DNA from: a virus
DNA length: 64,000 bases
Strand: one strand, 5' to 3'
IMG/VR virus record: IMGVR_UViG_3300034283_001962
Coordinates: 1 to 64,000 of that record
The notes below the pieces were generated by a model, which did not search any database, was not told the origin of the DNA, and worked only from the letters and a program-made list of their open reading frames with translations. Every line of letters starts with the position of its first letter. The first letter of the stretch is position 1. Positions 1 to 64,000 of the stretch are shown here, piece after piece. A program made the position numbers and the translations under genes.

Positions 1-3000
1 AATCCATTCTCTTGCAGTCTCTTTTGTTTTAGTACTGAAGTTTGATCTGTTCAGTACAACTTCACCATTCTTCAGATATCTTTGTTCAAAGAATTCAGGC
101 TTTTGTTTCATTAACGCATTCTCAACTTTGAGAACACCTTTAGCTTGAGCTACTGACTTTCCTATAAATCCAGTATGGAAAGCCAACCTGTTTACAATTC
201 TGTAAACGTTAGCATTCTTTCTGATACGACTGTCTGAAGCTAGATCCAGCAACCTACTATGAATACCTTCAATGCTTGTAGAATTAGCTACGTTATGTAG
301 AATATAGTTAAAGGTTTTGGTATAAAGAGCCAGTCTAGGAAGTTTAAGAATAGACGACCTTCTCTGCTTACGGATATCTGCTTCTTCTTTATCATTACCT
401 AAACCTGCCTTGCCGATAGTCTCTTTCATCTTAGCATGATCCTTCAACGACTCCCATCTTGCTTTGAATATTTCAGTAAATTCACTTTCAGCCACAGTAG
501 CAAACATTAACTTAACATACTTAGATGCTGAGTTTTTAACATCAAGACTGAAAATATCTCTATCATACTCATTCTGATTCTTGTTACTTTCATCTGAATC
601 TAAACCCACATCCAAGTCTGCTATTGTAATAGAGTCTTCTTCTTCAGTTGTTTCAAATTCAATATCAAACTGTCTTAAGAAAGTCTTATGATCTGCAACA
701 AAGTCAGCCCAGTTGTCTTTAACAAATTGCCATCCAAAAGGATTACCGTTCTTACCATCACCTAAGATAATGGCTTTAGCTTCAGCTACTAGAGCTTCTT
801 TAGTCTTTTTATCTTTAGTTCTCTCAGATTGTTTTCTAAAGAAAGCTTTAACGTTTACATTAAATTCAGTATCTAACTGTTCAAAGAGTTGATCGTAAAG
901 TTTAGTTGCTTCTTCATCTTTACCTTTTTCTAAAGCTTCAATTAGTTCAGCATCTTCCTTAAAAGCTCTACTGAACATACTTTCAGTCATAGACTGAATA
1001 ACTTCCTGAACAATAACTTCCGGAGCTTTTTGTACGTTCCTAACACGACTATAGTGTTGCTCAGAGTACTTGTAACTACTTACAGTGTCGGCATTCTTAA
1101 ATCCACCACTATCAATCTTCTTAAATAACTCAATAAGATTAGCAGCATATTGTGGATCAGCTCTTGGTCCCATGACCATTTCCATAATCCAATCTAACAG
1201 TTGACGGAATAGACTTTTGTGAACTTTACCTTCTGGTTCTTTACCAGTCAATATAAATTCTCTCATTTCTTCAGCCATTTGTTCTTTGGCTTCCTGGATA
1301 GAAGCTTGAGCAAATGTTTTAGTGTTACCTTCGTAAGTAACAAAAGTTCCTTTTCTATTACTAAACTCGTTATATAAGTCTAGTTGTTCCTTACCGGAAA
1401 AGTACATGTTCCAAACTACTTCAAATGCTTCATGGTAAGTTGTACCTTCTTCTGCATTTTCATATACATATACAGCTGCGTTATGAAGCATACCCCAAGC
1501 ACGAACACCATCAGTAGATTTAATGACCTCTTTCAATTTATTATAAGGGACATTAAACCTCTGTTTAAACCAACCTTCTTCTTTCTCAATATCTGCAACT
1601 TTATATGGTTGACCATATGTATCTTCAAGAATTCTTCTTGTATTTGTTTCAGTTGGATCAATTCCCTCACCTCTTAAGAAATCATCAACGTCATCATCAC
1701 TAACATCATCACCCTTTTCCTCTATTGATTCATCTTGTTTAACTTCTTGTTTTGGATTAGCAGACGGAGCTTGTCCTTCTGGTGCTACTTGAGGAACTTT
1801 AATTGTTCCATTAGTAATACCTGCAGAAATAGCTCCAGCTATAGTAATTTTTGCAGCTGCTGAATAAGCTAACATATCATCAGTAGTATTCAGCTTCTTC
1901 TTCATGGTCTCTGCATTCTTAGCTATCTCAGAATCATTGACAATTAAGTACTCTAGATGTTCTTTAAATTGATCATTGTCTTCTACAGTAATATTTTTTG
2001 GAGTATATGGACCACCAACAGGGACAGTTAAAGTCAATGTCTTTTTTGAAGACTTTGTAACATATTCAAACTGTTGAGTGTTTCCAGTAACAGTGCTTGT
2101 ACTCTTTCCTTTTTTAGCAGGAGGTTTCTTTTCTGCTTCTTTTTTCTCTTTTACTTCTTCTTTCTTAGCAGCTTTAGCTAGCTTAGTAGTATCTAGAATG
2201 AAAGCTCCTCCAGTAGGCATAGAGTACCTGTTCACAAATACAGTTTCACCTGCTTGTGGTTTATTCATTTTCAGAATAAGCTTAGGTTTTCTTGCTTTAC
2301 CTTTAGAATCTTTCTCACTTAATAAGTAATGATTGTAAGACTTCCATACTTCTTTAACATATTGATTACCTTGAGTATCAATAGCTACTTCAACAAATTC
2401 ACGTTGTTCAGTACCAGGAGCTGTTTTATGTTGCTCTAGTAATAAATGTTGATCAACTTGATGATAAGCTTCTTTTAAGAAGTCTTTAATACTCTCTTCA
2501 TTAGCTTCAATACCTAAAGGACTAAGATTAACAACTTGAATCTTTCCTGTATTAGGATTCTTAAACCTTAATCCTTTCCTGATCCACATTTGAGAGTTAC
2601 CGATTTTATCAGCATCTTCATTCTCTGTTGTTTCAACAGGTGGTTTAAAGAATAGAATTCTATCAAGAAACTTCTTAGTACTCTCGTTAAATACTTCCTC
2701 AGCTGGTTTAGTTGCTAATTGGGCAGCAACATATTTAAGGATGTCATAAATATTGTTTATCTCATCCTCAGTGAACTTTTCATTATACACACCTTCAATA
2801 TGAGCATCCTTGTTTAAGAATACTCCACCCTTATTAACTTTAGCTTCAGAAGACGTAGGAGAAACTCCATTGTTATTCTTGAATGCCATAGTTCCTTGTA
2901 CAGTACCTGTACCAATCTCAATGATTGGATTATCTAAATCTTCTTCAGATACTAAACCAAGGGACATTAAACCAGTTCTAGCTTCAGCATTAAATAAAGC

Positions 3001-6000
3001 TCTGTTTAGTCGACCTGCAGATATACTGAAATCATATACTTCAGCTTTATCTTTATCTTCTAGTATTTGTTTCCTGATAGATCTCCACCAATCCTGTATA
3101 CCTTTCTCATTATAATTATCTTCATTTCTGTATCTAGGATCAGTTTTATCATCTTGTTTTACAATAAGATCAGTGCTTGCCAATTGACCAAATATTAGTT
3201 TGGTATAATCAACAGCTTCACCTACTTTCGGTCCTATCTTGTTACCTTCTTGATCAATATAAAACAGATCATTACCTTCTTTGATTACATAAACAGAAGC
3301 AATAACATCTTGATCATTTTCACTCCCAGCAGCAGGAGTAAATTCAATAAACTTAGGAAGACCAAACTTATCCTGATTGTATTTAGTAATCAGCATAACT
3401 TTAACCTTACTCTTATCTCCTTTAAAAGAACTCTTGGTCATATTATCCAAGAAAGCTTCTTTCCTTTTCTCATGGTTATTATGAGGGGTGGGCATTCCTT
3501 CAGGAGCTACATACTCAGATGCTATTTGAAGCAAGCTCTTCTTAGCTAGTTCTTTAAACTCACCTGGCGTATTTTCACCTTCATTACCACTAGCATTTTT
3601 ACCAGCAGCATCATCTATTTCTTTTTGCTTCTCAACATCTTCTCTTATCTTCTTCTCATCTTCAATCAGTTGCATTGCTTTGTCAATGACAGGAGCGAAC
3701 TCATCAAGAACTTCTTGAGCAAGTTCATTGCCGTTTGAAGCCAAAGTCTGTAACATCTCCAGTCTTTTAACCAGAGGAACTGATGCAAAAGAAATATCTC
3801 TGTTTAACTCAGTTAATGGATCATATCTTACGTTCTGTAAAATTACCCTTAACTTCTCATTGAGTTGTTCAGTGTTAACAGATGCTTCATTGATATTCTT
3901 ATAGTTATCAGGAAGGTCGGTAGCTTGCTGTAAGATGAACTTATCAGCGTACTTATCTCCTTTCCTAATATCTGCAAGCTTGTTGAAACGATTGGTTGTT
4001 TCTCTCATTGCCAGATTTATGCCGGCAAAGTTCTCCATCTCAGATTGCTGCTTTTGTTCCAGAATGATATTTCTTTCAGCATTCTTCGGATCAAACATGT
4101 AACCTTTCTGATCAGTTTTATAAACAGTCAAGAAGTCAGCATTCTCTTTTTGGAAAGTTTCTTTTGCTTTTGTTGCGTCAGCTAACTCTTCCTCAGCTAA
4201 ATTGATGATGTCTTCTTCTATCTTACCTAAAGACTCACTGAGTCTGAATAAACCTTCAACCCTCGTCTTTGCTTGTAGTTCGTTAGCTATCAGCTGATTA
4301 ACTCCAAGCAAAGGATCACCTATAGCAAAAACAGCATCTGTTCTTACTTTAGATTTCTTAGCTTCTTCAATAAGGAACTGTTGACGAGCACCTAGTTCAA
4401 ACAACTTTTTCTTTCTGAAAGCAGTAAGTTCAGGTTGTTTACCGTTATCAACTACATTTCTGTTAATGTCATCATATAAATCCTGAAGCTTTTTAGCTTT
4501 GATTTTAAGTTCATTTACTTTAGAAACAGCTTGTTCTTTGTTAGTACTGTCATAACCTAGAATATTAAGATCCTCTTCTTTAATATTCTGCATGTTATCA
4601 AGCTTCTCCAGTAACCCTTCGGCATTTCCCAACTCAAAATGAGCTAAAGCAAATTGAGAGAACATTTCGTTCTCATACATATTAGCCAAGGTTTGATTAC
4701 CAGCATCTTTAGAGTTATTCATTAACTCTAACAGATGAGTTCTTTCAATAACGCCGGCTTGAAATTCTTCTAATTTCTTTTGATTGAAAATAGGATTACC
4801 TTTTTCGTCACGCTTCAATTGTTTAGTAACGATTTCGTTACCTTCAGCATCCTTAGATTTCAGTTCTTCATATTCATATATATCTTTAAGTCCTTTAAAA
4901 GAAGCTGCGATATTATTATATGTAGATACTTGTTTATTTAATGCTCTGTCTTTAGCTTTATCAGCTCTTGTAGATAGAACTCCTCCTACAATACCTCCAA
5001 GTATAGCACCAAGACCTATAGATGTTGCTGCTTCTTTATCATTTCCTGTTACAGCATTTACACTTTGTTCTAGGAAATTATCCATAACAGAACTTGAGTA
5101 TTTCTTATTCTGATAGTTAGGAGAATACTTAGCTTCGTTAAAACGAGAAATAGCTAACTGCACGTTCTCTTCCCAAAAACCTTCAGCAGCAATACCTTGA
5201 GCTGCCTTCTTTCCAAAAGATTTCAGGTAGTTAGGTTTAACAAATTGAGCAGCATCTGTAAGACCGTCTGCAAACTTGATACTTCCTGCATCTGCTCTAG
5301 ATGTAGAAGGTAAGCGTTTGAATATAAGATTGGCTTCCCATAAGTTGGATAAAGCCAATGCTATCATATTACCTTTAAAAGTTCCAAGAGCAGCTTCAGC
5401 ACCTACTTTAGTTAACTCTTCTTGAGTATATTCAATTCCTGTTGCAGGATTAACCCTTCCTTCCAGAGATTCAATTACTTTCTTTTTAGTCTCTGCAGCT
5501 TCAACCATTGATTCAGAAGCAGTTGATAAGAAGGTTTGAGTACCTACGTCAATGTTTCTAGCTAACTTTGCATTACTAATCCACTTCGCAACTCTCGGTA
5601 AAGTATTAAGAGCATCATATGTTTTATCGGCTGTACTAACAGCTTTTAAACCTTGGTTAATTGCTGTAGCTGTTTCAGCAGTTTGTTCAATCTTTCTTCC
5701 GAGTCCTAAAGCATTAAGACCTTTAATAGCTCTTGCGCCTAAACCAATTTTAGCAATTGCCATTCCCGGAAACATAGAAGAAACCATAAAAGCTGCACCA
5801 TCAGAAAAGTCTTCTGTCCAGAAGTTTAGATCAGTTAAAGCCCTACTCCAAAATCCTTTATCCCTATCTACAGCTTCTTGGTAAATAGGCATCCAATCAT
5901 TCTTGATATCATTTTCAAGACTGTTAAACCAGTTAGACAGTGCATTGTCAGCAGTACGAGCCATCCAAGAATTCAACTTATCTTCAAAAGTTATTCCTTC

Positions 6001-6390
6001 GTTTCCATATAGACTGTTAACAATTCCTGCTCCAAGATAACTAATACCAGCTCCCGTTTTAGTAAGAGCTGTTGTAGCAAATCTACCCATTCCTGATGCA
6101 ATAGAACTTAATGTAGATTGATTACGAGCATAGATATCTTCTTGATCAGCTCTCTCAGGATTAAATCCTAATATAGAATCATCATATCTCTGAGCAGTCT
6201 TTAATGGACTAAAGATATTTTCAGGAGCATACTGAGCATTAGAGGCATTCATAAATCTTAAACCATCAGCAACTGCTGCTGCAGCTAATGATTTAGGTTC
6301 ATTTATTTCTGAAACTCTGTCAAATAAAAGAGAACTAAGACCCTTTGTAGCTGGTCTAGTTATACCTTGTTGTAAAGGTGTGTCTGCCAT
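1..6390 (-). CDS. Giant (>2100 aa, 3'-truncated by window edge) virion cargo protein; position typical of the crAss-like virion RNA polymerase/large ejected protein
   Basis: ATG at 6388-6390 (MADTPLQQGITRP...); the minus-strand frame appears to stay open to the window edge (spot-checked); zincin-like TTYHEAFE segment at ~1420-1443; lies downstream of tail and cargo genes. No RNAP catalytic motif was identified in the window. Confidence 0.7.
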   Translation of the reverse strand, partial: MADTPLQQGITRPATKGLSSLLFDRVSEINEPKSLAAAAVADGLRFMNASNAQYAPENIFSPLKTAQRYDDSILGFNPERADQEDIYARNQSTLSSIASGMGRFATTALTKTGAGISYLGAGIVNSLYGNEGITFEDKLNSWMARTADNALSNWFNSLENDIKNDWMPIYQEAVDRDKGFWSRALTDLNFWTEDFSDGAAFMVSSMFPGMAIAKIGLGARAIKGLNALGLGRKIEQTAETATAINQGLKAVSTADKTYDALNTLPRVAKWISNAKLARNIDVGTQTFLSTASESMVEAAETKKKVIESLEGRVNPATGIEYTQEELTKVGAEAALGTFKGNMIALALSNLWEANLIFKRLPSTSRADAGSIKFADGLTDAAQFVKPNYLKSFGKKAAQGIAAEGFWEENVQLAISRFNEAKYSPNYQNKKYSSSVMDNFLEQSVNAVTGNDKEAATSIGLGAILGGIVGGVLSTRADKAKDRALNKQVSTYNNIAASFKGLKDIYEYEELKSKDAEGNEIVTKQLKRDEKGNPIFNQKKLEEFQAGVIERTHLLELMNNSKDAGNQTLANMYENEMFSQFALAHFELGNAEGLLEKLDNMQNIKEEDLNILGYDSTNKEQAVSKVNELKIKAKKLQDLYDDINRNVVDNGKQPELTAFRKKKLFELGARQQFLIEEAKKSKVRTDAVFAIGDPLLGVNQLIANELQAKTRVEGLFRLSESLGKIEEDIINLAEEELADATKAKETFQKENADFLTVYKTDQKGYMFDPKNAERNIILEQKQQSEMENFAGINLAMRETTNRFNKLADIRKGDKYADKFILQQATDLPDNYKNINEASVNTEQLNEKLRVILQNVRYDPLTELNRDISFASVPLVKRLEMLQTLASNGNELAQEVLDEFAPVIDKAMQLIEDEKKIREDVEKQKEIDDAAGKNASGNEGENTPGEFKELAKKSLLQIASEYVAPEGMPTPHNNHEKRKEAFLDNMTKSSFKGDKSKVKVMLITKYNQDKFGLPKFIEFTPAAGSENDQDVIASVYVIKEGNDLFYIDQEGNKIGPKVGEAVDYTKLIFGQLASTDLIVKQDDKTDPRYRNEDNYNEKGIQDWWRSIRKQILEDKDKAEVYDFSISAGRLNRALFNAEARTGLMSLGLVSEEDLDNPIIEIGTGTVQGTMAFKNNNGVSPTSSEAKVNKGGVFLNKDAHIEGVYNEKFTEDEINNIYDILKYVAAQLATKPAEEVFNESTKKFLDRILFFKPPVETTENEDADKIGNSQMWIRKGLRFKNPNTGKIQVVNLSPLGIEANEESIKDFLKEAYHQVDQHLLLEQHKTAPGTEQREFVEVAIDTQGNQYVKEVWKSYNHYLLSEKDSKGKARKPKLILKMNKPQAGETVFVNRYSMPTGGAFILDTTKLAKAAKKEEVKEKKEAEKKPPAKKGKSTSTVTGNTQQFEYVTKSSKKTLTLTVPVGGPYTPKNITVEDNDQFKEHLEYLIVNDSEIAKNAETMKKKLNTTDDMLAYSAAAKITIAGAISAGITNGTIKVPQVAPEGQAPSANPKQEVKQDESIEEKGDDVSDDDVDDFLRGEGIDPTETNTRRILEDTYGQPYKVADIEKEEGWFKQRFNVPYNKLKEVIKSTDGVRAWGMLHNAAVYVYENAEEGTTYHEAFEVVWNMYFSGKEQLDLYNEFSNRKGTFVTYEGNTKTFAQASIQEAKEQMAEEMREFILTGKEPEGKVHKSLFRQLLDWIMEMVMGPRADPQYAANLIELFKKIDSGGFKNADTVSSYKYSEQHYSRVRNVQKAPEVIVQEVIQSMTESMFSRAFKEDAELIEALEKGKDEEATKLYDQLFEQLDTEFNVNVKAFFRKQSERTKDKKTKEALVAEAKAIILGDGKNGNPFGWQFVKDNWADFVADHKTFLRQFDIEFETTEEEDSITIADLDVGLDSDESNKNQNEYDRDIFSLDVKNSASKYVKLMFATVAESEFTEIFKARWESLKDHAKMKETIGKAGLGNDKEEADIRKQRRSSILKLPRLALYTKTFNYILHNVANSTSIEGIHSRLLDLASDSRIRKNANVYRIVNRLAFHTGFIGKSVAQAKGVLKVENALMKQKPEFFEQRYLKNGEVVLNRSNFSTKTKETAREWI

Positions 6391-6394
6391 ATTA

Positions 6395-9016
6395 TTATTT
6401 TCCTAGGGTTTTTATCATTTCTGCTTCAAGTTCATTGATAGATATTTTATCAGATACCTTGCTGTAAAAATATTCTACAGCTCTTTTAGCTGCTCCAGCA
6501 TTTGGAAACTCACCAATATCTAAATGTCTAAATCCTACAGTTTTTCCATCTTGAACTTGAGGTATTGCTATTGTTGCAATTAGTGTTCTAGTTTTAGTTG
6601 GATCTACTCTTAATCCATAATTTCTTGCAACTCTATCATTTCCTGTAACAAACATTGATCCTACAAACTGTTGTTTTTCACTATAAGAAGTTCTTCCTCC
6701 AGAACCCTTTCTAAACAATCCTTCAGTTAACTCAGGCATATCATCACCTAAGAAATTTCTATACAACCAAAGATCATCAGCAGGATTTACAGCAGGTTTT
6801 AAACTGTTCTTTAAGTTACTTACATCAACATCTGCAGTTATTGTTTTAGCATCATTACCACTTCCTAGTCTCCAAGATGCTCTCATTTTCACTTTTCCAT
6901 CTAAGTCCAAATATCCACCAATAATTTCTATATCTTTAACGTTGCTAGGAAGGCTTCCTGCATCAACAGTATTACCTGCAATATCAATTACATTTCCCTG
7001 AGCTATATTATTCTGAACCGATTTTTGATATAAATCCCACTCACCTGTTGTCTTTTGTTTATCAGATGCTGATGCATAAAGCATCCGAGGTGTAACAGCT
7101 TCATCCCATTCTTTATATATTTTGTCTTTAAGAGAATTAAGTTCGTTTAAATTAATACCATATTTACCTAAGGTTTCAGTAATTTGTTTTCTATTATCAC
7201 CAAAACTATCTAGAAACTGAGCATATTTGCTACCGCTTTTAACTACATATGTGGGAGTTCCTCCTCCAGCACTAATAGGAAGAGTTGAAGGAGATAGTTC
7301 TATACTCTCATCTCTCATTCTAGCTAATTCACCTAAACTGATCTTTGTTTCTTTACCACTTTTATCCTTAAAAGAAAGTATCTCATTTGGATTAACCATC
7401 TTTCTACCTTCTGTTGCTTTTGCAGTAACATTATCATCAGATTGTTTTAAAAGACCTGCAGCTGTACCTTTAGCTATGTTACTAAGGTGAGCTTCTCTAA
7501 AAGCTTTATTTGACAAAGGAATTGGTCCAGTAAACGTTCCATCTAATGATGCTCTCTTGTAATTTATGGTAGCATCTTGAGCAAGTTTCATTACTCTTTC
7601 TCTGTCTGCTTTACTTTTCCATCTATATCCATCTGGAGAAGTTGGATCAATAATGAGTCCACTTTGATCAGCAGCATCAGGATTAGACATATCCTTTAAA
7701 GTAAAAGCATAAGCTTTTAATGAAGCTTCTTGTGCAACTCCACCTTGAGATAAATTTTCATTTAAACCTGCAATCTTTTCTTGTGTTGCTTTGGTACTAT
7801 ATATATTTTGATACTTTGAACTATTAGGATCAACGTTAATTGCTTCTGCTCCATCAACACTAGAAATTCCTCCACTATCTTTACCATCAGTAAGTGCTTT
7901 TAGTCGAGCAGTTTCAGCTTCTATTCCTCTATATATTAACTCTTGTTCCTTAGCCCATACATTAAAAGCCGGAGAAACTTCAGCATCTTTCTTTTGCTGT
8001 CTGAACTGATATGCACCTGAATAGCTGGTTTCTATTTTCTCTCTCCACATATCTCCTGCAATCTGTTCTCTGTTAAATGCAGGTGTACCGTAGCTTTCTT
8101 TTACTTGAGTAGCAAGATTATTATAAGAACTGGCGTACTGAGCATGTTGATCTGCAATATTTTTATACTTTAGTTTGTCATCATCTGACATACCTTCGGT
8201 TAGTAATGCAACATTATTATAGTAATCTGACATTTGAGTAGCACGGTTTGCAATCTCAGTATAAAGTCCGGTACTTGTATTAACTAGCTCCTCATCAGAT
8301 TTTCCGTAAGTGTTATACCAGCCATCAATACTAATAGCTTTTCTATCGTCAGCTGTAAGACTTGCTTCAATTGCAGCTTTTATTCTGGTTGCATCAAGTA
8401 TCTTATCTTCATTCTTCAACATTACTTTTCCACCAGTAAGACTATAATCAATATCTTCCATTCCTTTTAGAGTACTAATAACATCTTTTATCTTCTTATG
8501 AACATCATCAGCTGTAATATTGTGAATGCTCGTAGGACCACCATAGGTCAATCCTGCTTCCTTATTTGAAGCTGATACGTATTGATTCACATAATCTTTT
8601 ACATAGGCTTCATTAGCAGCTGAGTACCCTTTACCTGATTTCCTAGCTTCATCTATAGATGATTCCAAAACCTGAATCTTTCTAGCTGCTTCTACAGATA
8701 CTGTAATTGCTGGATCTTTAGCTATCTGAGATGCTAAGCTTCCTACTTGCATTTGAAGATTCATTTTACCAAAATCAGCTCCAGTTACTCCTTCTAAAGA
8801 GGTTCTAAGCTTTTCCATCTTTTCGGTAAGTAGAGCTATATTTGCATCTCCAACTACAGGTAAACCACCAATGGTATCTATATATCCTTGTATACGCTGA
8901 ACTCCTTCATCATAACGTTGTTGTTTTAACATACCTGTACGCATATATTCGTCTACGGGTAGTTGCTGAATGTAAGGATTAAATTGTATACCTTGAGTAT
9001 CGGTAAATGAAGCCAT
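6395..9016 (-). CDS. Virion cargo/ejection protein (873 aa)
   Basis: Long ORF with N-terminus MASFTD..FNPYIQQLP, in the cargo block upstream of the giant ORF; synteny with crAss-like phages. Confidence 0.55.
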   Translation of the reverse strand: MASFTDTQGIQFNPYIQQLPVDEYMRTGMLKQQRYDEGVQRIQGYIDTIGGLPVVGDANIALLTEKMEKLRTSLEGVTGADFGKMNLQMQVGSLASQIAKDPAITVSVEAARKIQVLESSIDEARKSGKGYSAANEAYVKDYVNQYVSASNKEAGLTYGGPTSIHNITADDVHKKIKDVISTLKGMEDIDYSLTGGKVMLKNEDKILDATRIKAAIEASLTADDRKAISIDGWYNTYGKSDEELVNTSTGLYTEIANRATQMSDYYNNVALLTEGMSDDDKLKYKNIADQHAQYASSYNNLATQVKESYGTPAFNREQIAGDMWREKIETSYSGAYQFRQQKKDAEVSPAFNVWAKEQELIYRGIEAETARLKALTDGKDSGGISSVDGAEAINVDPNSSKYQNIYSTKATQEKIAGLNENLSQGGVAQEASLKAYAFTLKDMSNPDAADQSGLIIDPTSPDGYRWKSKADRERVMKLAQDATINYKRASLDGTFTGPIPLSNKAFREAHLSNIAKGTAAGLLKQSDDNVTAKATEGRKMVNPNEILSFKDKSGKETKISLGELARMRDESIELSPSTLPISAGGGTPTYVVKSGSKYAQFLDSFGDNRKQITETLGKYGINLNELNSLKDKIYKEWDEAVTPRMLYASASDKQKTTGEWDLYQKSVQNNIAQGNVIDIAGNTVDAGSLPSNVKDIEIIGGYLDLDGKVKMRASWRLGSGNDAKTITADVDVSNLKNSLKPAVNPADDLWLYRNFLGDDMPELTEGLFRKGSGGRTSYSEKQQFVGSMFVTGNDRVARNYGLRVDPTKTRTLIATIAIPQVQDGKTVGFRHLDIGEFPNAGAAKRAVEYFYSKVSDKISINELEAEMIKTLGK

Positions 9017-9047
9017 ATTACAAAGTTAAATAAAATATTTTAATTAA

Positions 9048-11972
9048 TTATCTTCTTCCTCTAGATTGTCTAGGAAAAAATCCATGCCAATCCCAATTAT
9101 TTCGCTGTATTCTTTGTTTATCTAAAGTTTGTTGATTTTTGCTATCTGTTAATGTAGTTATATTTTTAATATTACCTTGAGCATCTTGCATTGTTCTTAC
9201 TGTAGTAGCATCACTTACTTGATTAGTAGTGTTGGTTGGAGTACCCCATCTAAATGCTGGATCTGCACCTTCATAACCAACTCCAACGATTTGACCTTTA
9301 TTATTTCTTTGGTAACGGAAATCATACAAAGCTTCGTTGGTTATAGTCTTAATGTTCTCCAATTCGTTCTGAAGAACTTTACTACTAATAGAACTAAGAG
9401 CTGTAAACAAGTCACGTTTTGTATTACTGCGAGCTTGTTCTTGACGAACCATTTGTTGGTCAGCCAAACCAAGGTTTCTAAACTGAGCATCGTTTCTAAG
9501 TGAAACATTCTTGTTGATAATATCACTTTCGATACCTTGATTTACTCTAAATTCCTCAGCTCCAATTTTAGTATCTGCCATATATTTTTGTGCAGCTAAA
9601 GTTCCTAGTGCTGCAGGATTAGAAGCCAGAGTACTTTGAATAGCATTAAATGAAGCAGTATTCTCATTCCTCATATCTTGATACGATACTTGATATGGAC
9701 TATACATTTCTGGTTCATACTTTTGAACAGGAACAGGTCTTACCCTGTTTGTACCAATAGCAGCCAACTCTGGTGCTATCTGAGTAATCTTTAATTTGTT
9801 TTGATCTGTAGCACTTGACATGTCCTTGTCCATATTGTGGATACTAGGATTGTAAGGAGTAGACTTTGCACCTTTACCAAAATCAGGAGGATTACGACTG
9901 AATGTTCTTTTACTTTGATCTACACCTAGAGCTTTAGTTAACCCTGTGGTTATAGGAGTAGGTGCTTCAGCTACTGGAGCTGCTGATTTCGGAGGATCAA
10001 CTTGTGTAGTGGAACTACTGGTTGATATACCTGCTCTTTTTACGTATTCTCTTAAAGTTTCTTTTTCTCCAGATACAGATGCCATGATAGGATCATCCCA
10101 ACCAATAGTTCTTTTCTCTCCTTTTGCAGTGGTAATAGTAGCTTTTCCTGTTTTTTGTAAGCTGTTTGCAGCTCCCTCTCCTAATCTATGAGCAGCAAGA
10201 ATAAGATTTACATCTCCTCCATATTTAGAATGTAAAGATTCAATATGCTTATTCATCACAAGTTCTTGTATATTTCCCCTGTTGTTTTTAAAAGCATCCT
10301 CAAACTCTTCTTTATTTTTGATACCAAATTGATCTTCAAATTCTTTTTTATTGGTATTATAATACTTTTGTCTGGTATCTTTGATAAATTGATATTTACC
10401 ATAAGCCGTTCCTCCCATTTTAGTAAGAATGTCATATCCTGATTTTCCTTCTGCTTTCCAGATTGCTTGTTTGATATTTACAAGTAGATCGGGATCAATT
10501 TCTCCACCAGCAGCAAATGACATCTTAGCACCAAACTTAGCTTTGATTTGTTTACCTTCACTCATTGCTTTTGGTTCCAATCCATTGACTTGAGCCATCA
10601 TTAACATTTCGTTTTGTAATGCAGATAGTAACTCTTTTGATTGAGCTATCTGTTGTTTTTTCTTTTCAGCTCCTTCTACTTTCATTTTGCCTGAATTAGA
10701 AGCAAGTCTTTCGAACATATCTTGTGGATCAGACTCGTTTATTAGTTTCATTCCCTTATCCATATTTTTTGAGATATTACTTTCCATCTCACCTAAGTTT
10801 TTAGCAACGGTTTTAAACTTCTTTTTAGTACCGGGAACAATCATATTTCCAAATATATTAAGACTACCTTGACTATCAATAGCTGCTGTTTCGTCACCTT
10901 CAACTTCAGCTTTTACTCCTCCAAAATTTATATCAATTCCACCCTCTTCATGAGAAGGCCCATTGAACATAAATGTTCCACCATCTACTTCATTGTCTCC
11001 AATCTTTTTGATTGAACCACCATATTGCATTTTAGTATATTGATTAACATTTTCATCAATAGATGTTTTTTTAACGTTTTTGAATCTACCTGGTTTATTA
11101 TAAATAGAATTTGGTATCCAATCACCATCTTTATTAAAAGAACCTTGCAATTGTTGTTGTTCTGTAATATATGAGTTTATATCTAAATTAGGATTTTGTT
11201 GCAAGAATTGTTGTTTTTTCATTTCTTGTTGAAAATCATAATCTAGTCTTTTTTGTGTAAGAGGATCAACAACCATAGCATCTCTTGCTCTAGTAGCTTC
11301 AATACTTTCAGAACGAGTAGGCCAATTAATATCTTTATAATTTGAAGACATTAACATTGGTTTTTTCTTAGGTTTAGGATCTTCTACAGTCATGCCAAGA
11401 TTAGCTTTCATTTTTCCTCCGTCCTTCATAATAGCTTGAGATCCTCTACCATACATCTTATTATTAAACGTAGTAGTTGGTCTTACAACTTCTTGGCGTT
11501 TTAAACCTTTTTGAGGAATAAGATAATCTGTAATAGCTAACCCTGTTAGTATATTATCACCCCAGTTAGTTTTATTTTTAGCTGATTGATCAGTAGAAGC
11601 TGGGCGATTAAAGCTAGCTTCAGCTTTAGCTCTAGCTGGAGTAGATACCATCATCTCTTTCCCATCCATTATATTAACTGGTTTCTGTTCAAAAGAATCC
11701 ATGATGATATTCTGTCCGCGAAACTGATTATTTATTTGTTCATCAGCATTACGGTTAGTGTACTTATCAGTAATAGTAGGATTTATTTCTTGATATGTTC
11801 CGTACATATTTTTAGCTGCTATATACTCCATAAGAGTAGAGTAGTCTTCTCTTACAGGAGGTACTCCTGGTTCAATAGGACCACCTGCAGCAAATTTCTT
11901 TCCTGTTATACCAAATAACTCATTAATATGTTTAACAAGTATTGGACTTTTCTTTGTTGTTTTCTTAGCCAT
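9048..11972 (-). CDS. Virion cargo protein with a lysozyme-fold/transglycosylase-like domain (974 aa)
   Basis: AIWKAE..G..YD..AYGKYQF...LAAHRLGEG motif; GPSHEEGG motif; repeated xxGG/xxG motifs. Confidence 0.6.
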   Translation of the reverse strand: MAKKTTKKSPILVKHINELFGITGKKFAAGGPIEPGVPPVREDYSTLMEYIAAKNMYGTYQEINPTITDKYTNRNADEQINNQFRGQNIIMDSFEQKPVNIMDGKEMMVSTPARAKAEASFNRPASTDQSAKNKTNWGDNILTGLAITDYLIPQKGLKRQEVVRPTTTFNNKMYGRGSQAIMKDGGKMKANLGMTVEDPKPKKKPMLMSSNYKDINWPTRSESIEATRARDAMVVDPLTQKRLDYDFQQEMKKQQFLQQNPNLDINSYITEQQQLQGSFNKDGDWIPNSIYNKPGRFKNVKKTSIDENVNQYTKMQYGGSIKKIGDNEVDGGTFMFNGPSHEEGGIDINFGGVKAEVEGDETAAIDSQGSLNIFGNMIVPGTKKKFKTVAKNLGEMESNISKNMDKGMKLINESDPQDMFERLASNSGKMKVEGAEKKKQQIAQSKELLSALQNEMLMMAQVNGLEPKAMSEGKQIKAKFGAKMSFAAGGEIDPDLLVNIKQAIWKAEGKSGYDILTKMGGTAYGKYQFIKDTRQKYYNTNKKEFEDQFGIKNKEEFEDAFKNNRGNIQELVMNKHIESLHSKYGGDVNLILAAHRLGEGAANSLQKTGKATITTAKGEKRTIGWDDPIMASVSGEKETLREYVKRAGISTSSSTTQVDPPKSAAPVAEAPTPITTGLTKALGVDQSKRTFSRNPPDFGKGAKSTPYNPSIHNMDKDMSSATDQNKLKITQIAPELAAIGTNRVRPVPVQKYEPEMYSPYQVSYQDMRNENTASFNAIQSTLASNPAALGTLAAQKYMADTKIGAEEFRVNQGIESDIINKNVSLRNDAQFRNLGLADQQMVRQEQARSNTKRDLFTALSSISSKVLQNELENIKTITNEALYDFRYQRNNKGQIVGVGYEGADPAFRWGTPTNTTNQVSDATTVRTMQDAQGNIKNITTLTDSKNQQTLDKQRIQRNNWDWHGFFPRQSRGRR

Positions 11973-14900
11973 TATAATATAGAAGCTTTAGATGAAGTAG
12001 CAATAAATACAGATATGAATTTATGCTCATCATTATTGTTAACAGTATGTCTTACTTTACAATCTTTAGCAATTAAAGGAGACTTATTAAATGATTTAAC
12101 TTGATAAACTATATTTGATTCGTCAATCTGTTTGAAAATCGAATCAGGTTTTACTATATGGAAACTTTTAGTCTTATCTTTAACCATATCAATAATATCA
12201 TTATAGATATATTGACTATCTACTTTACTATATGTAACAGTTCGATCTGTATCTGTAGATTTAGGATAAGTCATATATTGAGATAAACTATTCTTTGGTT
12301 TTTTTACCAATTTTAGAGTAGCACATTGTTGATCATTATATACAACAGATTCATTAAAATATACATCATCTGTTTGTATAAAAGTTTTATCTGGATTGTA
12401 TTTCAGTACTTTAGTATAATCTGAAATATGAGTTAATAACTCATCTTGGATATTAAAAGATAATGGATACTCAATAACGTATGGAGACTTTTGACCATAA
12501 AAGTTACCAAATTTGGTATTCTCAACATTATGTTCCCATACACTATTTCCTTCAGAAGTATAAAAAGTATTTACGTTTCCGATGTAGAGAATGGGCTTAT
12601 AACTATGAAAAGATGTCCAATTTTGTATGTCAAAAGAGAAAGACACAGTAAAAGTGTGATCTTCAAAATAGTCTGTGTTTTTAAGGGAAACTTCTTTACC
12701 ATTTTTGTAAAATTTATTGTTAATATATTGAACTTCTTTATCAAGAAGTTTATAATCTAACTTAGTAATAATTACTCTATTATATCTTGAGTCATATATT
12801 CCATGTAAACCAATACCTTTAAAATGGTTATCTATATTAACTTCAGGAAAGTCTTCTTTAATCTTAAACGTAAGATTATCTATAAAAAATTGTGAAGCAG
12901 TATCTTTAGTAATATCTATTGCTTTTTGACCATTTAATAAAAATATCTGACCTCTTTTAGAATCTACTGTAATGTGACCATACTCTGTTTTTAATAAAAA
13001 CTTATGTTGTGCACCTACATAACCAAAATCTGTTTCGGCAAAATCTAAAGGAGGTACATCTCTATCAAAAATAGATTGACCTAAAAACACTTGACCAGCT
13101 GATGTAGCAGTAGTTAACAATGCATTATACATCATTGATTTATTCTCAAATCTTACAAGAACTACTTTGTTTTCAATACCATCTATAGATGTAAGTCTAC
13201 CATAATTTAATGGAAAATTAAATACTGCAGATGGTCTATATATTAACCAGTTATTTTGTCCTTCCCCTTGTCTTTCAGAAAATATTGCACGATTAGGATA
13301 ATACTGTACACAATTATCGTCAGCATAATTTTCTGGTAGATATGAAAAGAAGTTTTCTTTATTTTGTTTAGAGAATGTTTTATTATACGTATAAGTGTTA
13401 TCATTAATAATAGATACTGTTTTTTCTTGTAACCAATCATTAGGAATATCAGAACTTACTCTTGGAAAGAAATCTCCTTCACGATCATTATAAGCTTGTC
13501 TTGCATCAACATTTATTTCAGACTCACAATAAAAATATTGAATACCATAAGCAAATAAGTAAAACTTACCATTTTGATAAAAAAATGGATTAGTTGGACA
13601 ACTAAAGTTATTAGCTCTTATACCTAAAACTTCTCTTAATTTATTAATAAAACCTTGTCCTTGATCATCTTGTTGTCCGACTACTACATCAGTACTCATC
13701 CAGAACGTAGGATATGCAACATTACCAAGTAAGTCATAAAAAACATCTGATTCATTAGGAAATCCTACTCTATTATCAATAAAAAAAGGAAGTTTTGATT
13801 TATAAGCAAAACGATTAATAAAACAATCACCACCAAATATTACAAGCTCATCATTTAAATTATCTATATTTTGTTGGTAACCTGTATCTATAACTTCTGT
13901 TGAATATAAAGAACCGTATTGACTAGGATTAAACTTTTTTAGTGTTGCATAATAAGTTGAACATACTGCTTGACCATTATATTTACACCCTGTATCATCA
14001 GGTATCCATTTTGTTGTATCTTGAGGAGCACCTATTACTTCATGTACATAAGGAAGAATACCAACTGTTCTAAGATAAACAGAAGACTCTCGTTGATAAT
14101 TATTAATAATATACGTATCTCCAATACCTCTCATTCCTGGTGTTAAGTAAACACCTAGATCAACTCTTCTTTGTTTGTTACCATCAGAAGGTACAGGTAA
14201 ATAACTACTATATTGATTTAAACTATTAAATTGATATGCATAGTTTTTAGTTGGAATTAGTTTTTCAATAATATCTAAAGTCAAAGTAAATCCTGCTACT
14301 GCAGCACCTCCACCATATCCACTAACACCTGTAGATGCAAGACCAAGAGCTACACCAACAGCAATAGCTATAGCATAACTTGCTCCGCTAAGTGTTTTAT
14401 ATCCAGCATGTTCTTTTACTTCAACAAACTCACCTTTAGATATACCATATTCAACTGTTTCTAATTTTAGTACAGAACCTAAATATGGTTGATAAAAAGA
14501 TGTATCAGGTGAATGTAAAGTAAATCTTTTCTTATTATCATCATTTGTAAAAGCATTTAACCTTCTCTCACTATTTACACCACTATCATTTAGAGTTTGC
14601 TGTACTGTAATAAAAGGATCAGGTCTTACATCATTTGCAACATAGTTAGGAAAGAAATAAGTTTCTTCATCTTTTTCATATGTTCCTACATTAGATATAA
14701 GTCCTCTTGCAATAATAGATTTATTATTTGCTCTATTACCTCTTACTATTTTAAATCCAATAATATTATCTTTTTCTTCTTGACTAAGATCTGAATTACG
14801 TATAATTTCCATTACTTGTGAAGCACTTATACGTACACCTAATGGAAAAATAGCACCTTCATTATCATGTATATGACTAATAGAAGAGTCAGGAAAGCGG

Positions 14901-16387
14901 TGATATCTAATAGGTAACCCTGCAAGATCTTCCCAAACATCAGCATCGCAAGGATATAATTCTGTACTTTCATGATAGGCAAATTCACCTGCTTCATATT
15001 TACCAATATAGCAAGGATCATTAACTATTTGTGTTCCTAGTTTATTTATAATTACTTCAATATCTTCAGTTTTAATAGCAGTATTATAAACTTTCCATCT
15101 AGGTTGAGGTTGTCCATCTGTTTCGCATATACCATTAACTGTTTCATCTAATGTATCAGTGTTAGCAATCATTTCGATATCAGATGCTAAAGCAGAACGG
15201 TTTGGTATATGAAATCTGTCTGCTTGATATCCTCCTTTAAGTATTGGTACAAATTCAAATGAGTATACCTCATCTCTAAAATAACCTTTATATTTACCTG
15301 TGTATAAAGGATCTTTATAAGCATCTTTAGGTAATTTAAAAGATTGCCATATAAGTTTTATCTTATTAGCAATTTTTTGATAACTTCTTCTTCTAACAGT
15401 AGTTAAATCACTCCATACAATTATATCAGATATTGTAGTTACATCTCCAGCTTTTTCATAATATGGAAACTTAGCAAATATATCATCTATACTTAAACGT
15501 ATATTTGTTTTACTTGATCCGTTATAAACTATTTCTTCTTGAGAACCTCTTATTAAAAATGTATCAACTAATTCTACTGATGGTATATTATTTACCGTTT
15601 TGATAACAGCAAGATTATAATAATCATATATACCAGAAGTATCAATATTAGAAATAAGTAAGCCGATTGCTTTAGAGGTATTATAGTTATAATCTGGAGT
15701 AATTATATTTGGATCAAATATTGATATCGGATTTGTAACAGAGTAATAACTAGTGTATCCATCACCTAATGCGTTACTATATTGAATAGCAAATTGATAT
15801 GTACCACTAGTAAGTTCTCCTGTATCCTGTATTTCTTTATAAGAAATATCTGGAATTGAAAAATTGGGTTGAATATTTAGTTTATTACAATCTATTTCAG
15901 TAGAAGTCTGCGAATCACAACCTTCAATATTTTCTAAATAAGGAAGGTTTTCCAGATCTAACCATCTTCGTTGATTTCGATTATCTGTCCAATATATTTC
16001 TATACCACAATTAGTAACTTTATGTACTACTTTAAGTATAGGAAAATCACGATGAAAATTTAAACAATTAGCATTTATGATACTAGTGTAAGTACAATTT
16101 ATTACCTTTCCTATTTCTGACTGACCTGTTTCAGGATTGGTTAAAAATAAAATAACTGTATCTCTTTCAAAAATATTATGTTTACCAATAATATAATAAC
16201 CTACTGGAATATCATAACAATGAGTATTAGCTAATTCATTTTGATAGGTAACTTTATTTCCATCAAAGTTAGAAATAACAGCGTTCATAGCATGGGTCAA
16301 CTGACCCTGCTTAACTTGAGAAATCTGGGAATCCAAATTTAATCCTAAGCTAGCTACTGATATCTTTATTTCGTTCTTTTCTGCCAT
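11972..16387 (-). CDS. Tail stabilization/muzzle protein (P22 gp10-like), 1471 aa
   Basis: N-terminal GLNLD..S, C-terminal TVSFSF...WTSFHSY.P motif, size and position as in crAss-like phages. Confidence 0.7.
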   Translation of the reverse strand: MAEKNEIKISVASLGLNLDSQISQVKQGQLTHAMNAVISNFDGNKVTYQNELANTHCYDIPVGYYIIGKHNIFERDTVILFLTNPETGQSEIGKVINCTYTSIINANCLNFHRDFPILKVVHKVTNCGIEIYWTDNRNQRRWLDLENLPYLENIEGCDSQTSTEIDCNKLNIQPNFSIPDISYKEIQDTGELTSGTYQFAIQYSNALGDGYTSYYSVTNPISIFDPNIITPDYNYNTSKAIGLLISNIDTSGIYDYYNLAVIKTVNNIPSVELVDTFLIRGSQEEIVYNGSSKTNIRLSIDDIFAKFPYYEKAGDVTTISDIIVWSDLTTVRRRSYQKIANKIKLIWQSFKLPKDAYKDPLYTGKYKGYFRDEVYSFEFVPILKGGYQADRFHIPNRSALASDIEMIANTDTLDETVNGICETDGQPQPRWKVYNTAIKTEDIEVIINKLGTQIVNDPCYIGKYEAGEFAYHESTELYPCDADVWEDLAGLPIRYHRFPDSSISHIHDNEGAIFPLGVRISASQVMEIIRNSDLSQEEKDNIIGFKIVRGNRANNKSIIARGLISNVGTYEKDEETYFFPNYVANDVRPDPFITVQQTLNDSGVNSERRLNAFTNDDNKKRFTLHSPDTSFYQPYLGSVLKLETVEYGISKGEFVEVKEHAGYKTLSGASYAIAIAVGVALGLASTGVSGYGGGAAVAGFTLTLDIIEKLIPTKNYAYQFNSLNQYSSYLPVPSDGNKQRRVDLGVYLTPGMRGIGDTYIINNYQRESSVYLRTVGILPYVHEVIGAPQDTTKWIPDDTGCKYNGQAVCSTYYATLKKFNPSQYGSLYSTEVIDTGYQQNIDNLNDELVIFGGDCFINRFAYKSKLPFFIDNRVGFPNESDVFYDLLGNVAYPTFWMSTDVVVGQQDDQGQGFINKLREVLGIRANNFSCPTNPFFYQNGKFYLFAYGIQYFYCESEINVDARQAYNDREGDFFPRVSSDIPNDWLQEKTVSIINDNTYTYNKTFSKQNKENFFSYLPENYADDNCVQYYPNRAIFSERQGEGQNNWLIYRPSAVFNFPLNYGRLTSIDGIENKVVLVRFENKSMMYNALLTTATSAGQVFLGQSIFDRDVPPLDFAETDFGYVGAQHKFLLKTEYGHITVDSKRGQIFLLNGQKAIDITKDTASQFFIDNLTFKIKEDFPEVNIDNHFKGIGLHGIYDSRYNRVIITKLDYKLLDKEVQYINNKFYKNGKEVSLKNTDYFEDHTFTVSFSFDIQNWTSFHSYKPILYIGNVNTFYTSEGNSVWEHNVENTKFGNFYGQKSPYVIEYPLSFNIQDELLTHISDYTKVLKYNPDKTFIQTDDVYFNESVVYNDQQCATLKLVKKPKNSLSQYMTYPKSTDTDRTVTYSKVDSQYIYNDIIDMVKDKTKSFHIVKPDSIFKQIDESNIVYQVKSFNKSPLIAKDCKVRHTVNNNDEHKFISVFIATSSKASIL

Positions 16388-17259
16388 TACTTAATATTAT
16401 ACATTGAGAGCCTATTCATATCTCTTTTTATTGCTTTAAACTTCTGGTAAATAGTTTGTTTTTTTGTTTCAATATCAGCCATTACTTTAGACTCATCTGC
16501 AGCTTGTTTATATTCAAGTTTTTTTCTCTCAATCTGATTAAAAGTTTCATCTGTAATCTGATTAGAAAGCATTTCAAATATTTTAAACTTTATATAATTC
16601 TCAATATATTCTTGTACTTCTGTATTATCTGGTATCATTTGATAACCATCATTGTCGTATTCCTCAGAATAATATAACATATATACATCAGCATCACGAA
16701 AGTTAACAATCATTTTATTATCTCTAATATCAAATGTTTCATGAGAATTAGAATAATGATTTAAGCAACTAACAGAACAGTTTTGCTTAACAGAAATATT
16801 ACCTGGTTTTAACAAGGTCATAATCTTTACTGTTTCTACTTCTTCTGAGTTATTAGTCTTATATGTAACTTTTACCTCGTTAGGTAAACATGGATCACAT
16901 GGATCACAACGATTATCTACATTACTATTAAAAGATGTGTAGTAAGGTGTTATATTAGTACTTACTTGTTGATACAGAGAACCTGGAAGCTTTCTTGTCT
17001 GGATTAATCTTGTACAAGTCCAAGCTTCTCTTACAGCATAAAATTCAGGAGGAAGTTTACCTTCAAAATCTTCTATTTTGATAATAGCAGACTTAATTTT
17101 ATACATGGATCTTCCTAACTTTTTTAAACATTTATCTGTCCATTTAGGAAATAATAAATCATCTACAGCTCCAGTATTAAAATATGACTTTAATTCTTCT
17201 TTAACAAGAGCATAAATCTCTTGAGGTGAAATAAAAGTATAATTATAAAAATTACTCAT
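16387..17259 (-). CDS. Tail tubular/ring protein
   Basis: 290 aa; LP.EFY and MIPD motifs; immediately upstream of the stabilization protein. Confidence 0.55.
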   Translation of the reverse strand: MSNFYNYTFISPQEIYALVKEELKSYFNTGAVDDLLFPKWTDKCLKKLGRSMYKIKSAIIKIEDFEGKLPPEFYAVREAWTCTRLIQTRKLPGSLYQQVSTNITPYYTSFNSNVDNRCDPCDPCLPNEVKVTYKTNNSEEVETVKIMTLLKPGNISVKQNCSVSCLNHYSNSHETFDIRDNKMIVNFRDADVYMLYYSEEYDNDGYQMIPDNTEVQEYIENYIKFKIFEMLSNQITDETFNQIERKKLEYKQAADESKVMADIETKKQTIYQKFKAIKRDMNRLSMYNIK

Positions 17260-17756
17260 TAAAATCTATTATTTATAAGTTCGTGATACATTTGTAAATA
17301 TTCTGAATTTGGCTTGTTAAGATATTCTGCTAGCAATCTTGAAGTCTTTCTACATGCTTTAAATACTGTATTACTAGATTGATAAAAGCGAGAAGATCCA
17401 ATATGCCAAAACCATCTACATTTAAACCCATCAGTATGAAAATTCATATGATATACTCTCTTTCCTTCTTCTTTACTTGATTTCCAGTCAATAGGGAGGT
17501 TTATATAAGGTTTACCTTGAGGATCTAGGTAATTTTTATGCCTTTTTATTTTCTTTTTTACTACAGTAAAATAACCTAATCCGTAAGGTAACTTACAAAT
17601 ATCTCCAGATTCAAGTATATATAATCTGAATTCATTAGTATAACCATATACAATATCACTAAACTGTTTATAAGTTAGTTGTGATTCTGGAAACTGTAAT
17701 TTGAACCTATTGTAGGTATCTTTACTTGCTGTTCTGTAATCGTATTTTATTCTCAT
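17259..17756 (-). CDS. IHF/HU-like DNA-binding protein of the crAss tail module
   Basis: LPYGLGYF, IDWK.S, VYH.N.HTDG, FKACR motifs. Confidence 0.6.
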   Translation of the reverse strand: MRIKYDYRTASKDTYNRFKLQFPESQLTYKQFSDIVYGYTNEFRLYILESGDICKLPYGLGYFTVVKKKIKRHKNYLDPQGKPYINLPIDWKSSKEEGKRVYHMNFHTDGFKCRWFWHIGSSRFYQSSNTVFKACRKTSRLLAEYLNKPNSEYLQMYHELINNRF

Positions 17757-18454
17757 ACTTTATTTACCGTGTCATCTTTCTCATCTTGAGTATGATCTAC
17801 AGGTACTCTAAAATATGTATCTAGCAAGGTTTTAATGGTACTAGTAACAATGGTATCTTCTAAATACCCCGGAGCTTTAAACTCTCTGTCTAAAGGATTT
17901 TGACATCTTTCATATTTCTTTAGACCTGGTACGCAATCACATTCAGCTGCGAGTAAATTGTTAGGTACATTTTCTTCAAAGTAGGCTGATAGACTAACTA
18001 GTTTTACATTTGGATCTGATAAATACAGATATTGATTTTGAATCCAATAATAAACATTTTTTGTTTTTAGATTTAACTTTAAAATATTTATTAAACGACT
18101 TGGAGTTACTTCTGTAAGTTTAAATGAAATTTCTGTAGAGAATACTCCTTGTATAAGAAATCCATAATTACCTTCACCTATTTTAGGAAGTTTAATTTTA
18201 CTTTTAGCTATTTTTTTATCAGATATAAAATCACAACATTCTGAAATAGGTACAGTCTCTAATTCCACACAAGGAATAGAGGTAAAAATATTAGAGCTTG
18301 CCCAAAGTTTTCTTCTATCGACTTCACGTTTAATAAAAAAACTAGCTTTAGAATTTAATTCAGAAACAATAACTCTATCTGTAATAAGGTTATCTCCTGA
18401 AATTAATTTATTAAGACTGCGAATTCTAGATACAAGATCTCTATAAGTAGACAT
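17753..18454 (-). CDS. Structural (tail ring-type) protein
   Basis: 233 aa ORF overlapping its neighbour in the tail operon. Confidence 0.45.
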   Translation of the reverse strand: MSTYRDLVSRIRSLNKLISGDNLITDRVIVSELNSKASFFIKREVDRRKLWASSNIFTSIPCVELETVPISECCDFISDKKIAKSKIKLPKIGEGNYGFLIQGVFSTEISFKLTEVTPSRLINILKLNLKTKNVYYWIQNQYLYLSDPNVKLVSLSAYFEENVPNNLLAAECDCVPGLKKYERCQNPLDREFKAPGYLEDTIVTSTIKTLLDTYFRVPVDHTQDEKDDTVNKV

Positions 18455-18455
18455 T

Positions 18456-19754
18456 TTAAACTGCGTTATGATTATAATTGGCTATTTCGCCCTTTTCTTT
18501 ATGATATAAAAATGCTTTGGCTTGTTTTAATGAATGATATCCTTTATCAAAGTGCCATTTATCATCACTTGATATAGAAGGAATTACTTGTACTTGAAAA
18601 GCATGGTCATCTTCTGCACTCCAATATTCCATCTTTTTGTTATGATGAAGGTGTCCAATTTTAGCCCATCTATATTTAGTTGCTGCCCATAATTCTTTTT
18701 CTTGAGATGCAAATAACTTAATCAAATCTCCCCATTTTTCATTATGGCCGTGACAATACATAAATCCATTATCACCGTATTTATAATATTTTCTAGAACG
18801 AGGAGAGTTATTAATTGTTACTCTATTATTATTATGATACCATGCTTCAATTATTTCACCCATCATAAAACAAGCTTGACTATCATGGTTACCTGGAATT
18901 ATTGTAATATCTACAATAGCTATTGTTGAAATAACATCAATTGTTTCTACAAGTATTTTTTTTATTCTTTGTACTAATTTTGCAAACCTGCTATCACTGT
19001 GCATATTAGTTCCTGCAGAAGTAGTATTAGCATCGTTATCAATATGAAATAAATCATTACCAATTGGTAAATGTATACGTCTTACTTTTGTAAGATCTGT
19101 TCTACTTAGTAATTCGTTAATAGATTCTTTAAATCTTTTTTCTGCTATTGAAAGATCATAATTATCTGTTCCTTCTTCTTCCCAAGATAACTTACCAAAA
19201 TGAGGATCAAATACACATAATTCTAGAAGTAAATTATCAATTTCAGCTTGAGGACGATAAATAATATAAGGTCGATCTATTATTTGAGTATTATACTCTT
19301 TTATATTATCAAGAATAATCTTCTTTTGTGCTTCTAGATTATCATCAACTGAATAAGCTTTAAATAAAGCTGAAACTGTCCAAGTATTACTATTGCTAAG
19401 TTTACTCCAGTAACTTGTTAGTTTCCATTTAGTTTTATCAATGTTATGAGCTGCTTCAATTTCCTCTGGACTTTTTGGTTCATTAGTCCATAAAGCTTTG
19501 GTTTCCATTGTTTTACCCTCATTTGAAACTTTTTGTTCTACTAGTTTATAGAATTCTGTAGTAGGGTTTACTTTTTTACTTACCCATGTTTCATTTAATT
19601 CTGAATTTTCTTCTGGTTGATTTCTTAATTCTTTTAATAAATTTTCTATTTCATTTTCACTTATTCCAAGTTTTTCTGCATAGTAAGACTTAGATTGTTT
19701 TCTTCTTAATAATCTTTCTAGCTGTTGTAAAAGAGAGTCTTTATTATCAAACAT
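18456..19754 (-). CDS. Calcineurin-like metallophosphoesterase with N-terminal HTH
   Basis: DPHFG, GNDLFH, PGNHD, HGH, GHLHH motifs. Confidence 0.8.
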   Translation of the reverse strand: MFDNKDSLLQQLERLLRRKQSKSYYAEKLGISENEIENLLKELRNQPEENSELNETWVSKKVNPTTEFYKLVEQKVSNEGKTMETKALWTNEPKSPEEIEAAHNIDKTKWKLTSYWSKLSNSNTWTVSALFKAYSVDDNLEAQKKIILDNIKEYNTQIIDRPYIIYRPQAEIDNLLLELCVFDPHFGKLSWEEEGTDNYDLSIAEKRFKESINELLSRTDLTKVRRIHLPIGNDLFHIDNDANTTSAGTNMHSDSRFAKLVQRIKKILVETIDVISTIAIVDITIIPGNHDSQACFMMGEIIEAWYHNNNRVTINNSPRSRKYYKYGDNGFMYCHGHNEKWGDLIKLFASQEKELWAATKYRWAKIGHLHHNKKMEYWSAEDDHAFQVQVIPSISSDDKWHFDKGYHSLKQAKAFLYHKEKGEIANYNHNAV

Positions 19755-19867
19755 TCTATTGTTTTTTGTTAAAGAAACAGTTTGTAAAAGGTAAAATTAA
19801 TATTTTTTACTAATATTACCAAATTATTTTAACCAAATACATTAGAAAGTTTAATGTAATAGGTTAT

Positions 19868-19902
19868 AAAAAAAACCCCTACTGTAGAAACAGCAGGGGT
19901 TA
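19868..19902 (-). terminator. Intrinsic terminator
   Basis: Minus strand ACCCCTGCTG-TTTCTA-CAGTAGGGG followed by a long T run. Confidence 0.7.
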
Positions 19903-19937
19903 CACAGTGAAAACCAAAAAACACTATGTTTTTAAGT

Positions 19938-21620
19938 TTATGTGTTACATGCACCCGATTCCATTGTAATAGTCATAGTATCAGTAACAGTATAAGTTAC
20001 TGCAGTAAATGTAAATGTATTGGCAACTGTAACGTTAATACATTGTTGCAGTACACCATTTTTATATAGTTTTAAACTACCAGGCACTATTGGAGAACCT
20101 GTAACTGTAACTGACATTGCAGTAGTTGTACCAAGAACTACACCTGTAACAGATTGATTACTACTTATTGGTAAAGAACCATTTGTAATTGAGTATGCTG
20201 ATACGTTTTGAATAGCACTAATTTGAGCACCGCTTAAATTATTTACTACATAAAATATACTACCTCCTGGACCTACTGGAGGATTAGTTATACAATTGTT
20301 AACTAAAGAACAAAATACAGATCTCAAAGCTGTACTATTTGCTATAAAAGATAACTGAGAAGATATAAAAGTTCCCAAATCAAGAACAGGAGTAATTTTT
20401 ACTTTATTTGTAGAAGCATTTAAAGATACGTTTAGAGTAAGACCTGCTGTTATATCAATACCTCCTTCTACTTTATCTATAAGAAATCCTCCAGAAGGAT
20501 CAGATAAATAAGATTTTACTTTTACATCTTCACCATCAGCTGATGTTTTAATAAGAACTTTTCCAGGAACACTTACTAAATCAAAGTTAATACCAGAACC
20601 TGCTTGCACTTTATCAAGAAAGAAACCAGAAACAGCATCACCTGAGTTTAAAGAGAACTTTCTATCTGTAATAGATCCAGCAAAGTTTAGCTGCCATCCT
20701 TGACAAATATCTCCTACATTAAGAGGTGTTAATATAAAATCAGAACTAACTGATACAATAGAACTTTGAGCTACATTAGAAAGTTTTGTAATAACATTCT
20801 GCATTGCATTTTGTAATGTAACTGCGGAAGTTACACAACCCCAAGTAACAGTTGTATTATCAAAAGTAGGTAATGTACACAGTTTATTTTTTATTTTATT
20901 AACTGTATCTACTAAAGTATCTGTAGCTGTAACTGGAGCAGCAAGACAGCTTCCAATATTATTAAATGTAGGCAATATAGCACCACTACCCGTAGCTAAT
21001 GTTTTTACTGAACAGATTTGATCAATAATTAAATCAAAAGCTTGTAAAAGATTAGTAGGAGGAGAACTTACAACAAAACACTGATCCCAATCAACATCTG
21101 CAATATTTAATTTTGTATTAATATTTGAGATTTGTGTACAATACTTATTTAATACAGTATTTAACGAATCTGTATTAAGTACAGAAGCACTAGTACATAC
21201 AATAGCAGGTACTTCAATAGCATCAAATCTTGTATCTACAGTATTCTGATATGTAACAAAGGTAGTTTCTGTAAATGTATTTACTGTTGTTTTAAGTGTA
21301 CAAAACTGTTGAGATATAGATTCAACAAACTGTTGCTCTGTTGTAATAGCTAATGTATCATCTACACAATATTTGTTATACAATGTATAATTTCCTACTA
21401 CTGTACAAAGTTTTTCATCTATTTTTGAAAGAACAGTATTAAGATCATCACATGAATTTACTTGAAGACAGCTAAGATTAGGACCGCTGTAAAATACACA
21501 AGAACTATTAGCTACATTTGAAGGATCACAATCTGTACATCCGCAATTCCCGTTTTGAGAACTAATTTGTGAATAACCAAGAATTGTTATATTATTTTCA
21601 TTACAACTTGAACAAGGCAT
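19938..21620 (-). CDS. Cys-rich tail fibre/structural protein
   Basis: CVFYSGPNL.C.....CDDL..VL.KID..LC repeat-type segments; beta-rich C-terminus. Confidence 0.55.
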   Translation of the reverse strand: MPCSSCNENNITILGYSQISSQNGNCGCTDCDPSNVANSSCVFYSGPNLSCLQVNSCDDLNTVLSKIDEKLCTVVGNYTLYNKYCVDDTLAITTEQQFVESISQQFCTLKTTVNTFTETTFVTYQNTVDTRFDAIEVPAIVCTSASVLNTDSLNTVLNKYCTQISNINTKLNIADVDWDQCFVVSSPPTNLLQAFDLIIDQICSVKTLATGSGAILPTFNNIGSCLAAPVTATDTLVDTVNKIKNKLCTLPTFDNTTVTWGCVTSAVTLQNAMQNVITKLSNVAQSSIVSVSSDFILTPLNVGDICQGWQLNFAGSITDRKFSLNSGDAVSGFFLDKVQAGSGINFDLVSVPGKVLIKTSADGEDVKVKSYLSDPSGGFLIDKVEGGIDITAGLTLNVSLNASTNKVKITPVLDLGTFISSQLSFIANSTALRSVFCSLVNNCITNPPVGPGGSIFYVVNNLSGAQISAIQNVSAYSITNGSLPISSNQSVTGVVLGTTTAMSVTVTGSPIVPGSLKLYKNGVLQQCINVTVANTFTFTAVTYTVTDTMTITMESGACNT

Positions 21621-21631
21621 TATTAATTATT

Positions 21632-22681
21632 TTAAAGATAAACAATCCACACTGCAGCTACAGATGGGTCACGATTTTCATGAGCAAGACCTCCACCAGA
21701 AGTTCCTACAGTAATACCTGTAGTTGCTTTAGCAGCAATATTATCTGTTATAGGAGTAACTAAAGTAGAATTAGCACCTTGACCTTCTTGTAATACTCTT
21801 GTAGAGTTTTCATTACCATAGTTAATACTTCTTGCCCAAAATTTAGCAATAGGGTGACTATGACCTGCATCTAAAACAGGATGAGTATGAGGAGGAATTT
21901 CTGATGAAAGTAAAGTAACAAACGGTGAACCAAATTTATCACCTGTTCCATAATTTACTCCAGCTCCTTGTACAGATGGATTAACAGCTGTATCTAGTGC
22001 TGCTCCAGGAACGTTACGTACAGCTCCTACTGCTTTTCTACCTCTCCAGTCCTGAGTACCATTTAATCCATTCATCATATACCAACCAAGATATTCTCCA
22101 ATACCTCTTCCGCTATTATCAAAATTTGCTAATGGTCCAGTATATAGTACAGGAACATTTTTTGGAAAATTAACTTTAGTAGGATTAGATTGAATAATCT
22201 GAAGTACAAGACTCTGTAAATCAGTTTGCTTAACGTATGTTGTAGGTAAAGTTGATATTGCAATTTGATGTGTACATAATAAATTTACTGCAGCTTGAAG
22301 TATATCTACAGAAGAAGGATTAGAAGGAAGACCTACAAGACATTTAGCATCAAATACTGTAGGAGCTTGAGCTGTAGCATCTATTAAACTTTTAAGAGTG
22401 CATTGACTATTAATAATTACTTGAAGTAACTGATTAAGTGAAGGATTAGTATTAGGTAGTTGACAAGCAATCCACTCACAATTTTCTAATGTAACTTCTG
22501 TCGGTTTAATAGACGTACCATCAAGAGCTGCTAATAGATTTTCTGCTGTTGCAGCTTCTACTTGACTAAGTGTATCACCTGTACAAATTCCTAATGCAGG
22601 AATATCTGGACCTGTATACTCAATACATCTATCTGAACCATATTTATCACCGCAGTTTTTAAAACAATCTGGACAAGCCAT
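21632..22681 (-). CDS. Tail fibre protein with collar-like and His-rich tip motifs
   Basis: GW..MNG.NGT.D.RGR...G and L...EIPPHTH...HSH...GGG.AHEN motifs. Confidence 0.7.
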   Translation of the reverse strand: MACPDCFKNCGDKYGSDRCIEYTGPDIPALGICTGDTLSQVEAATAENLLAALDGTSIKPTEVTLENCEWIACQLPNTNPSLNQLLQVIINSQCTLKSLIDATAQAPTVFDAKCLVGLPSNPSSVDILQAAVNLLCTHQIAISTLPTTYVKQTDLQSLVLQIIQSNPTKVNFPKNVPVLYTGPLANFDNSGRGIGEYLGWYMMNGLNGTQDWRGRKAVGAVRNVPGAALDTAVNPSVQGAGVNYGTGDKFGSPFVTLLSSEIPPHTHPVLDAGHSHPIAKFWARSINYGNENSTRVLQEGQGANSTLVTPITDNIAAKATTGITVGTSGGGLAHENRDPSVAAVWIVYL

Positions 22682-22947
22682 TAGTATAATAGTTTTTTAA
22701 TATGAGAAATAATTTGTTTTCTTGTTGCTATAGATTCAAATGTAGCTGAGTTGTAACTCATTTTTTCTAAAATGGACTTGTAATATATAAGACTCTTTAA
22801 AGTATCTTTGCAAATTTTTTTGTCTGCAAGGTAAACAACTTTAAATAGCATACTTTTAGTTATATCGTAAATCTTTTTATTAATATCATCTTTTAGAGAA
22901 TCTATCTCTGAACAATCTTTACAATTTTTTACAAGAAATGCACCCAT
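22681..22947 (-). CDS. Hypothetical protein (88 aa)
   Basis: ORF track; coupled to neighbours. Confidence 0.5.
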   Translation of the reverse strand: MGAFLVKNCKDCSEIDSLKDDINKKIYDITKSMLFKVVYLADKKICKDTLKSLIYYKSILEKMSYNSATFESIATRKQIISHIKKLLY

Positions 22948-23051
22948 TTAATAAATCTTTTTACACCATTATTAATACAAGCAATACAAAGACCATTTGT
23001 AAGATTACAGGCACATCCAACTTCTTTTGCACAACCTCTACACTTTGCCAT
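22929..23051 (-). CDS. Small Cys-rich protein (40 aa, MAKCRGCAKEVGCACNLTNGLCIAC...), not in ORF track
   Basis: Translated by hand; ATG abuts the upstream stop codon; CxxC, CxC, CxxC. Confidence 0.55.
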   Translation of the reverse strand: MAKCRGCAKEVGCACNLTNGLCIACINNGVKRFIKWVHFL

Positions 23052-23600
23052 TTAACATTCATTTTTAGAGTTAAAATTATCAAGTAATGATTTAGCTAAA
23101 TCATATAGTTGAACAGCCCGATTATAATCACACTCATTTGCAGCTGCTATTGCACCCTGCATAAAAATATAAATATCATCTAGTACTAATTTATCATCTC
23201 TTTTTATACTTTGATCACAATTTTTAATATCAGTAGATAAAAGAGCTTTTTGCCATTTATGCATTAAAGAATCAACTCTAAAAAAACTTTTTTCTACAAA
23301 ATATTTATATGCTGGAGAAATAGTAATCTTTACATTCCATAATCCATCTGAAAGCTCTGGTAACAAAGAGTAATCTTCAACACAAGTAATATTAAGAGTA
23401 TTAGTATTAAATACAGATATATTACTAATTACATGAGTATGTAAAGTAACAGGAAAAGAAGGAGGTGTAATTTCAATAGTAGGACTAACTACAGTAAATC
23501 CATCAGGGATTTTAGATATATCAGCTATAGCTAAAAACTTAGGATCGTGTGAATCAAGAACTAAGAAATCTAATATAGGAATATTTGTAGACAATGACAT
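23052..23600 (-). CDS. Structural protein (182 aa)
   Basis: ORF in the virion operon. Confidence 0.5.
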   Translation of the reverse strand: MSLSTNIPILDFLVLDSHDPKFLAIADISKIPDGFTVVSPTIEITPPSFPVTLHTHVISNISVFNTNTLNITCVEDYSLLPELSDGLWNVKITISPAYKYFVEKSFFRVDSLMHKWQKALLSTDIKNCDQSIKRDDKLVLDDIYIFMQGAIAAANECDYNRAVQLYDLAKSLLDNFNSKNEC

Positions 23601-23605
23601 TTTTA

Positions 23606-24034
23606 TTAAATTTTAGCTAACTGAAAGTGCATTCCATCTTGTCTTTTCCAATTACCACCCCATTCAAATCCAGCATCAGTAAAACACTTAACAAAGCCTT
23701 TGCTCAATTTTGGGTTCATATTTAATTGGTTCTCAAAAGCATTTACATCTATTGCTATACCCCAACTATGTAGTGATTGACTTGATAATCCCCTTTTTTT
23801 TCTTATATTAAAACAACCATCCCATGTTTTAAGTTCACCTACAAACTTGCGGTCTATTAAATTTTTGAATGCAATTGTTAACGGACCCACCATTGCTTTA
23901 TTACAATATATCTTTTTAGGTATTATACCAATCTCTAAATGTCTTGGAACATCCCATACAATCATATAAGTACCTTCATCATGTGTAGTTAATGGATCTC
24001 CCCACTTATTAAAACATTGCTTACTGGTTACCAT
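23606..24034 (-). CDS. M15-family peptidase (endolysin)
   Basis: R..RG....SLHSWGIAIDVN and GFEWGG.W...DGMHFQ motifs. Confidence 0.88.
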   Translation of the reverse strand: MVTSKQCFNKWGDPLTTHDEGTYMIVWDVPRHLEIGIIPKKIYCNKAMVGPLTIAFKNLIDRKFVGELKTWDGCFNIRKKRGLSSQSLHSWGIAIDVNAFENQLNMNPKLSKGFVKCFTDAGFEWGGNWKRQDGMHFQLAKI

Positions 24035-24054
24035 TTTTCTTGATTTAATTATAA

Positions 24055-24101
24055 AAAAAAAAGTCGGAAGGATAAGTTAAGTTAACCTTCCTCCCGACTT
24101 A
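24055..24101 (-). terminator. Intrinsic terminator
   Basis: AAGTCGGGAGGA...TCCTTCCGAC followed by a long T run on the minus strand. Confidence 0.65.
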
Positions 24102-24123
24102 GGGTATTTTTATGTGACTACTA

Positions 24124-25236
24124 TTATGGATTCAATTGTGTTGTACTAGTAGTTGAAGTTGAAGTAGTAGAAGTAGTTGTTGTTGTTGTTCTATCAGCTG
24201 CTGATTTATTAGATACTGCTCCAAGATAAGCAACAAGTACTGTTTCGATTGAAGAACCCGCACCTGTAGGTACAGCAATAATTACAGTAAAGTCATGTTC
24301 TTCTCTCATAGTGTAAGCTCCATCAAATATTTCTTCAGCTTTAATCACATAAGTGTCATAAAATGTTCCATCTACTACTAATGATTCGTAAGCTCCATTG
24401 TAACCTGCCTGACGGAATAAATGTTTATAAGTTGATTGATAACTGAAGAAATTGATTTCTAGTTGTTTGATTTCACTGGAAGTACCACGTAGAAAACTAG
24501 CTCTTTGTTTAACTAATACAGTTGCAACAGTATCGCATTTGTCATCAGTAAAAAAGTCTTGAGTTGTTTCTGTACCAGTGTAAACAAATACACGGAAGTA
24601 AAGTCTGTCATATTCTTGTGGATAAGCAGCAACATCACAAGCATTTGCATATCTATCAAGAGTTTTACCAGTTACTCTAAGAATAGAAGAAGTACCAGAA
24701 CCAATTCTTTGAAAAGTAAGATATTTATTTAAATATACATCTTCTTTAGCTTTAGCTATAATTAAATCTACAGTTGCTTGAGGATCAATATCAGTACAAG
24801 GATTACCACCACAATCGCAACAAGCTGTTTTAACAGTAACTGAACGAGTCATACCATTATAAAAACCAGCATCAATATAATTGGCATGAAGTCTGAAGGT
24901 TACTGATACATCTTCTCCACACTGTACTTTGAAATTAGAAACTTCAGATACTTGAGGAAGAATATCAGATTCAGCTACAACTTTGTACCAATCTTTAATT
25001 TTAAGTTTACCAATTTTATCAGACCTTTTAGTAGTAAGAGGTAATACACCTTCTTTTCTACCTTGTGCAAGGTAAATATAAGGTTCGTTAACTACGTTAC
25101 CAGCTGTAGCAGCCAGATAGTCCGATTTAAATATGCCAAACTGAGCGTTGTTTGCACCCAATAATTCAGTTCCACCTGAAGTAGGGATTGTGTTACCACT
25201 AGGAACAACGAACACTGTTGTTAGAGAGAAATCCAT
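24124..25236 (-). CDS. Conserved crAss-type structural protein (auxiliary capsid-like) with Thr-rich C-terminal tail
   Basis: 370 aa in the capsid operon; C-terminal TTTTTTSTTSTSTTSTT. Confidence 0.5.
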   Translation of the reverse strand: MDFSLTTVFVVPSGNTIPTSGGTELLGANNAQFGIFKSDYLAATAGNVVNEPYIYLAQGRKEGVLPLTTKRSDKIGKLKIKDWYKVVAESDILPQVSEVSNFKVQCGEDVSVTFRLHANYIDAGFYNGMTRSVTVKTACCDCGGNPCTDIDPQATVDLIIAKAKEDVYLNKYLTFQRIGSGTSSILRVTGKTLDRYANACDVAAYPQEYDRLYFRVFVYTGTETTQDFFTDDKCDTVATVLVKQRASFLRGTSSEIKQLEINFFSYQSTYKHLFRQAGYNGAYESLVVDGTFYDTYVIKAEEIFDGAYTMREEHDFTVIIAVPTGAGSSIETVLVAYLGAVSNKSAADRTTTTTTSTTSTSTTSTTQLNP

Positions 25237-25265
25237 TTGTTAGATTTTGTTAATGAAAAATAAAG

Positions 25266-25991
25266 TTATTCAGAATTTTTTATCTTTTCTGCAGCCATTT
25301 GAGCAGCAGGAATATTTTGTGTGTTTATTGCAATTTCCATTTCAGCAATATCTAAAAGTTCATCTTCTAGATATTCTTTTAATTCGCAATCAGAGTTTAT
25401 AGAAGGTGTACCATCAAAGTCTTCGTATCCTTCTAAATCAATTTTTCTAGGATATCTTAGATAAGAGACAAAAAGTTTAGTTGGAGTAAACGTTCCGTCA
25501 GTGTATACTTCAATATCACCTGAAGTTTTAGTTGTAAAAGTATCTTGATATTCAAAAGAAGGTTTGTAATTATTATTTGATAAAAGCGTGTGAACATCTG
25601 CATGTTTCACTAAATCTGAATTAACAGCTATCACTCTATCTTTACAATCTTCTTTATTTGCAAGTAGATAAGAATCTACATAAAACATATAGTCTGGTTT
25701 ACTTATTAAGCTAGCAGACCATTTATTTAGTTTTTTATCTGTTTCCGTAAGAGATAATGGAGTATCTTCAAAAGGAACAACCAGATTTTCTAAGTCCTCA
25801 TATCTTTTTTTGTTACCATCAAATCCAATTCCTAAAGGATTATTAGGATTCATCTTTTTCTTTATTAACTTTAATTGGGCTTCATTTAAAGCTAATATTT
25901 TATTTTCTAATGGTATTCTTTGATGTTGATTAGAAGAAAGTTTATTAAGACGCTGATCTAACTTATATAAAAGTCTTATTGTTGGGATCAT
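25266..25991 (-). CDS. Conserved structural (ring/adaptor-type) protein
   Basis: LNEAQ, PSFEY, Y+RYP motifs; capsid module synteny. Confidence 0.55.
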   Translation of the reverse strand: MIPTIRLLYKLDQRLNKLSSNQHQRIPLENKILALNEAQLKLIKKKMNPNNPLGIGFDGNKKRYEDLENLVVPFEDTPLSLTETDKKLNKWSASLISKPDYMFYVDSYLLANKEDCKDRVIAVNSDLVKHADVHTLLSNNNYKPSFEYQDTFTTKTSGDIEVYTDGTFTPTKLFVSYLRYPRKIDLEGYEDFDGTPSINSDCELKEYLEDELLDIAEMEIAINTQNIPAAQMAAEKIKNSE

Positions 25992-26881
25992 TGTAAGATA
26001 CTTTCTTTAATACCTAGGTCTTGTTCAAGTTGTAACAAATGTTCTTGACCTTTTTTTGACTTTAAAAAATCTATATAATCTTCTTTAGATTTAGCTATCT
26101 CAGCATCACCTTTCATAAGACGACCACCAGAAGCAACTCTAAATATACTATGTTTAATACCTTGTTCAACTAAATCCATCACAGCAATATCTTCATTTTT
26201 CATTTGGGCAAATTGATTAAACTTATTAATGCTATTCATTCCTTTATAAGGACCAAGAACAACAGTACCTTGTTTAATAAATTGGGATAGATCAGTAAAT
26301 ACTTTTTCATATTTAGTAGAATCTGTTACAGGAAATCCAAGCATTCTTGCTACTTTTCTTGACTTTTCTACAGACATACTTCCTAGTATACCTATTGCTT
26401 TATTCTCTTCTAAATCTTTTTTGTATCTTCTATCAACTTCAACTTCTCCATCATTAACATAAAATTCAGTATCCGAAGTAAATACACCTTCTTCAAATTC
26501 TTGAAAAGAAGAAGCAATAGTTGGATGAGCTGATAACCAATAATAAGTTACTGCTAACCAAGGATCTTCTAAGTTAAATATATTATCACCTTCTGTTAGT
26601 TTATAACCATCAGTCTTTGTTTTTGAATTAGACGTAAAGTTATAATAATCAGATTCCGGACTTAAATCAAGCTTTGTTGCTTTCTCTAATCTTTCTCTTT
26701 CTTCAGGTTTATCTTCCAGACCAGTACGATACGCACCATTTGCTAATCTGTATGGAAACTTACGAACTCCTGTTGAAGGAATACGATTCTTATTGTACGT
26801 ATTTGCTAAAGTAGCCTCTACGGTTAAAGTACCTGCTGGATACTTCTTCTTAATTGAAGAAATTTTACCAATTCTGCCCAT
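25988..26881 (-). CDS. Conserved capsid-module protein
   Basis: 297 aa immediately downstream of the major capsid gene. Confidence 0.5.
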   Translation of the reverse strand: MGRIGKISSIKKKYPAGTLTVEATLANTYNKNRIPSTGVRKFPYRLANGAYRTGLEDKPEERERLEKATKLDLSPESDYYNFTSNSKTKTDGYKLTEGDNIFNLEDPWLAVTYYWLSAHPTIASSFQEFEEGVFTSDTEFYVNDGEVEVDRRYKKDLEENKAIGILGSMSVEKSRKVARMLGFPVTDSTKYEKVFTDLSQFIKQGTVVLGPYKGMNSINKFNQFAQMKNEDIAVMDLVEQGIKHSIFRVASGGRLMKGDAEIAKSKEDYIDFLKSKKGQEHLLQLEQDLGIKESILQ

Positions 26882-27037
26882 ATGTAGTTGAATTTAAAAT
26901 TTGGTTTATTGTGAGGAGTTTAGAAATCAAATTCTTACAGTCAAGCTGAACTCCTAGAGGAGGGAGAGAGTTTCTAATAAGGTGGGAATCTGGCTAGAAA
27001 CTCTCTCCGGAAGGATTTATATAAAAAGCAACGATCC

Positions 27038-28576
27038 TTAGAATTGAGGAACTTCCTCAATGATAACTGTTCTTGACAAGTCTTCGATGAACACATCACA
27101 ACGATCTTCCATCCAGATTGTATATCCAGGCTGCTTACTAGCAGAAGACATACCTTTAGATGCTGCGTGACCAAGGTGATGCTGGCGACCATCAATATAT
27201 CCCCAAGTCATAGAAGGAGCACCCTTCAAACGTACTTCACGAACATTATTTTTTGGTGTACCATCTCCTGTTGGAGATACATCAAATACCATAAACAAAG
27301 GAGCTGATTTCTTATTTTGACCAAACTCAAGGTTAGTTTGAGGAAGATCAAGTTCTTTCAAGTGAATCAGATCAATACGACCTGTTTCTCTTGTAGTCAT
27401 GGCGTTGAAACCATAAGAAACCATCATATTTTGTCCAGAACCTTCGATAAACCTTTGATCAGCAATTACTGTCAAACCAGAGTTTAGAAGGTCTTCTTTA
27501 TTAGCTTGATTGAACAAGTCAAAACCAGCTTCGTTAGTGTAGATTTTAACTCTACGATCTTTAATATCTACTCTTCTATAGAACAAGTCTCCAAAGACAG
27601 TCCTTAAAAGGTTAGTTGTGAATTCACCTCTGTTATACTGTACAAGATTACCATTATCTCTCATCTTGTGATAGATACCTTTAGAAGAACGTTTAACCTC
27701 TTGCTTAGAACCACGAGTTTTAGCAGTACCCTCAACACCCCAAATCATTTTGTTAACCTTCATATCAAGCATCTTCTTTCTCATCAGAGTCTCGATATAT
27801 GGCTCCCAACGTGTTCCTACTACTTCAGATTTACCTATTTCGTTTCTTTGCATTTTAGCAAATACCATTAGATCAAGACCATCACGAATAACTCTTTCGT
27901 CAGCCCATTTTGTGATACTATGCTCAACACCAAATCCACCTGAAAGTGAATCAAATAAAGTTAATTTCTCACCAAGACGAGGAAGACCAGAAAGATCTTG
28001 ATCAAATTCTCCAATAATATTGTACAAAAATTGTAGTTCTGTACCAGGTTGGATAAATTTAGGATGAATAAAATCTGTCTGAGAATTCTCAGCAAGGATA
28101 GTAAAAGTATAAAGGAAACCTGCATTATAAGGAACAGGATCTTTAATTACAAAAAGAGCATTTTTATTATAGCGTCTTTCTGGAGTAATAACATCGTTCA
28201 TTACATACTCAGCAGTATCAAGAACTAGTTGGAACTCTTGACCATCAATACCTGGTTTTGCAAGTTGTGCAGTAGCATCAGGGATTTCAATGATCTTTGG
28301 AAACTTATAAGGAATAGTAATATCCCATTTCCAGTAATCAGTCTGTCCGTCAATATAATACGGAGTAGACTTATTAATCATCTCCATAAAATCATTGGCA
28401 TACAATGAAGTTTGAGTGTACAGAGAAATGATTTTTTTGTCATATTCTGCAGGAGATTCTTGGTGAAGTGATTCTAAGTGATTAGTATCAGTCAATTTTC
28501 CTATTGCTCTTTTGTCCATTGAAGACACTCTAGCGTAGGTATACCCATTAAATCCTGGTACTTGTTGAAAAGCCAT
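27038..28576 (-). CDS. Major capsid protein (crAss-like)
   Basis: 512 aa; LTD.NHL N-terminal motif; high-expression codon usage; portal-scaffold-capsid order. Confidence 0.8.
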   Translation of the reverse strand: MAFQQVPGFNGYTYARVSSMDKRAIGKLTDTNHLESLHQESPAEYDKKIISLYTQTSLYANDFMEMINKSTPYYIDGQTDYWKWDITIPYKFPKIIEIPDATAQLAKPGIDGQEFQLVLDTAEYVMNDVITPERRYNKNALFVIKDPVPYNAGFLYTFTILAENSQTDFIHPKFIQPGTELQFLYNIIGEFDQDLSGLPRLGEKLTLFDSLSGGFGVEHSITKWADERVIRDGLDLMVFAKMQRNEIGKSEVVGTRWEPYIETLMRKKMLDMKVNKMIWGVEGTAKTRGSKQEVKRSSKGIYHKMRDNGNLVQYNRGEFTTNLLRTVFGDLFYRRVDIKDRRVKIYTNEAGFDLFNQANKEDLLNSGLTVIADQRFIEGSGQNMMVSYGFNAMTTRETGRIDLIHLKELDLPQTNLEFGQNKKSAPLFMVFDVSPTGDGTPKNNVREVRLKGAPSMTWGYIDGRQHHLGHAASKGMSSASKQPGYTIWMEDRCDVFIEDLSRTVIIEEVPQF

Positions 28577-28607
28577 CTTATTTTAAATTTTGAAGTTAAA
28601 GTCGTTA

Positions 28608-29900
28608 TTAATCAAAAAATGATTTTGGTTTAGCCTTTACGACAGCGGTTTGTTTTTTAGATTTATGACGTACTACTTCTTGAAATGCTTCACTACTCTC
28701 GTTTGATATTGCTCTCTTTTTAATAGAAGAAAGCGTAGGATCAGTTTTTACTAGTTGCATTAGCATAGCTAATTTAACTTTAAGTTGATGATTTTCTGGA
28801 CGTTTAAATTCTAGAATATCTTTATCAAACTCAGTAAGTAACTCACCTGTTGGAAGTTTGTATTTCTTTGTAGTTAGGAAATCCATAGTTTTTTCAGCAA
28901 ATTGCTTATTAACTGGAATTCCGTCAAAATCTTTACTTTGGTACTTTTCACGAATAACATTATAAACGTTATTCTCGTACTGTTGGTCGATTTCGTCCTG
29001 TCTTTTTAGTTCGGCTTCTTTTGTTTCTGCTAGTTTGGCAAGGGACGCTTCTTCTTTTTTAACTAGACTTTTATGGAATCTTTTAGATACTGGTTCTAAA
29101 TCACCGTAGTTTTTTAATCTAGTGATTTCTTTTTCAATATCATCTTCTTCCAAATCTTGTTGTTGAAGAGCTTTTCTAACTACTGTTTCCTGATTTCTTT
29201 CTTCTTCTAAGTCTAATTCTTTGAAGTTTGAGATTTCAGTAGACTTTGTAAAATATTGTTCTGGACGTACACCTTTAAGAAAAATGGCATCGAATGCATT
29301 TCTGTAATCTTCTCCATGTTTACTTAAAAAGTTATCTACAACATTTTGAGCTTGTATCTTTAATTCAGTTACGAATTTTTCTTTGAATTCTTCTGGAGTT
29401 TTAGCAACAAATGGGAGTTCGTTACCTTCTTCATCTTCATCAATAGTAAAGATACCTAGTTTAGTTAAGTCTTTCGAAAGAGAAGACCATATAGGTTCAT
29501 CAGTTTCATCTTCATTAGTTTTTTCAGTAGTAGATGTAGATGCTTCTAAAGCTTTATCTTCATCTTCTTCTTCTTCTTCAATTCCACTTAAAGATTTTCT
29601 TAGAATCTCAGAATAGTTATCATCTGTAACTTCTTCCTCATCTTCTTCTAATGTAGGTTTTTGCTTTTCTACAGGAGATTTAGGTTGAGGTTTCGGTTTA
29701 CGAGAAGAAGGTTTAGGAGTGTCATTAACAAATGAATCTTCTGATTGTATATCTGCATCAAATACAGAAGATACATCATCAGGATTTGCTGTTATACCTG
29801 GTTCTGGAGCATATAATGCTTCAAGAATTTCGGCTGCACCTGTATCTAAAGTTTCTTCTATTCCAAAACCTAATGAAATAGATTCTCTTTCGTTTGCCAT
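28608..29900 (-). CDS. Acidic putative scaffolding protein
   Basis: Very acidic N-half, coiled-coil C-half, directly upstream of the capsid gene. Confidence 0.55.
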   Translation of the reverse strand: MANERESISLGFGIEETLDTGAAEILEALYAPEPGITANPDDVSSVFDADIQSEDSFVNDTPKPSSRKPKPQPKSPVEKQKPTLEEDEEEVTDDNYSEILRKSLSGIEEEEEDEDKALEASTSTTEKTNEDETDEPIWSSLSKDLTKLGIFTIDEDEEGNELPFVAKTPEEFKEKFVTELKIQAQNVVDNFLSKHGEDYRNAFDAIFLKGVRPEQYFTKSTEISNFKELDLEEERNQETVVRKALQQQDLEEDDIEKEITRLKNYGDLEPVSKRFHKSLVKKEEASLAKLAETKEAELKRQDEIDQQYENNVYNVIREKYQSKDFDGIPVNKQFAEKTMDFLTTKKYKLPTGELLTEFDKDILEFKRPENHQLKVKLAMLMQLVKTDPTLSSIKKRAISNESSEAFQEVVRHKSKKQTAVVKAKPKSFFD

Positions 29901-30030
29901 AATGTAGTTATTTTAGAACTTGGTTTACTAGCGAATGTGAATGTAAAATTATGGTAAAATATAATACTATCAAAAAAAAATATTAAGAAAATACATGATT
30001 TTAAGCTTAATATAGCATTAAGTATTTTTG

Positions 30031-30438
30031 TTATTCTACAAGTAGCTTTAAATTTACTTTAAACTTATTTTTTATTAACTTTAGTATATCTTCAAATATA
30101 GAAGTTGAGGTATACGCAAAGAATTCATCAGAATCCATTGTATGAGGTTGACCAATATAATCAAATATATGTGTAGCTATATGAATACTTTCATGATGAA
30201 TGTCAGCAACTGTACTATCAAAATTTAGCAACATAAACATTTTTCCGTTAATAGGAGTAATAGTAAGAGCTGCACAATTTTCTAAATTAATTGTAGTAAA
30301 AATTTCGTTTGTTTCAGGATAAACATTTCCTAAAATCTTATCCATTTCAGTAATAGTAAGTGTTTTACTATACCAAACTTCAAGTTTCATCCGGAGATGA
30401 TTATATTCAAAACAATGTCTCCTGATTTTACGTGTCAT
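30031..30438 (-). CDS. Small zincin-like (HExxH) protein
   Basis: HHESIH...E..AY motif. Confidence 0.55.
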   Translation of the reverse strand: MTRKIRRHCFEYNHLRMKLEVWYSKTLTITEMDKILGNVYPETNEIFTTINLENCAALTITPINGKMFMLLNFDSTVADIHHESIHIATHIFDYIGQPHTMDSDEFFAYTSTSIFEDILKLIKNKFKVNLKLLVE

Positions 30439-30439
30439 T

Positions 30440-33028
30440 TTATTTCTTTTTCTTAGCTGAAGCTAATTTCTGTGCTCTATTCTTAGCATTAATTTGTGCT
30501 ATTTCCTTATCATTCTTCATATTTTCTCTGGCTATCTTAGCATCTTCTATAGATTTTTGCTTATCATTCTCCATTTTTTGTCTCTCTGTTCCTAATTTAG
30601 CCATCTCAATCTCAAACTTTTTGTCTGCACTTTGTTGATCCATAGATAATCTGGTCATTTCTAGTGCATCAGGAATACCTGTATTATCGTTATCAGCCAT
30701 TGCATTCTCATTTCTACCAAATGCTTGAATTAAAGCAATTTCTTTCTTATTGATTCGATCAAGCTCCATGTTGTAGTTATCATTAATCCTATCAATTTCA
30801 GCTTGTTCTGCATTTTGCTGTAACTGCATTTGAACAGCTGACTGCTCTTGTTCAAGTTTAGCTTGCTCAAGTTGTTGTTGTTGTTCAGCAAATGCTTTTT
30901 GTTCTTCTTTTACTTTCTTCATGATATCCTTCATCTTACGCATAGAGTTGGTAGAATAAACTTCAGCTATTTCATAACCCGAAGTACCATTCTGAAGCAT
31001 TGCTTGAGATAAATCTCTGAACATCTTAAGGTTCTGAGTATCTTCTGGACGATCTACTACAAATACCCAAAGATCTCTACTTTTAAGTTCTGAACCTTGA
31101 ACTTGTAAGAAAGCTTGTTCTCCTTCATTAGTTAAATACTTAATAGAAGATACTGGTTTATTACTCTCAATAAACTGAGCTGCATCAAGTAAACCTTGAA
31201 ATACATCATTCATTACATATGAGTGTTGTGCAAAGTAGGGTTCGGTTTGAGCATATGATTGAGCAAGTGCTGTATTAGTACCTGTAGCTGTTTCTGTAGC
31301 TAATACTGAACCAGTACGTTGTCTGCTGATACCTACTAATTCCCAAGCTTCATTCTTAAGTTGTGCAGCAAGGTTATACCTAGCTTGTATTTCATTGTGT
31401 CTAGATAAATCAAGACGAGCGTACTGATTAAAAGTAGATGGCCCCTTTACATTTTCAGGAGAATCATCAATAAACATAATACCTCTTCTTCTTGCTTCCT
31501 CTTCCCACATTTCTAATGCATCCTGAGCATCTCCATCTTTAGGAACAGCAATATGTCTAATAGACATCAACTGTACCACACCCATATCTTTCTCAAGTAA
31601 CTTGAATAGTTGATTCATAGTTACATTATAAAGGGTTTGGAACGGTTTTAATAGATCAATGAATGAACGAGGTTCACCATTTTTAATGTCGTGTATAACA
31701 CCTATAATAGGACAATAAGGTAAAAGTTTAAAAGGTTCACATCTAAATATATCTGATCCTATTCTAAATCCTTTATACCATTGATTAATCCAACCCCATA
31801 TAATATCAATTTCTCCTGGATGATCTCCTAGCTTATAGTTTTCGTCTACAAGCATAGATTGTATCTCTCCCATTTCATCTTGATAAAATACATTACCTAC
31901 TTTCTTTTTAGTAATCCAGTAAGCTTGTACTACTGCATATTTTAATGAATGAGCTGCAGCACCTCCATTTATACCCAGCCAATTACTTAGTTCTTCATGA
32001 CCTTCATTTAAACGTGATTCAGCTAATGCTCTTTCTTGTAAGATAACAGGATCATATACGTCATATTTTACACCTGCGATACCTACTTGAGGATTTGTAA
32101 GATTAGATTCTCTTACATTAAGAAGGTTAAAATTATTTAGGTTGTTTCGCAGGTGATCTATTTCATCTTTATCTAAATCAAACTTATCAATAATTTCAGA
32201 TAATTCCATTACATGTACTGTACCTACAGCATAAGATCCGTGTTCTTTATGTATGTATTTTTTATTAGGCGTAGAAAGATGCCAAAAGTTTGCTGGATTA
32301 ATTACCTCAATACTAAAACCTACTTTTGAATTATCTTCATATATATGAAAGAACTCTCTTGATGAAATAAGAAGATCTCTAAATGCATCTTCGCTTTTTT
32401 CTTTTATATTAAAGTAAGCATCTAATGCTTTTAACATGTGATTAGCCCAACTCTCTGCAAGAGTAGAATAATTAGCTAAGTTTTCCTCAACTTCTTCCAT
32501 AGTAAGTTGTTGCTTTTCTTCTTCTTCTACTTCTATTCCTTTTTCTGCTAGTTGAGCATTAATCTTTTTGGTAGCCATTTGCATAATCAAACCCTCTACC
32601 ATTGAAGTCTTATACTCAGCCTCTTCGCTTTTACTATCGTCATCAAATGCTTTTACAAAACGAGTATTAGGACGATTACTCATTTCTCCTATCATTGTAT
32701 TTAATGGAGGATTCAGAATCGAGTAATGTTTAACATAAGAAGGTAATTCTAAGTCCTCAACCATTAAGTCTACAAAACTACGAACATCTTCTTTTTTAGT
32801 TTGTTCATAGAAGTCTTCAGGTGTAAGAATACCTTTAACAAGATTATAGTTTTTTACAAACTTATCTCTATTCTTTGTATATTGTGAATAAGCAACATTA
32901 GCAAAGTAATCAAGATTTTGTTTAATCCATTCATTCCCTTTCTTTTTCTTATCAGAAACAAATTGGTCAGGATATATATTCATATATGCTGCTCTAATAT
33001 CGTCCTGTTTTGTATATTTAATGATCAT
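30440..33028 (-). CDS. Portal protein
   Basis: 862 aa next to terminase; HY.I.NPPL..MIGE, GISRQR.G motifs; Gln-rich coiled-coil C-terminus. Confidence 0.85.
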   Translation of the reverse strand: MIIKYTKQDDIRAAYMNIYPDQFVSDKKKKGNEWIKQNLDYFANVAYSQYTKNRDKFVKNYNLVKGILTPEDFYEQTKKEDVRSFVDLMVEDLELPSYVKHYSILNPPLNTMIGEMSNRPNTRFVKAFDDDSKSEEAEYKTSMVEGLIMQMATKKINAQLAEKGIEVEEEEKQQLTMEEVEENLANYSTLAESWANHMLKALDAYFNIKEKSEDAFRDLLISSREFFHIYEDNSKVGFSIEVINPANFWHLSTPNKKYIHKEHGSYAVGTVHVMELSEIIDKFDLDKDEIDHLRNNLNNFNLLNVRESNLTNPQVGIAGVKYDVYDPVILQERALAESRLNEGHEELSNWLGINGGAAAHSLKYAVVQAYWITKKKVGNVFYQDEMGEIQSMLVDENYKLGDHPGEIDIIWGWINQWYKGFRIGSDIFRCEPFKLLPYCPIIGVIHDIKNGEPRSFIDLLKPFQTLYNVTMNQLFKLLEKDMGVVQLMSIRHIAVPKDGDAQDALEMWEEEARRRGIMFIDDSPENVKGPSTFNQYARLDLSRHNEIQARYNLAAQLKNEAWELVGISRQRTGSVLATETATGTNTALAQSYAQTEPYFAQHSYVMNDVFQGLLDAAQFIESNKPVSSIKYLTNEGEQAFLQVQGSELKSRDLWVFVVDRPEDTQNLKMFRDLSQAMLQNGTSGYEIAEVYSTNSMRKMKDIMKKVKEEQKAFAEQQQQLEQAKLEQEQSAVQMQLQQNAEQAEIDRINDNYNMELDRINKKEIALIQAFGRNENAMADNDNTGIPDALEMTRLSMDQQSADKKFEIEMAKLGTERQKMENDKQKSIEDAKIARENMKNDKEIAQINAKNRAQKLASAKKKK

Positions 33029-33030
33029 GT

Positions 33031-35148
33031 TTATGATAAAATTTTAAGTGTTCTTTTTTTTCTATACTGACTAACAACTCTGGACTTATTATAATCAAGT
33101 ATAGATGATTTAACTCCTCTTTGAGTACCGTATAATGAATCTAATCTGCTATCTCCCCTATTATCAGATACTTTAATTTGAGGAGTCATATGTTCTGCTA
33201 AAGCAAGAGCACACTCTGCTGCAATAATTCGGTCAAAGTTTCCATCTTTATCATAGCGAACAATTTCTTCAAGTAACATAGGATCAAGAATTCGAGATAC
33301 ACCAATTACTTCACGTAATATTTTTCCTTCTTCATCTTTATCTATATATATAACTTCATCCAAATACTTCTTTAATATACCATCTAAGTAATCTCTAGTT
33401 TTACTAGAAGATCTTGAGATACCTTTCTTACGAGTTAGGGTTCTGGTATTGGGAACAATCTCTTTTAACCATCCTGGAGGATCTGCTAAATAGTGACCAT
33501 CTCCTTTATAAATCATGTAATTAATAAAGCTCATTTCATCATTCTCACAGAGTCCGTATGCATTATAATACTTGATAAGGTTTCGAGCGTTTTCATGCCA
33601 AGTATCTATATCTTTTGGTCGAGCTGAATATGAAGCAACAAACATCCATTGATATTTCTCTGCCATAATATCATGCTGTAACTTAAAGATATATACAGAA
33701 CCTAAAGAATCAGAAAAGCCACTATCACCGCTTTGGCGATAAGGATCAATTCCTGCCACGTACAATCCAAATGGAGGATTCTCAATAGGGAATTCGTAAA
33801 TAATAATAGGGGCATCCTTTGATTGTGTTTTTACTGGAAACTCTGTAATAGCTACTTTATCTGTAAATTTATGTGTTAGTTTTTGTCCATCATGGTATAT
33901 TTCAACAGGAGTACCTGTTCTACCTAAACCATTTAGTTTATCTTTTTGTAAACGTGCAGCTTCGATATTGAAATCATTACGAGCTAAACGTAGAAAAGAG
34001 TCAGAAGGTTTTAAAGGCCAGTAAGCTTTAAACTTAAGAATAGCTTTACTATTACCTGATTTTAACGCTTTATCATACTGTGGTTGCCACCATTCTTTAA
34101 GTGCTTTTTCCTCATTAGAAACTAAGATAGTTATCTTACTAAGTTGCTCATATCCTGGTTCATCTTCTTTAACATTCAGATATTCAGATAAAGCAATTGG
34201 CTCTTTATAAGCCATTTTAGCCATAGTAGCTGGGATAAATCTACCAATACGATTAACAGATCCAGGTTCTCTAGTATTCTCAAAGCTCAATAAGTTATAC
34301 GCATCAGCATTAAAGAATACTTCAGCTGCTTCTTCACCTACTTCCATGTCACCACCTGTACCTGCGTACATGGTTAAACAAGAAGGTTTATCACCATCAC
34401 CTGACCACCAACAACCATCAGAGTCTTTAATACATCCAATAAAATTTGGTAGTGCTCCAATTTCATCTATAAGATGAAATCCAGGACGAGTACCATTAGC
34501 AGCCATTGTTTTGTTACCATCTTCATAATTTCTAACTTTAATAGAAGACTTTGAAGACTTTTCGTGAGCAAGACCTGTTTTCTTATCCTTCCAGCCTGCA
34601 ACAATCTCTTTCTTCCAATCACTCATTAAACGCTGCTTTCTAAATGCAGGATGGATGTTAGTTAATCCATCTTCAATTTTATCAGTAGCTAGTTTAATAT
34701 AACTTGCAGCTCCAGCTGAAATAACTGCTTCTGATTGATCATAAAAGGTATATAAATATGCAGCACGAGAAGCTGCAATAATAGATTTACCAAAGTCACG
34801 AGACCCAACTAATCCATAAAATCTACCAAATTCTTCACATTTAAGAAAGTCATCTGATGTAATCCACTCAATATCTCGAAGAAAAGGAACTTTTACAAAC
34901 CTTGCTTTCTTTTTTGTTTTTGGATTTTCTATGTACATAGCAATTTTCCAATATACTGTATGGAAATATAACCATCCAGAAATAAAGATATTACCTATAT
35001 AAAATCCAGTAATACATCTTTCTTTTTCTTTTGCCCAGTATTCTTTAAATACTTCATATAGTACATGATTTTGTGGATCATATATAGGTTCAACCTGAGA
35101 AGGAAACCATATATTAACAGTGTCTTGCCTATATTTATTTGTATCCAT
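33031..35148 (-). CDS. terL: Terminase large subunit
   Basis: Walker A SRDFGKS, Walker B LIDEIG, GTGG, nuclease AGIDPY, GNFDR. Confidence 0.9.
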   Translation of the reverse strand: MDTNKYRQDTVNIWFPSQVEPIYDPQNHVLYEVFKEYWAKEKERCITGFYIGNIFISGWLYFHTVYWKIAMYIENPKTKKKARFVKVPFLRDIEWITSDDFLKCEEFGRFYGLVGSRDFGKSIIAASRAAYLYTFYDQSEAVISAGAASYIKLATDKIEDGLTNIHPAFRKQRLMSDWKKEIVAGWKDKKTGLAHEKSSKSSIKVRNYEDGNKTMAANGTRPGFHLIDEIGALPNFIGCIKDSDGCWWSGDGDKPSCLTMYAGTGGDMEVGEEAAEVFFNADAYNLLSFENTREPGSVNRIGRFIPATMAKMAYKEPIALSEYLNVKEDEPGYEQLSKITILVSNEEKALKEWWQPQYDKALKSGNSKAILKFKAYWPLKPSDSFLRLARNDFNIEAARLQKDKLNGLGRTGTPVEIYHDGQKLTHKFTDKVAITEFPVKTQSKDAPIIIYEFPIENPPFGLYVAGIDPYRQSGDSGFSDSLGSVYIFKLQHDIMAEKYQWMFVASYSARPKDIDTWHENARNLIKYYNAYGLCENDEMSFINYMIYKGDGHYLADPPGWLKEIVPNTRTLTRKKGISRSSSKTRDYLDGILKKYLDEVIYIDKDEEGKILREVIGVSRILDPMLLEEIVRYDKDGNFDRIIAAECALALAEHMTPQIKVSDNRGDSRLDSLYGTQRGVKSSILDYNKSRVVSQYRKKRTLKILS

Positions 35149-35471
35149 TAGAACTCTCCTTGCTCAAAGGGACTAAGATCTGCGTCACCTCTAGTTAACA
35201 TCTTTTTCTGTTCTTCTTTTTCTCTAAGTTTAGCAATAGCTTCAACGATTAGTGCATAATCTTTTAAGGTATCCCTAATGTTTTTATGCTGTTGTTCAAT
35301 AGTGGCAACTACCATAGGTATTACTCCACCTCCCCTTGTTTCTCTATTCTGAATTCTATCTATTAAAGTAGATAAAGGGTTGCTATCTACATAAGAACGG
35401 AGTTCTTCGGCTTTCATTTCAAGCCACTCCAATTCCATGTCTATGTAGTTGTTTCTTTTACTTACTGCCAT
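35148..35471 (-). CDS. Hypothetical protein, candidate terminase small subunit
   Basis: Helical 107 aa ORF coupled to terL. Confidence 0.4.
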   Translation of the reverse strand: MAVSKRNNYIDMELEWLEMKAEELRSYVDSNPLSTLIDRIQNRETRGGGVIPMVVATIEQQHKNIRDTLKDYALIVEAIAKLREKEEQKKMLTRGDADLSPFEQGEF

Positions 35472-35776
35472 AAATCATCATCCTCCTCTTCATTATCATT
35501 ATATAAATTAATCTTATCAATATTTTTTCCTTCTTCAATTATTTTCTCAAGTTCAGAATCATGAGTTGGAATAAAGTTTTCAATTTCCATATTAGCTTGA
35601 TATTTTTCTAATGCAAATACCAATTCTTTATTAGATAAACCCCATAGATCTTGTATTTTTCCATAATCAGAAAATGCTGTAGCTAAATGATTAGATATAG
35701 GTTGAGCAGGAAATTGCTTATTAAGTTCCTGTAATAAAGTAATAAATTGATTTAATTGATTTAATTTTTTAGACAT
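35462..35776 (-). CDS. Hypothetical protein
   Basis: ORF track. Confidence 0.5.
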   Translation of the reverse strand: MSKKLNQLNQFITLLQELNKQFPAQPISNHLATAFSDYGKIQDLWGLSNKELVFALEKYQANMEIENFIPTHDSELEKIIEEGKNIDKINLYNDNEEEDDDLWQ

Positions 35777-35781
35777 AAATC

Positions 35782-35988
35782 TTATATTAGTTCAGAAAGA
35801 TTATTATTTTTATTTACTAATAAGTTATTAGTATTTAATTGTTTAGGATAAGTTTCAATTGGAGGTACACTAATTATTTTTACAGTATTTGTTTTATCAT
35901 CTAAAGTAATATTGATATATTTAGAATGTACTGATAAATCATTCAGCACTTTAAATATTTTATTAATCTCTACGTTATAAACAGTCAT
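35782..35988 (-). CDS. Hypothetical protein
   Basis: ORF track. Confidence 0.45.
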   Translation of the reverse strand: MTVYNVEINKIFKVLNDLSVHSKYINITLDDKTNTVKIISVPPIETYPKQLNTNNLLVNKNNNLSELI

Positions 35989-36291
35989 ATATTATTCTTT
36001 TGCTTTAAAGATTCCCATTCAGCATCTTCCATAACTTTTAACCATTTCTTTTGGGGACATTCACAATCCAAACATCTAGTTTTTAAATGAATATTACATC
36101 CACAATCAGTACAATGATTATCAGGTCTATCTGTTAAATATCCTTTTGATATAGCATTAGTAGAAAAAGATGGACACTCTTTACATATTTCTGTTCTTTC
36201 TATTGCAATAGCTTCAACCCATTTTCTAACAAATATTGAGTTATAAGCTCCTTTAATAATACCTTTAACATCAATTTTTTTCCAGTTCATT
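35985..36291 (-). CDS. Zn-binding protein (C..C...C..CGC....KTR.....CP...W)
   Basis: Conserved Cys pattern; likely start near MNWKK (start approximate). Confidence 0.6.
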
Positions 36292-36621
36292 AATTTTAGT
36301 TTTGGCATTTTCAATATACATTTGTAAGCTTTTAATAAAATTTAATATATTTTCAGAAGGGTTTTCAATTTTTTGAATCTCTAGTAACTTCTTTTCTTTT
36401 TTACGAATATCTATCTTTAGCTTTCGAACAGAAAATCTAAATACTCCAAACCCAGATAATTCTACAGTGGTACAAGAGTTAAATGCTTTAGTTGCATCTT
36501 TAAATATAAAGTTTATAACTTTATCTATTTCTATAGGTTTAATATCTAACTTAGAAGATAATCTATTAATTAATACTTCCTGAAGTTTATCTTTAGATAT
36601 AAGGTTATTTTCTAGATTCAT
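36271..36621 (-). CDS. HU/IHF-like DNA-binding protein
   Basis: VELSGFGVF motif. Confidence 0.7.
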   Translation of the reverse strand: MNLENNLISKDKLQEVLINRLSSKLDIKPIEIDKVINFIFKDATKAFNSCTTVELSGFGVFRFSVRKLKIDIRKKEKKLLEIQKIENPSENILNFIKSLQMYIENAKTKINELEKN

Positions 36622-36625
36622 TTAA

Positions 36626-36976
36626 TTATAATTTTTTAATTAAACTTATATCTAAAGATATATCTCTATTTATAAAATCTAGGTTGATTTGGTGAACTAT
36701 TCTATATTTACCTTGAAATTTTTCTAATAAACCTATTTCTTTTAATTCAGATATCATATTATTGACAGAGTTAACTGAACTGTTATATTTAACAGAGAAG
36801 TCATTTTTGGCTGACAAAGAAGATATCGTACCTCTAATAGCCGTAAAAGCTAATAATTGAAGTTGTTTATTTGTTACTTTAATATTATTAACTAAACAGA
36901 TTATAGAATAATACTTTAGAGCTATATCTAAAGCTGATTCTTCTTGTTTTTTGATTTTTTGTACGATTAAAGTCAT
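36626..36976 (-). CDS. Putative winged-helix DNA-binding protein
   Basis: S..SVNN.IS.LK..GLL pattern. Confidence 0.5.
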   Translation of the reverse strand: MTLIVQKIKKQEESALDIALKYYSIICLVNNIKVTNKQLQLLAFTAIRGTISSLSAKNDFSVKYNSSVNSVNNMISELKEIGLLEKFQGKYRIVHQINLDFINRDISLDISLIKKL

Positions 36977-37061
36977 CGTTCCTAATGTAATTAATTATGC
37001 AAAGATAGTGAAATTATAATATAAAGATATAGTTATATAATAACTTAATGCTATATTAAAC

Positions 37062-37090
37062 AAAAAAATCCTCCCTTTTGAGGAGGATTT
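37062..37090 (-). terminator. Terminator closing tRNA cassette C
   Basis: AAATCCTCC-TCAAAAG-GGAGGATTTTTTT. Confidence 0.75.
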
Positions 37091-37092
37091 AG

Positions 37093-37166
37093 AACACCTA
37101 GAAAGACTCGAACTTTCACTCTTTTGATCCGTAGTCAAAAGCTTTATCCAATTAAGCTATAGGTGC
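37093..37166 (-). tRNA. tRNA-Arg(ACG)
   Basis: Cloverleaf; anticodon loop CT-ACG-GA; TTCGAGT T-loop. Confidence 0.9.
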
Positions 37167-37169
37167 AGA

Positions 37170-37243
37170 TGGGTGGAATTGGGATTCGAACCCAATCAAG
37201 TGATTCACAGTCACCCGTCAGAATCCAGTCTGAACGATTCCAC
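37170..37243 (-). tRNA. tRNA-His(GTG)
   Basis: Loop CT-GTG-AA; G-1; TTCGAAT. Confidence 0.88.
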
Positions 37244-37245
37244 AG

Positions 37246-37318
37246 TTCCCTTATCTAGGCTCGAACTAGAACTACCAGAGTCAAAATCTGATGTGTTAAC
37301 CATTACACTATAAGGGAA
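37246..37318 (-). tRNA. tRNA-Gln(TTG)
   Basis: Loop TT-TTG-AC. Confidence 0.9.
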
Positions 37319-37334
37319 TAGCATACCATAAAAA

Positions 37335-37408
37335 TGGCACAGGTAGAGAGATTCGAACTCCCAACAGCAGTTTTGGAGACTGACATGATACCATTTCACC
37401 ATACCTGT
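37335..37408 (-). tRNA. tRNA-Trp(CCA)
   Basis: Loop CT-CCA-AA; encoded CCA end. Confidence 0.9.
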
Positions 37409-37413
37409 TTCTG

Positions 37414-37485
37414 TGGTAAGAAAGGGTAACGATCCCTTCTCCAAGGTTTTTCAGACCTTTGCTAATCCATCTCAGCTATCTTACC
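37414..37485 (-). tRNA. tRNA-Phe(GAA)
   Basis: Loop CT-GAA-AA; atypical T-loop ATCGTTA. Confidence 0.85.
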
Positions 37486-37494
37486 GTAATTTAA

Positions 37495-37568
37495 AGCATG
37501 TTGTACAAATTCTTCGTTTTCACATTGCAGGTGAATTAAGCCTATGTGTGCTGGCTGCGTAACATGTT
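37495..37568 (-). ncRNA. Y-RNA-like unit with Cys(GCA) anticodon-type hairpin
   Basis: Terminal stem CATGTT/AACATG, CAGCCA motif, hairpin TTCAC-CTGCAAT-GTGAA; same layout as the units at 58972-59398. Confidence 0.5.
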
Positions 37569-37571
37569 AAA

Positions 37572-37598
37572 AGCACTAACCAGATTCGAACTGGTGTG
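37572..37598 (-). pseudogene. 3' half of a disrupted tRNA (T-arm plus acceptor strand)
   Basis: ACCAG-TTCGAAT-CTGGT-TAGTGCT; matching 5' part AGCACTA-TG-ACCGA lies at ~37765-37778. Confidence 0.65.
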
Positions 37599-37599
37599 A

Positions 37600-37667
37600 A
37601 TCCAGTATGAGAATCGAACTCATTTCAATAGTTTTGCAGACTATTTGGCTTCCATAACCTCACTGGA
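37600..37667 (-). tRNA. tRNA-Cys(GCA), short D-arm
   Basis: Loop CT-GCA-AA; acceptor TCCAGTG/TACTGGA. Confidence 0.82.
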
Positions 37668-37772
37668 TAATTTATACCAATTAAAATCTTTTGCCGTTTT
37701 TCTTCTATGACAATTTGCGCATCTTACATCACATTTTTCAATTTCATTTTTTACCTGATTTAAATCGGTCAT
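37641..37772 (-). pseudogene. HNH endonuclease C-terminal remnant
   Basis: Translates MTDLNQVKNEIEKCDVRCANCHRRKTAK... Confidence 0.65.
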
Positions 37773-37783
37773 AGTGCTATTTG

Positions 37784-37855
37784 ATCCTCGTAAGGTACTC
37801 GAAACCTTTTCCCCAGTTTACAAGACTGGTGCATCACCATATATGCTTACAAGGA
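37784..37855 (-). tRNA. tRNA-Thr(TGT)
   Basis: Loop CT-TGT-AA. Confidence 0.85.
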
Positions 37856-37860
37856 ATATG

Positions 37861-37935
37861 TCGAGTAAACAGGAGTCGAACCTGCATGATGTCTTCACCC
37901 CAAATGAAGAGGCTTACCAGTTAGCCCATTACTCG
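37861..37935 (-). tRNA. tRNA-Pro(TGG)
   Basis: Loop TT-TGG-GG; TTCGACT. Confidence 0.88.
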
Positions 37936-37944
37936 ATGCTATAA

Positions 37945-37979
37945 AATAAAAAACCCCCGATTTTATGTCGGAGGGTGAA
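37945..37979 (-). terminator. Attenuator terminator of cassette C
   Basis: CCCTCCGA-CATAAAA-TCGGGGG-TTTTTT; the 5' arm is complementary to leader nt GAGGGTGAA. Confidence 0.75.
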
Positions 37980-38012
37980 TAGACTTTTTTTAGTCCGTTA
38001 TGCACGAATAGT

Positions 38013-38105
38013 CTAATTTTTTATGACACATGTACATAGTTCACCCTCTCCACAGATACACTGCGGGGTAAAAGTAAACCACGTATGACGTACTATCTTT
38101 TTCAT
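38013..38105 (-). CDS. Leader peptide C (MKKIVRHTWFTFTPQCICGEGELCTCVIKN)
   Basis: Translated by hand; lies between promoter 38110-38141 and terminator 37945-37979. Confidence 0.75.
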   Translation of the reverse strand: MKKIVRHTWFTFTPQCICGEGELCTCVIKN

Positions 38106-38109
38106 AACA

Positions 38110-38141
38110 CAAACATATGAAGAAATTCTGAAACTTCCAAA
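38110..38141 (-). promoter_or_regulatory. Bacteroidota-type promoter for cassette C
   Basis: TTTG-N20-TATGTTTG. Confidence 0.75.
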
Positions 38142-38154
38142 TTTATTTTTTTTG

Positions 38155-38225
38155 TTGGATAGGAGAGAATCGAACTCTCTTGCCTACGTTTTACAGACGT
38201 TGCTGGTTGCCCTGACCTCTACCCA
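38155..38225 (-). tRNA. tRNA-Tyr(GTA), short variable loop
   Basis: Loop CT-GTA-AA; acceptor TGGGTAG/CTATCCA. Confidence 0.8.
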
Positions 38226-38230
38226 ATATG

Positions 38231-38319
38231 CGGAGAAAGTGAGACTCGAACTCACACTAGAGTTTTATCCCTAGAACAGTTTAGCAAACTGCTGCAGTAC
38301 CATTATGACTTATTCCTCC
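38231..38319 (-). tRNA. tRNA-Ser(GCT)
   Basis: Loop TT-GCT-AA; long variable arm. Confidence 0.88.
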
Positions 38320-38324
38320 AAATG

Positions 38325-38408
38325 CGGTGGTAACAGGAATCGAACCTGTATGGCTGTTACACCTTCAACGTTTTCAAGACGCATAAGCCCTCTCTATTGC
38401 GTACCACC
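38325..38408 (-). tRNA. tRNA-Ser(TGA)
   Basis: Loop CT-TGA-AA; long variable arm; reduced D-arm. Confidence 0.82.
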
Positions 38409-38413
38409 AATTG

Positions 38414-38487
38414 TAGCTCTGATGAGATTCGAACTCACACAAAACAGATTTTAAGTCTGCCGCCGTTACCAATTAGACCACAGAGCT
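38414..38487 (-). tRNA. tRNA-Leu(TAA), short variable loop
   Basis: Loop CT-TAA-AA. Confidence 0.85.
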
Positions 38488-38490
38488 ATG

Positions 38491-38566
38491 TACCCCTAGC
38501 GAGATTCGAACTCGCAAAACTCCTGATTCTAAGTCAGGCGACTTTACCTAATTTGCCCATAGAGGT
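38491..38566 (-). tRNA. tRNA-Leu(TAG), short variable loop
   Basis: Loop CT-TAG-AA. Confidence 0.85.
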
Positions 38567-38574
38567 ATATAAAT

Positions 38575-38604
38575 AAAAAAACCTAGCTCTTTTAGGAACT
38601 AGGC
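38575..38604 (-). terminator. Attenuator terminator of cassette B
   Basis: GCCTAGTTC-CTAAAA-GAGCTAGGT-TTTTTT. Confidence 0.75.
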
Positions 38605-38629
38605 TTTAAGAAGTAGGTTAGAAAAAACC

Positions 38630-38707
38630 TTACTGTATATAATCCCTGTTCCCTTGATGAATCAAGAGCGATAAACTGGAATAATATGACAGTAATAGAT
38701 TTCTCAT
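38630..38707 (-). CDS. Leader peptide B (MRNLLLSYYSSLSLLIHQGNRDYIQ)
   Basis: Translated by hand; ATG 4 nt after the stop of the 126-aa ORF. Confidence 0.75.
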   Translation of the reverse strand: MRNLLLSYYSSLSLLIHQGNRDYIQ

Positions 38708-38711
38708 TGGA

Positions 38712-39092
38712 TTATCCTTCTACAGAAGTTTCAGGTTCAGTTGGTTCTTCAACTGGATCTACTGGGGGTTCTACTACATCAGTAATAGTACCTTTAAGGT
38801 CAGCAATAGCTAGATCTAATTTATCAGCTACAGCTTGAATTTCTTGTGAAGTTACTGAACTAGCTAATTGAGCTTGAAGATCAGCTACTACAGCTTCAAG
38901 ATCAGTAATTACTTTTGCAATTTGTGCTTGTTCAGCATCAAGAGACAATTGAAGTTCATCTACTTTTGCTGAAAGTTCTTGAATAGTTGCCATTGTTTGT
39001 TTATTTTGTGATTGTATTAAAAATATTTTTTTTACTAAATATACAAGAAATCCTATTGTTAGACTTTGTAAGATTATTATAAATAATAGCAT
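38712..39092 (-). CDS. Coiled-coil protein with possible N-terminal membrane anchor (alternative start MATIQ at ~38993)
   Basis: ORF track; hydrophobic N-terminus, heptads, Pro/acidic tail. Confidence 0.6.
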   Translation of the reverse strand: MLLFIIILQSLTIGFLVYLVKKIFLIQSQNKQTMATIQELSAKVDELQLSLDAEQAQIAKVITDLEAVVADLQAQLASSVTSQEIQAVADKLDLAIADLKGTITDVVEPPVDPVEEPTEPETSVEG

Positions 39093-39110
39093 AGTATATC
39101 TTTTCTACCA

Positions 39111-39142
39111 CAAATATAAACTTATAATTTGAAACTACCAAA
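39111..39142 (-). promoter_or_regulatory. Promoter for the 126-aa ORF and cassette B
   Basis: TTTG-N20-TATATTTG. Confidence 0.75.
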
Positions 39143-39155
39143 TTAATTTAATATG

Positions 39156-39228
39156 TACTCCTTATTAGACTTGAACTAATAACTTCTTCCATGTAAGGGA
39201 AGCACTCTACCAATTGAGTTAAAGGAGC
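39156..39228 (-). tRNA. tRNA-Val(TAC)
   Basis: Loop CT-TAC-AT. Confidence 0.88.
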
Positions 39229-39233
39229 AAAAG

Positions 39234-39307
39234 TGGAAGTCATGGGTATCGAACCCATCTCAGTTTGCTTGCAAAGCAATCTCGCCAGCCAAGGAACATG
39301 CACCCCC
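39234..39307 (-). tRNA. tRNA-Ala(TGC)
   Basis: Loop TT-TGC-AA; G3:U70. Confidence 0.8.
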
Positions 39308-39313
39308 AAAAAA

Positions 39314-39460
39314 TCAGGACTTTACGCCCTGATTAGTTAACTTAAAATAATCTGCTGCAGAAATCCGGTCTCGTACAAAAAGAGAAATAGGATTTGTACG
39401 AGCTGCAGCTTTTCTTTTCTTTTTGCCAAACTTACGTTGGCTTTTTACTTTCTGTGCCAT
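39314..39460 (-). CDS. Small basic protein (48 aa, MAQKVKSQRKFGKKKRKAAART...)
   Basis: Translated by hand; the region also folds into a long hairpin. Confidence 0.4.
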   Translation of the reverse strand: MAQKVKSQRKFGKKKRKAAARTNPISLFVRDRISAADYFKLTNQGVKS

Positions 39461-39536
39461 GTGAATACTTGGCTACTGTTTTGTCAGTAGTTACCGTATT
39501 CGGCTCATAGAATTCTTCATATTCATATTATTTAAG

Positions 39537-39609
39537 TTGGCATACTCAGACTCGAACTGAGGACTTCTGCAGTATCAGTGCAGTACTCTAACCACTGAGT
39601 TATACGCCA
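39537..39609 (-). tRNA. tRNA-Ile(GAT)
   Basis: Loop CT-GAT-AC. Confidence 0.88.
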
Positions 39610-39614
39610 GTATG

Positions 39615-39689
39615 TTGACTCTATCGGATTCGAACCGATGACCTTAACGTTATGAGCGTTCTGCTACTAACCAACTGAGCTAAGAGTCA
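39615..39689 (-). tRNA. tRNA(CAT): Ile2 or elongator Met
   Basis: Loop CT-CAT-AA. Confidence 0.85.
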
Positions 39690-39695
39690 AGAAGC

Positions 39696-39766
39696 CGAGA
39701 GTGGGAGGTTCGAACTCCGACCTTCACATCGACAGTGTGACATGCTCGCCATTACACTACACCCTC
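39696..39766 (-). tRNA. tRNA-Asp(GTC)
   Basis: Loop CT-GTC-GA. Confidence 0.85.
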
Positions 39767-39780
39767 GTTTAAATTTATTG

Positions 39781-39853
39781 TACTCTCAACGGGGATTGAA
39801 CCCGTATTGACAGATTGAAAGTCTGTTATCCTGACCAATTAGATGATGAGAGC
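39781..39853 (-). tRNA. tRNA-Glu(TTC)
   Basis: Loop CT-TTC-AA. Confidence 0.88.
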
Positions 39854-39900
39854 AAAGCTCTTCACCCTCTTTTAGTGAATTTCTCATAATACTATTTTTG

Positions 39901-39974
39901 TGCAGTAAACAAGACTCGAACTTGCAACTTCCACCTTGGCAAGGTGGCACTCTAACCAATTGAGCTATTACTGC
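39901..39974 (-). tRNA. tRNA-Gly(GCC)
   Basis: Loop TT-GCC-AA. Confidence 0.9.
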
Positions 39975-39975
39975 G

Positions 39976-40049
39976 TGGAGCAGGTAACCGGGATCGAACC
40001 GACATCAGAAGATTGGAAATCTCCTGCACTACCATTGTGCTATACCTGC
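39976..40049 (-). tRNA. tRNA-Gly(TCC)
   Basis: Loop TT-TCC-AA; encoded CCA. Confidence 0.9.
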
Positions 40050-40165
40050 ATTTCAGTTTTTCATGAGCCTTGTAGAACTGTAACTACCGCCGGACCTACT
40101 TTCTAGAATTTCCTCCGAACCCCTTTGCACCAGATTTTATATCTGGTGTGGTGCTACTGTTATCT

Positions 40166-40693
40166 TTAACCTACTTTCCTCAGTAATTCACTAAGTCTAA
40201 GTTCTGTGTAATCTTCTAATGGGATGACACTTAAAGCTTTCTTTCTGATAATGTGATCAGCTGCTTTTGTAGCTATCATTTGTCCACTTTTAAAGATCGG
40301 GACTTGGTTGATTCCTTTAGTCCATCCTTTAAAATCTTGTACCAGTTTTGATGACAGGGTTTTTTTGACATCTGCGAAATCAAACTCAAGCCCTTCAATA
40401 GAGATTGGTATCTCTCTACTGATAAGTTCTGATGTTTCGATTGTCTTAACCCCTTCTTCATATAATCTCAGGTACTCTGTTTTGTACCTTTTTTTCTCAT
40501 CATAATTGAATATATAATGAGCACCTCTTAAACCGTAACGGAAAACTACTACTGTAACAAACTTGGTAAGCTTGTAGTCCTGGGAGTCCGTACCTATCCT
40601 AATAGTCAAGTTGTTGTGTTCATTGACTTGTTCTAGAATATGATCTACCAGATTTACTATAGTACCATCCTCTTTTCTGAAGTACTTTTCCAT
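40166..40693 (-). CDS. RNase H-like YkuK (DUF458) family protein
   Basis: IGTDSQ, GAHY, RLYEE, A.KAADH motifs; start moved to MEKYF because the track's longer start overlaps a tRNA. Confidence 0.8.
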   Translation of the reverse strand: MEKYFRKEDGTIVNLVDHILEQVNEHNNLTIRIGTDSQDYKLTKFVTVVVFRYGLRGAHYIFNYDEKKRYKTEYLRLYEEGVKTIETSELISREIPISIEGLEFDFADVKKTLSSKLVQDFKGWTKGINQVPIFKSGQMIATKAADHIIRKKALSVIPLEDYTELRLSELLRKVG

Positions 40694-40706
40694 AACGGTT
40701 TTGTTG

Positions 40707-40780
40707 ATGCAGGGGTGGGCCGACGATCCCACGTATTTCTAGGTTATGAGCCTAGCGAGTCACCTCTACTCTACCCTGCA
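40707..40780 (-). tRNA. tRNA-Met(CAT), initiator-like, atypical T-loop
   Basis: TGCAGGG acceptor; CTAGG-CTCATAA-CCTAG. Confidence 0.75.
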
Positions 40781-40790
40781 GTTTATAATG

Positions 40791-40862
40791 CGTTCCCACC
40801 AAGACTCGAACTTGGATCAAATGATTAACAGTCACCCGTACTAGCCTTTGTACTATAGGAAC
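40791..40862 (-). tRNA. tRNA-Asn(GTT)
   Basis: Loop CT-GTT-AA. Confidence 0.88.
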
Positions 40863-40871
40863 ATTTAGTTG

Positions 40872-40943
40872 TAGCCCCAACAAGGATCGAACTCAGCAAT
40901 TGTTTTTTAAATTATAATGTAGTTTTCTATGACAATTACTGCA
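40872..40943 (-). pseudogene. HNH remnant (CSNCHRKLHY...) fused to a tRNA 3' fragment (GTTCGATCCTTGTTGGGGCTA)
   Basis: Hand translation plus T-loop/acceptor fragment. Confidence 0.6.
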
Positions 40944-41013
40944 GGGTTACGCAGAATCGAACTGCGACTGAAAGATTAGAAGTCTCTCGTTCTATCCATT
41001 AAACTATAACCCC
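40942..41013 (-). tRNA. tRNA-Arg(TCT)
   Basis: Loop CT-TCT-AA. Confidence 0.9.
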
Positions 41014-41071
41014 ATTATATTTAAATTCTCAATAACCTTTGTAAATACAACACATTATTTAATTAAACAAG

Positions 41072-41144
41072 TTCCCCCGCTGAGATTCGAACTCAGCCCC
41101 ATAGGTTAAAAGCCTATTGCCTACTACCAGTTTGCTACAGGGGA
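41072..41144 (-). tRNA. tRNA-Lys(TTT)
   Basis: Loop CT-TTT-AA. Confidence 0.9.
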
Positions 41145-41155
41145 TTATAAAAACG

Positions 41156-41190
41156 AAAAACCCCTGTACCGTTTTACTGGCTCAGGGGTC
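41156..41190 (-). terminator. Attenuator terminator of cassette A
   Basis: CCCCTGAGCC-AGTAAAAC-GGTACAGGGG-TTTTT. Confidence 0.78.
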
Positions 41191-41220
41191 TTAAAATTGC
41201 TATGTTAAAATTAACTTTTC

Positions 41221-41310
41221 TTAAGTTATAGCAAAAGGACCCACTGAGCCGAACTTCTCATTCGCTCTCCCGATATTATCTACTATAATATATGATGGTC
41301 TTGTTTGCAC
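41221..41310 (-). CDS. Leader peptide A (GTG start; MQTRPSYIIVDNIGRANEKFGSVGPFAIT)
   Basis: Translated by hand; lies between promoter 41328-41359 and the terminator. Confidence 0.72.
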   Translation of the reverse strand: MQTRPSYIIVDNIGRANEKFGSVGPFAIT

Positions 41311-41327
41311 TTTAAAATTTTGAATCA

Positions 41328-41359
41328 CAATATTAAGAAATCTTTTTGATACTACCAAA
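41328..41359 (-). promoter_or_regulatory. Promoter for cassette A
   Basis: TTTG-N20-TAATATTG (one mismatch to TAnnTTTG). Confidence 0.65.
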
Positions 41360-41363
41360 TTTT

Positions 41364-41828
41364 TTATTTTATTTCTTTTTCTGGTTCTGTTTTAAGCTGA
41401 TTTATATGAAAAATTTGTTCATAAACTGAGTCTGATCGCAATTTTGATAATTTTTTTACATGTTCATTAATCTTTTCTTTAAACATTTTCCTATTCCAAA
41501 TACACCAATATGTTTGAGCATCTCCTTTTATGTATATTTCAGTAAGATCAAATCCAAATTGTTCAATATCTTGAGCTTCTCTACCAGGTGTGTACCATTC
41601 TCCATAACCTATTATTGATTCATGAGGAAAAGAAACCATTCCTACTACTCTATCTATATCTTCGTCATCTTCTTCCTCATCATTAACTAAACCTAATTCT
41701 CTAAGTTTATTCTTACTTGCATCTTTCTTTTTACTAATAGATATTAATACTGGAAACTCAAATAGGTTATCTGTAAAATTAATATCAGGTTCGACAAGTA
41801 TTCCTTGTGGAGTTTTAGTTATGGACAT
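41364..41828 (-). CDS. Hypothetical protein
   Basis: ORF track. Confidence 0.55.
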   Translation of the reverse strand: MSITKTPQGILVEPDINFTDNLFEFPVLISISKKKDASKNKLRELGLVNDEEEDDEDIDRVVGMVSFPHESIIGYGEWYTPGREAQDIEQFGFDLTEIYIKGDAQTYWCIWNRKMFKEKINEHVKKLSKLRSDSVYEQIFHINQLKTEPEKEIK

Positions 41829-42414
41829 ATAAAACTTTTGGTATTTTAATTATATTTTCTTGTGGAAACTTTATTTTAAACTCCTCTACATATTCTCCAT
41901 CTGCTGCATAACTTGTATTTAATACAATCTGTTGAGCCAGATCATTTCTAGTCGCAAATGCTCCCATATCAATCTGATTAAATCCAGGTGAACATTTAAA
42001 GTAACTGTAATCATAATGACTATGTACCATATCCCAATAGATCATTCCTGGCTGTGTATAACTATTAATTGTTTTTTCAAATTCACTTACAAATGTAGGT
42101 ACATAGTAATTATCATCCCCACTCATAATTACATACTTTCCTCTACATTGTTGTTTACCTAATTCTCTAGGTGTATGTCCCCAATCATTATATCGCTTAT
42201 CCAAGTAAAGTACACGTATCCTTTTATCTATACCTTTTACTATATCAAAAAGCATACCTCTAAACTGATCTGAATAATCCAATCCATCCACTACCACCAG
42301 TGCTTCCCAATTCTCATTTGTCTGACATAATAAAGCACATAAAGTACTGCGTAATTCATTTATCCTATTATAAGTAGGTAACACAAAGCTTACCAATGGC
42401 TGATTATTTATCAT
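41815..42414 (-). CDS. Glycosyltransferase family 2
   Basis: VSFVLPTYNR, VVVDG, GDDN motifs. Confidence 0.85.
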   Translation of the reverse strand: MINNQPLVSFVLPTYNRINELRSTLCALLCQTNENWEALVVVDGLDYSDQFRGMLFDIVKGIDKRIRVLYLDKRYNDWGHTPRELGKQQCRGKYVIMSGDDNYYVPTFVSEFEKTINSYTQPGMIYWDMVHSHYDYSYFKCSPGFNQIDMGAFATRNDLAQQIVLNTSYAADGEYVEEFKIKFPQENIIKIPKVLYVHN

Positions 42415-42686
42415 AGTTCAGTCTTTTTACGATAAATAGTAACTTCTCTATAGTCATTAGTAACATTTGCAGGTGGTACATTTCTCAACATAAAACTAAT
42501 CTTCTTAATTCCCAATGTTTTACTAATAACCCTGTTGGCATCTGATACTTGCATCATATACTTACGTAAGTTCAGAAAGTCCACATCTTTATATGTAACT
42601 TCTCTTAAAGCAGGAGTATTGTCCAGTTTTCTAATAAGAGCCTGATACACCTTTTTACCTTGTTCTCTTGTACCTAAATTATTCAT
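42411..42686 (-). CDS. Hypothetical protein
   Basis: ORF track; overlapping operon. Confidence 0.5.
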   Translation of the reverse strand: MNNLGTREQGKKVYQALIRKLDNTPALREVTYKDVDFLNLRKYMMQVSDANRVISKTLGIKKISFMLRNVPPANVTNDYREVTIYRKKTEL

Positions 42687-42883
42687 CTTAATGGAATTGA
42701 GGCGTTAAGTATAACTTCAACAGCATGACACATTTCTTCTCTTTTTGTTTCTATTGAAATATTAGAAATATATCCAGTTACTATTACATGTGTATTTTTA
42801 TTTTGGTAATCCTCTACGGCTTTCTTAATCAAAGATTCAAGTATCGCAAGATCATCTTTAGCTTCCCCAACTGTTACTGTCAT
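42683..42883 (-). CDS. Hypothetical protein
   Basis: ORF track. Confidence 0.45.
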   Translation of the reverse strand: MTVTVGEAKDDLAILESLIKKAVEDYQNKNTHVIVTGYISNISIETKREEMCHAVEVILNASIPLR

Positions 42884-42886
42884 ATC

Positions 42887-43501
42887 TTAATATTTTGTAA
42901 TAGCAATTAGCTTATCATTACAGTGAAACTCAATTTTCTTAATATCAAAGCAGCCAACCTTCAGATTTTTAAACAAATCTATCGTTTTATGGCAATCTTT
43001 AGCGTGACAGTCCTCAATAAAATATACACCTCCACTATGAATAACTGGAAAAAGTGCAAAGAAACTGTTAATCTGAGCCTCAAATGTGTGAATACCATCA
43101 TCAATAATAAAGTCCCATGCTGGAATCTGATCCAATAATCTTATTAAATCTATCGGCTTTGTCTGATCAGCATAATGTAATGAACATCTTTTTCTATGAG
43201 CACTCTCAATATCCCGTAAGTTTTGATCAATATTAATATCAATTCCTGTATATGTAGATTCTTTACTTAACCATTCCAACCACATCAGCATTCCAGCACC
43301 CGGAAATCTAGGATCATTTATACCAATCTCCATCATATCAAAAACTACCTTATCCTCTCTTCTCATATAAGCTTCATAGACAGGAGTATAATTGTGCTTT
43401 TCATGGTGAAGATTACCTTTATCTGTACCGTACTTATTAGCTATATCAGTTAAGCTTTGTATCATTTTAGCAAATTTAATAGTTTTTTCCGTAATAAACA
43501 A
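42887..43501 (-). CDS. Class I SAM-dependent methyltransferase (sugar O-methyltransferase-like)
   Basis: YGTDK, H.Y..VY, EIG, GIDI, DQ, DFIIDDG.H, GG.YFIED; true start may be MIQSL (~43465). Confidence 0.8.
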   Translation of the reverse strand: MFITEKTIKFAKMIQSLTDIANKYGTDKGNLHHEKHNYTPVYEAYMRREDKVVFDMMEIGINDPRFPGAGMLMWLEWLSKESTYTGIDINIDQNLRDIESAHRKRCSLHYADQTKPIDLIRLLDQIPAWDFIIDDGIHTFEAQINSFFALFPVIHSGGVYFIEDCHAKDCHKTIDLFKNLKVGCFDIKKIEFHCNDKLIAITKY

Positions 43502-43617
43502 AAAAAGTGAAATTTTCCTATACTAGTAAGTATATATACTAACCTATATTCCTACTAACCTATATCTATATTTACAATATAACCTGCTACCCTTGAACCC
43601 TCCCCTCCCTCCACCCA

Positions 43618-43650
43618 CAAAGTTAGAGGGTTTTATCTATAACTTCCAAA
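43618..43650 (-). promoter_or_regulatory. Leftward promoter at the strand switch
   Basis: TTTG-N21-TAACTTTG. Confidence 0.65.
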
Positions 43651-43799
43651 TTTCATTTTTAATTTTTTTTCCAAATTTCAAATTTGATGTATATATCTAG
43701 GAGTACTGACCCACCCTTTTGAATACCCCTACCTAAAAATTGCAGTTGGCGGTAGTCCCCGTCAACATTTATTACATACTTTAAACTAAAAACAGTTTT

Positions 43800-44201
43800 A
43801 TGAACATTCTACAGATTGCATCCCTCAGTGAAAGCGGTAAAGTTGGTTACAACACAGCTAACGAAAGTTTCTTTATTCCGGAAAGGCTCCGTGAAGATAT
43901 TAAACCTTTGTCCTATGCGCTGGTTGTTGACCAGAAAATTAACCTGGTCTACAAAAATGCTGCTGGTGATTACACCGACGCTAATGGTAACGTGCTTGAT
44001 GCTGATGCAGACCCAATCCAAACGGGTGAAACAGACATCAGGAAGACAATCAGCTTCGTCGGCTCATTTGCTGATTGCGTTAAAGCCAAGAATCAGCCTG
44101 CTATTCTTGCTAAAGCAGAAAGTAAGCTTATTGATAAGCTTGCTGATGACGCTATGGCTGAATTCGGCTTGACCGCAGAGCAAATGGATGCAACGATTTA
44201 A
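43800..44201 (+). CDS. Hypothetical protein, first rightward gene, distinct codon usage
   Basis: 133 aa; higher GC; followed by a terminator. Confidence 0.7.
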   Translation: MNILQIASLSESGKVGYNTANESFFIPERLREDIKPLSYALVVDQKINLVYKNAAGDYTDANGNVLDADADPIQTGETDIRKTISFVGSFADCVKAKNQPAILAKAESKLIDKLADDAMAEFGLTAEQMDATI

Positions 44202-44214
44202 TCGTTGTTTCTTT

Positions 44215-44257
44215 AGGAAGGGTGCATCAATTCGGTGCATCCTTCCTTTTATTTTTT
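44215..44257 (+). terminator. Intrinsic terminator
   Basis: AGGAAGGGTGCATC-AATTC-GGTGCATCCTTCCT-TTT. Confidence 0.75.
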
Positions 44258-44898
44258 ACTGGCAGGTGTTAAGGCCAGTGCGTTGCTTAATTGCAGGTCA
44301 CCATGACATCCGAAGTTTTCGGTGTTATCATGAGCATTCAAGATGCTTGTGATTGGGATTTCAGGTAAATCCAGCACCAATACGAATTAGTAATACTGTA
44401 TTAGCTAAACGGCTAATACAGTATTTTTATATGTATGTATGTATATATGTATGTACATTTAGCTTAATTTCAATTGGTTTTCGTTGATTCATCTAATAAA
44501 TCCTCATTATATTAGATAATTTCTAAAGAGTGAAGTGTTTTCTCGGTGGTCAATTAGATAATATCTAATAAATGCTAGTTCTTATTGTAACTATTACCGA
44601 AGCTGGGATATATATGTATAATATATATTAATAAGGCAGGAGAACTAACATTTAGTACCACAACTAATTGATATTCAAGTAAATATATATTTATTTGTGT
44701 ATGCATTTGTGATGAGGTGGTTATACGATACAGAAACTGTCATTTATTGACTAACGATAAATATTTATCTTTTAATATACTAATATAGCATTATGGAACT
44801 ATTTATTAGTGATATACCATCTATTTATCACATAGATCCTTCTTTTCTTATTTTGATCCTCCAGATGATTATTAATTAATTTATTAAATAGTTTAAAA

Positions 44899-45177
44899 AT
44901 GAAAAAATTATCAGCTATTCTGTTTATTATTGCTATTACTCTGCTTATTTATGGCTTATGTATGATATTCTTTGTTGTTAAAGGAACAGATAAAGAGCTG
45001 TTATTGAGTATAATGGGATCATTCTTTATTGTTTCTTGTGGTCTATTTATTGATTCTTACAGTGATGTGTACCATTCAGCTGAGATGAAATATAAAAGAA
45101 AGATAAGAATAAAAAGTTCTATAATAGCTTGTGTTCTCTCATTTGGTACATTTGTTATAATATGGTTAAAGTATTAG
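44899..45177 (+). CDS. Small membrane protein
   Basis: Three hydrophobic segments. Confidence 0.55.
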   Translation: MKKLSAILFIIAITLLIYGLCMIFFVVKGTDKELLLSIMGSFFIVSCGLFIDSYSDVYHSAEMKYKRKIRIKSSIIACVLSFGTFVIIWLKY

Positions 45178-45281
45178 AAAGATAAGAGCCTGAAATAGCT
45201 CTTTCTTTCGTAGAACTATTGTTCTATCTGATAATGGTGTAATTGAGCACCGAAACAGAAAACCCCAATTAATATAGCATT

Positions 45282-45512
45282 ATGGCTACTAAAGGACTTA
45301 AATCATTGATATTTCCACCATTAGTAGATAATAAATATCATGTATCCTGGGGTACATCTAATGGCGTTGTTGGTGTAGTTGTTTCTATTGATACTGTTAA
45401 TAAGACAGTAGTAATGAAATCTCCACGTACTCATATACATTGGAAAAATCCTGTTAAATGGAGTGATCTTAGATATATTCGTAGAGAAGAACATAAACTA
45501 TTTAAAAAGTAA
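45282..45512 (+). CDS. Hypothetical protein
   Basis: ORF track. Confidence 0.55.
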   Translation: MATKGLKSLIFPPLVDNKYHVSWGTSNGVVGVVVSIDTVNKTVVMKSPRTHIHWKNPVKWSDLRYIRREEHKLFKK

Positions 45513-45581
45513 ATATTCGGATGGTAAGACTATTAAAGAGCTTGAAATAGCTCTTTACACTTTTTTTCTAAATAATATATT

Positions 45582-45797
45582 ATGAAAATATTACGTAGAC
45601 TTATACTTTGGGTATCTATTAGTAGTGTACCAACATGTGTAGTAATACTTGTTTGGTTGTTATCTTTTCAATCATTTGAATTGTTAGCTGTAGTAAGAGA
45701 TGAAGTAACTATTAAAATAAGTACCTTTTTTACTTTAGCAGGTTTGATTGCTGCTATAATATTACCTAATGAGATGATTGAAGATATGATATCTTAA
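45582..45797 (+). CDS. Small membrane protein
   Basis: Two hydrophobic segments. Confidence 0.55.
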   Translation: MKILRRLILWVSISSVPTCVVILVWLLSFQSFELLAVVRDEVTIKISTFFTLAGLIAAIILPNEMIEDMIS

Positions 45798-45898
45798 TTA
45801 AATAATATATATTAAAATATAAAAACTAATCTATGTACGGTTATAATTTTAGATATTACAATAGATAGAATAACTGATCTATTAAAATAAAAATTGAT

Positions 45899-46165
45899 AT
45901 GGAATACAAAGTTCAAATAACCGATGAAGCTGGCAATGTTCAGCAATACGTTGTTAGCCGTAGTTCTTCTTCCGAAGATAAAAGTTTAAATGACTTCATT
46001 TTAGAAGCATTACGAATTTCAGAAGATAAACGAAAGCTACCATTAAAAACACAATGTCCAAACGGATTAGAGGTTTATCCTTCAATTAAAATGAAGTTTG
46101 AAAACTATGGCAGTCCGATACTTGGTGATAAGTTAGAAGCAATGTACATCACTTGGCGTGATTAG
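45899..46165 (+). CDS. Hypothetical protein
   Basis: ORF track. Confidence 0.6.
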   Translation: MEYKVQITDEAGNVQQYVVSRSSSSEDKSLNDFILEALRISEDKRKLPLKTQCPNGLEVYPSIKMKFENYGSPILGDKLEAMYITWRD

Positions 46166-46319
46166 AATTACGGCTAACATTGTATAGCTGAAAAATGCTT
46201 CGCAGGTTGAGATGTACATTAGATCTGCGGTTATCTTGAATTAACAAGTATATTTTGGATTAAATAGTAAGTATTCAACTGAGTGCAGAAGAGGTAATAA
46301 TTGTAAAAATAAATAAATT

Positions 46320-47336
46320 ATGAAAAACATATATGTTATATCAACAGATAAACCAAGTAGACTATACAAGACAAGGAATAAATTCTATTTAGAACCGTAC
46401 CCTGATAAATCCGTCATTGCTGGTAATCAAAATATCTACATCAGTAATGATGAAGAAATTAAAGAAGGGGATTATATAGGTTATCCAACTTTAAATAATT
46501 GGGTTCCTATTAAATATTTGGGTGGTGATTTAATAGGTAGTGAGAAAAAAATCATCCTAACAACAGACCAAGACCTTATCAAAGATGGTATTCAAGCTAT
46601 TGATGATGAGTTCTTAGAATGGTTTGCTAAGAATCCAAGTTGTGAATATGTTAAGATTGATAAGTTAGTTTTTTATGAGCATAAAAATTACAAAATCATC
46701 ATTCCAAAAAAAGAAGCTAAACAAGAAAATTGTTGTACTCCAATAGGTCAAATTAAAAGATATGTTGATTGTGTAGGATGTGACAGAAAACCTAAACAAG
46801 AAATAGTAGGATATAGACTAAATTCAAACATAAGTAGGGTAATGGTTGACAGAGTTTTACAATATTCAATGCCTAATTGGAATGATAAAGATAAATCTGT
46901 ATATTTTATTAGAGGTCATGTTGGAGGTTCTTTAGTTGCAAAGATGAAAGAATTAAAAGTTCTTGATTTATGGTTTACTCCTATTTACGAATCAGAAGAA
47001 GTTAAAAGTGATTGGATAAAAGAACATCATATTGACTATTACAAAAAAGAAGGTATGATGGCTGATAAACCTTTACAAGAAACACTTGAAGAAGTTGCTA
47101 AAAGATTATATGAATATCAATCTCAAAACCCACCCTACACAATTATTACACCAAAAGCTAAAATAGAAGGATTTATTGCAGGTGCTAAATGGCAAGCAGA
47201 GAGAAGTTATAGTGAGGAAGATTTAATTAGTTTTGCACACTTTTATTTTAAAGAAGAATTTAATTCAACAATGCAAACTTCTAAATCAACAGATGAAATC
47301 TTTAAAGAATGGTTTGAACAATTTAAAAAGAAATAG
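46320..47336 (+). CDS. Mosaic hypothetical protein
   Basis: KIILTTDQDLIKDG.QAIDDEFLEWF, KQE modules and GAKWQAERSYSEE, as recalled from Bacteroidota phage hypothetical proteins. Confidence 0.65.
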   Translation: MKNIYVISTDKPSRLYKTRNKFYLEPYPDKSVIAGNQNIYISNDEEIKEGDYIGYPTLNNWVPIKYLGGDLIGSEKKIILTTDQDLIKDGIQAIDDEFLEWFAKNPSCEYVKIDKLVFYEHKNYKIIIPKKEAKQENCCTPIGQIKRYVDCVGCDRKPKQEIVGYRLNSNISRVMVDRVLQYSMPNWNDKDKSVYFIRGHVGGSLVAKMKELKVLDLWFTPIYESEEVKSDWIKEHHIDYYKKEGMMADKPLQETLEEVAKRLYEYQSQNPPYTIITPKAKIEGFIAGAKWQAERSYSEEDLISFAHFYFKEEFNSTMQTSKSTDEIFKEWFEQFKKK

Positions 47337-47340
47337 GATT

Positions 47341-47562
47341 ATGAAAGCTTCTATACCGATAGTTGTAAAATTGAAAGAACAAATTAAAGTTCTTAAAAAA
47401 GAAAAAGCTCAATTTGAATCAATTAAACAAGTTTATAAAAAAGCTTATGAAGAATTAAATTGTTATTTTGACTCTATTTCAGATGAAGAACAACCTAAAG
47501 TTGCTAAAAAATTAGATAAAATCTTTAAAAATAATGGAAGCTTAAAGAATGAAAGAACTTAA
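47341..47562 (+). CDS. Hypothetical protein (start MKASIP)
   Basis: 3' part of track ORF 47233-47562. Confidence 0.5.
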   Translation: MKASIPIVVKLKEQIKVLKKEKAQFESIKQVYKKAYEELNCYFDSISDEEQPKVAKKLDKIFKNNGSLKNERT

Positions 47563-47697
47563 ACAAATTAAATGTTATTGTGGTCATACAATATATTGTG
47601 ATTATAGTTCTTTAAAATAACCTCAACCAGATGTTGATACATCAATTGAGGAGTATCATGGTCCTGAAAATTATCCTGCACCATAAAAGTATTAATC

Positions 47698-48058
47698 ATG
47701 AAAGGTAAAAAAAAGAAATATAAAAAATGAAGAGTTTTTAATTGATAAAGAATTAGAAAAAGAAAAGAAAGAATTAGAAAAAAAAGAGTTTAAAGCACAG
47801 GTCAATCCTCTTAAAATAAAAATATTTACTGAATTATGTAATTCATTACATAAACATACATTTTTACACCAATATCATATTATCGGTTCTTTAATGAAAG
47901 ATCTAGAAGGAAAAATAAGTCCTAGAACAGGAGATGTTGACGATGATTATATAACTGATTTATATAATATTTTAGGTCATATTGATATTGCTTGTCAAGA
48001 TGAAAGTTTCTTTGGTAAGTGGATACAAGATCAATTAGAAATGATATTTGAGCTTTAA
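47698..48058 (+). pseudogene. ~119-aa ORF frameshifted in an A8 run
   Basis: ATG 47698; A8 at 47707-47714; A7 would give an open frame to TAA 48056-48058. Confidence 0.55.
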
Positions 48059-48097
48059 TGGTCCTAAGAATTATCCTGCATCATAAAATGATTTAAT

Positions 48098-48586
48098 ATG
48101 AAAGTAGAGATACCTAATAAGATTTGTTCTCATTGTGGTAGTACTACTTGGAATAAAGTAAAAACATATAAAAGTTTATTTAATAAACCTTATAAATATA
48201 AATGTAATACATGTACAAATAGAAAAAGAAGAGAAAAAAGAATACCTATTCCTAGACTTCCTAGACTTAATTATAAAGTTTTAAGTGATGAAAAAACTTC
48301 ATTAAAACATCTATATAAAGATATTTTGACTGAAGAACAATTTAAAACATATATCAAATATAGGAGTGTACATTTTAAAAGATTGTTAGAAAGAAAAAAG
48401 AGAAAAATAGCATATTATAAAGCTTCAACTCAATTAAAAGGTACAGGTTTTCGTAAACTAGTAGCTAGATCATTAGGTATACATAGAACTGAAGTTACTA
48501 TTAATCAAGAAGAAAAATATCGTATTTATTTACAAACTTTAAGACAATGGAAAAAAATAATCAAACAATCACAACAGTCCCAGTAG
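48098..48586 (+). CDS. Basic Zn-ribbon protein
   Basis: CSHC...CNTC; very basic. Confidence 0.55.
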   Translation: MKVEIPNKICSHCGSTTWNKVKTYKSLFNKPYKYKCNTCTNRKRREKRIPIPRLPRLNYKVLSDEKTSLKHLYKDILTEEQFKTYIKYRSVHFKRLLERKKRKIAYYKASTQLKGTGFRKLVARSLGIHRTEVTINQEEKYRIYLQTLRQWKKIIKQSQQSQ

Positions 48587-48750
48587 ATAAACTAAAAGTT
48601 ATTGAAGATAAGTCTTTTAATGTAGGTAACAAATGTATGGATATTTGGGAGAAAACTGGTGATAATAATACTTTAAGAATGGCTGTATCTACATTTCGTA
48701 CATCAATGCAAGCTATAAGAGATCAATCCAGATATAAATCAAATAAGTAA
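48547..48750 (+). CDS. Hypothetical protein
   Basis: ORF track. Confidence 0.5.
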   Translation: MEKNNQTITTVPVDKLKVIEDKSFNVGNKCMDIWEKTGDNNTLRMAVSTFRTSMQAIRDQSRYKSNK

Positions 48751-48752
48751 TT

Positions 48753-48980
48753 ATGAGTGATGTAATATATGCTTCAGGTATGTATGGCAAAGGTCGTGGT
48801 GTGTTAACTAGGTTACGCACCACGATAGCTGGTAATAAGTTCTGGTGGGATATAGCATGTTATAACAAACGATTTAATACCATACAAGAAGCAATATCTG
48901 AGATATCTGTAGACTTTGCACCATTTGAGTTAATATCTGATAAACCTCATCTGTTAATAGATAAAAGAAAAGAATTATGA
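48753..48980 (+). CDS. Hypothetical protein
   Basis: ORF track. Confidence 0.5.
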   Translation: MSDVIYASGMYGKGRGVLTRLRTTIAGNKFWWDIACYNKRFNTIQEAISEISVDFAPFELISDKPHLLIDKRKEL

Positions 48981-49600
48981 GATTAGAACTGCCAGCAAAT
49001 AGAACCTTTTTTACCTCAGATCCTCATTTTCACCATACTAATATCTGTAAAGGTATTAGTAAATGGAGTGATAAGGAATCATGCCGTCCATATGCATCAT
49101 TAGATGAAATGAACAATGAATTAGTTAAAATGATGAATGTAGCTGATGTATATGATCATATTGTTTGTTTAGGTGATTGGTCATTTGGTGGTATTGAACA
49201 AATAACTAGGTTTAGAAATCAAATTAGATGTCAGAATATATATCTAGTTTTAGGTAACCATGACCATCATATTGCTAATACATCTAATACTGATATTAGA
49301 CAGCTATTTGCCACTATAGATAAAAGACTACATATAGTATTAGATAAACAAAATATTATATGTGATCATTATCCTATTATTTCTTGGGAAAATATGAATA
49401 AAGGATGGTGGCACTTACATGGTCATGTACATTTACCTCCAAAATATGCTTTAAACAAAGGTAAATCAATGGATGTAGGTGTTGATGGTTCTAGTATGAA
49501 TTTGTATACTTTTAAAATGTTACAAAGCATATTAGATAACCAACCTATTTCAATAAATGTATTAGCTAAAGATCATCATTTAAAAGAGGTAAACTACTAA
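48977..49600 (+). CDS. Calcineurin-like metallophosphoesterase
   Basis: SDPHF.H, LGDW, GNHD, HYP, HGHVH, DVGVD. Confidence 0.88.
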   Translation: MRLELPANRTFFTSDPHFHHTNICKGISKWSDKESCRPYASLDEMNNELVKMMNVADVYDHIVCLGDWSFGGIEQITRFRNQIRCQNIYLVLGNHDHHIANTSNTDIRQLFATIDKRLHIVLDKQNIICDHYPIISWENMNKGWWHLHGHVHLPPKYALNKGKSMDVGVDGSSMNLYTFKMLQSILDNQPISINVLAKDHHLKEVNY

Positions 49601-49619
49601 ATCACTAAATAAAGTTATT

Positions 49620-49910
49620 ATGAAACTTTCATCATCTGTCTTTGTAATTCTTTTTGTTATATTTTATATTTGTAGTTTAATTTGTATTTTAAGTAAATCA
49701 ACAACAGATAACTTTCTTTACATAAAAATATTAGAAGTATTAAGTATTATTTTATGTTTTATTACTATTTTTTGTGGATTTCAGTATAGATATGTAAAAA
49801 TGAAAGAAGAAAGAGATTTATATAGAAAAGCATTTATAAAAGAATGGCAAAAAAATTATATTCGTAGTATAATTAATGAAGAGACCGAAGCACATTTATA
49901 TGTAAATTAA
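49620..49910 (+). CDS. Membrane protein
   Basis: Two hydrophobic segments. Confidence 0.5.
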   Translation: MKLSSSVFVILFVIFYICSLICILSKSTTDNFLYIKILEVLSIILCFITIFCGFQYRYVKMKEERDLYRKAFIKEWQKNYIRSIINEETEAHLYVN

Positions 49911-50023
49911 AAGAATTAAAAATGAAAAGTAAAAAATTAGAAGTAATAGCAAGCAGCATATTAATGATTAGCTTTATTTCTATAATATGTTTATTATTAC
50001 ACTTACTTAAAAAATTAAACTAA

Positions 50024-50446
50024 ATGGAAAAAAGTATTTCAATTCCAAGAACTGTTCTTGCTAAGTTGTATATGATGGCTAATGTATCAGTACATAATAA
50101 TTATAAGCAATACTGTTTTCGTATTAAAGAAATTATGGCAAATCATTCACCATTTGCAGATTTTTTTAATATACCTGAAAAAGAAATTAAAGAAGTAATG
50201 CTTTCTCCTAATATTTGTGAAGATGCAAAGATTCTTCTTGAAAAGTATATACCAAATAAAACCTTAGATAAGTATCATAGATTTAATGATGGTATATTAA
50301 GTGCAGATTGTGAAGGAATATTTATTGGAAAAGAAGCAGCACCTGTTGGTTTTATTCACAAATGTATTATATTTGAAACTTGTAATTATGAAATGATTGT
50401 TGAAAAAGAAAATAATTATACAATAATTAAGTTTAAAATTATTTAA
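50024..50446 (+). CDS. Hypothetical protein
   Basis: ORF track. Confidence 0.55.
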   Translation: MEKSISIPRTVLAKLYMMANVSVHNNYKQYCFRIKEIMANHSPFADFFNIPEKEIKEVMLSPNICEDAKILLEKYIPNKTLDKYHRFNDGILSADCEGIFIGKEAAPVGFIHKCIIFETCNYEMIVEKENNYTIIKFKII

Positions 50447-50467
50447 TTTTATAAAAATCTAAGTAAA

Positions 50468-50632
50468 ATGAGAGTTTTAGTAGTTAAACAAAAAGAAAAG
50501 AAAGAGAATTTTGAAAAGACAGCTAAAGATCTTAAATTGAAAGACAAAAAGTATAATAAACAAAAAGCAAAAGTATTTAAAGAAACAATAATTAAGAAAG
50601 ATCGTCAAGGAAATCCTATTCTTTGGTATTGA
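50468..50632 (+). CDS. Small basic protein (54 aa), not in track
   Basis: Translated by hand MRVLVVKQKEKK...GNPILWY. Confidence 0.5.
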   Translation: MRVLVVKQKEKKENFEKTAKDLKLKDKKYNKQKAKVFKETIIKKDRQGNPILWY

Positions 50633-50665
50633 TCTTGTATTTTTTTAAAAAAACATAAGGGAAAA

Positions 50666-50986
50666 ATGGCTGAATTATCAATTAAACAGATTCTAGAATC
50701 AGAGAGTTATAAACACCAAAAAGATATAGTAAAACGTGCTATCAATAAAAATGTTACACCTTTAAAAATAGATAATGGTTTATTTGCACCAGCAAGGTTG
50801 GCAGATTTAAGAAGAGTATTAAGTGTAGATTATAATACATTTAAGAAAACAGATAGCGAAAAAGCAGAATTAAGTACTTTAAAAGACAGTTATATTAAAA
50901 AAATGAAGAAAAGTTTTCCTGATTGGACTCAAAAAACGTCAGGTAAAATTAAATTCTTACAGTTTCATACTAAAAGTATATGGTAG
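50666..50986 (+). CDS. Hypothetical protein
   Basis: ORF track. Confidence 0.55.
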   Translation: MAELSIKQILESESYKHQKDIVKRAINKNVTPLKIDNGLFAPARLADLRRVLSVDYNTFKKTDSEKAELSTLKDSYIKKMKKSFPDWTQKTSGKIKFLQFHTKSIW

Positions 50987-51294
50987 TAAAAATAGAATTT
51001 GTTCCTAACAGAGATGGTATAACAACAACTATGTTAGTTAATAAAAATATAATTGATGAAGAAATTCCTTTTGTTCCACTTAAACTTATAGATTCAAGAG
51101 GAATTGCTTTATGGAAATTATGTAATGAAATGAATATAAAGTTTGAAACTGATATAGAATTTATTAACGAAACTTGGGATGAAAAAAGAGAATTGAAACG
51201 TTTATTTGATTACATGCTAAATCCTATTTATGTTCAGAGCTATATGCAACAAGTTGTTCAACCAAAAATTATCAAAAGATTTAATTTTGCTTGA
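50980..51294 (+). CDS. Hypothetical protein
   Basis: ORF track. Confidence 0.55.
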   Translation: MVVKIEFVPNRDGITTTMLVNKNIIDEEIPFVPLKLIDSRGIALWKLCNEMNIKFETDIEFINETWDEKRELKRLFDYMLNPIYVQSYMQQVVQPKIIKRFNFA

Positions 51295-51484
51295 TAAGTT
51301 AGCAAATGGTAATTTAATTCAAATTATTAAAAAAAAGAATAAAAAAGGTATTAATGTTTATTTTATTCGAGTTAAATCAATAATTTACTGGCATGATGTA
51401 TCAGAACATAGTAATATTGAAGAAGCTTATGATGAAGTAAAAAGCATTGAACAAATTATTGCAGAATCATTTAATCAAAAATAA
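51287..51484 (+). CDS. Hypothetical protein (likely TTG start; approximate)
   Basis: 3' part of track ORF 51230-51484. Confidence 0.4.
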   Translation: MLDKLANGNLIQIIKKKNKKGINVYFIRVKSIIYWHDVSEHSNIEEAYDEVKSIEQIIAESFNQK

Positions 51485-51659
51485 AAATGAAAAGACAACA
51501 TACAAAGTTTTTTAAAGTAGCTAATAGTTATCTTGGAACATTTACTCACCGATTGTATAATAAGTTTCGTAGCAGGTATGTAATTTTACAATCTTGGTTT
51601 AGTTTAGGTGGTTTATATAAATATATGGAAATTTTATTTTGGTAATTTTTAAATGAAAG

Positions 51660-51688
51660 AAAAAGGGGGAGTAAAATCCCCCTTTTTT
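51660..51688. terminator. Bidirectional terminator
   Basis: AAAAAGGGGGA-GTAAAA-TCCCCCTTTTTT. Confidence 0.75.
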
Positions 51689-51777
51689 AATCTAAACTTG
51701 TACAAAATGTGTTTATTAGTCACTTTAACAAAGAATAAGTTAAATGAAAGAACAAAATCGTTAAAATTAGTTAAATA

Positions 51778-52662
51778 ATGGAATATATTATAAATCTTAT
51801 TCAAAACAGTCTTATTCCTTCAAGTTTAAATGTTGTTATATCTAAATTTCCAGATGGACAACAGAATGTATCTATTGATAACATTCCAATGAACTTATCA
51901 GCTAATGATAGTGTTATTATTCGCTCCAGATTAAATTCTTGGAAAGACTTGGAGCTAATTGTAGCTACTAATGCTGCAATTCGTAAATTTACTAAGAAAG
52001 TAACATTATATATTCCCTATCTATTAGGTGCACGTTCAGATAGACAATTTTCTAAATATGGTAATTCATATCTTGTTGATGTTTTAGCTCCACATATAAA
52101 TCTATGTGAATTTCAACAAGTAACTGTAGTGGATGTACATAGTGATGTAGCTGCAGCTTGCATTAAGAATCTTGATATTATTTCTAATAACTTCTTTGTT
52201 CAAGAAGCTATAGAAGATATATTTAGGAAGCCTATAAGTGACTTACAAGATGAAATTGTATTTGTTGCTCCTGATGCAGGTGCTGCAAAAAAGGTCTATA
52301 AGTTAGCTAAAGAAATAGGTTTTAAAGGTGATATAGTAGTGTGTTCTAAATATCGTGATGAGGAAGGAGAATTGTCTAATCTATCTATAAATTTAGATAT
52401 TCTTTCTAATTTACATAAAATGTTTATAATTATTGATGATATATGTGATGGAGGTCGTACCTTTATCAATATTTCTGAATATCTAAAAAAAGAATATGGT
52501 ATAGGATTATTTAATAAAGTATTGTTTGTAACACATGGTATATTCTCACAAGGATTTGATCAGTTGTTACAAGAATTTTCAACGATAGCCACTACTAATT
52601 CTTATCAAGACTTTCCTGAAATGGAAGAAAGCCCAAAATTTACACTAATTAATGTAATATAA
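51778..52662 (+). CDS. prs: Ribose-phosphate pyrophosphokinase-like (PRS/Adps-type)
   Basis: KFPDGQ, PYL.GARSDR, DVHS, APDAGA.K, IIDDICDGGRTF, VTHGIFS. Confidence 0.9.
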   Translation: MEYIINLIQNSLIPSSLNVVISKFPDGQQNVSIDNIPMNLSANDSVIIRSRLNSWKDLELIVATNAAIRKFTKKVTLYIPYLLGARSDRQFSKYGNSYLVDVLAPHINLCEFQQVTVVDVHSDVAAACIKNLDIISNNFFVQEAIEDIFRKPISDLQDEIVFVAPDAGAAKKVYKLAKEIGFKGDIVVCSKYRDEEGELSNLSINLDILSNLHKMFIIIDDICDGGRTFINISEYLKKEYGIGLFNKVLFVTHGIFSQGFDQLLQEFSTIATTNSYQDFPEMEESPKFTLINVI

Positions 52663-53210
52663 TGCTTGAAAAACAATCATTCATAAATAAAAATCCATTA
52701 ATGAATTATGATGAAATTGATGGTGATTTAATTGAACTAACAAAAGAAGGTAGATTTCAAATTATTGCACATGGATGTAATTGTTTCTGTCGTATGAAAA
52801 GAGGAATTGCTCCTCAAATGGCAGAAGCTTTTAAGTGTGATTATTTTGAATTAGAAGCTGATATGTATGAAGGAGATCCTAATAAATTGGGTCAAATTGA
52901 TTGGGAAACATTACATATTCGTGAAGATGGTTATGTAATTAGAACAAATAAAAGTTACCCTGATACATTAAAAATAGTTGTAATTAATGCCTATACACAA
53001 TATGAATATGATACTACAAAAAAACCATTTGATTACGAAGCATTTACATTATGTATGCGTAAGATAGCTCTTACATTTCCAGGTGGTCATATAGGATTAC
53101 CTAAAATAGGTTCTCATCTTGCTGGTGGTGATTGGAATCAAATCAAACAAATCATACAGAGAGAATTATGTCCTAAAATGCTAGTAACTGTAGTAAATTA
53201 TATATCATGA
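52662..53210 (+). CDS. Macrodomain (ADP-ribose processing) protein
   Basis: GDL, IAHGCNC...M..GIA, NAYTQ, PKIG..LAGGDW. Confidence 0.85.
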   Translation: MLEKQSFINKNPLMNYDEIDGDLIELTKEGRFQIIAHGCNCFCRMKRGIAPQMAEAFKCDYFELEADMYEGDPNKLGQIDWETLHIREDGYVIRTNKSYPDTLKIVVINAYTQYEYDTTKKPFDYEAFTLCMRKIALTFPGGHIGLPKIGSHLAGGDWNQIKQIIQRELCPKMLVTVVNYIS

Positions 53211-53240
53211 ATTATTTAAATTTAAAATAATTTAAAACAA

Positions 53241-53577
53241 ATGAGAATCAATCCTCTTTTACAAACAGACTTTTATAAGGTAAATCATTATAACATGTAC
53301 CCAAAAAGTACAACTAAGATTTATTCTAATTTAACTCCTCGTAAATCGAGAGTTTCAGGAATAAATAAAATAGTTGTATTTGGTATCCAAGCTTTTATCT
53401 TAGATACATTAATAGAGCAATGGAGAGATAATTTCTTTCTAAGGCGTGAATCTATTACTGAGTATAAGCGTATGATGGATGCTACACTTGGTAAAGATGC
53501 TGTTAAAATTGATCATATAGAAGATCTTTGGGATTTAGGGTATCTTCCTTTGCATATCAAAGCTTTACCTGAAGGGT
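53241..53577 (+). CDS. nadV: Nicotinamide phosphoribosyltransferase (NAMPT/Namat-like), exon 1
   Basis: TDFYK..H, YSN.TPR, LGYLPL.IKALPEG. Confidence 0.88.
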
Positions 53578-54415
53578 TAAAATAATGGCTCTTTTAAAAT
53601 CTATTTAATTGCTGGAACGTCTTAAAAATTAAGAAAATCAGCAGCTAAGATTTGTTTATTTAAATAATATATCTTATATTTGTATTATAAAATACTTTAT
53701 ATGGGATATAATATAGGAAAAAATCATCCGAAATTTATTGATTTAACAGGAAGAAAATTTGGAAAACTTACAGTTTTAGAATATACAGAAATCCAAGAAA
53801 AACATAGTAAAGTTTGGAAATGGAAATGTCAATGTGAATGTGGTAAAATTACATTCACAAGAACTAAAGAATTTCTAAAATTGAAGCCTGTACAGTCTTG
53901 TGCATCTTGTGGTAGAAAAAGAATGGGAATAAAAAGAACTCTTCCAGATAATTTAAGTTTAAAAAATAGAGTTTTTAGAGTTTACAAAAAAGGTGCTAGA
54001 AATAGAGGATATGATTTTAGTTTAACTTTTGAACAAGTTATGAATATTATAAATCAAAAATGTCATTATTGTAATAAATCTCCAGAAAATATTGAAGGAG
54101 AATTTACAAGAAATGGTATAGACAGAAAGGATAATAAACTTGGATACAGTATCGAAAATACAGTTCCTTGCTGCAAAACTTGTAACAAAATGAAAATGGA
54201 TATGGATTATAATGAATTTATAAAACATATTTCCGAAATTTATAAACAAATAAAGTTCAACGACTATCTCGAAAGAGAGTACACTATAAGCTAATGATAG
54301 TGGAAAAGGTAGACATCTTTTAAAAGATGAAGATATAGTCTAATCTACATAGTAATATGTAGCAGTTCATAAGAGAACGTGTATAAAAGTTGCGTTTTAT
54401 ACAGAATATAAATTG
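53578..54415 (+). mobile_element. Group I intron in NAMPT
   Basis: P1 AAGGGT/GCTCTT with U.G at 53577; AATTGCTGGAA, AATCAGCAGC, GTTCAACGACTA, AAGATATAGTCT core elements; omega-G 54415; splicing gives ...ALPEG-S-LCPIGVP in frame. Confidence 0.9.
53701..54294 (+). CDS. Intron-encoded HNH-type homing endonuclease
   Basis: DLTGRKFGKLTV, WKCQCECG, CHYC, NGIDRKDN..GY..EN.VPCC..CN.MK; own promoter TTTG-N20-TATATTTG at 53651-53682. Confidence 0.85.
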   Translation: MGYNIGKNHPKFIDLTGRKFGKLTVLEYTEIQEKHSKVWKWKCQCECGKITFTRTKEFLKLKPVQSCASCGRKRMGIKRTLPDNLSLKNRVFRVYKKGARNRGYDFSLTFEQVMNIINQKCHYCNKSPENIEGEFTRNGIDRKDNKLGYSIENTVPCCKTCNKMKMDMDYNEFIKHISEIYKQIKFNDYLEREYTIS

Positions 54416-54897
54416 CATTATGTCCTATTGGTGTACCATGTTTAACAATTACCAATACTGTAGATCATGCATATTGGCTTGTAAACTATTTAGAAACTAT
54501 TATTTCAGCTTCAGTATGGCAACCGATAACAAGTGCTACTATAGCATTTGAGTACCGTAAATTGCTTAATAAGTACGCTCTGGAGACTACTGGTACAACA
54601 GATGGTGTACAATGGCAGGGTCATGATTTCTCAATGAGAGGTATGTCTTCTTTACAATCAGCATGTTCTAGTGGTGCAGGTCATTTACTTTCATTTACTG
54701 GAAGTGACACTGTACCTGCTATTTCATTTCTGGAAGAATTCTATAATGCTGATGTTGAGAAAGAATTGATAGGTGCTTCTATACCGGCAACAGAACACAG
54801 TGTAGCTTGTATGAGTAGTAATATAAATCAATATTCACAAGTTGAAGAAGAATTTGATGAATCAATAAATCAATGGAAAATTATCCGTTATTTTTAG
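54416..54897 (+). CDS. nadV: NAMPT exon 2 (ends in a stop after ...ATEHSVACM plus a novel tail)
   Basis: WLVNYLET, HDFSMRG, GHL.SF.GSDT.PA, SIPATEHSV. Confidence 0.85.
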
Positions 54898-55510
54898 TTC
54901 TTGATAAATTATCTTTTGCCCAAAGAGGTCGTTGATTTGTATAATGAAAACATTTCTTTTGTTCTTCTGGATTAGTTAAATCAAAAGTAAAACACGGTTT
55001 AATATGGTCTATATGCCATTTACCATAGTTTTCCCAAGACATATCTTTATCCATGAGCTTAGAAATATAATCCTTAAAAAAATTAGGAGTACATCCAATA
55101 AGATTAAAGGTTTTATCAGCTTTTCTGTTTCCTTTTAAAGCATGATGAACTCTTCTTCTAAGATTTCTTTTAATTTTAAAAGTAGGATCATTTTTATGTA
55201 AACGTTCCCAATTTTTCTTATACTCTTTAATTTTCAAATTGTTAATATTACGATAATCTTTATCATAATTAGACTTTTCAGATTTATGAGATTTATAATA
55301 AGTTCTTTTAGCTAATCTGTGTTTTTCAATATTTTTTTGATAATGAGATTTGCGAGTTTTATTGAACAAATCAGTGTTATTCTCTCTGTAATTTTTATTA
55401 ATTAAATTAATACAAACTTTACAGATAGAATTATAACCTGATTTAAATCTTTTATTTTTAGGAAAATTATCTAATTCTTTTTCAATATGACATTTTGTAC
55501 ATAATTTCAT
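54881..55510 (-). CDS. Free-standing HNH-type endonuclease, inverted, inside NAMPT
   Basis: CTKC...CKVC, IGC, M.WENYG.WHIDHI.P...F, CFHYTN.RPLW..DN; promoter TTTG-N20-TATTTTTG at 55515-55546. Confidence 0.85.
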   Translation of the reverse strand: MKLCTKCHIEKELDNFPKNKRFKSGYNSICKVCINLINKNYRENNTDLFNKTRKSHYQKNIEKHRLAKRTYYKSHKSEKSNYDKDYRNINNLKIKEYKKNWERLHKNDPTFKIKRNLRRRVHHALKGNRKADKTFNLIGCTPNFFKDYISKLMDKDMSWENYGKWHIDHIKPCFTFDLTNPEEQKKCFHYTNQRPLWAKDNLSRTKNNG

Positions 55511-55554
55511 TGTACAAAAATACACAATGTACACATAACTACCAAATTATTTTT

Positions 55555-56547
55555 ATGGTAAATTCAAAAAAAGTAAGAACTAGATCTATAACAAAAACAG
55601 AACAGTTATTTAAAGGTCAAAAAGATATGTTATTAAGACATTTTCAATTATATCCATCAGGTATTCTTGCTGAAGTTATGGATACTTGGAATCTTTGGCA
55701 AGTTCTTACAGAACTTCTTCCTGATCCTGAAATTAAAGCAGCAATTCTAGCTAGAGATGGTAAGTTAGTTATACGTCCTGATTCTGGTGATCCTGTTGAT
55801 ATTATTTGTGGTAAACCTATTCCAGAATTTAATACATTAGAAGAAGCAGAAAAACATTTTTATAAAAATGTTTTTGTAAATGGGAATATTCTTTTCAGGT
55901 TAAATGGAGAATTAAGACAAGTTATTACTCATTCTGGAAATACATTTATGAGTCAACTTCTTAAGCAATTTCCTCAAGATAAAGGTGTTATTGAATTGCT
56001 TTGGGATGTATTTGGTGGTACAGTAAACGAACAAGGTTATAAAGTACTTGATCCACACATAGGAGCTATTTACGGAGATTCAATTACATTAGGTAGAGCT
56101 ACTGAAATCTGTGAACGTTTAAAAGCTAAAGGGTTTGCAAGTACTAATATTGTATTAGGTATAGGTTCATTTACCTACCAGTACAATACTCGTGATACTT
56201 TTGGGTTTGCTGTTAAAGCTACTTATGGTGAAGTACTTCAAGAAACAGGTGTGATATTAACAACATATCCTTCTAAAAAAGAGATGAAACCTGTAGGTCG
56301 TGAAATCTTTAAAAATCCTATTACTGATGATGGTACTAAGAAATCAGCCAAAGGGTTACTTCGTGTAGATCATGTTGTAAAAGTTGATTCTTTAGGTGAT
56401 GTAGTAAGTCATGAGTATAAACTTGTTGACCAAGTATCTAAAGAAGAGGAAAAGCAAGGAGCATTAGAAACAGTATTTCTTAATGGAAAACTTGTTAAAT
56501 TGCAAAGTTTATCAGAAATTCGCAAAAGATTATCTAAAAACTTATAA
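55555..56547 (+). CDS. nadV: NAMPT C-terminal fragment (separate ORF, start MVNSKK)
   Basis: YPSG...V.DTW, VIRPDSGDP, IYGDSIT, GIGSFTYQ..TRDT.GFA.KAT, K.P.TDDG.KKSAKG. Confidence 0.85.
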   Translation: MVNSKKVRTRSITKTEQLFKGQKDMLLRHFQLYPSGILAEVMDTWNLWQVLTELLPDPEIKAAILARDGKLVIRPDSGDPVDIICGKPIPEFNTLEEAEKHFYKNVFVNGNILFRLNGELRQVITHSGNTFMSQLLKQFPQDKGVIELLWDVFGGTVNEQGYKVLDPHIGAIYGDSITLGRATEICERLKAKGFASTNIVLGIGSFTYQYNTRDTFGFAVKATYGEVLQETGVILTTYPSKKEMKPVGREIFKNPITDDGTKKSAKGLLRVDHVVKVDSLGDVVSHEYKLVDQVSKEEEKQGALETVFLNGKLVKLQSLSEIRKRLSKNL

Positions 56548-56549
56548 TT

Positions 56550-57194
56550 ATGGTTCCAGGAACAGTAACAATGTCATTGGCTGATATAGATAAACTTAGA
56601 AATGATGTCAAAGAAGCTCAAAATCAATTAAAAACAGTTGAAAAAGAAAAAGAAGAAATTAAAGCTGAGAAAAGAGTTTTAAAGATAACTATAACTAAGC
56701 ATTATAGTCAAAGTAATAAATATCTTATTGAAGAATTTATTAGATATGCTAGTGCAGAACATAGATTTGATAGTTTACAGTATGTTAAAGATTCTTTTTT
56801 TGCTCGTCACTTTAGATATTATAATAACTTTGGTTATGATTCAGCTAAAAATGCAGAAGATAAAACAGAAGAGTATATCAACTTTGATGATGCAATCTCT
56901 GATCTTCGTAAAGATGTGGAATACAAAGTGTTTACAGAGCTAGAAACTTTAAGAAAAGCTGAACAAACTTATTCACTAAAGTATGAAACATTAAAAGAGC
57001 AGTACAATAGTGATATAGTAGCCTTCATTAAAGAACATAATGATAGGTATTGTAAATTAATGAAGGAATATACTGATCTAAAAGAAGACAAGGATACTCG
57101 TAAAACTGAGGAAATTCTTAAAGAAAAGATCGCTAAACTCGAAAAAGATTTGTCTGAAGAAAAAGCAAAGAAATGGTATCATAAACTATTCTAA
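56550..57194 (+). CDS. Coiled-coil hypothetical protein
   Basis: ORF track. Confidence 0.55.
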   Translation: MVPGTVTMSLADIDKLRNDVKEAQNQLKTVEKEKEEIKAEKRVLKITITKHYSQSNKYLIEEFIRYASAEHRFDSLQYVKDSFFARHFRYYNNFGYDSAKNAEDKTEEYINFDDAISDLRKDVEYKVFTELETLRKAEQTYSLKYETLKEQYNSDIVAFIKEHNDRYCKLMKEYTDLKEDKDTRKTEEILKEKIAKLEKDLSEEKAKKWYHKLF

Positions 57195-57227
57195 AAATCT
57201 TTAAAAATCAAGTAAAAGAAACTAACA

Positions 57228-58916
57228 ATGTTTAAAACTAAGCAAAGTAACTTAATCGAAAAGAAAGAAAGTACTACCATTAAAGGTAAAAAGAATGCAT
57301 TTGTTGCAGCAGCTAATGAAAAAGCTGCAGTTACTATTAGTGGTAATGGTGCAATGAAGTACAGTACTACTGGTAATGATTTTGTTGATCAGTTTGGTAA
57401 ATGCTCTAATTACAAAGCTCCTCGTAGTTACAATGAAGTAAGTAAAGATATGAGTACGTTATGGGCGATTGATCCACAACAAGCATTTGCTTTTGCATTG
57501 TATATTAGAATGATTACCAGAACAGTATCTTTAATCAATGGTGTAAAAACAACCAGTGTACAAAGAGGACAAGGTTTAAAGCACGAAGGAATCATGAGAA
57601 TGATCTGGATTGCTGTAAATTATCCTAATGTATTCTGGAAAAATGCTCACTTGATTGTAGCAGTTGGTTCATGGAAAGATATCATTCAAATGCTCTCTTA
57701 TGATCTTCAGTATAATGGTTGGAAAGACCGTTTAATGAACTGGAATTATTTTGGAGATATGATTTTAGCTGGTCTGGAAAATCCAGCTCAGTCTAATTTA
57801 TTAAAGAAATACCTTCCTCAGATCAAAGCCAATTCTCGTTGTAAGACTATTGAGGCTCAAGCTGATAACCTAATTAGCAAGTGGATATGTTCACTACTTT
57901 TTGGTAGCAAAGAGAGTACATATAACTATAAGAAATACCGTCAATTAAAAACTAGCGGTACTGCACATGAATGGCAGAAGTTAATTTCAACAAAGAACTT
58001 AGTAAATATTAACTTTAGCACTATTCATGGTCGTGCATTAGCTATGATGGTATCTTCTAAGTTCTTGAAAAACAATGGTTTAGAAGCACGTTATGATCAA
58101 TGGCTGACTACACAACCTCTGGTGAAATATACAGGATTTGTGTATGAATTATGTGCAAAGATCAGTGCTATCAAAAAACCATATGAAGAACAAACAATCA
58201 ATAAGCAGTTCATGTCTTTGGTTGAAACAGCTAAAAAAGGAGCTAAGAAAGAAACTTCATTGATTGTAGTACGTGATACAAGTGGCTCTATGAGTTCAAA
58301 TGCAACAGGTACAAAAATATCATGTGGAGATGTAGCTAAATCTTTAGCTCTGTTCTTTAGTTACATGTTACCAGAAGGAGCATTTAACGATTCTTGGATC
58401 GAATTCCATAGCACAGCTCAAATGCGTACTTGGAAAGGTAAAACTCCAGTTGAACGTTGGAAGAATGATCATTCTTCGTATGTAGGAGATACAAATTTTG
58501 AAGGAGTAATTGACCTAATTTGTAATATTAAAAGAAAAGGAATTAGTGAAGAAGAGTTTCCAACAGGAATTCTTTGTGTATCCGATGGTGAATTTAATCC
58601 TGCTCAATTAGGTAAAACTAACGTTGAATCAGCTCGTATAAAGCTTAAAAAAGCTGGTTTCTCTGCTGAATATGTAAAGAATTTCCAGATAATTCTATGG
58701 AATTTAGGTAATTCTTACTACGGTAGAGGTAACTCTGGTAATAAGTTTGAAACTCATGGAGAAACTGAGAACGTGTTTTATTTCTCAGGTCTTGATGGAT
58801 CAGTTATAGCATTTCTTACAGGTTTAGAAGGTCAGAAAGCTGGTGTTCCTAAAACTGATGTAGAATTAATGCAAGCTGCATTAAATCAAGAGATCTTTGG
58901 AATGATCCAGATCTAA
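57228..58916 (+). CDS. DUF2828-like TROVE/Ro60-related helical plus vWA protein
   Basis: T.SGNGA, RGQG, GSWKD, K.LP; vWA MIDAS DTSGSM, TNF, SDGEF, WNL. Confidence 0.75.
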   Translation: MFKTKQSNLIEKKESTTIKGKKNAFVAAANEKAAVTISGNGAMKYSTTGNDFVDQFGKCSNYKAPRSYNEVSKDMSTLWAIDPQQAFAFALYIRMITRTVSLINGVKTTSVQRGQGLKHEGIMRMIWIAVNYPNVFWKNAHLIVAVGSWKDIIQMLSYDLQYNGWKDRLMNWNYFGDMILAGLENPAQSNLLKKYLPQIKANSRCKTIEAQADNLISKWICSLLFGSKESTYNYKKYRQLKTSGTAHEWQKLISTKNLVNINFSTIHGRALAMMVSSKFLKNNGLEARYDQWLTTQPLVKYTGFVYELCAKISAIKKPYEEQTINKQFMSLVETAKKGAKKETSLIVVRDTSGSMSSNATGTKISCGDVAKSLALFFSYMLPEGAFNDSWIEFHSTAQMRTWKGKTPVERWKNDHSSYVGDTNFEGVIDLICNIKRKGISEEEFPTGILCVSDGEFNPAQLGKTNVESARIKLKKAGFSAEYVKNFQIILWNLGNSYYGRGNSGNKFETHGETENVFYFSGLDGSVIAFLTGLEGQKAGVPKTDVELMQAALNQEIFGMIQI

Positions 58917-58933
58917 AAATATACAAAGGTAAA

Positions 58934-58965
58934 TTTGGATATTTCGATATCCTTATTTACCTTTG
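58934..58965 (+). promoter_or_regulatory. Promoter for the ncRNA array, embedded in an inverted repeat
   Basis: TTTG-N20-TACCTTTG inside ACAAAGGTAAAT...ATTTACCTTTGT. Confidence 0.7.
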
Positions 58966-58971
58966 TTTTAC

Positions 58972-59398
58972 AAGACTACAAACAGCAACACAAAAACAAA
59001 AATTCAAACTTGAAACTTGAACAAGGAAGTTCGAATCTTCCACCGTTATACCGAGGTAGTTGGTCTGGAAAATCGGTAGTAGTCTGAACAAAGTCGCTTA
59101 CAGCAACTAAAGCAATCCCTTTGTAATGGAAAAAAGCAAAAAGCGACTTGAAATAAGAACTCTAACAGCAATATATAATGATTGAGGATCAACTGGTCAG
59201 TGGTTCGAGTCCACTCATTAGAGAAATCTAATGTAGCTCAGCTGGTAGAGCAGTTTAAAAATGAGTTCTGAAAAGGTTATCAACCGCAAACCATAATAAT
59301 TTTCACTTTTACTGAAAAAAACAAATGGTAACCTGTATAAGAATAGCAACAGCAACTAATAAAATTTCAATTGGTGAAAAAAAACAAATGCTATTCTG
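58972..59398 (+). ncRNA. Array of five Y-RNA-like units (58972-59086, 59091-59150, 59155-59270, 59273-59335, 59339-59398)
   Basis: Each unit has an AAG-started 7-9 bp terminal stem, an AC(A/C)GCAA motif and an A-rich linker; unit 3 has a circularly permuted tRNA domain as in YrlA. Confidence 0.75.
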
Positions 59399-59777
59399 AT
59401 TTTTTTAAATGGGGCAGACCGGATTTGACAGCGAAGGATCGGTAATTACACATGTAGGCAAAGCAAGAACGCCTTAAAACACTTGCAAAACAACAAACGA
59501 CACTTCTAAAGAAGCACGTATTGCAGAAGGTGGAGCGGTTATCCGTTCAATCTTCAACAAGGTAGCAGTAGCTGCCTAAGCAATTGGGGGAGTTATCCCT
59601 TATTACCCAAAATAGCAATTGTTTTCTTTGTTTTCTCAAAACAAAGTGGTGGTAGCTCTAACCTTGGTTAGTTCCCTTTACGGTGCAGAAAGTAATTGAA
59701 TGGGTAAACCAGATAATGAAATTAGTACTAAACATGTGAAACGTTGTAATTATTGAAATTTTGTTTGGACGTGGGTT

Positions 59778-60441
59778 TAAAGTCGGACCCGCTATATAGG
59801 AATATATAGGCAATAATTGGGAGAATTGCTGGAACGCTAAGGATTTATATCTATGCTAATCAGCAGCCGAGCTTCAAGGAAGTTTGAAGAAGGTTCAGAG
59901 ACTAGGGATACTACGGTAAGCCCATAGCACCCAACATCCAGAACGGATGATGATATAGTCCAACATCTATTGAAAAATAGAGAGTTAAAAGTTTGGAGAT
60001 GTAGTATATTTACCCTATCTTCGTATTAAATAATACGTATGAACTGGGATTATATTACAGGTTTTTTTGATGCAGATGGTTCTATTAGTTTAGTTCGACA
60101 GAACAAAAATAGAGAACGTGCACCTCAAATTTCATTTCATAATAATGAACTGAATATTCTAGAAAATATTCAAAGTTTTATTAAAAAAGAATTGAATATT
60201 ATAGGTCATATTTCTAAGAAAAAGAAAGCTAAAGAACATCATGGTCAACAATATGATTTAAAGTATCACGGTTTTCCAAAATGTATTGTAATTGGAAGTA
60301 AATTAAGAAGTATTCATCAAAAGAAAATTAAAAGAATACTTTTAAGTGAACTTATTCATAAGATAACTCCTAGAAACGGTAAATATAGTGAACAAACACT
60401 TAAAACCAGATCAGAGTTAGAACTCAAATTTTTAAATTAAG
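59778..60441 (+). mobile_element. Group I intron in the tmRNA T-loop
   Basis: P1 GTGGGTT/GACCCGC; GAATTGCTGGAA, AATCAGCAGCC, GTTCAGAGACTA, ATGATATAGTCC; omega-G 60441. Confidence 0.9.
60039..60440 (+). CDS. LAGLIDADG homing endonuclease (single motif)
   Basis: YITGFFDADGSI; promoter TTTG-N20-TATCTTCG at 59992-60023. Confidence 0.88.
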   Translation: MNWDYITGFFDADGSISLVRQNKNRERAPQISFHNNELNILENIQSFIKKELNIIGHISKKKKAKEHHGQQYDLKYHGFPKCIVIGSKLRSIHQKKIKRILLSELIHKITPRNGKYSEQTLKTRSELELKFLN

Positions 60442-60483
60442 CGACTCCCACCTGCTCCACTTTTTTTAATGCGTAAAAAAGTC

Positions 60484-60513
60484 GCCCGGTATTTTCTAAT
60501 ACTGGGCTTTTTT
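60484..60513 (+). terminator. Terminator after tmRNA
   Basis: GCCCGGTATT-TTCT-AATACTGGGC-TTTTT. Confidence 0.8.
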
Positions 60514-60529
60514 ATTTAAATTTGTTCCT

Positions 60530-62560
60530 ATGTATAATGTTAGAATATATGACATTGAGACTCTGAAAGAGTATTTTCTGGTGTGTGTTTATGACCCTAA
60601 TACAAATGAATGGATAGATTTTTCTATTAACAAAAATGTTGATGAGGGGTATAAAATGATTAATTACTTTGAATCACTTAAATGTGATTTTGTAGTTGGT
60701 TATAACAATGTAAACTTTGATGGTCAGATTATAGAATATGTCATCAGAAATTACCACAAATGGACAGATTTAAATAGGCTTGAAATATGTTACAAAATAT
60801 GGCAATATGCTCAAGATGTAATTGATGATATTAATAATGGTTTATTTGCTCCATTCAGAGAAGAACACTTAACAAACCGACAATTAGATCTTTTAAGAGT
60901 TCATCACTTTGACAATGAAGCTAAGAGAACAAGTCTTAAGTGGCTTGAGTTCATGATGGATCTGGAAAATATTCAAGATATGCCAATAGCTCATGATGCA
61001 ACTAATCTTACAGATAAAGATTTAGAAGAGGTTATTATTTATTGTAGAAATGACGTATTAGCTACACATAAGTTTTATAAATATACTATTGGTAATGTTG
61101 AAGATGATTGGGTATTTGCTAATTTATATCAAGGAAAGAATAAAATTCAAGATAGATTAGACTTAATTGAAGAATTTACATTTCCTGCAATAGCTATTAA
61201 CTGGTCAGATGTACGAATAGGTGATGAGATTAATTTAAAAGGGTACTCCTTACGTACAGGTAGAGATAGAAGTGAAGTATATAAGCTCAAGAAACAGCGC
61301 AAACCTACCCGTAAAATCACATTTGGAGAATGTATTCCTGATTACGTACAGTTTGAAACTCCTGAGTTTAAAGCATTTTATAATAGTATTAAGAATGTCA
61401 GGCTTACCTACATGGATAAACAAGAGTTTTTGTTTACTTATAATGGAACAAGATATAATATTGCTAAGGGAGGAATACACTCAACTGAAAAGAAAAGAGC
61501 AATTACTGTTACAGAAAATGAGATACTTAGAGATGCAGATGTAGGTTCACAATACCCTAATGCCATCAAAAAGCGTAAACTGTTTCCTTCTCACTTAGGA
61601 AAAGAATGGTTAGTTAACTACGAAAATACCATTACAAAAAGGATTGAATATAAACATATTGGTACAGCTAAATATAAAGGTTTATCTGATATGCTTAAGC
61701 TTGCTCTAAATGGTGGTGGTTTTGGTAAAACTAATGAAAATACATCTTGGCAATATGATCCTGTAGTTACATTTTATTGTACTATTGGTAATCAGTTTGA
61801 GATTTTAATGCTTATTGAAAGGCTTGAAATGGTTGGAATACATTGTGTATCTGCTAATACAGACGGTATTGTATGTAAATTTCATAAAGAACAGGAAGAA
61901 AAATACAATGAAGTATGTAAATGGTGGGAAGAAACAGTAGGTAATTCTGATCAAGGTAAGCTTGAATATGCTGATTTTAAAGCAATTTATCAAACATCTG
62001 TTAATCATTATATTGCTATTAAAGCTGATGGTTCAACTAAAAAGAAAGGTCAATTTGCTACTGATTTTGAATTTAACAAGAATAAATCAGGAAGAGTTAT
62101 ACCTTTAGCACTTGAAACATATTATAAAGATGGAACAGATCCTATAGAATATTTAAAGAATCATACTAATATTTTTGATTTCTGTATTGGTGTAAAAGGT
62201 AACAAAAAGTATTATTATCGTACTCAAAATTCTGATAATCATCAAACTCTAGATTACTTTGATAAAGTACTTAGATATATTATTACTACAAAAGGTGAAA
62301 TATTATTTAAAGTAAAGAAAAAAGTATATGAATGGGATGGAGGTAATGATATTATGCATTGTGAAGCTCCAGATTCATTTACTGGTAAACAACCTTTAGT
62401 AACAATCTGTAATACAATTGATAAATCTAAAAGTATTAATGAATATAACATTGATTATGATTATTATTTAAAAGAAATAAATACTTTAATCGAACAGATT
62501 AATCGTCAAGGATCTAAGAAAAAAGGTTATAATAATCCTAATCAAATAACTTTATTTTAA
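60530..62560 (+). CDS. polB: DNA polymerase family B
   Basis: ExoI YDIET, ExoII GYN..FD, ExoIII YC.NDV, DV.SQYP, K..LN...G, NTDG. Confidence 0.9.
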   Translation: MYNVRIYDIETLKEYFLVCVYDPNTNEWIDFSINKNVDEGYKMINYFESLKCDFVVGYNNVNFDGQIIEYVIRNYHKWTDLNRLEICYKIWQYAQDVIDDINNGLFAPFREEHLTNRQLDLLRVHHFDNEAKRTSLKWLEFMMDLENIQDMPIAHDATNLTDKDLEEVIIYCRNDVLATHKFYKYTIGNVEDDWVFANLYQGKNKIQDRLDLIEEFTFPAIAINWSDVRIGDEINLKGYSLRTGRDRSEVYKLKKQRKPTRKITFGECIPDYVQFETPEFKAFYNSIKNVRLTYMDKQEFLFTYNGTRYNIAKGGIHSTEKKRAITVTENEILRDADVGSQYPNAIKKRKLFPSHLGKEWLVNYENTITKRIEYKHIGTAKYKGLSDMLKLALNGGGFGKTNENTSWQYDPVVTFYCTIGNQFEILMLIERLEMVGIHCVSANTDGIVCKFHKEQEEKYNEVCKWWEETVGNSDQGKLEYADFKAIYQTSVNHYIAIKADGSTKKKGQFATDFEFNKNKSGRVIPLALETYYKDGTDPIEYLKNHTNIFDFCIGVKGNKKYYYRTQNSDNHQTLDYFDKVLRYIITTKGEILFKVKKKVYEWDGGNDIMHCEAPDSFTGKQPLVTICNTIDKSKSINEYNIDYDYYLKEINTLIEQINRQGSKKKGYNNPNQITLF

Positions 62561-62573
62561 AAATTAAGGAAAT

Positions 62574-62822
62574 ATGAAAACAGCAATGCAGGAACTGATA
62601 GAATTATTGGAAGACTTTAAAGGTGAACTAAAAGATACGTACGATGGTAACCCTTGGATAACCCGTGGAGTACTTATCTCTATTGCCGAGGCTAAGAAAC
62701 TATTGCGTAAAGAACGCGAACAGATCGAGAAGGCGTTTTTTGATGGGGACGAAGACGGAAGATCGGAATATTATAAAAAATTTGTAGGCTCACAAGATTA
62801 CTACAATAAAACATACAGCTAA
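62574..62822 (+). CDS. Hypothetical protein (KTAM...EREQI..A...YY..TY type)
   Basis: ORF track. Confidence 0.6.
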   Translation: MKTAMQELIELLEDFKGELKDTYDGNPWITRGVLISIAEAKKLLRKEREQIEKAFFDGDEDGRSEYYKKFVGSQDYYNKTYS

Positions 62823-63280
62823 TGAACAACTTACAAACCAAACTCAAAGAATTAGAAGCCTGTGATGGCCCTGATGGTGCTATTGAATGGGCCAAAGACT
62901 ACGACACCCTTCAAGATGCTTGGGATAATTGCCAAAGAGGGGATTGGATGATTTGGCTCATTGATAAGATGGGCTGGAGCAATGATAAGGATCTAAGACT
63001 GATGTCTGTTGCGTTTGCAAGGCAAGTGCAGCATCTCATGAAAGATCAGAGGTCAATCAATGCCCTTGATGTTGCGGAAAGATACGCAAATGGGGAGGCT
63101 ACTGTTGACGAATTACGGGAGGCAAGGGCGGCAGCAAGGGCGGCAGATACGGCATGGGCGGCAGCATGGGCGGCAGATGCGGCAGATGCGGCAGAGGCGG
63201 CAGCAGATGCGGCAGGGGGGGCAGTAAGGGCTGATCAGGCTAATATAATTAGACAGTATTTGCCAACGGTAACATTCTAA
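62822..63280 (+). CDS. Hypothetical protein with Ala-rich AAWAA/AADAA repeats
   Basis: AC....EW, W..C.RGDWM.WL, D.RS..A..VAE..A.G. Confidence 0.65.
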   Translation: MNNLQTKLKELEACDGPDGAIEWAKDYDTLQDAWDNCQRGDWMIWLIDKMGWSNDKDLRLMSVAFARQVQHLMKDQRSINALDVAERYANGEATVDELREARAAARAADTAWAAAWAADAADAAEAAADAAGGAVRADQANIIRQYLPTVTF

Positions 63281-63292
63281 AACATACAGCCA

Positions 63293-63832
63293 ATGAACAC
63301 TGAAAAAATAAAAGCAGCACGATCTGCCTATACCGCAGGAATTAATTACGCAGCTGCCAATTTACTAAAATTTGATAAATACGGGTGGGAGTGGGGAGGT
63401 CGGTGGACCAACTTCAAGGATATGCCACACTTCCAGAAAACATTCGGCAAGACAACAAAAACAGCAAAGATGAAACTAAAACAAATCGACTTTAACGCGG
63501 AACTAATCGGCAAGGATGGCATCGTAGTGAAAACAATGGATGGCATAGAAGTCAAGCAGCTTACTTTTTTTAAGTGCGATGTTTCCTACAAAGTTGTAGG
63601 AACTATGGATGGAGTGCTACAAACTTGGAATAGTATTGGAAATTATATTTTTTCAATTACTTCGGATGGTAATTGTGTAATTGCCAGACACTCCACATTA
63701 AACCTAATAATGTACAAAGAAGTCAAGGTTATGACGGTGGACGAGTTTTATCAACGTTATTATAGTACAATAGGTGCTTACGACTTCGCCCACAAACTTG
63801 CCGCTGCTGTAAAGGCTGGGGAGGTGGAGTAA
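63293..63832 (+). CDS. Chimeric ORF containing an M15 peptidase C-terminal fragment
   Basis: F.KYGWEWGG.W..FKD.PHFQ then an unrelated MKLKQIDF... domain. Confidence 0.5.
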   Translation: MNTEKIKAARSAYTAGINYAAANLLKFDKYGWEWGGRWTNFKDMPHFQKTFGKTTKTAKMKLKQIDFNAELIGKDGIVVKTMDGIEVKQLTFFKCDVSYKVVGTMDGVLQTWNSIGNYIFSITSDGNCVIARHSTLNLIMYKEVKVMTVDEFYQRYYSTIGAYDFAHKLAAAVKAGEVE

Positions 63833-63877
63833 GATCATAATATGAAACATTAAGGCGGGAAAATATCTTTGAAATAG

Positions 63878-63908
63878 TTTGCATAATCAAAATAAGGTTG
63901 TATATTTG
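63878..63908 (+). promoter_or_regulatory. Promoter ahead of an ORF starting at 63928 (runs off window)
   Basis: TTTG-N19-TATATTTG. Confidence 0.65.
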
Positions 63909-64000
63909 TAAGACAAAAGCAAACAAAATGACACTAACCGAAAAAATCAACAGCAATCCTTACTTAAAAGTAAGCAACTGCACAGACATTGCAGACCTTG

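What the first reader, a model, noticed from the sequence alone, without database searches (positions are those of the whole stretch)
41156..41359. Attenuator A: leader samples nine amino acids and all three Ile codons
Codons 8-19 (ATT ATA GTA GAT AAT ATC GGG AGA GCG AAT GAG AAG) cover every amino acid of the 12-tRNA cassette except Met. Codons 21-25 (GGCTCAG-T-GGGTC) pair with GACCC-CTGAGCC, the 5' arm of the terminator (12 bp, one bulge). The ATA codon suggests that one of the two CAT tRNAs (39615-39689) is a lysidine-modified Ile2 (inference).
Basis: partly seen in the sequence, partly recalled or inferred. Interest (0 to 1): 0.85.

Follow-up and report, generated by a model that had tools for sequence, protein, structure and literature searches.

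The report
Leader-peptide attenuator gating phage tRNAs
In front of a phage's block of twelve tRNA genes sit a tiny test gene, spelled in the amino acids those tRNAs carry, and a switchable transcription stop, so the phage probably makes these tRNAs only when ribosomes read those codons slowly, a trp-operon-style control I found no paper describing for tRNA genes.

Summary
Confirmed. On the minus strand, 41359-41149 holds a Bacteroidota-type promoter match, a 29-codon GTG ORF and an intrinsic terminator that ends 4 nt before tRNA-Lys, the first of 12 tRNA(-like) genes.

- **Sensor:** codons 8-19 (IIVDNIGRANEK) use only amino acids carried by those tRNAs, nine different ones. In the six-frame translation of the whole 118-kb genome, 1 of 47 such runs reaches that variety: this one.
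- **Antiterminator:** codons 21-25 pair with the terminator's 5' arm at -23.3 kcal/mol; 0 of 2000 shuffles did as well.
- **Switch:** with a modelled ribosome footprint, the terminator is lost only with the A site at about codons 11-17.
- **Codons:** the sensor codons are unusually rare (745 of 100,000 synonymous redraws).
- **Other units:** two sister units here and three in cultured Cellulophaga phage Calle_1 carry block-matched leaders. Four other phage tRNA arrays I listed do not.

Most likely this is a multivalent leader-peptide attenuator gating phage tRNA transcription.

Not shown: translation, termination, read-through. I found no relatives or RNA data for this unit. ATT and ATA lie outside the modelled window, and Ile2 identity stays open.

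This scan reported the same design on other phage genomes before. I found no paper describing it.

The parts
41328..41359 (-). Bacteroidota-type promoter match TTTG-N20-TAATATTG (-33 box 41359-41356, -7 box 41335-41328); the transcript start is inferred at about 41322
   Evidence: 12 matches of TTTG-N17-22-TAnn[AT]TTG on the minus strand of the 118-kb genome. Three lie in the tRNA region with identical 32-nt geometry: 41359-41328, 39142-39111 and 38141-38110. That this motif is the Bacteroidota consensus is recalled, not tested.
41221..41310 (-). Leader ORF, GTG start, 29 codons plus TAA: VQTRPSYIIVDNIGRANEKFGSVGPFAIT. TTG 41358 and GTG 41328 are in the same frame.
   Evidence: No Pfam family. 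No homologue in the protein collection. Translation is inferred, not shown.
41254..41289 (-). Sensor: codons 8-19, ATT ATA GTA GAT AAT ATC GGG AGA GCG AAT GAG AAG. Every codon is readable by an anticodon of the downstream block (ATA only if the CAT tRNA is Ile2).
   Evidence: It is the only 12-codon window in the six-frame genome that stays in the block's amino-acid set with nine or more different residues (1 of 47 runs). Codons are rarer than synonymous redraws (745/100,000).
41260..41267 (-). Region 1 (GAGCGAAU, codons 15-17). In naked RNA it pairs with GUUC-G-GCUC (41254-41246) and so holds the 5' part of region 2.
   Evidence: MFE of the naked leader, (mean probability of terminator pairs 0.92).
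41238..41250 (-). Region 2: antiterminator 5' arm GGCTCAGTGGGTC (codons 21-25)
   Evidence: duplex with the terminator 5' arm -23.3 kcal/mol; shuffles -9.3 +/- 2.1; 0 of 2000 as good; the whole 2:3 hairpin 41251-41179 is -29.1 kcal/mol. Its apical stem is TTGCTAT 41234-41228 with ATAGCAA 41203-41197, and the stop codon lies in the loop.
41149..41190 (-). Intrinsic terminator: region 3 GACCCCTGAGCC 41190-41179, loop 41178-41171, region 4 GGTACAGGGGTT 41170-41159, tail TTTTTCGTTTTT to 41149
   Evidence: -17.3 to -17.6 kcal/mol. The simple scan did not list it, because its stem has a 1x1 internal loop.
39155..41144 (-). Regulated block, in order: tRNA Lys(TTT), Arg(TCT), Asn(GTT), CAT (40706-40780), then an RNaseH-like ORF, then Gly(TCC), Gly(GCC), Glu(TTC), Asp(GTC), CAT (39614-39689), Ile(GAT), then a 48-aa ORF with a hairpin, then Ala(TGC)-like (39307-39234), Val(TAC)
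37945..38141 (-). Sister unit C: promoter match 38141-38110, leader 38105-38013, sensor RHTWFTFTPQC 38090-38058, antiterminator arm 38051-38040, terminator 37974-37954. It precedes tRNA Pro, Thr, Cys, Phe, Trp, Gln, His, Arg(ACG).
38570..38707 (-). Sister unit B: leader 38707-38630 starting 4 nt after the stop of the 126-aa ORF, sensor LLLSYYSSLSLL 38698-38663, terminator 38607-38578. It precedes tRNA Leu, Leu, Ser(TGA), Ser(GCT), Tyr. No significant antiterminator was found.

Best explanation
A ribosome-mediated (leader-peptide) transcription attenuator controls entry of RNA polymerase into the first tRNA block of this phage.

Proposed working, all steps inferred:
1. Host RNA polymerase starts at the host-type promoter, or reads in from the upstream operon, and transcribes a 29-codon leader.
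2. If the ribosome translates the leader smoothly to its stop, or if there is no translation, region 2 is covered or held by region 1. The 3:4 terminator then forms and transcription stops 4 nt before tRNA-Lys.
3. If the ribosome stalls in the sensor because an aminoacyl-tRNA for one of its codons is scarce, region 1 is covered while region 2 stays free. Region 2 then pairs with region 3 (2:3, -29 kcal/mol), the terminator cannot form, and the tRNA genes are transcribed. In the model this happens with the A site at about codons 11-17.
4. The sensor lists nine of the amino acids whose tRNAs lie downstream. The device therefore reports decoding speed for the codons that the block can relieve, and the new tRNAs would shut it off again (feedback).

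Shown: the sequence anatomy, the statistics and the thermodynamic model.
Inferred: start-codon use, coupling of transcription with translation, termination efficiency, and what is limiting in vivo (tRNA amount, charging or cleavage).
For: 1. Anatomy is complete and in the right order: promoter match, ORF, sensor, regions 1-4, U tract, tRNA-Lys 4 nt later.
2. The 2:3 pairing is -23.3 kcal/mol against -9.3 +/- 2.1 in shuffles; 0 of 2000 are as good.
3. Footprint model, as mean probability of the terminator pairs:
   - 0.92 for naked RNA;
   - at least 0.85 with the A site at codons 1-5;
   - at most 0.05 at codons 12-16 and 0.18 at codon 17;
   - at least 0.91 from codon 18 to the stop.
   The window slides between codons 10-16 and 14-19 for footprints of +16 to +6 nt, and always stays inside the sensor.
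4. Sensor content: 12 of 12 codons are in the block's amino-acid set, with 9 different residues. That is unique among 47 runs of 12 or more in 236,810 six-frame codons. The iid probability per window is 9.9e-5.
5. Arg codons match at the codon level: AGA here with tRNA-Arg(TCT) downstream, CGT in unit C with tRNA-Arg(ACG).
6. Sensor codons are rare ones: GGG is 4% of Gly and GCG 2% of Ala. Only 745 of 100,000 synonymous redraws are as rare. Units B and C give 120 and 565 of 100,000.
7. Replication in this genome. The sensors of B and C are unique in the genome by run length and variety (B 1 of 1 run; C 1 of 2 runs). Unit C has a significant antiterminator (0 of 2000) and a switch window at codons 6-15 that coincides with its sensor at codons 6-16.
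8. Replication in an unrelated cultured phage, Cellulophaga phage Calle_1:
   - three leaders match their own tRNA blocks;
   - leader 1 has a significant antiterminator (4 of 2000);
   - its switch window at codons 3-16 lies inside its sensor at codons 2-17.
9. All three candidate starts (TTG 41358, GTG 41328, GTG 41310) share the sensor's frame.
Against: - No transcript, 3'-end or ribosome data exist for this unit; no RNA run was listed.
- No homologous leader from a relative was found, so there is no conservation or covariation evidence for unit A.
- The start is a GTG chosen from a promoter match. Nothing shows that it is used.
- By a composition log-odds score the sensor of A is not special: 132 six-frame segments score as high. 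Plain runs of 12 or more occur 47 times. The 'nine different residues' criterion was chosen after seeing the data.
- Only 5-7 of the 12 codons sit in the modelled window. ATT and ATA (codons 8, 9) keep the terminator at 0.72-0.89.
- The model is an equilibrium one, and the naked-RNA states are close in energy.
- The rare G-rich codons GGG AGA GCG also form region 1, so structure could explain part of the codon rarity.
- The block has an internal terminator-like hairpin (39331-39315) and two ORFs, so it may not be one transcription unit.
- The tRNA-Ala is non-canonical.
- The design is not uniform. Unit B has no significant antiterminator (913 of 2000 and 181 of 2000) and no switch in the model. 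Calle leader 2 barely switches, and I saw no terminator for Calle leader 3.
- The same hairpin could simply end the upstream operon.
Confidence: 0.7

Rival explanations
1. An ordinary intrinsic terminator ends the upstream operon (the 154-aa gene and those before it). The ORF and its amino-acid content are chance, and the tRNAs are made by constitutive leak-through or processing.
For: - The hairpin plus U tract lies downstream of the 154-aa gene with no other terminator between them.
- The composition log-odds score of sensor A is matched by 132 six-frame segments.
- The leader has no homologue.
- Terminator-like sites are enriched across this region in general: 12 found against 3.2 +/- 1.7 in shuffles.
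Against: - A plain terminator needs no 12-bp upstream complement of its 5' arm (0 of 2000 shuffles).
- It also needs no ORF placed so that the switch window falls in a run of block-matched codons.
- The same coincidence recurs at unit C and at Calle_1 leader 1.
- A promoter match lies between the gene and the ORF.
Confidence: 0.08
2. The leader is translated and senses decoding, but the output is not intrinsic termination. Ribosome position could instead control RNA processing or stability (for example cleavage of the long 2:3 hairpin, or access of RNase P or RNase E next to tRNA-Lys), or Rho-type polarity.
For: - The 2:3 element is a long imperfect 73-nt hairpin of -29.1 kcal/mol.
- tRNA-Lys starts only 4 nt after the U tract, so processing and termination overlap in space.
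- Unit B and Calle leaders 2 and 3 have matched sensors but weak or no terminator switch.
Against: Units A, C and Calle leader 1 have canonical G+C-rich hairpins followed by U tracts, and mutually exclusive pairings that by themselves suffice for classical attenuation. No nuclease site can be tested with these tools.
Confidence: 0.12
3. The unit is an attenuator that reports general translation stress (any slowing of ribosomes, such as host shut-off, toxins or antibiotics) rather than the supply of the particular tRNAs. The amino-acid match would then be a by-product of recruiting common, AT-rich codons.
For: - The amino-acid set of block A makes up 59% of residues in long ORFs.
- Any stall at codons 11-17 gives read-through in the model, whatever its cause.
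- The nearest case in print is a silent tRNA array of Anabaena induced by translational stress (listing; passages of PMC8421152).
Against: - The sensors of B (Leu/Ser/Tyr only) and C (eight rare-ish residues including Trp, Cys and His) cannot be by-products of composition. B is the only such run in the genome (1 of 1) and C the only one of 2 covering all eight residues.
- Each sensor matches its own block and not the others.
- The codons chosen are rare G-ending ones, not common AT-rich ones.
Confidence: 0.07

Closest known systems
Multivalent leader-peptide attenuators of enterobacterial amino-acid operons (thr leader for Thr and Ile; ilvGMEDA leader for Leu, Val, Ile), and the single-amino-acid trp, his, leu and phe leaders (recalled textbook knowledge)
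   Same: A short translated ORF carries regulatory codons for more than one amino acid. Four RNA segments form 1:2 / 3:4 or 2:3. An intrinsic terminator sits directly before the regulated genes. Termination is predicted both without translation and with unimpeded translation, and read-through only for a ribosome stalled on the regulatory codons.
   Different: - The regulated genes are tRNA genes, not biosynthetic enzymes.
- The sensor lists nine amino acids, mostly once each, instead of runs of one to three.
- It lies in a phage, behind a Bacteroidota-type promoter match with a GTG start.
- No Rfam leader family matches.
T-box riboswitches
   Same: A terminator/antiterminator choice in a leader that reports tRNA status.
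   Different: T-boxes bind uncharged tRNA directly, without translation, and control aminoacyl-tRNA synthetase and amino-acid genes (recalled). Here there is an ORF, and no T-box match in Rfam at any listed E-value.
Drug-inducible leader-peptide attenuators of resistance genes (erm and cat type; see for example PMC6851288, PMC10314930, seen only as listing and abstract)
   Same: Ribosome stalling in a short leader ORF remodels downstream RNA and lets expression proceed.
   Different: There the stall is caused by an antibiotic and a specific nascent peptide, not by scarcity of the tRNAs that the regulated genes encode.
Long tRNA array (trn operon) of Anabaena sp. PCC 7120 (PMC8421152; PMC10272220)
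   Same: An extra, normally silent tRNA array that is switched on when translation is impaired (abstracts).
   Different: Control there is ascribed to the repressor TrcR (title and abstract of PMC10272220). The main text of PMC8421152 has 0 occurrences of 'attenuat', 'leader' or 'terminator'. It is cellular, not phage.
Sister units in this genome (B, C) and the three leaders of Cellulophaga phage Calle_1 / phi38:1 (MT732432.1, KC821614.1)
   Same: Host-type promoter, short ORF whose central run lists the amino acids of the next tRNA block, terminator. For C and Calle leader 1 there is also a significant antiterminator and a matching switch window.
   Different: No sequence homology between the leaders was seen. 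Amino-acid sets differ. Unit B and Calle leaders 2 and 3 lack a clear switch in my model.

Membership tests
Leader-peptide (ribosome-mediated) transcription attenuator | Short ORF in the 5' leader of the regulated transcript | tested here: met
   A 29-codon ORF at 41310-41221 lies between the promoter match and tRNA-Lys. Translation itself was not tested.
Leader-peptide (ribosome-mediated) transcription attenuator | Cluster of regulatory codons tied to the product of the regulated genes | tested here: met
   Codons 8-19: 12 of 12 are in the amino-acid set of the block, with 9 different residues; 1 of 47 comparable runs in the genome. By a log-odds score it is not significant alone (132 segments).
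Leader-peptide (ribosome-mediated) transcription attenuator | Intrinsic terminator between the leader and the regulated genes | tested here: met
   Hairpin of -17.3 to -17.6 kcal/mol plus TTTTTCGTTTTT, ending 4 nt before tRNA-Lys.
Leader-peptide (ribosome-mediated) transcription attenuator | Antiterminator that shares a strand with the terminator | tested here: met
   12 bp plus one bulge, -23.3 kcal/mol, 0 of 2000 shuffles as good. The 2:3 hairpin is -29.1 kcal/mol.
Leader-peptide (ribosome-mediated) transcription attenuator | Ribosome stalled on the regulatory codons, and only there, favours the antiterminator | tested here: inconclusive
   In the equilibrium footprint model the terminator is lost at 5-7 codons inside the sensor (codons 10-19 across footprints of +6 to +16 nt). 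Codons 8-9 keep it at 0.72-0.89. This is a model only.
Leader-peptide (ribosome-mediated) transcription attenuator | Read-through rises in vivo or in vitro when the cognate aminoacyl-tRNA is limiting | not testable with these tools
   No RNA run was listed. An experiment is needed.
Leader-peptide attenuators of amino-acid biosynthesis operons (classical family) | Regulated genes are amino-acid biosynthesis genes | tested here: not met
   Downstream are 11 tRNAs plus a tRNA-Ala-like element. No Rfam leader family reaches its gathering score.
T-box riboswitch | Match to the T-box covariance model (specifier loop and T-box antiterminator) | tested here: not met
   No T-box hit among matches up to E = 1 over 36500-42500 or up to E = 10 over 41130-41370.
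tRNA-Ile2 (CAU anticodon, lysidine-modified) for the tRNA at 39614-39689 | CAT anticodon with an Ile2-type rather than Met-type body | tested here: inconclusive
   CAT anticodon, elongator-type body. Identity is 58/74 to an E. coli plasmid tRNA-Ile(CAT) and 54/75 to the chromosomal tRNA-Met, and both hits score 55 bits. C4:G69 is present and C5:G68 absent; that these are TilS determinants in E. coli is recalled. No isotype-specific model was available.
Canonical tRNA-Ala for 39307-39234 | Cloverleaf with G3:U70, A73 and anticodon TGC | tested here: inconclusive
   The acceptor (with G:U at the third pair), anticodon arm and T arm are kept against Calle_1, with 3 of 23 pairs compensated. The D arm is reduced, ARAGORN calls it only at -ps90, and the Rfam tRNA model does not report it.

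The most novel reading that the evidence does not exclude
The three units of this phage, and those of the cultured Cellulophaga phages, would form a phage regulon that measures decoding speed block by block. Each tRNA block would be transcribed only when the codons it can read are being read slowly, for instance after host tRNA depletion or cleavage by anticodon nucleases, or under late-gene codon demand. The new tRNAs would then close the switch.

The sensors would be deliberately written in rare, wobble-read codons to make them sensitive.

In unit A the ATA codon would report a lysidine-type Ile2 tRNA (39614-39689). Met would be missing from the sensor because the other CAT tRNA (40706-40780; A11:U24, two G-C pairs next to the anticodon loop) is an initiator, which an elongating ribosome cannot report.
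Probability: 0.45. Interest if true: 0.9.

Novelty: new variant of a known kind. Interest (0 to 1): 0.8.

Why it matters
Phage tRNA genes are usually discussed as constitutive helpers for codon usage, or as replacements for host tRNAs destroyed during infection. A leader-peptide attenuator in front of them would mean that the phage measures the decoding capacity of the infected cell and supplies tRNAs on demand.

That would extend classical attenuation to a new class of target, the tRNAs themselves, with a sensor that inventories up to nine amino acids.

It is directly testable. The same design is present in cultured Cellulophaga phages (Calle_1, phi38:1), which have a laboratory host and published infection RNA-seq. 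Synonymous recoding, tRNA-charging inhibitors and 3'-end mapping could settle it.

It would also give a sequence rule for predicting which tRNAs a phage treats as one functional group.

Tried and rejected
Relatives of unit A: none found.
- The 154-aa neighbour and the 188-aa RNaseH-like ORF gave no relative in viral contigs.
- An alignment of the 154-aa protein with its 3 homologues gave none in metagenome contigs or viral contigs.
- The 45-aa reading of the leader has no homologue.
- TerL gave 15 loci. The nearest (59% identity) has no tRNA array next to TerL and only 3 tRNA hits in a record that is 61% complete.
- A 22-nt word of tRNA-Lys hit 4 metagenome stretches. Two are the same kind of marine tRNA array with tRNA-Lys in an internal position. 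Two do not continue as that tRNA (the sequence diverges right after the word). None has this leader. The word gave 0 hits in viral contigs.
- A 22-nt word of the Ala-like tRNA found only the two Cellulophaga phage records.

RNA evidence: no RNA holder was listed, and read laying was not used.

Known RNA families: none. All Rfam matches in 41130-41370 lie far below their gathering scores, and one search found only tRNAs.

Statistics that did not help:
- The composition log-odds score does not single out sensor A (132 segments as good). The Calle part of that script crashed on a zero frequency and was redone more simply.
- Unit B: no significant antiterminator (913/2000; 181/2000 with the loop included; 50/2000 for the whole terminator, which is not a clean test) and no switch in the model.

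Other phage tRNA arrays, read by eye from ORF listings: Escherichia phage 4MG, Klebsiella phage KP13-16, Bacteroides phage DAC19 (3 tRNAs only) and the marine contig L031 showed no block-matched leader. The design was therefore seen in 2 of 6 arrays examined. This is a small sample and was not scored formally.

CAT tRNA typing: the tRNA at 40706-40780 has no E. coli match. For 39614-39689 the Met and Ile(CAT) hits tie.

Literature: searches gave no paper on leader-peptide attenuators before tRNA genes. I read only passages of PMC8421152 and PMC5335546; everything else I saw only as listings and abstracts. Subscription journals and supplementary files were not searchable, so an account there cannot be excluded.

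Considered and rejected:
- A T-box-like direct tRNA reader: no Rfam match, and an ORF is present.
- The small hairpin inside region 2 that one search lists as terminator-like (41250-41238): it is weak and has no clean T run.
Full report
**What is there.** The window is the first 64 kb of a 118,407-bp virus record rated 100% complete. It carries portal, terminase and major head protein genes. On the minus strand, 37092-41144 holds 23 tRNAs by ARAGORN. Two more are found only at a lowered threshold: tRNA-Ser(TGA) at 38326-38408 and a tRNA-Ala(TGC)-like element at about 39307-39234.

The finding lies directly upstream of the first tRNA. Reading the minus strand, the parts are:
- TTTG-N20-TAATATTG at 41359-41328;
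- GTG at 41310;
- 29 codons ending at TAA 41223-41221;
- GACCCCTGAGCC (41190-41179), an 8-nt loop, and GGTACAGGGGTT (41170-41159);
- TTTTTCGTTTTT running to 41149;
- tRNA-Lys starting at 41144.

**Context: three units.** The tRNAs form three blocks. Each follows a hairpin with a T run: 41190-41149; 38607-38578; 37974-37954. A last terminator sits at 37090-37066 (the first of these was read by hand).

A promoter pattern of the kind I recall as the Bacteroidota consensus (TTTG, about 20 nt, TAnnTTTG) occurs 12 times on the minus strand of the genome. Three of those are in this region with identical 32-nt geometry: 41359-41328, 39142-39111 and 38141-38110.

Upstream of each hairpin is a short ORF whose central run lists the amino acids of the following tRNAs:

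| Unit | Sensor run | tRNAs that follow |
|---|---|---|
| A | IIVDNIGRANEK | Lys, Arg(TCT), Asn, CAT, Gly, Gly, Glu, Asp, CAT, Ile, Ala-like, Val |
| B | LLLSYYSSLSLL | Leu, Leu, Ser, Ser, Tyr |
| C | RHTWFTFTPQC | Pro, Thr, Cys, Phe, Trp, Gln, His, Arg(ACG) |

**Is the amino-acid match more than chance?** I translated the whole genome in six frames, giving 236,810 codons.
- Unit B: a run of 12 drawn from {L,S,Y} occurs once, and it is this one.
- Unit C: runs of 11 or more from its 8-residue set occur twice, and 1 of the 2 covers all eight.
- Unit A: the set is large, 59% of residues in long ORFs. Runs of 12 or more occur 47 times, and 1 of the 47 has a 12-codon window with nine or more different residues: this one.
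- An iid model gives 9.9e-5 per window for unit A.
- A composition log-odds score does not single A out: 132 segments score as high, against 1 for B and 7 for C.

So for A alone the peptide evidence is moderate, and part of my criterion was chosen after the fact. For the set of three units, each matching its own block and not the others, chance is not a reasonable explanation.

One detail holds at codon level. Arg is AGA in leader A, with tRNA-Arg(TCT) downstream, and CGT in leader C, with tRNA-Arg(ACG) downstream.

**RNA structure.**
- The terminator hairpin alone is -17.3 to -17.6 kcal/mol.
- The 2:3 hairpin (41251-41179) is -29.1 kcal/mol. Its apical stem is TTGCTAT/ATAGCAA, and the leader's stop codon lies in its loop.
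- The duplex between the terminator's 5' arm and the 128 nt upstream is -23.3 kcal/mol, against -9.3 +/- 2.1 in 2000 dinucleotide shuffles. None of the shuffles is as good.
- The same test gives 0/2000 for unit C, 4/2000 and 8/2000 for Calle_1 leaders 1 and 2, and 913/2000 for unit B. B stays non-significant when the loop is added: 181/2000.
- In the naked leader the MFE has the terminator. Region 2 is held by GAGCGAAU of codons 15-17, and codons 8-11 pair with codons 26-29. This is the classical 1:2 plus 3:4 state.
- The whole 218-nt stretch folds at z = -2.2.

**Footprint model.** I blocked all RNA up to 12 nt past the first A-site base and computed the mean probability of the terminator pairs.

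| Unit | A-site position | Terminator probability |
|---|---|---|
| A | naked RNA | 0.92 |
| A | codons 1-5 | at least 0.85 |
| A | codons 6-10 | 0.69-0.87 |
| A | codon 11 | 0.45 |
| A | codons 12-16 | at most 0.05 |
| A | codon 17 | 0.18 |
| A | codon 18 to the stop | at least 0.91 |
| C | codons 6-9 and 11-14 | at most 0.01 |
| C | codon 5; codon 10; codon 15; codon 16 | 0.46; 0.31; 0.39; 0.61 |
| C | all other codons | 0.78-0.97 |
| B | every position | about 0.95 |

For unit A, changing the footprint from +6 to +16 nt slides the window between codons 14-19 and 10-16. It is always inside the sensor and never includes codons 8-9. For unit C the window coincides with the sensor at codons 6-16. 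Unit B never switches.

The model is an equilibrium one and ignores kinetics and polymerase pausing.

**Codon choice.** Against the phage's own synonymous usage (68 ORFs of 150 codons or more), the sensors use rare codons. Examples are GGG (4% of Gly), GCG (2% of Ala), ACG (3%), CCG (4%), and TCC, TCG and CTC (2% each). Synonymous redraws as rare or rarer number 745, 120 and 565 of 100,000 for A, B and C.

Many are G-ending codons that the block's U34 tRNAs would read by wobble (inference). In unit A, part of this could instead be forced by region 1, because GGG AGA GCG pairs with region 2.

**Independent instance.** The Ala-like element matched Cellulophaga phages at 81.7% identity, which led me to Calle_1 (MT732432.1; Pervagoviridae). 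Its 21 annotated tRNAs also lie in three blocks, each behind a near-identical promoter-like stretch and a short ORF.

| Calle_1 leader | Peptide | tRNAs that follow | Match to own block |
|---|---|---|---|
| 1 | MKTIMNIATDIRTKGVKLLGRSRVL | Ala-like, Lys, Ile, Gly, Met, Asp, Thr, Val, Arg(TCT) | 16 of the first 17 residues |
| 2 | MKTNMTYNNFSWYSNCSFSSYNVERLYLS | Ser, Ser, Asn, Trp, Phe | 12 of 16 in the central run |
| 3 | MNARLLHQEPLEQLRLPSRVSYHGIDELS | Pro, Gln, His, one undetermined, Leu, Arg(ACG) | 12 of 14 in the central run |

Matches to the other blocks are much lower.

Leader 1 has a terminator of -11.9 kcal/mol. Its switch window is codons 3-16 (terminator at most 0.20, and at least 0.97 from codon 17), inside its sensor. 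Leader 2 barely switches, and I saw no terminator for leader 3. phi38:1 and phi40:1 are 98.5% identical over leader 1, too close for covariation.

**Negative examples.** Simple ORF listings upstream of tRNA blocks showed no block-matched leader in Escherichia phage 4MG, Klebsiella phage KP13-16, Bacteroides phage DAC19 (3 tRNAs) or the marine contig L031. The design was seen in 2 of 6 arrays examined. These were judged by eye.

**The CAT tRNAs.**
- 39614-39689 is an elongator-type tRNA next to tRNA-Ile(GAT). In E. coli genomes it hits a plasmid tRNA-Ile (81.3% over 64 nt) and the chromosomal tRNA-Met (82.5% over 57 nt), each at 55 bits. In a joint alignment it is 58/74 identical to the tRNA-Ile(CAT) and 54/75 to tRNA-Met. 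It has C4:G69 and a G27/A43 mismatch, which the plasmid Ile tRNA shares. This leans towards Ile2 but does not decide it.
- 40706-40780 has no E. coli match. It has A11:U24 and two G-C pairs next to the anticodon loop, which I recall as initiator-like traits. It also has a paired 1:72 and an odd T loop, so its type is open.
- ATA makes up 35% of Ile codons in the phage.

**Against the reading.** There is no expression or 3'-end evidence, and no homologous leader from any relative despite several searches. The remaining caveats are:
- the start codon is inferred from a promoter match;
- the switch window covers only about half of the sensor;
- the block contains an internal terminator-like hairpin (39331-39315, overlapping the stop of a 48-aa basic ORF) and an RNaseH-like ORF (PF04308), so it may be more than one transcription unit;
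- the Ala tRNA is non-canonical;
- unit B and two Calle leaders lack a convincing switch.

**Comparison with what is known.** In mechanism this is the trp/his/thr/ilv type of attenuator. The multivalent thr and ilvGMEDA leaders are the nearest (recalled). It differs in three ways:
- the regulated genes are tRNAs;
- the sensor is an inventory of up to nine amino acids;
- the setting is a phage, probably of Bacteroidota, as inferred from the promoter pattern and the link to Cellulophaga phages.

No Rfam family matches.

Seven literature searches found no description of leader-peptide attenuation of tRNA genes. The Anabaena tRNA-array paper does not contain the words 'attenuat', 'leader' or 'terminator' in its main text. 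The phi38:1 transcriptome paper does not discuss phage tRNA control in the passages I saw.

Earlier notes of this scan report the same design on this genome and on several other phage genomes. They are AI notes that I did not check on their own DNA.

**Verdict.** The attenuator reading is well supported in silico (confidence 0.7) and untested experimentally. The Ile2 inference remains open. I rate it a new variant of a known kind of control, with high interest because it can be tested in cultured Cellulophaga phages.

Noticed in passing
window 39234-39307 (-); L023 about 5109-5184 (-): A tRNA-Ala(TGC)-like element with a G:U third acceptor pair, A73, a normal T arm and anticodon arm, but a reduced D arm. 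It is 81.7% identical to an unannotated element in Cellulophaga phages Calle_1, phi38:1 and phi40:1, with 3 of 23 pairs changed on both sides. The Rfam tRNA model does not report it.
   Followed up: partly
window 39308-39460 (-): A 48-aa, very basic ORF (MAQKVKSQRKFGKKKRKAAAR...) whose TGA stop lies inside a hairpin CAGGGC-gtaaa-GTCCTG (39331-39315). A T run (39313-39308) follows, directly before the Ala-like tRNA. This makes an internal terminator-like site within block A. The ORF contains three Ala in a row.
   Followed up: no
window 38326-38408 (-): A probable tRNA-Ser(TGA) missed by default ARAGORN. It has a perfect 7-bp acceptor GGTGGTA/TACCACC by eye, scores 27.1 bits on the Rfam tRNA-Sec model, and ARAGORN calls it at -ps90.
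   Followed up: partly
window 40166-40780 (-): The CAT tRNA at 40706-40780 has A11:U24, an 8-nt T loop without TTC, and no E. coli match. It is overlapped by the GTG-start reading of a 188-aa RNaseH-like ORF (PF04308, E = 1.2e-10) that sits inside the tRNA block.
   Followed up: partly
window 38570-38707 (-): Unit B has the most striking sensor (12 Leu/Ser/Tyr codons using five Leu and four Ser codons, unique in the genome) but no significant antiterminator and no switch in the footprint model. It starts 4 nt after the stop of a 126-aa coiled-coil ORF and may work differently.
   Followed up: partly
L023 (Calle_1) 2400-5400 (-): Three near-identical promoter-like stretches of about 40 nt, each running into a leader ATG. 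The leaders are not annotated as such. Leader 2 has extra Tyr and Cys, and leader 3 extra Glu, with no annotated tRNA for them. One tRNA of block 3 is annotated 'Undet'. tRNA-like sequence lies in the 530-nt gap before leader 2.
   Followed up: partly
window 51778-52662 (+) and 55495-56547 (+): Ribose-phosphate pyrophosphokinase-like and NAPRTase-family ORFs. Genes annotated as a putative nicotinamide phosphoribosyl transferase and a putative phosphoribosylpyrophosphate synthetase (4MG) and as ribose-phosphate pyrophosphokinase and NadR (KP13-16) lie a few kb from the tRNA arrays of those phages.
   Followed up: no
I did not examine the RNAs said to follow it.
   Followed up: no
window 36271-36621 (-): An HU/IHF-type DNA-binding protein (PF00216, E = 7.4e-7) lies just downstream of the tRNA array.
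   Followed up: no
window 41238-41250 (-): The simple scan lists region 2 itself as a terminator-like 5-pair hairpin followed by CTTTTGCTAT. It is probably irrelevant, but it could act as a small pause hairpin.
   Followed up: no
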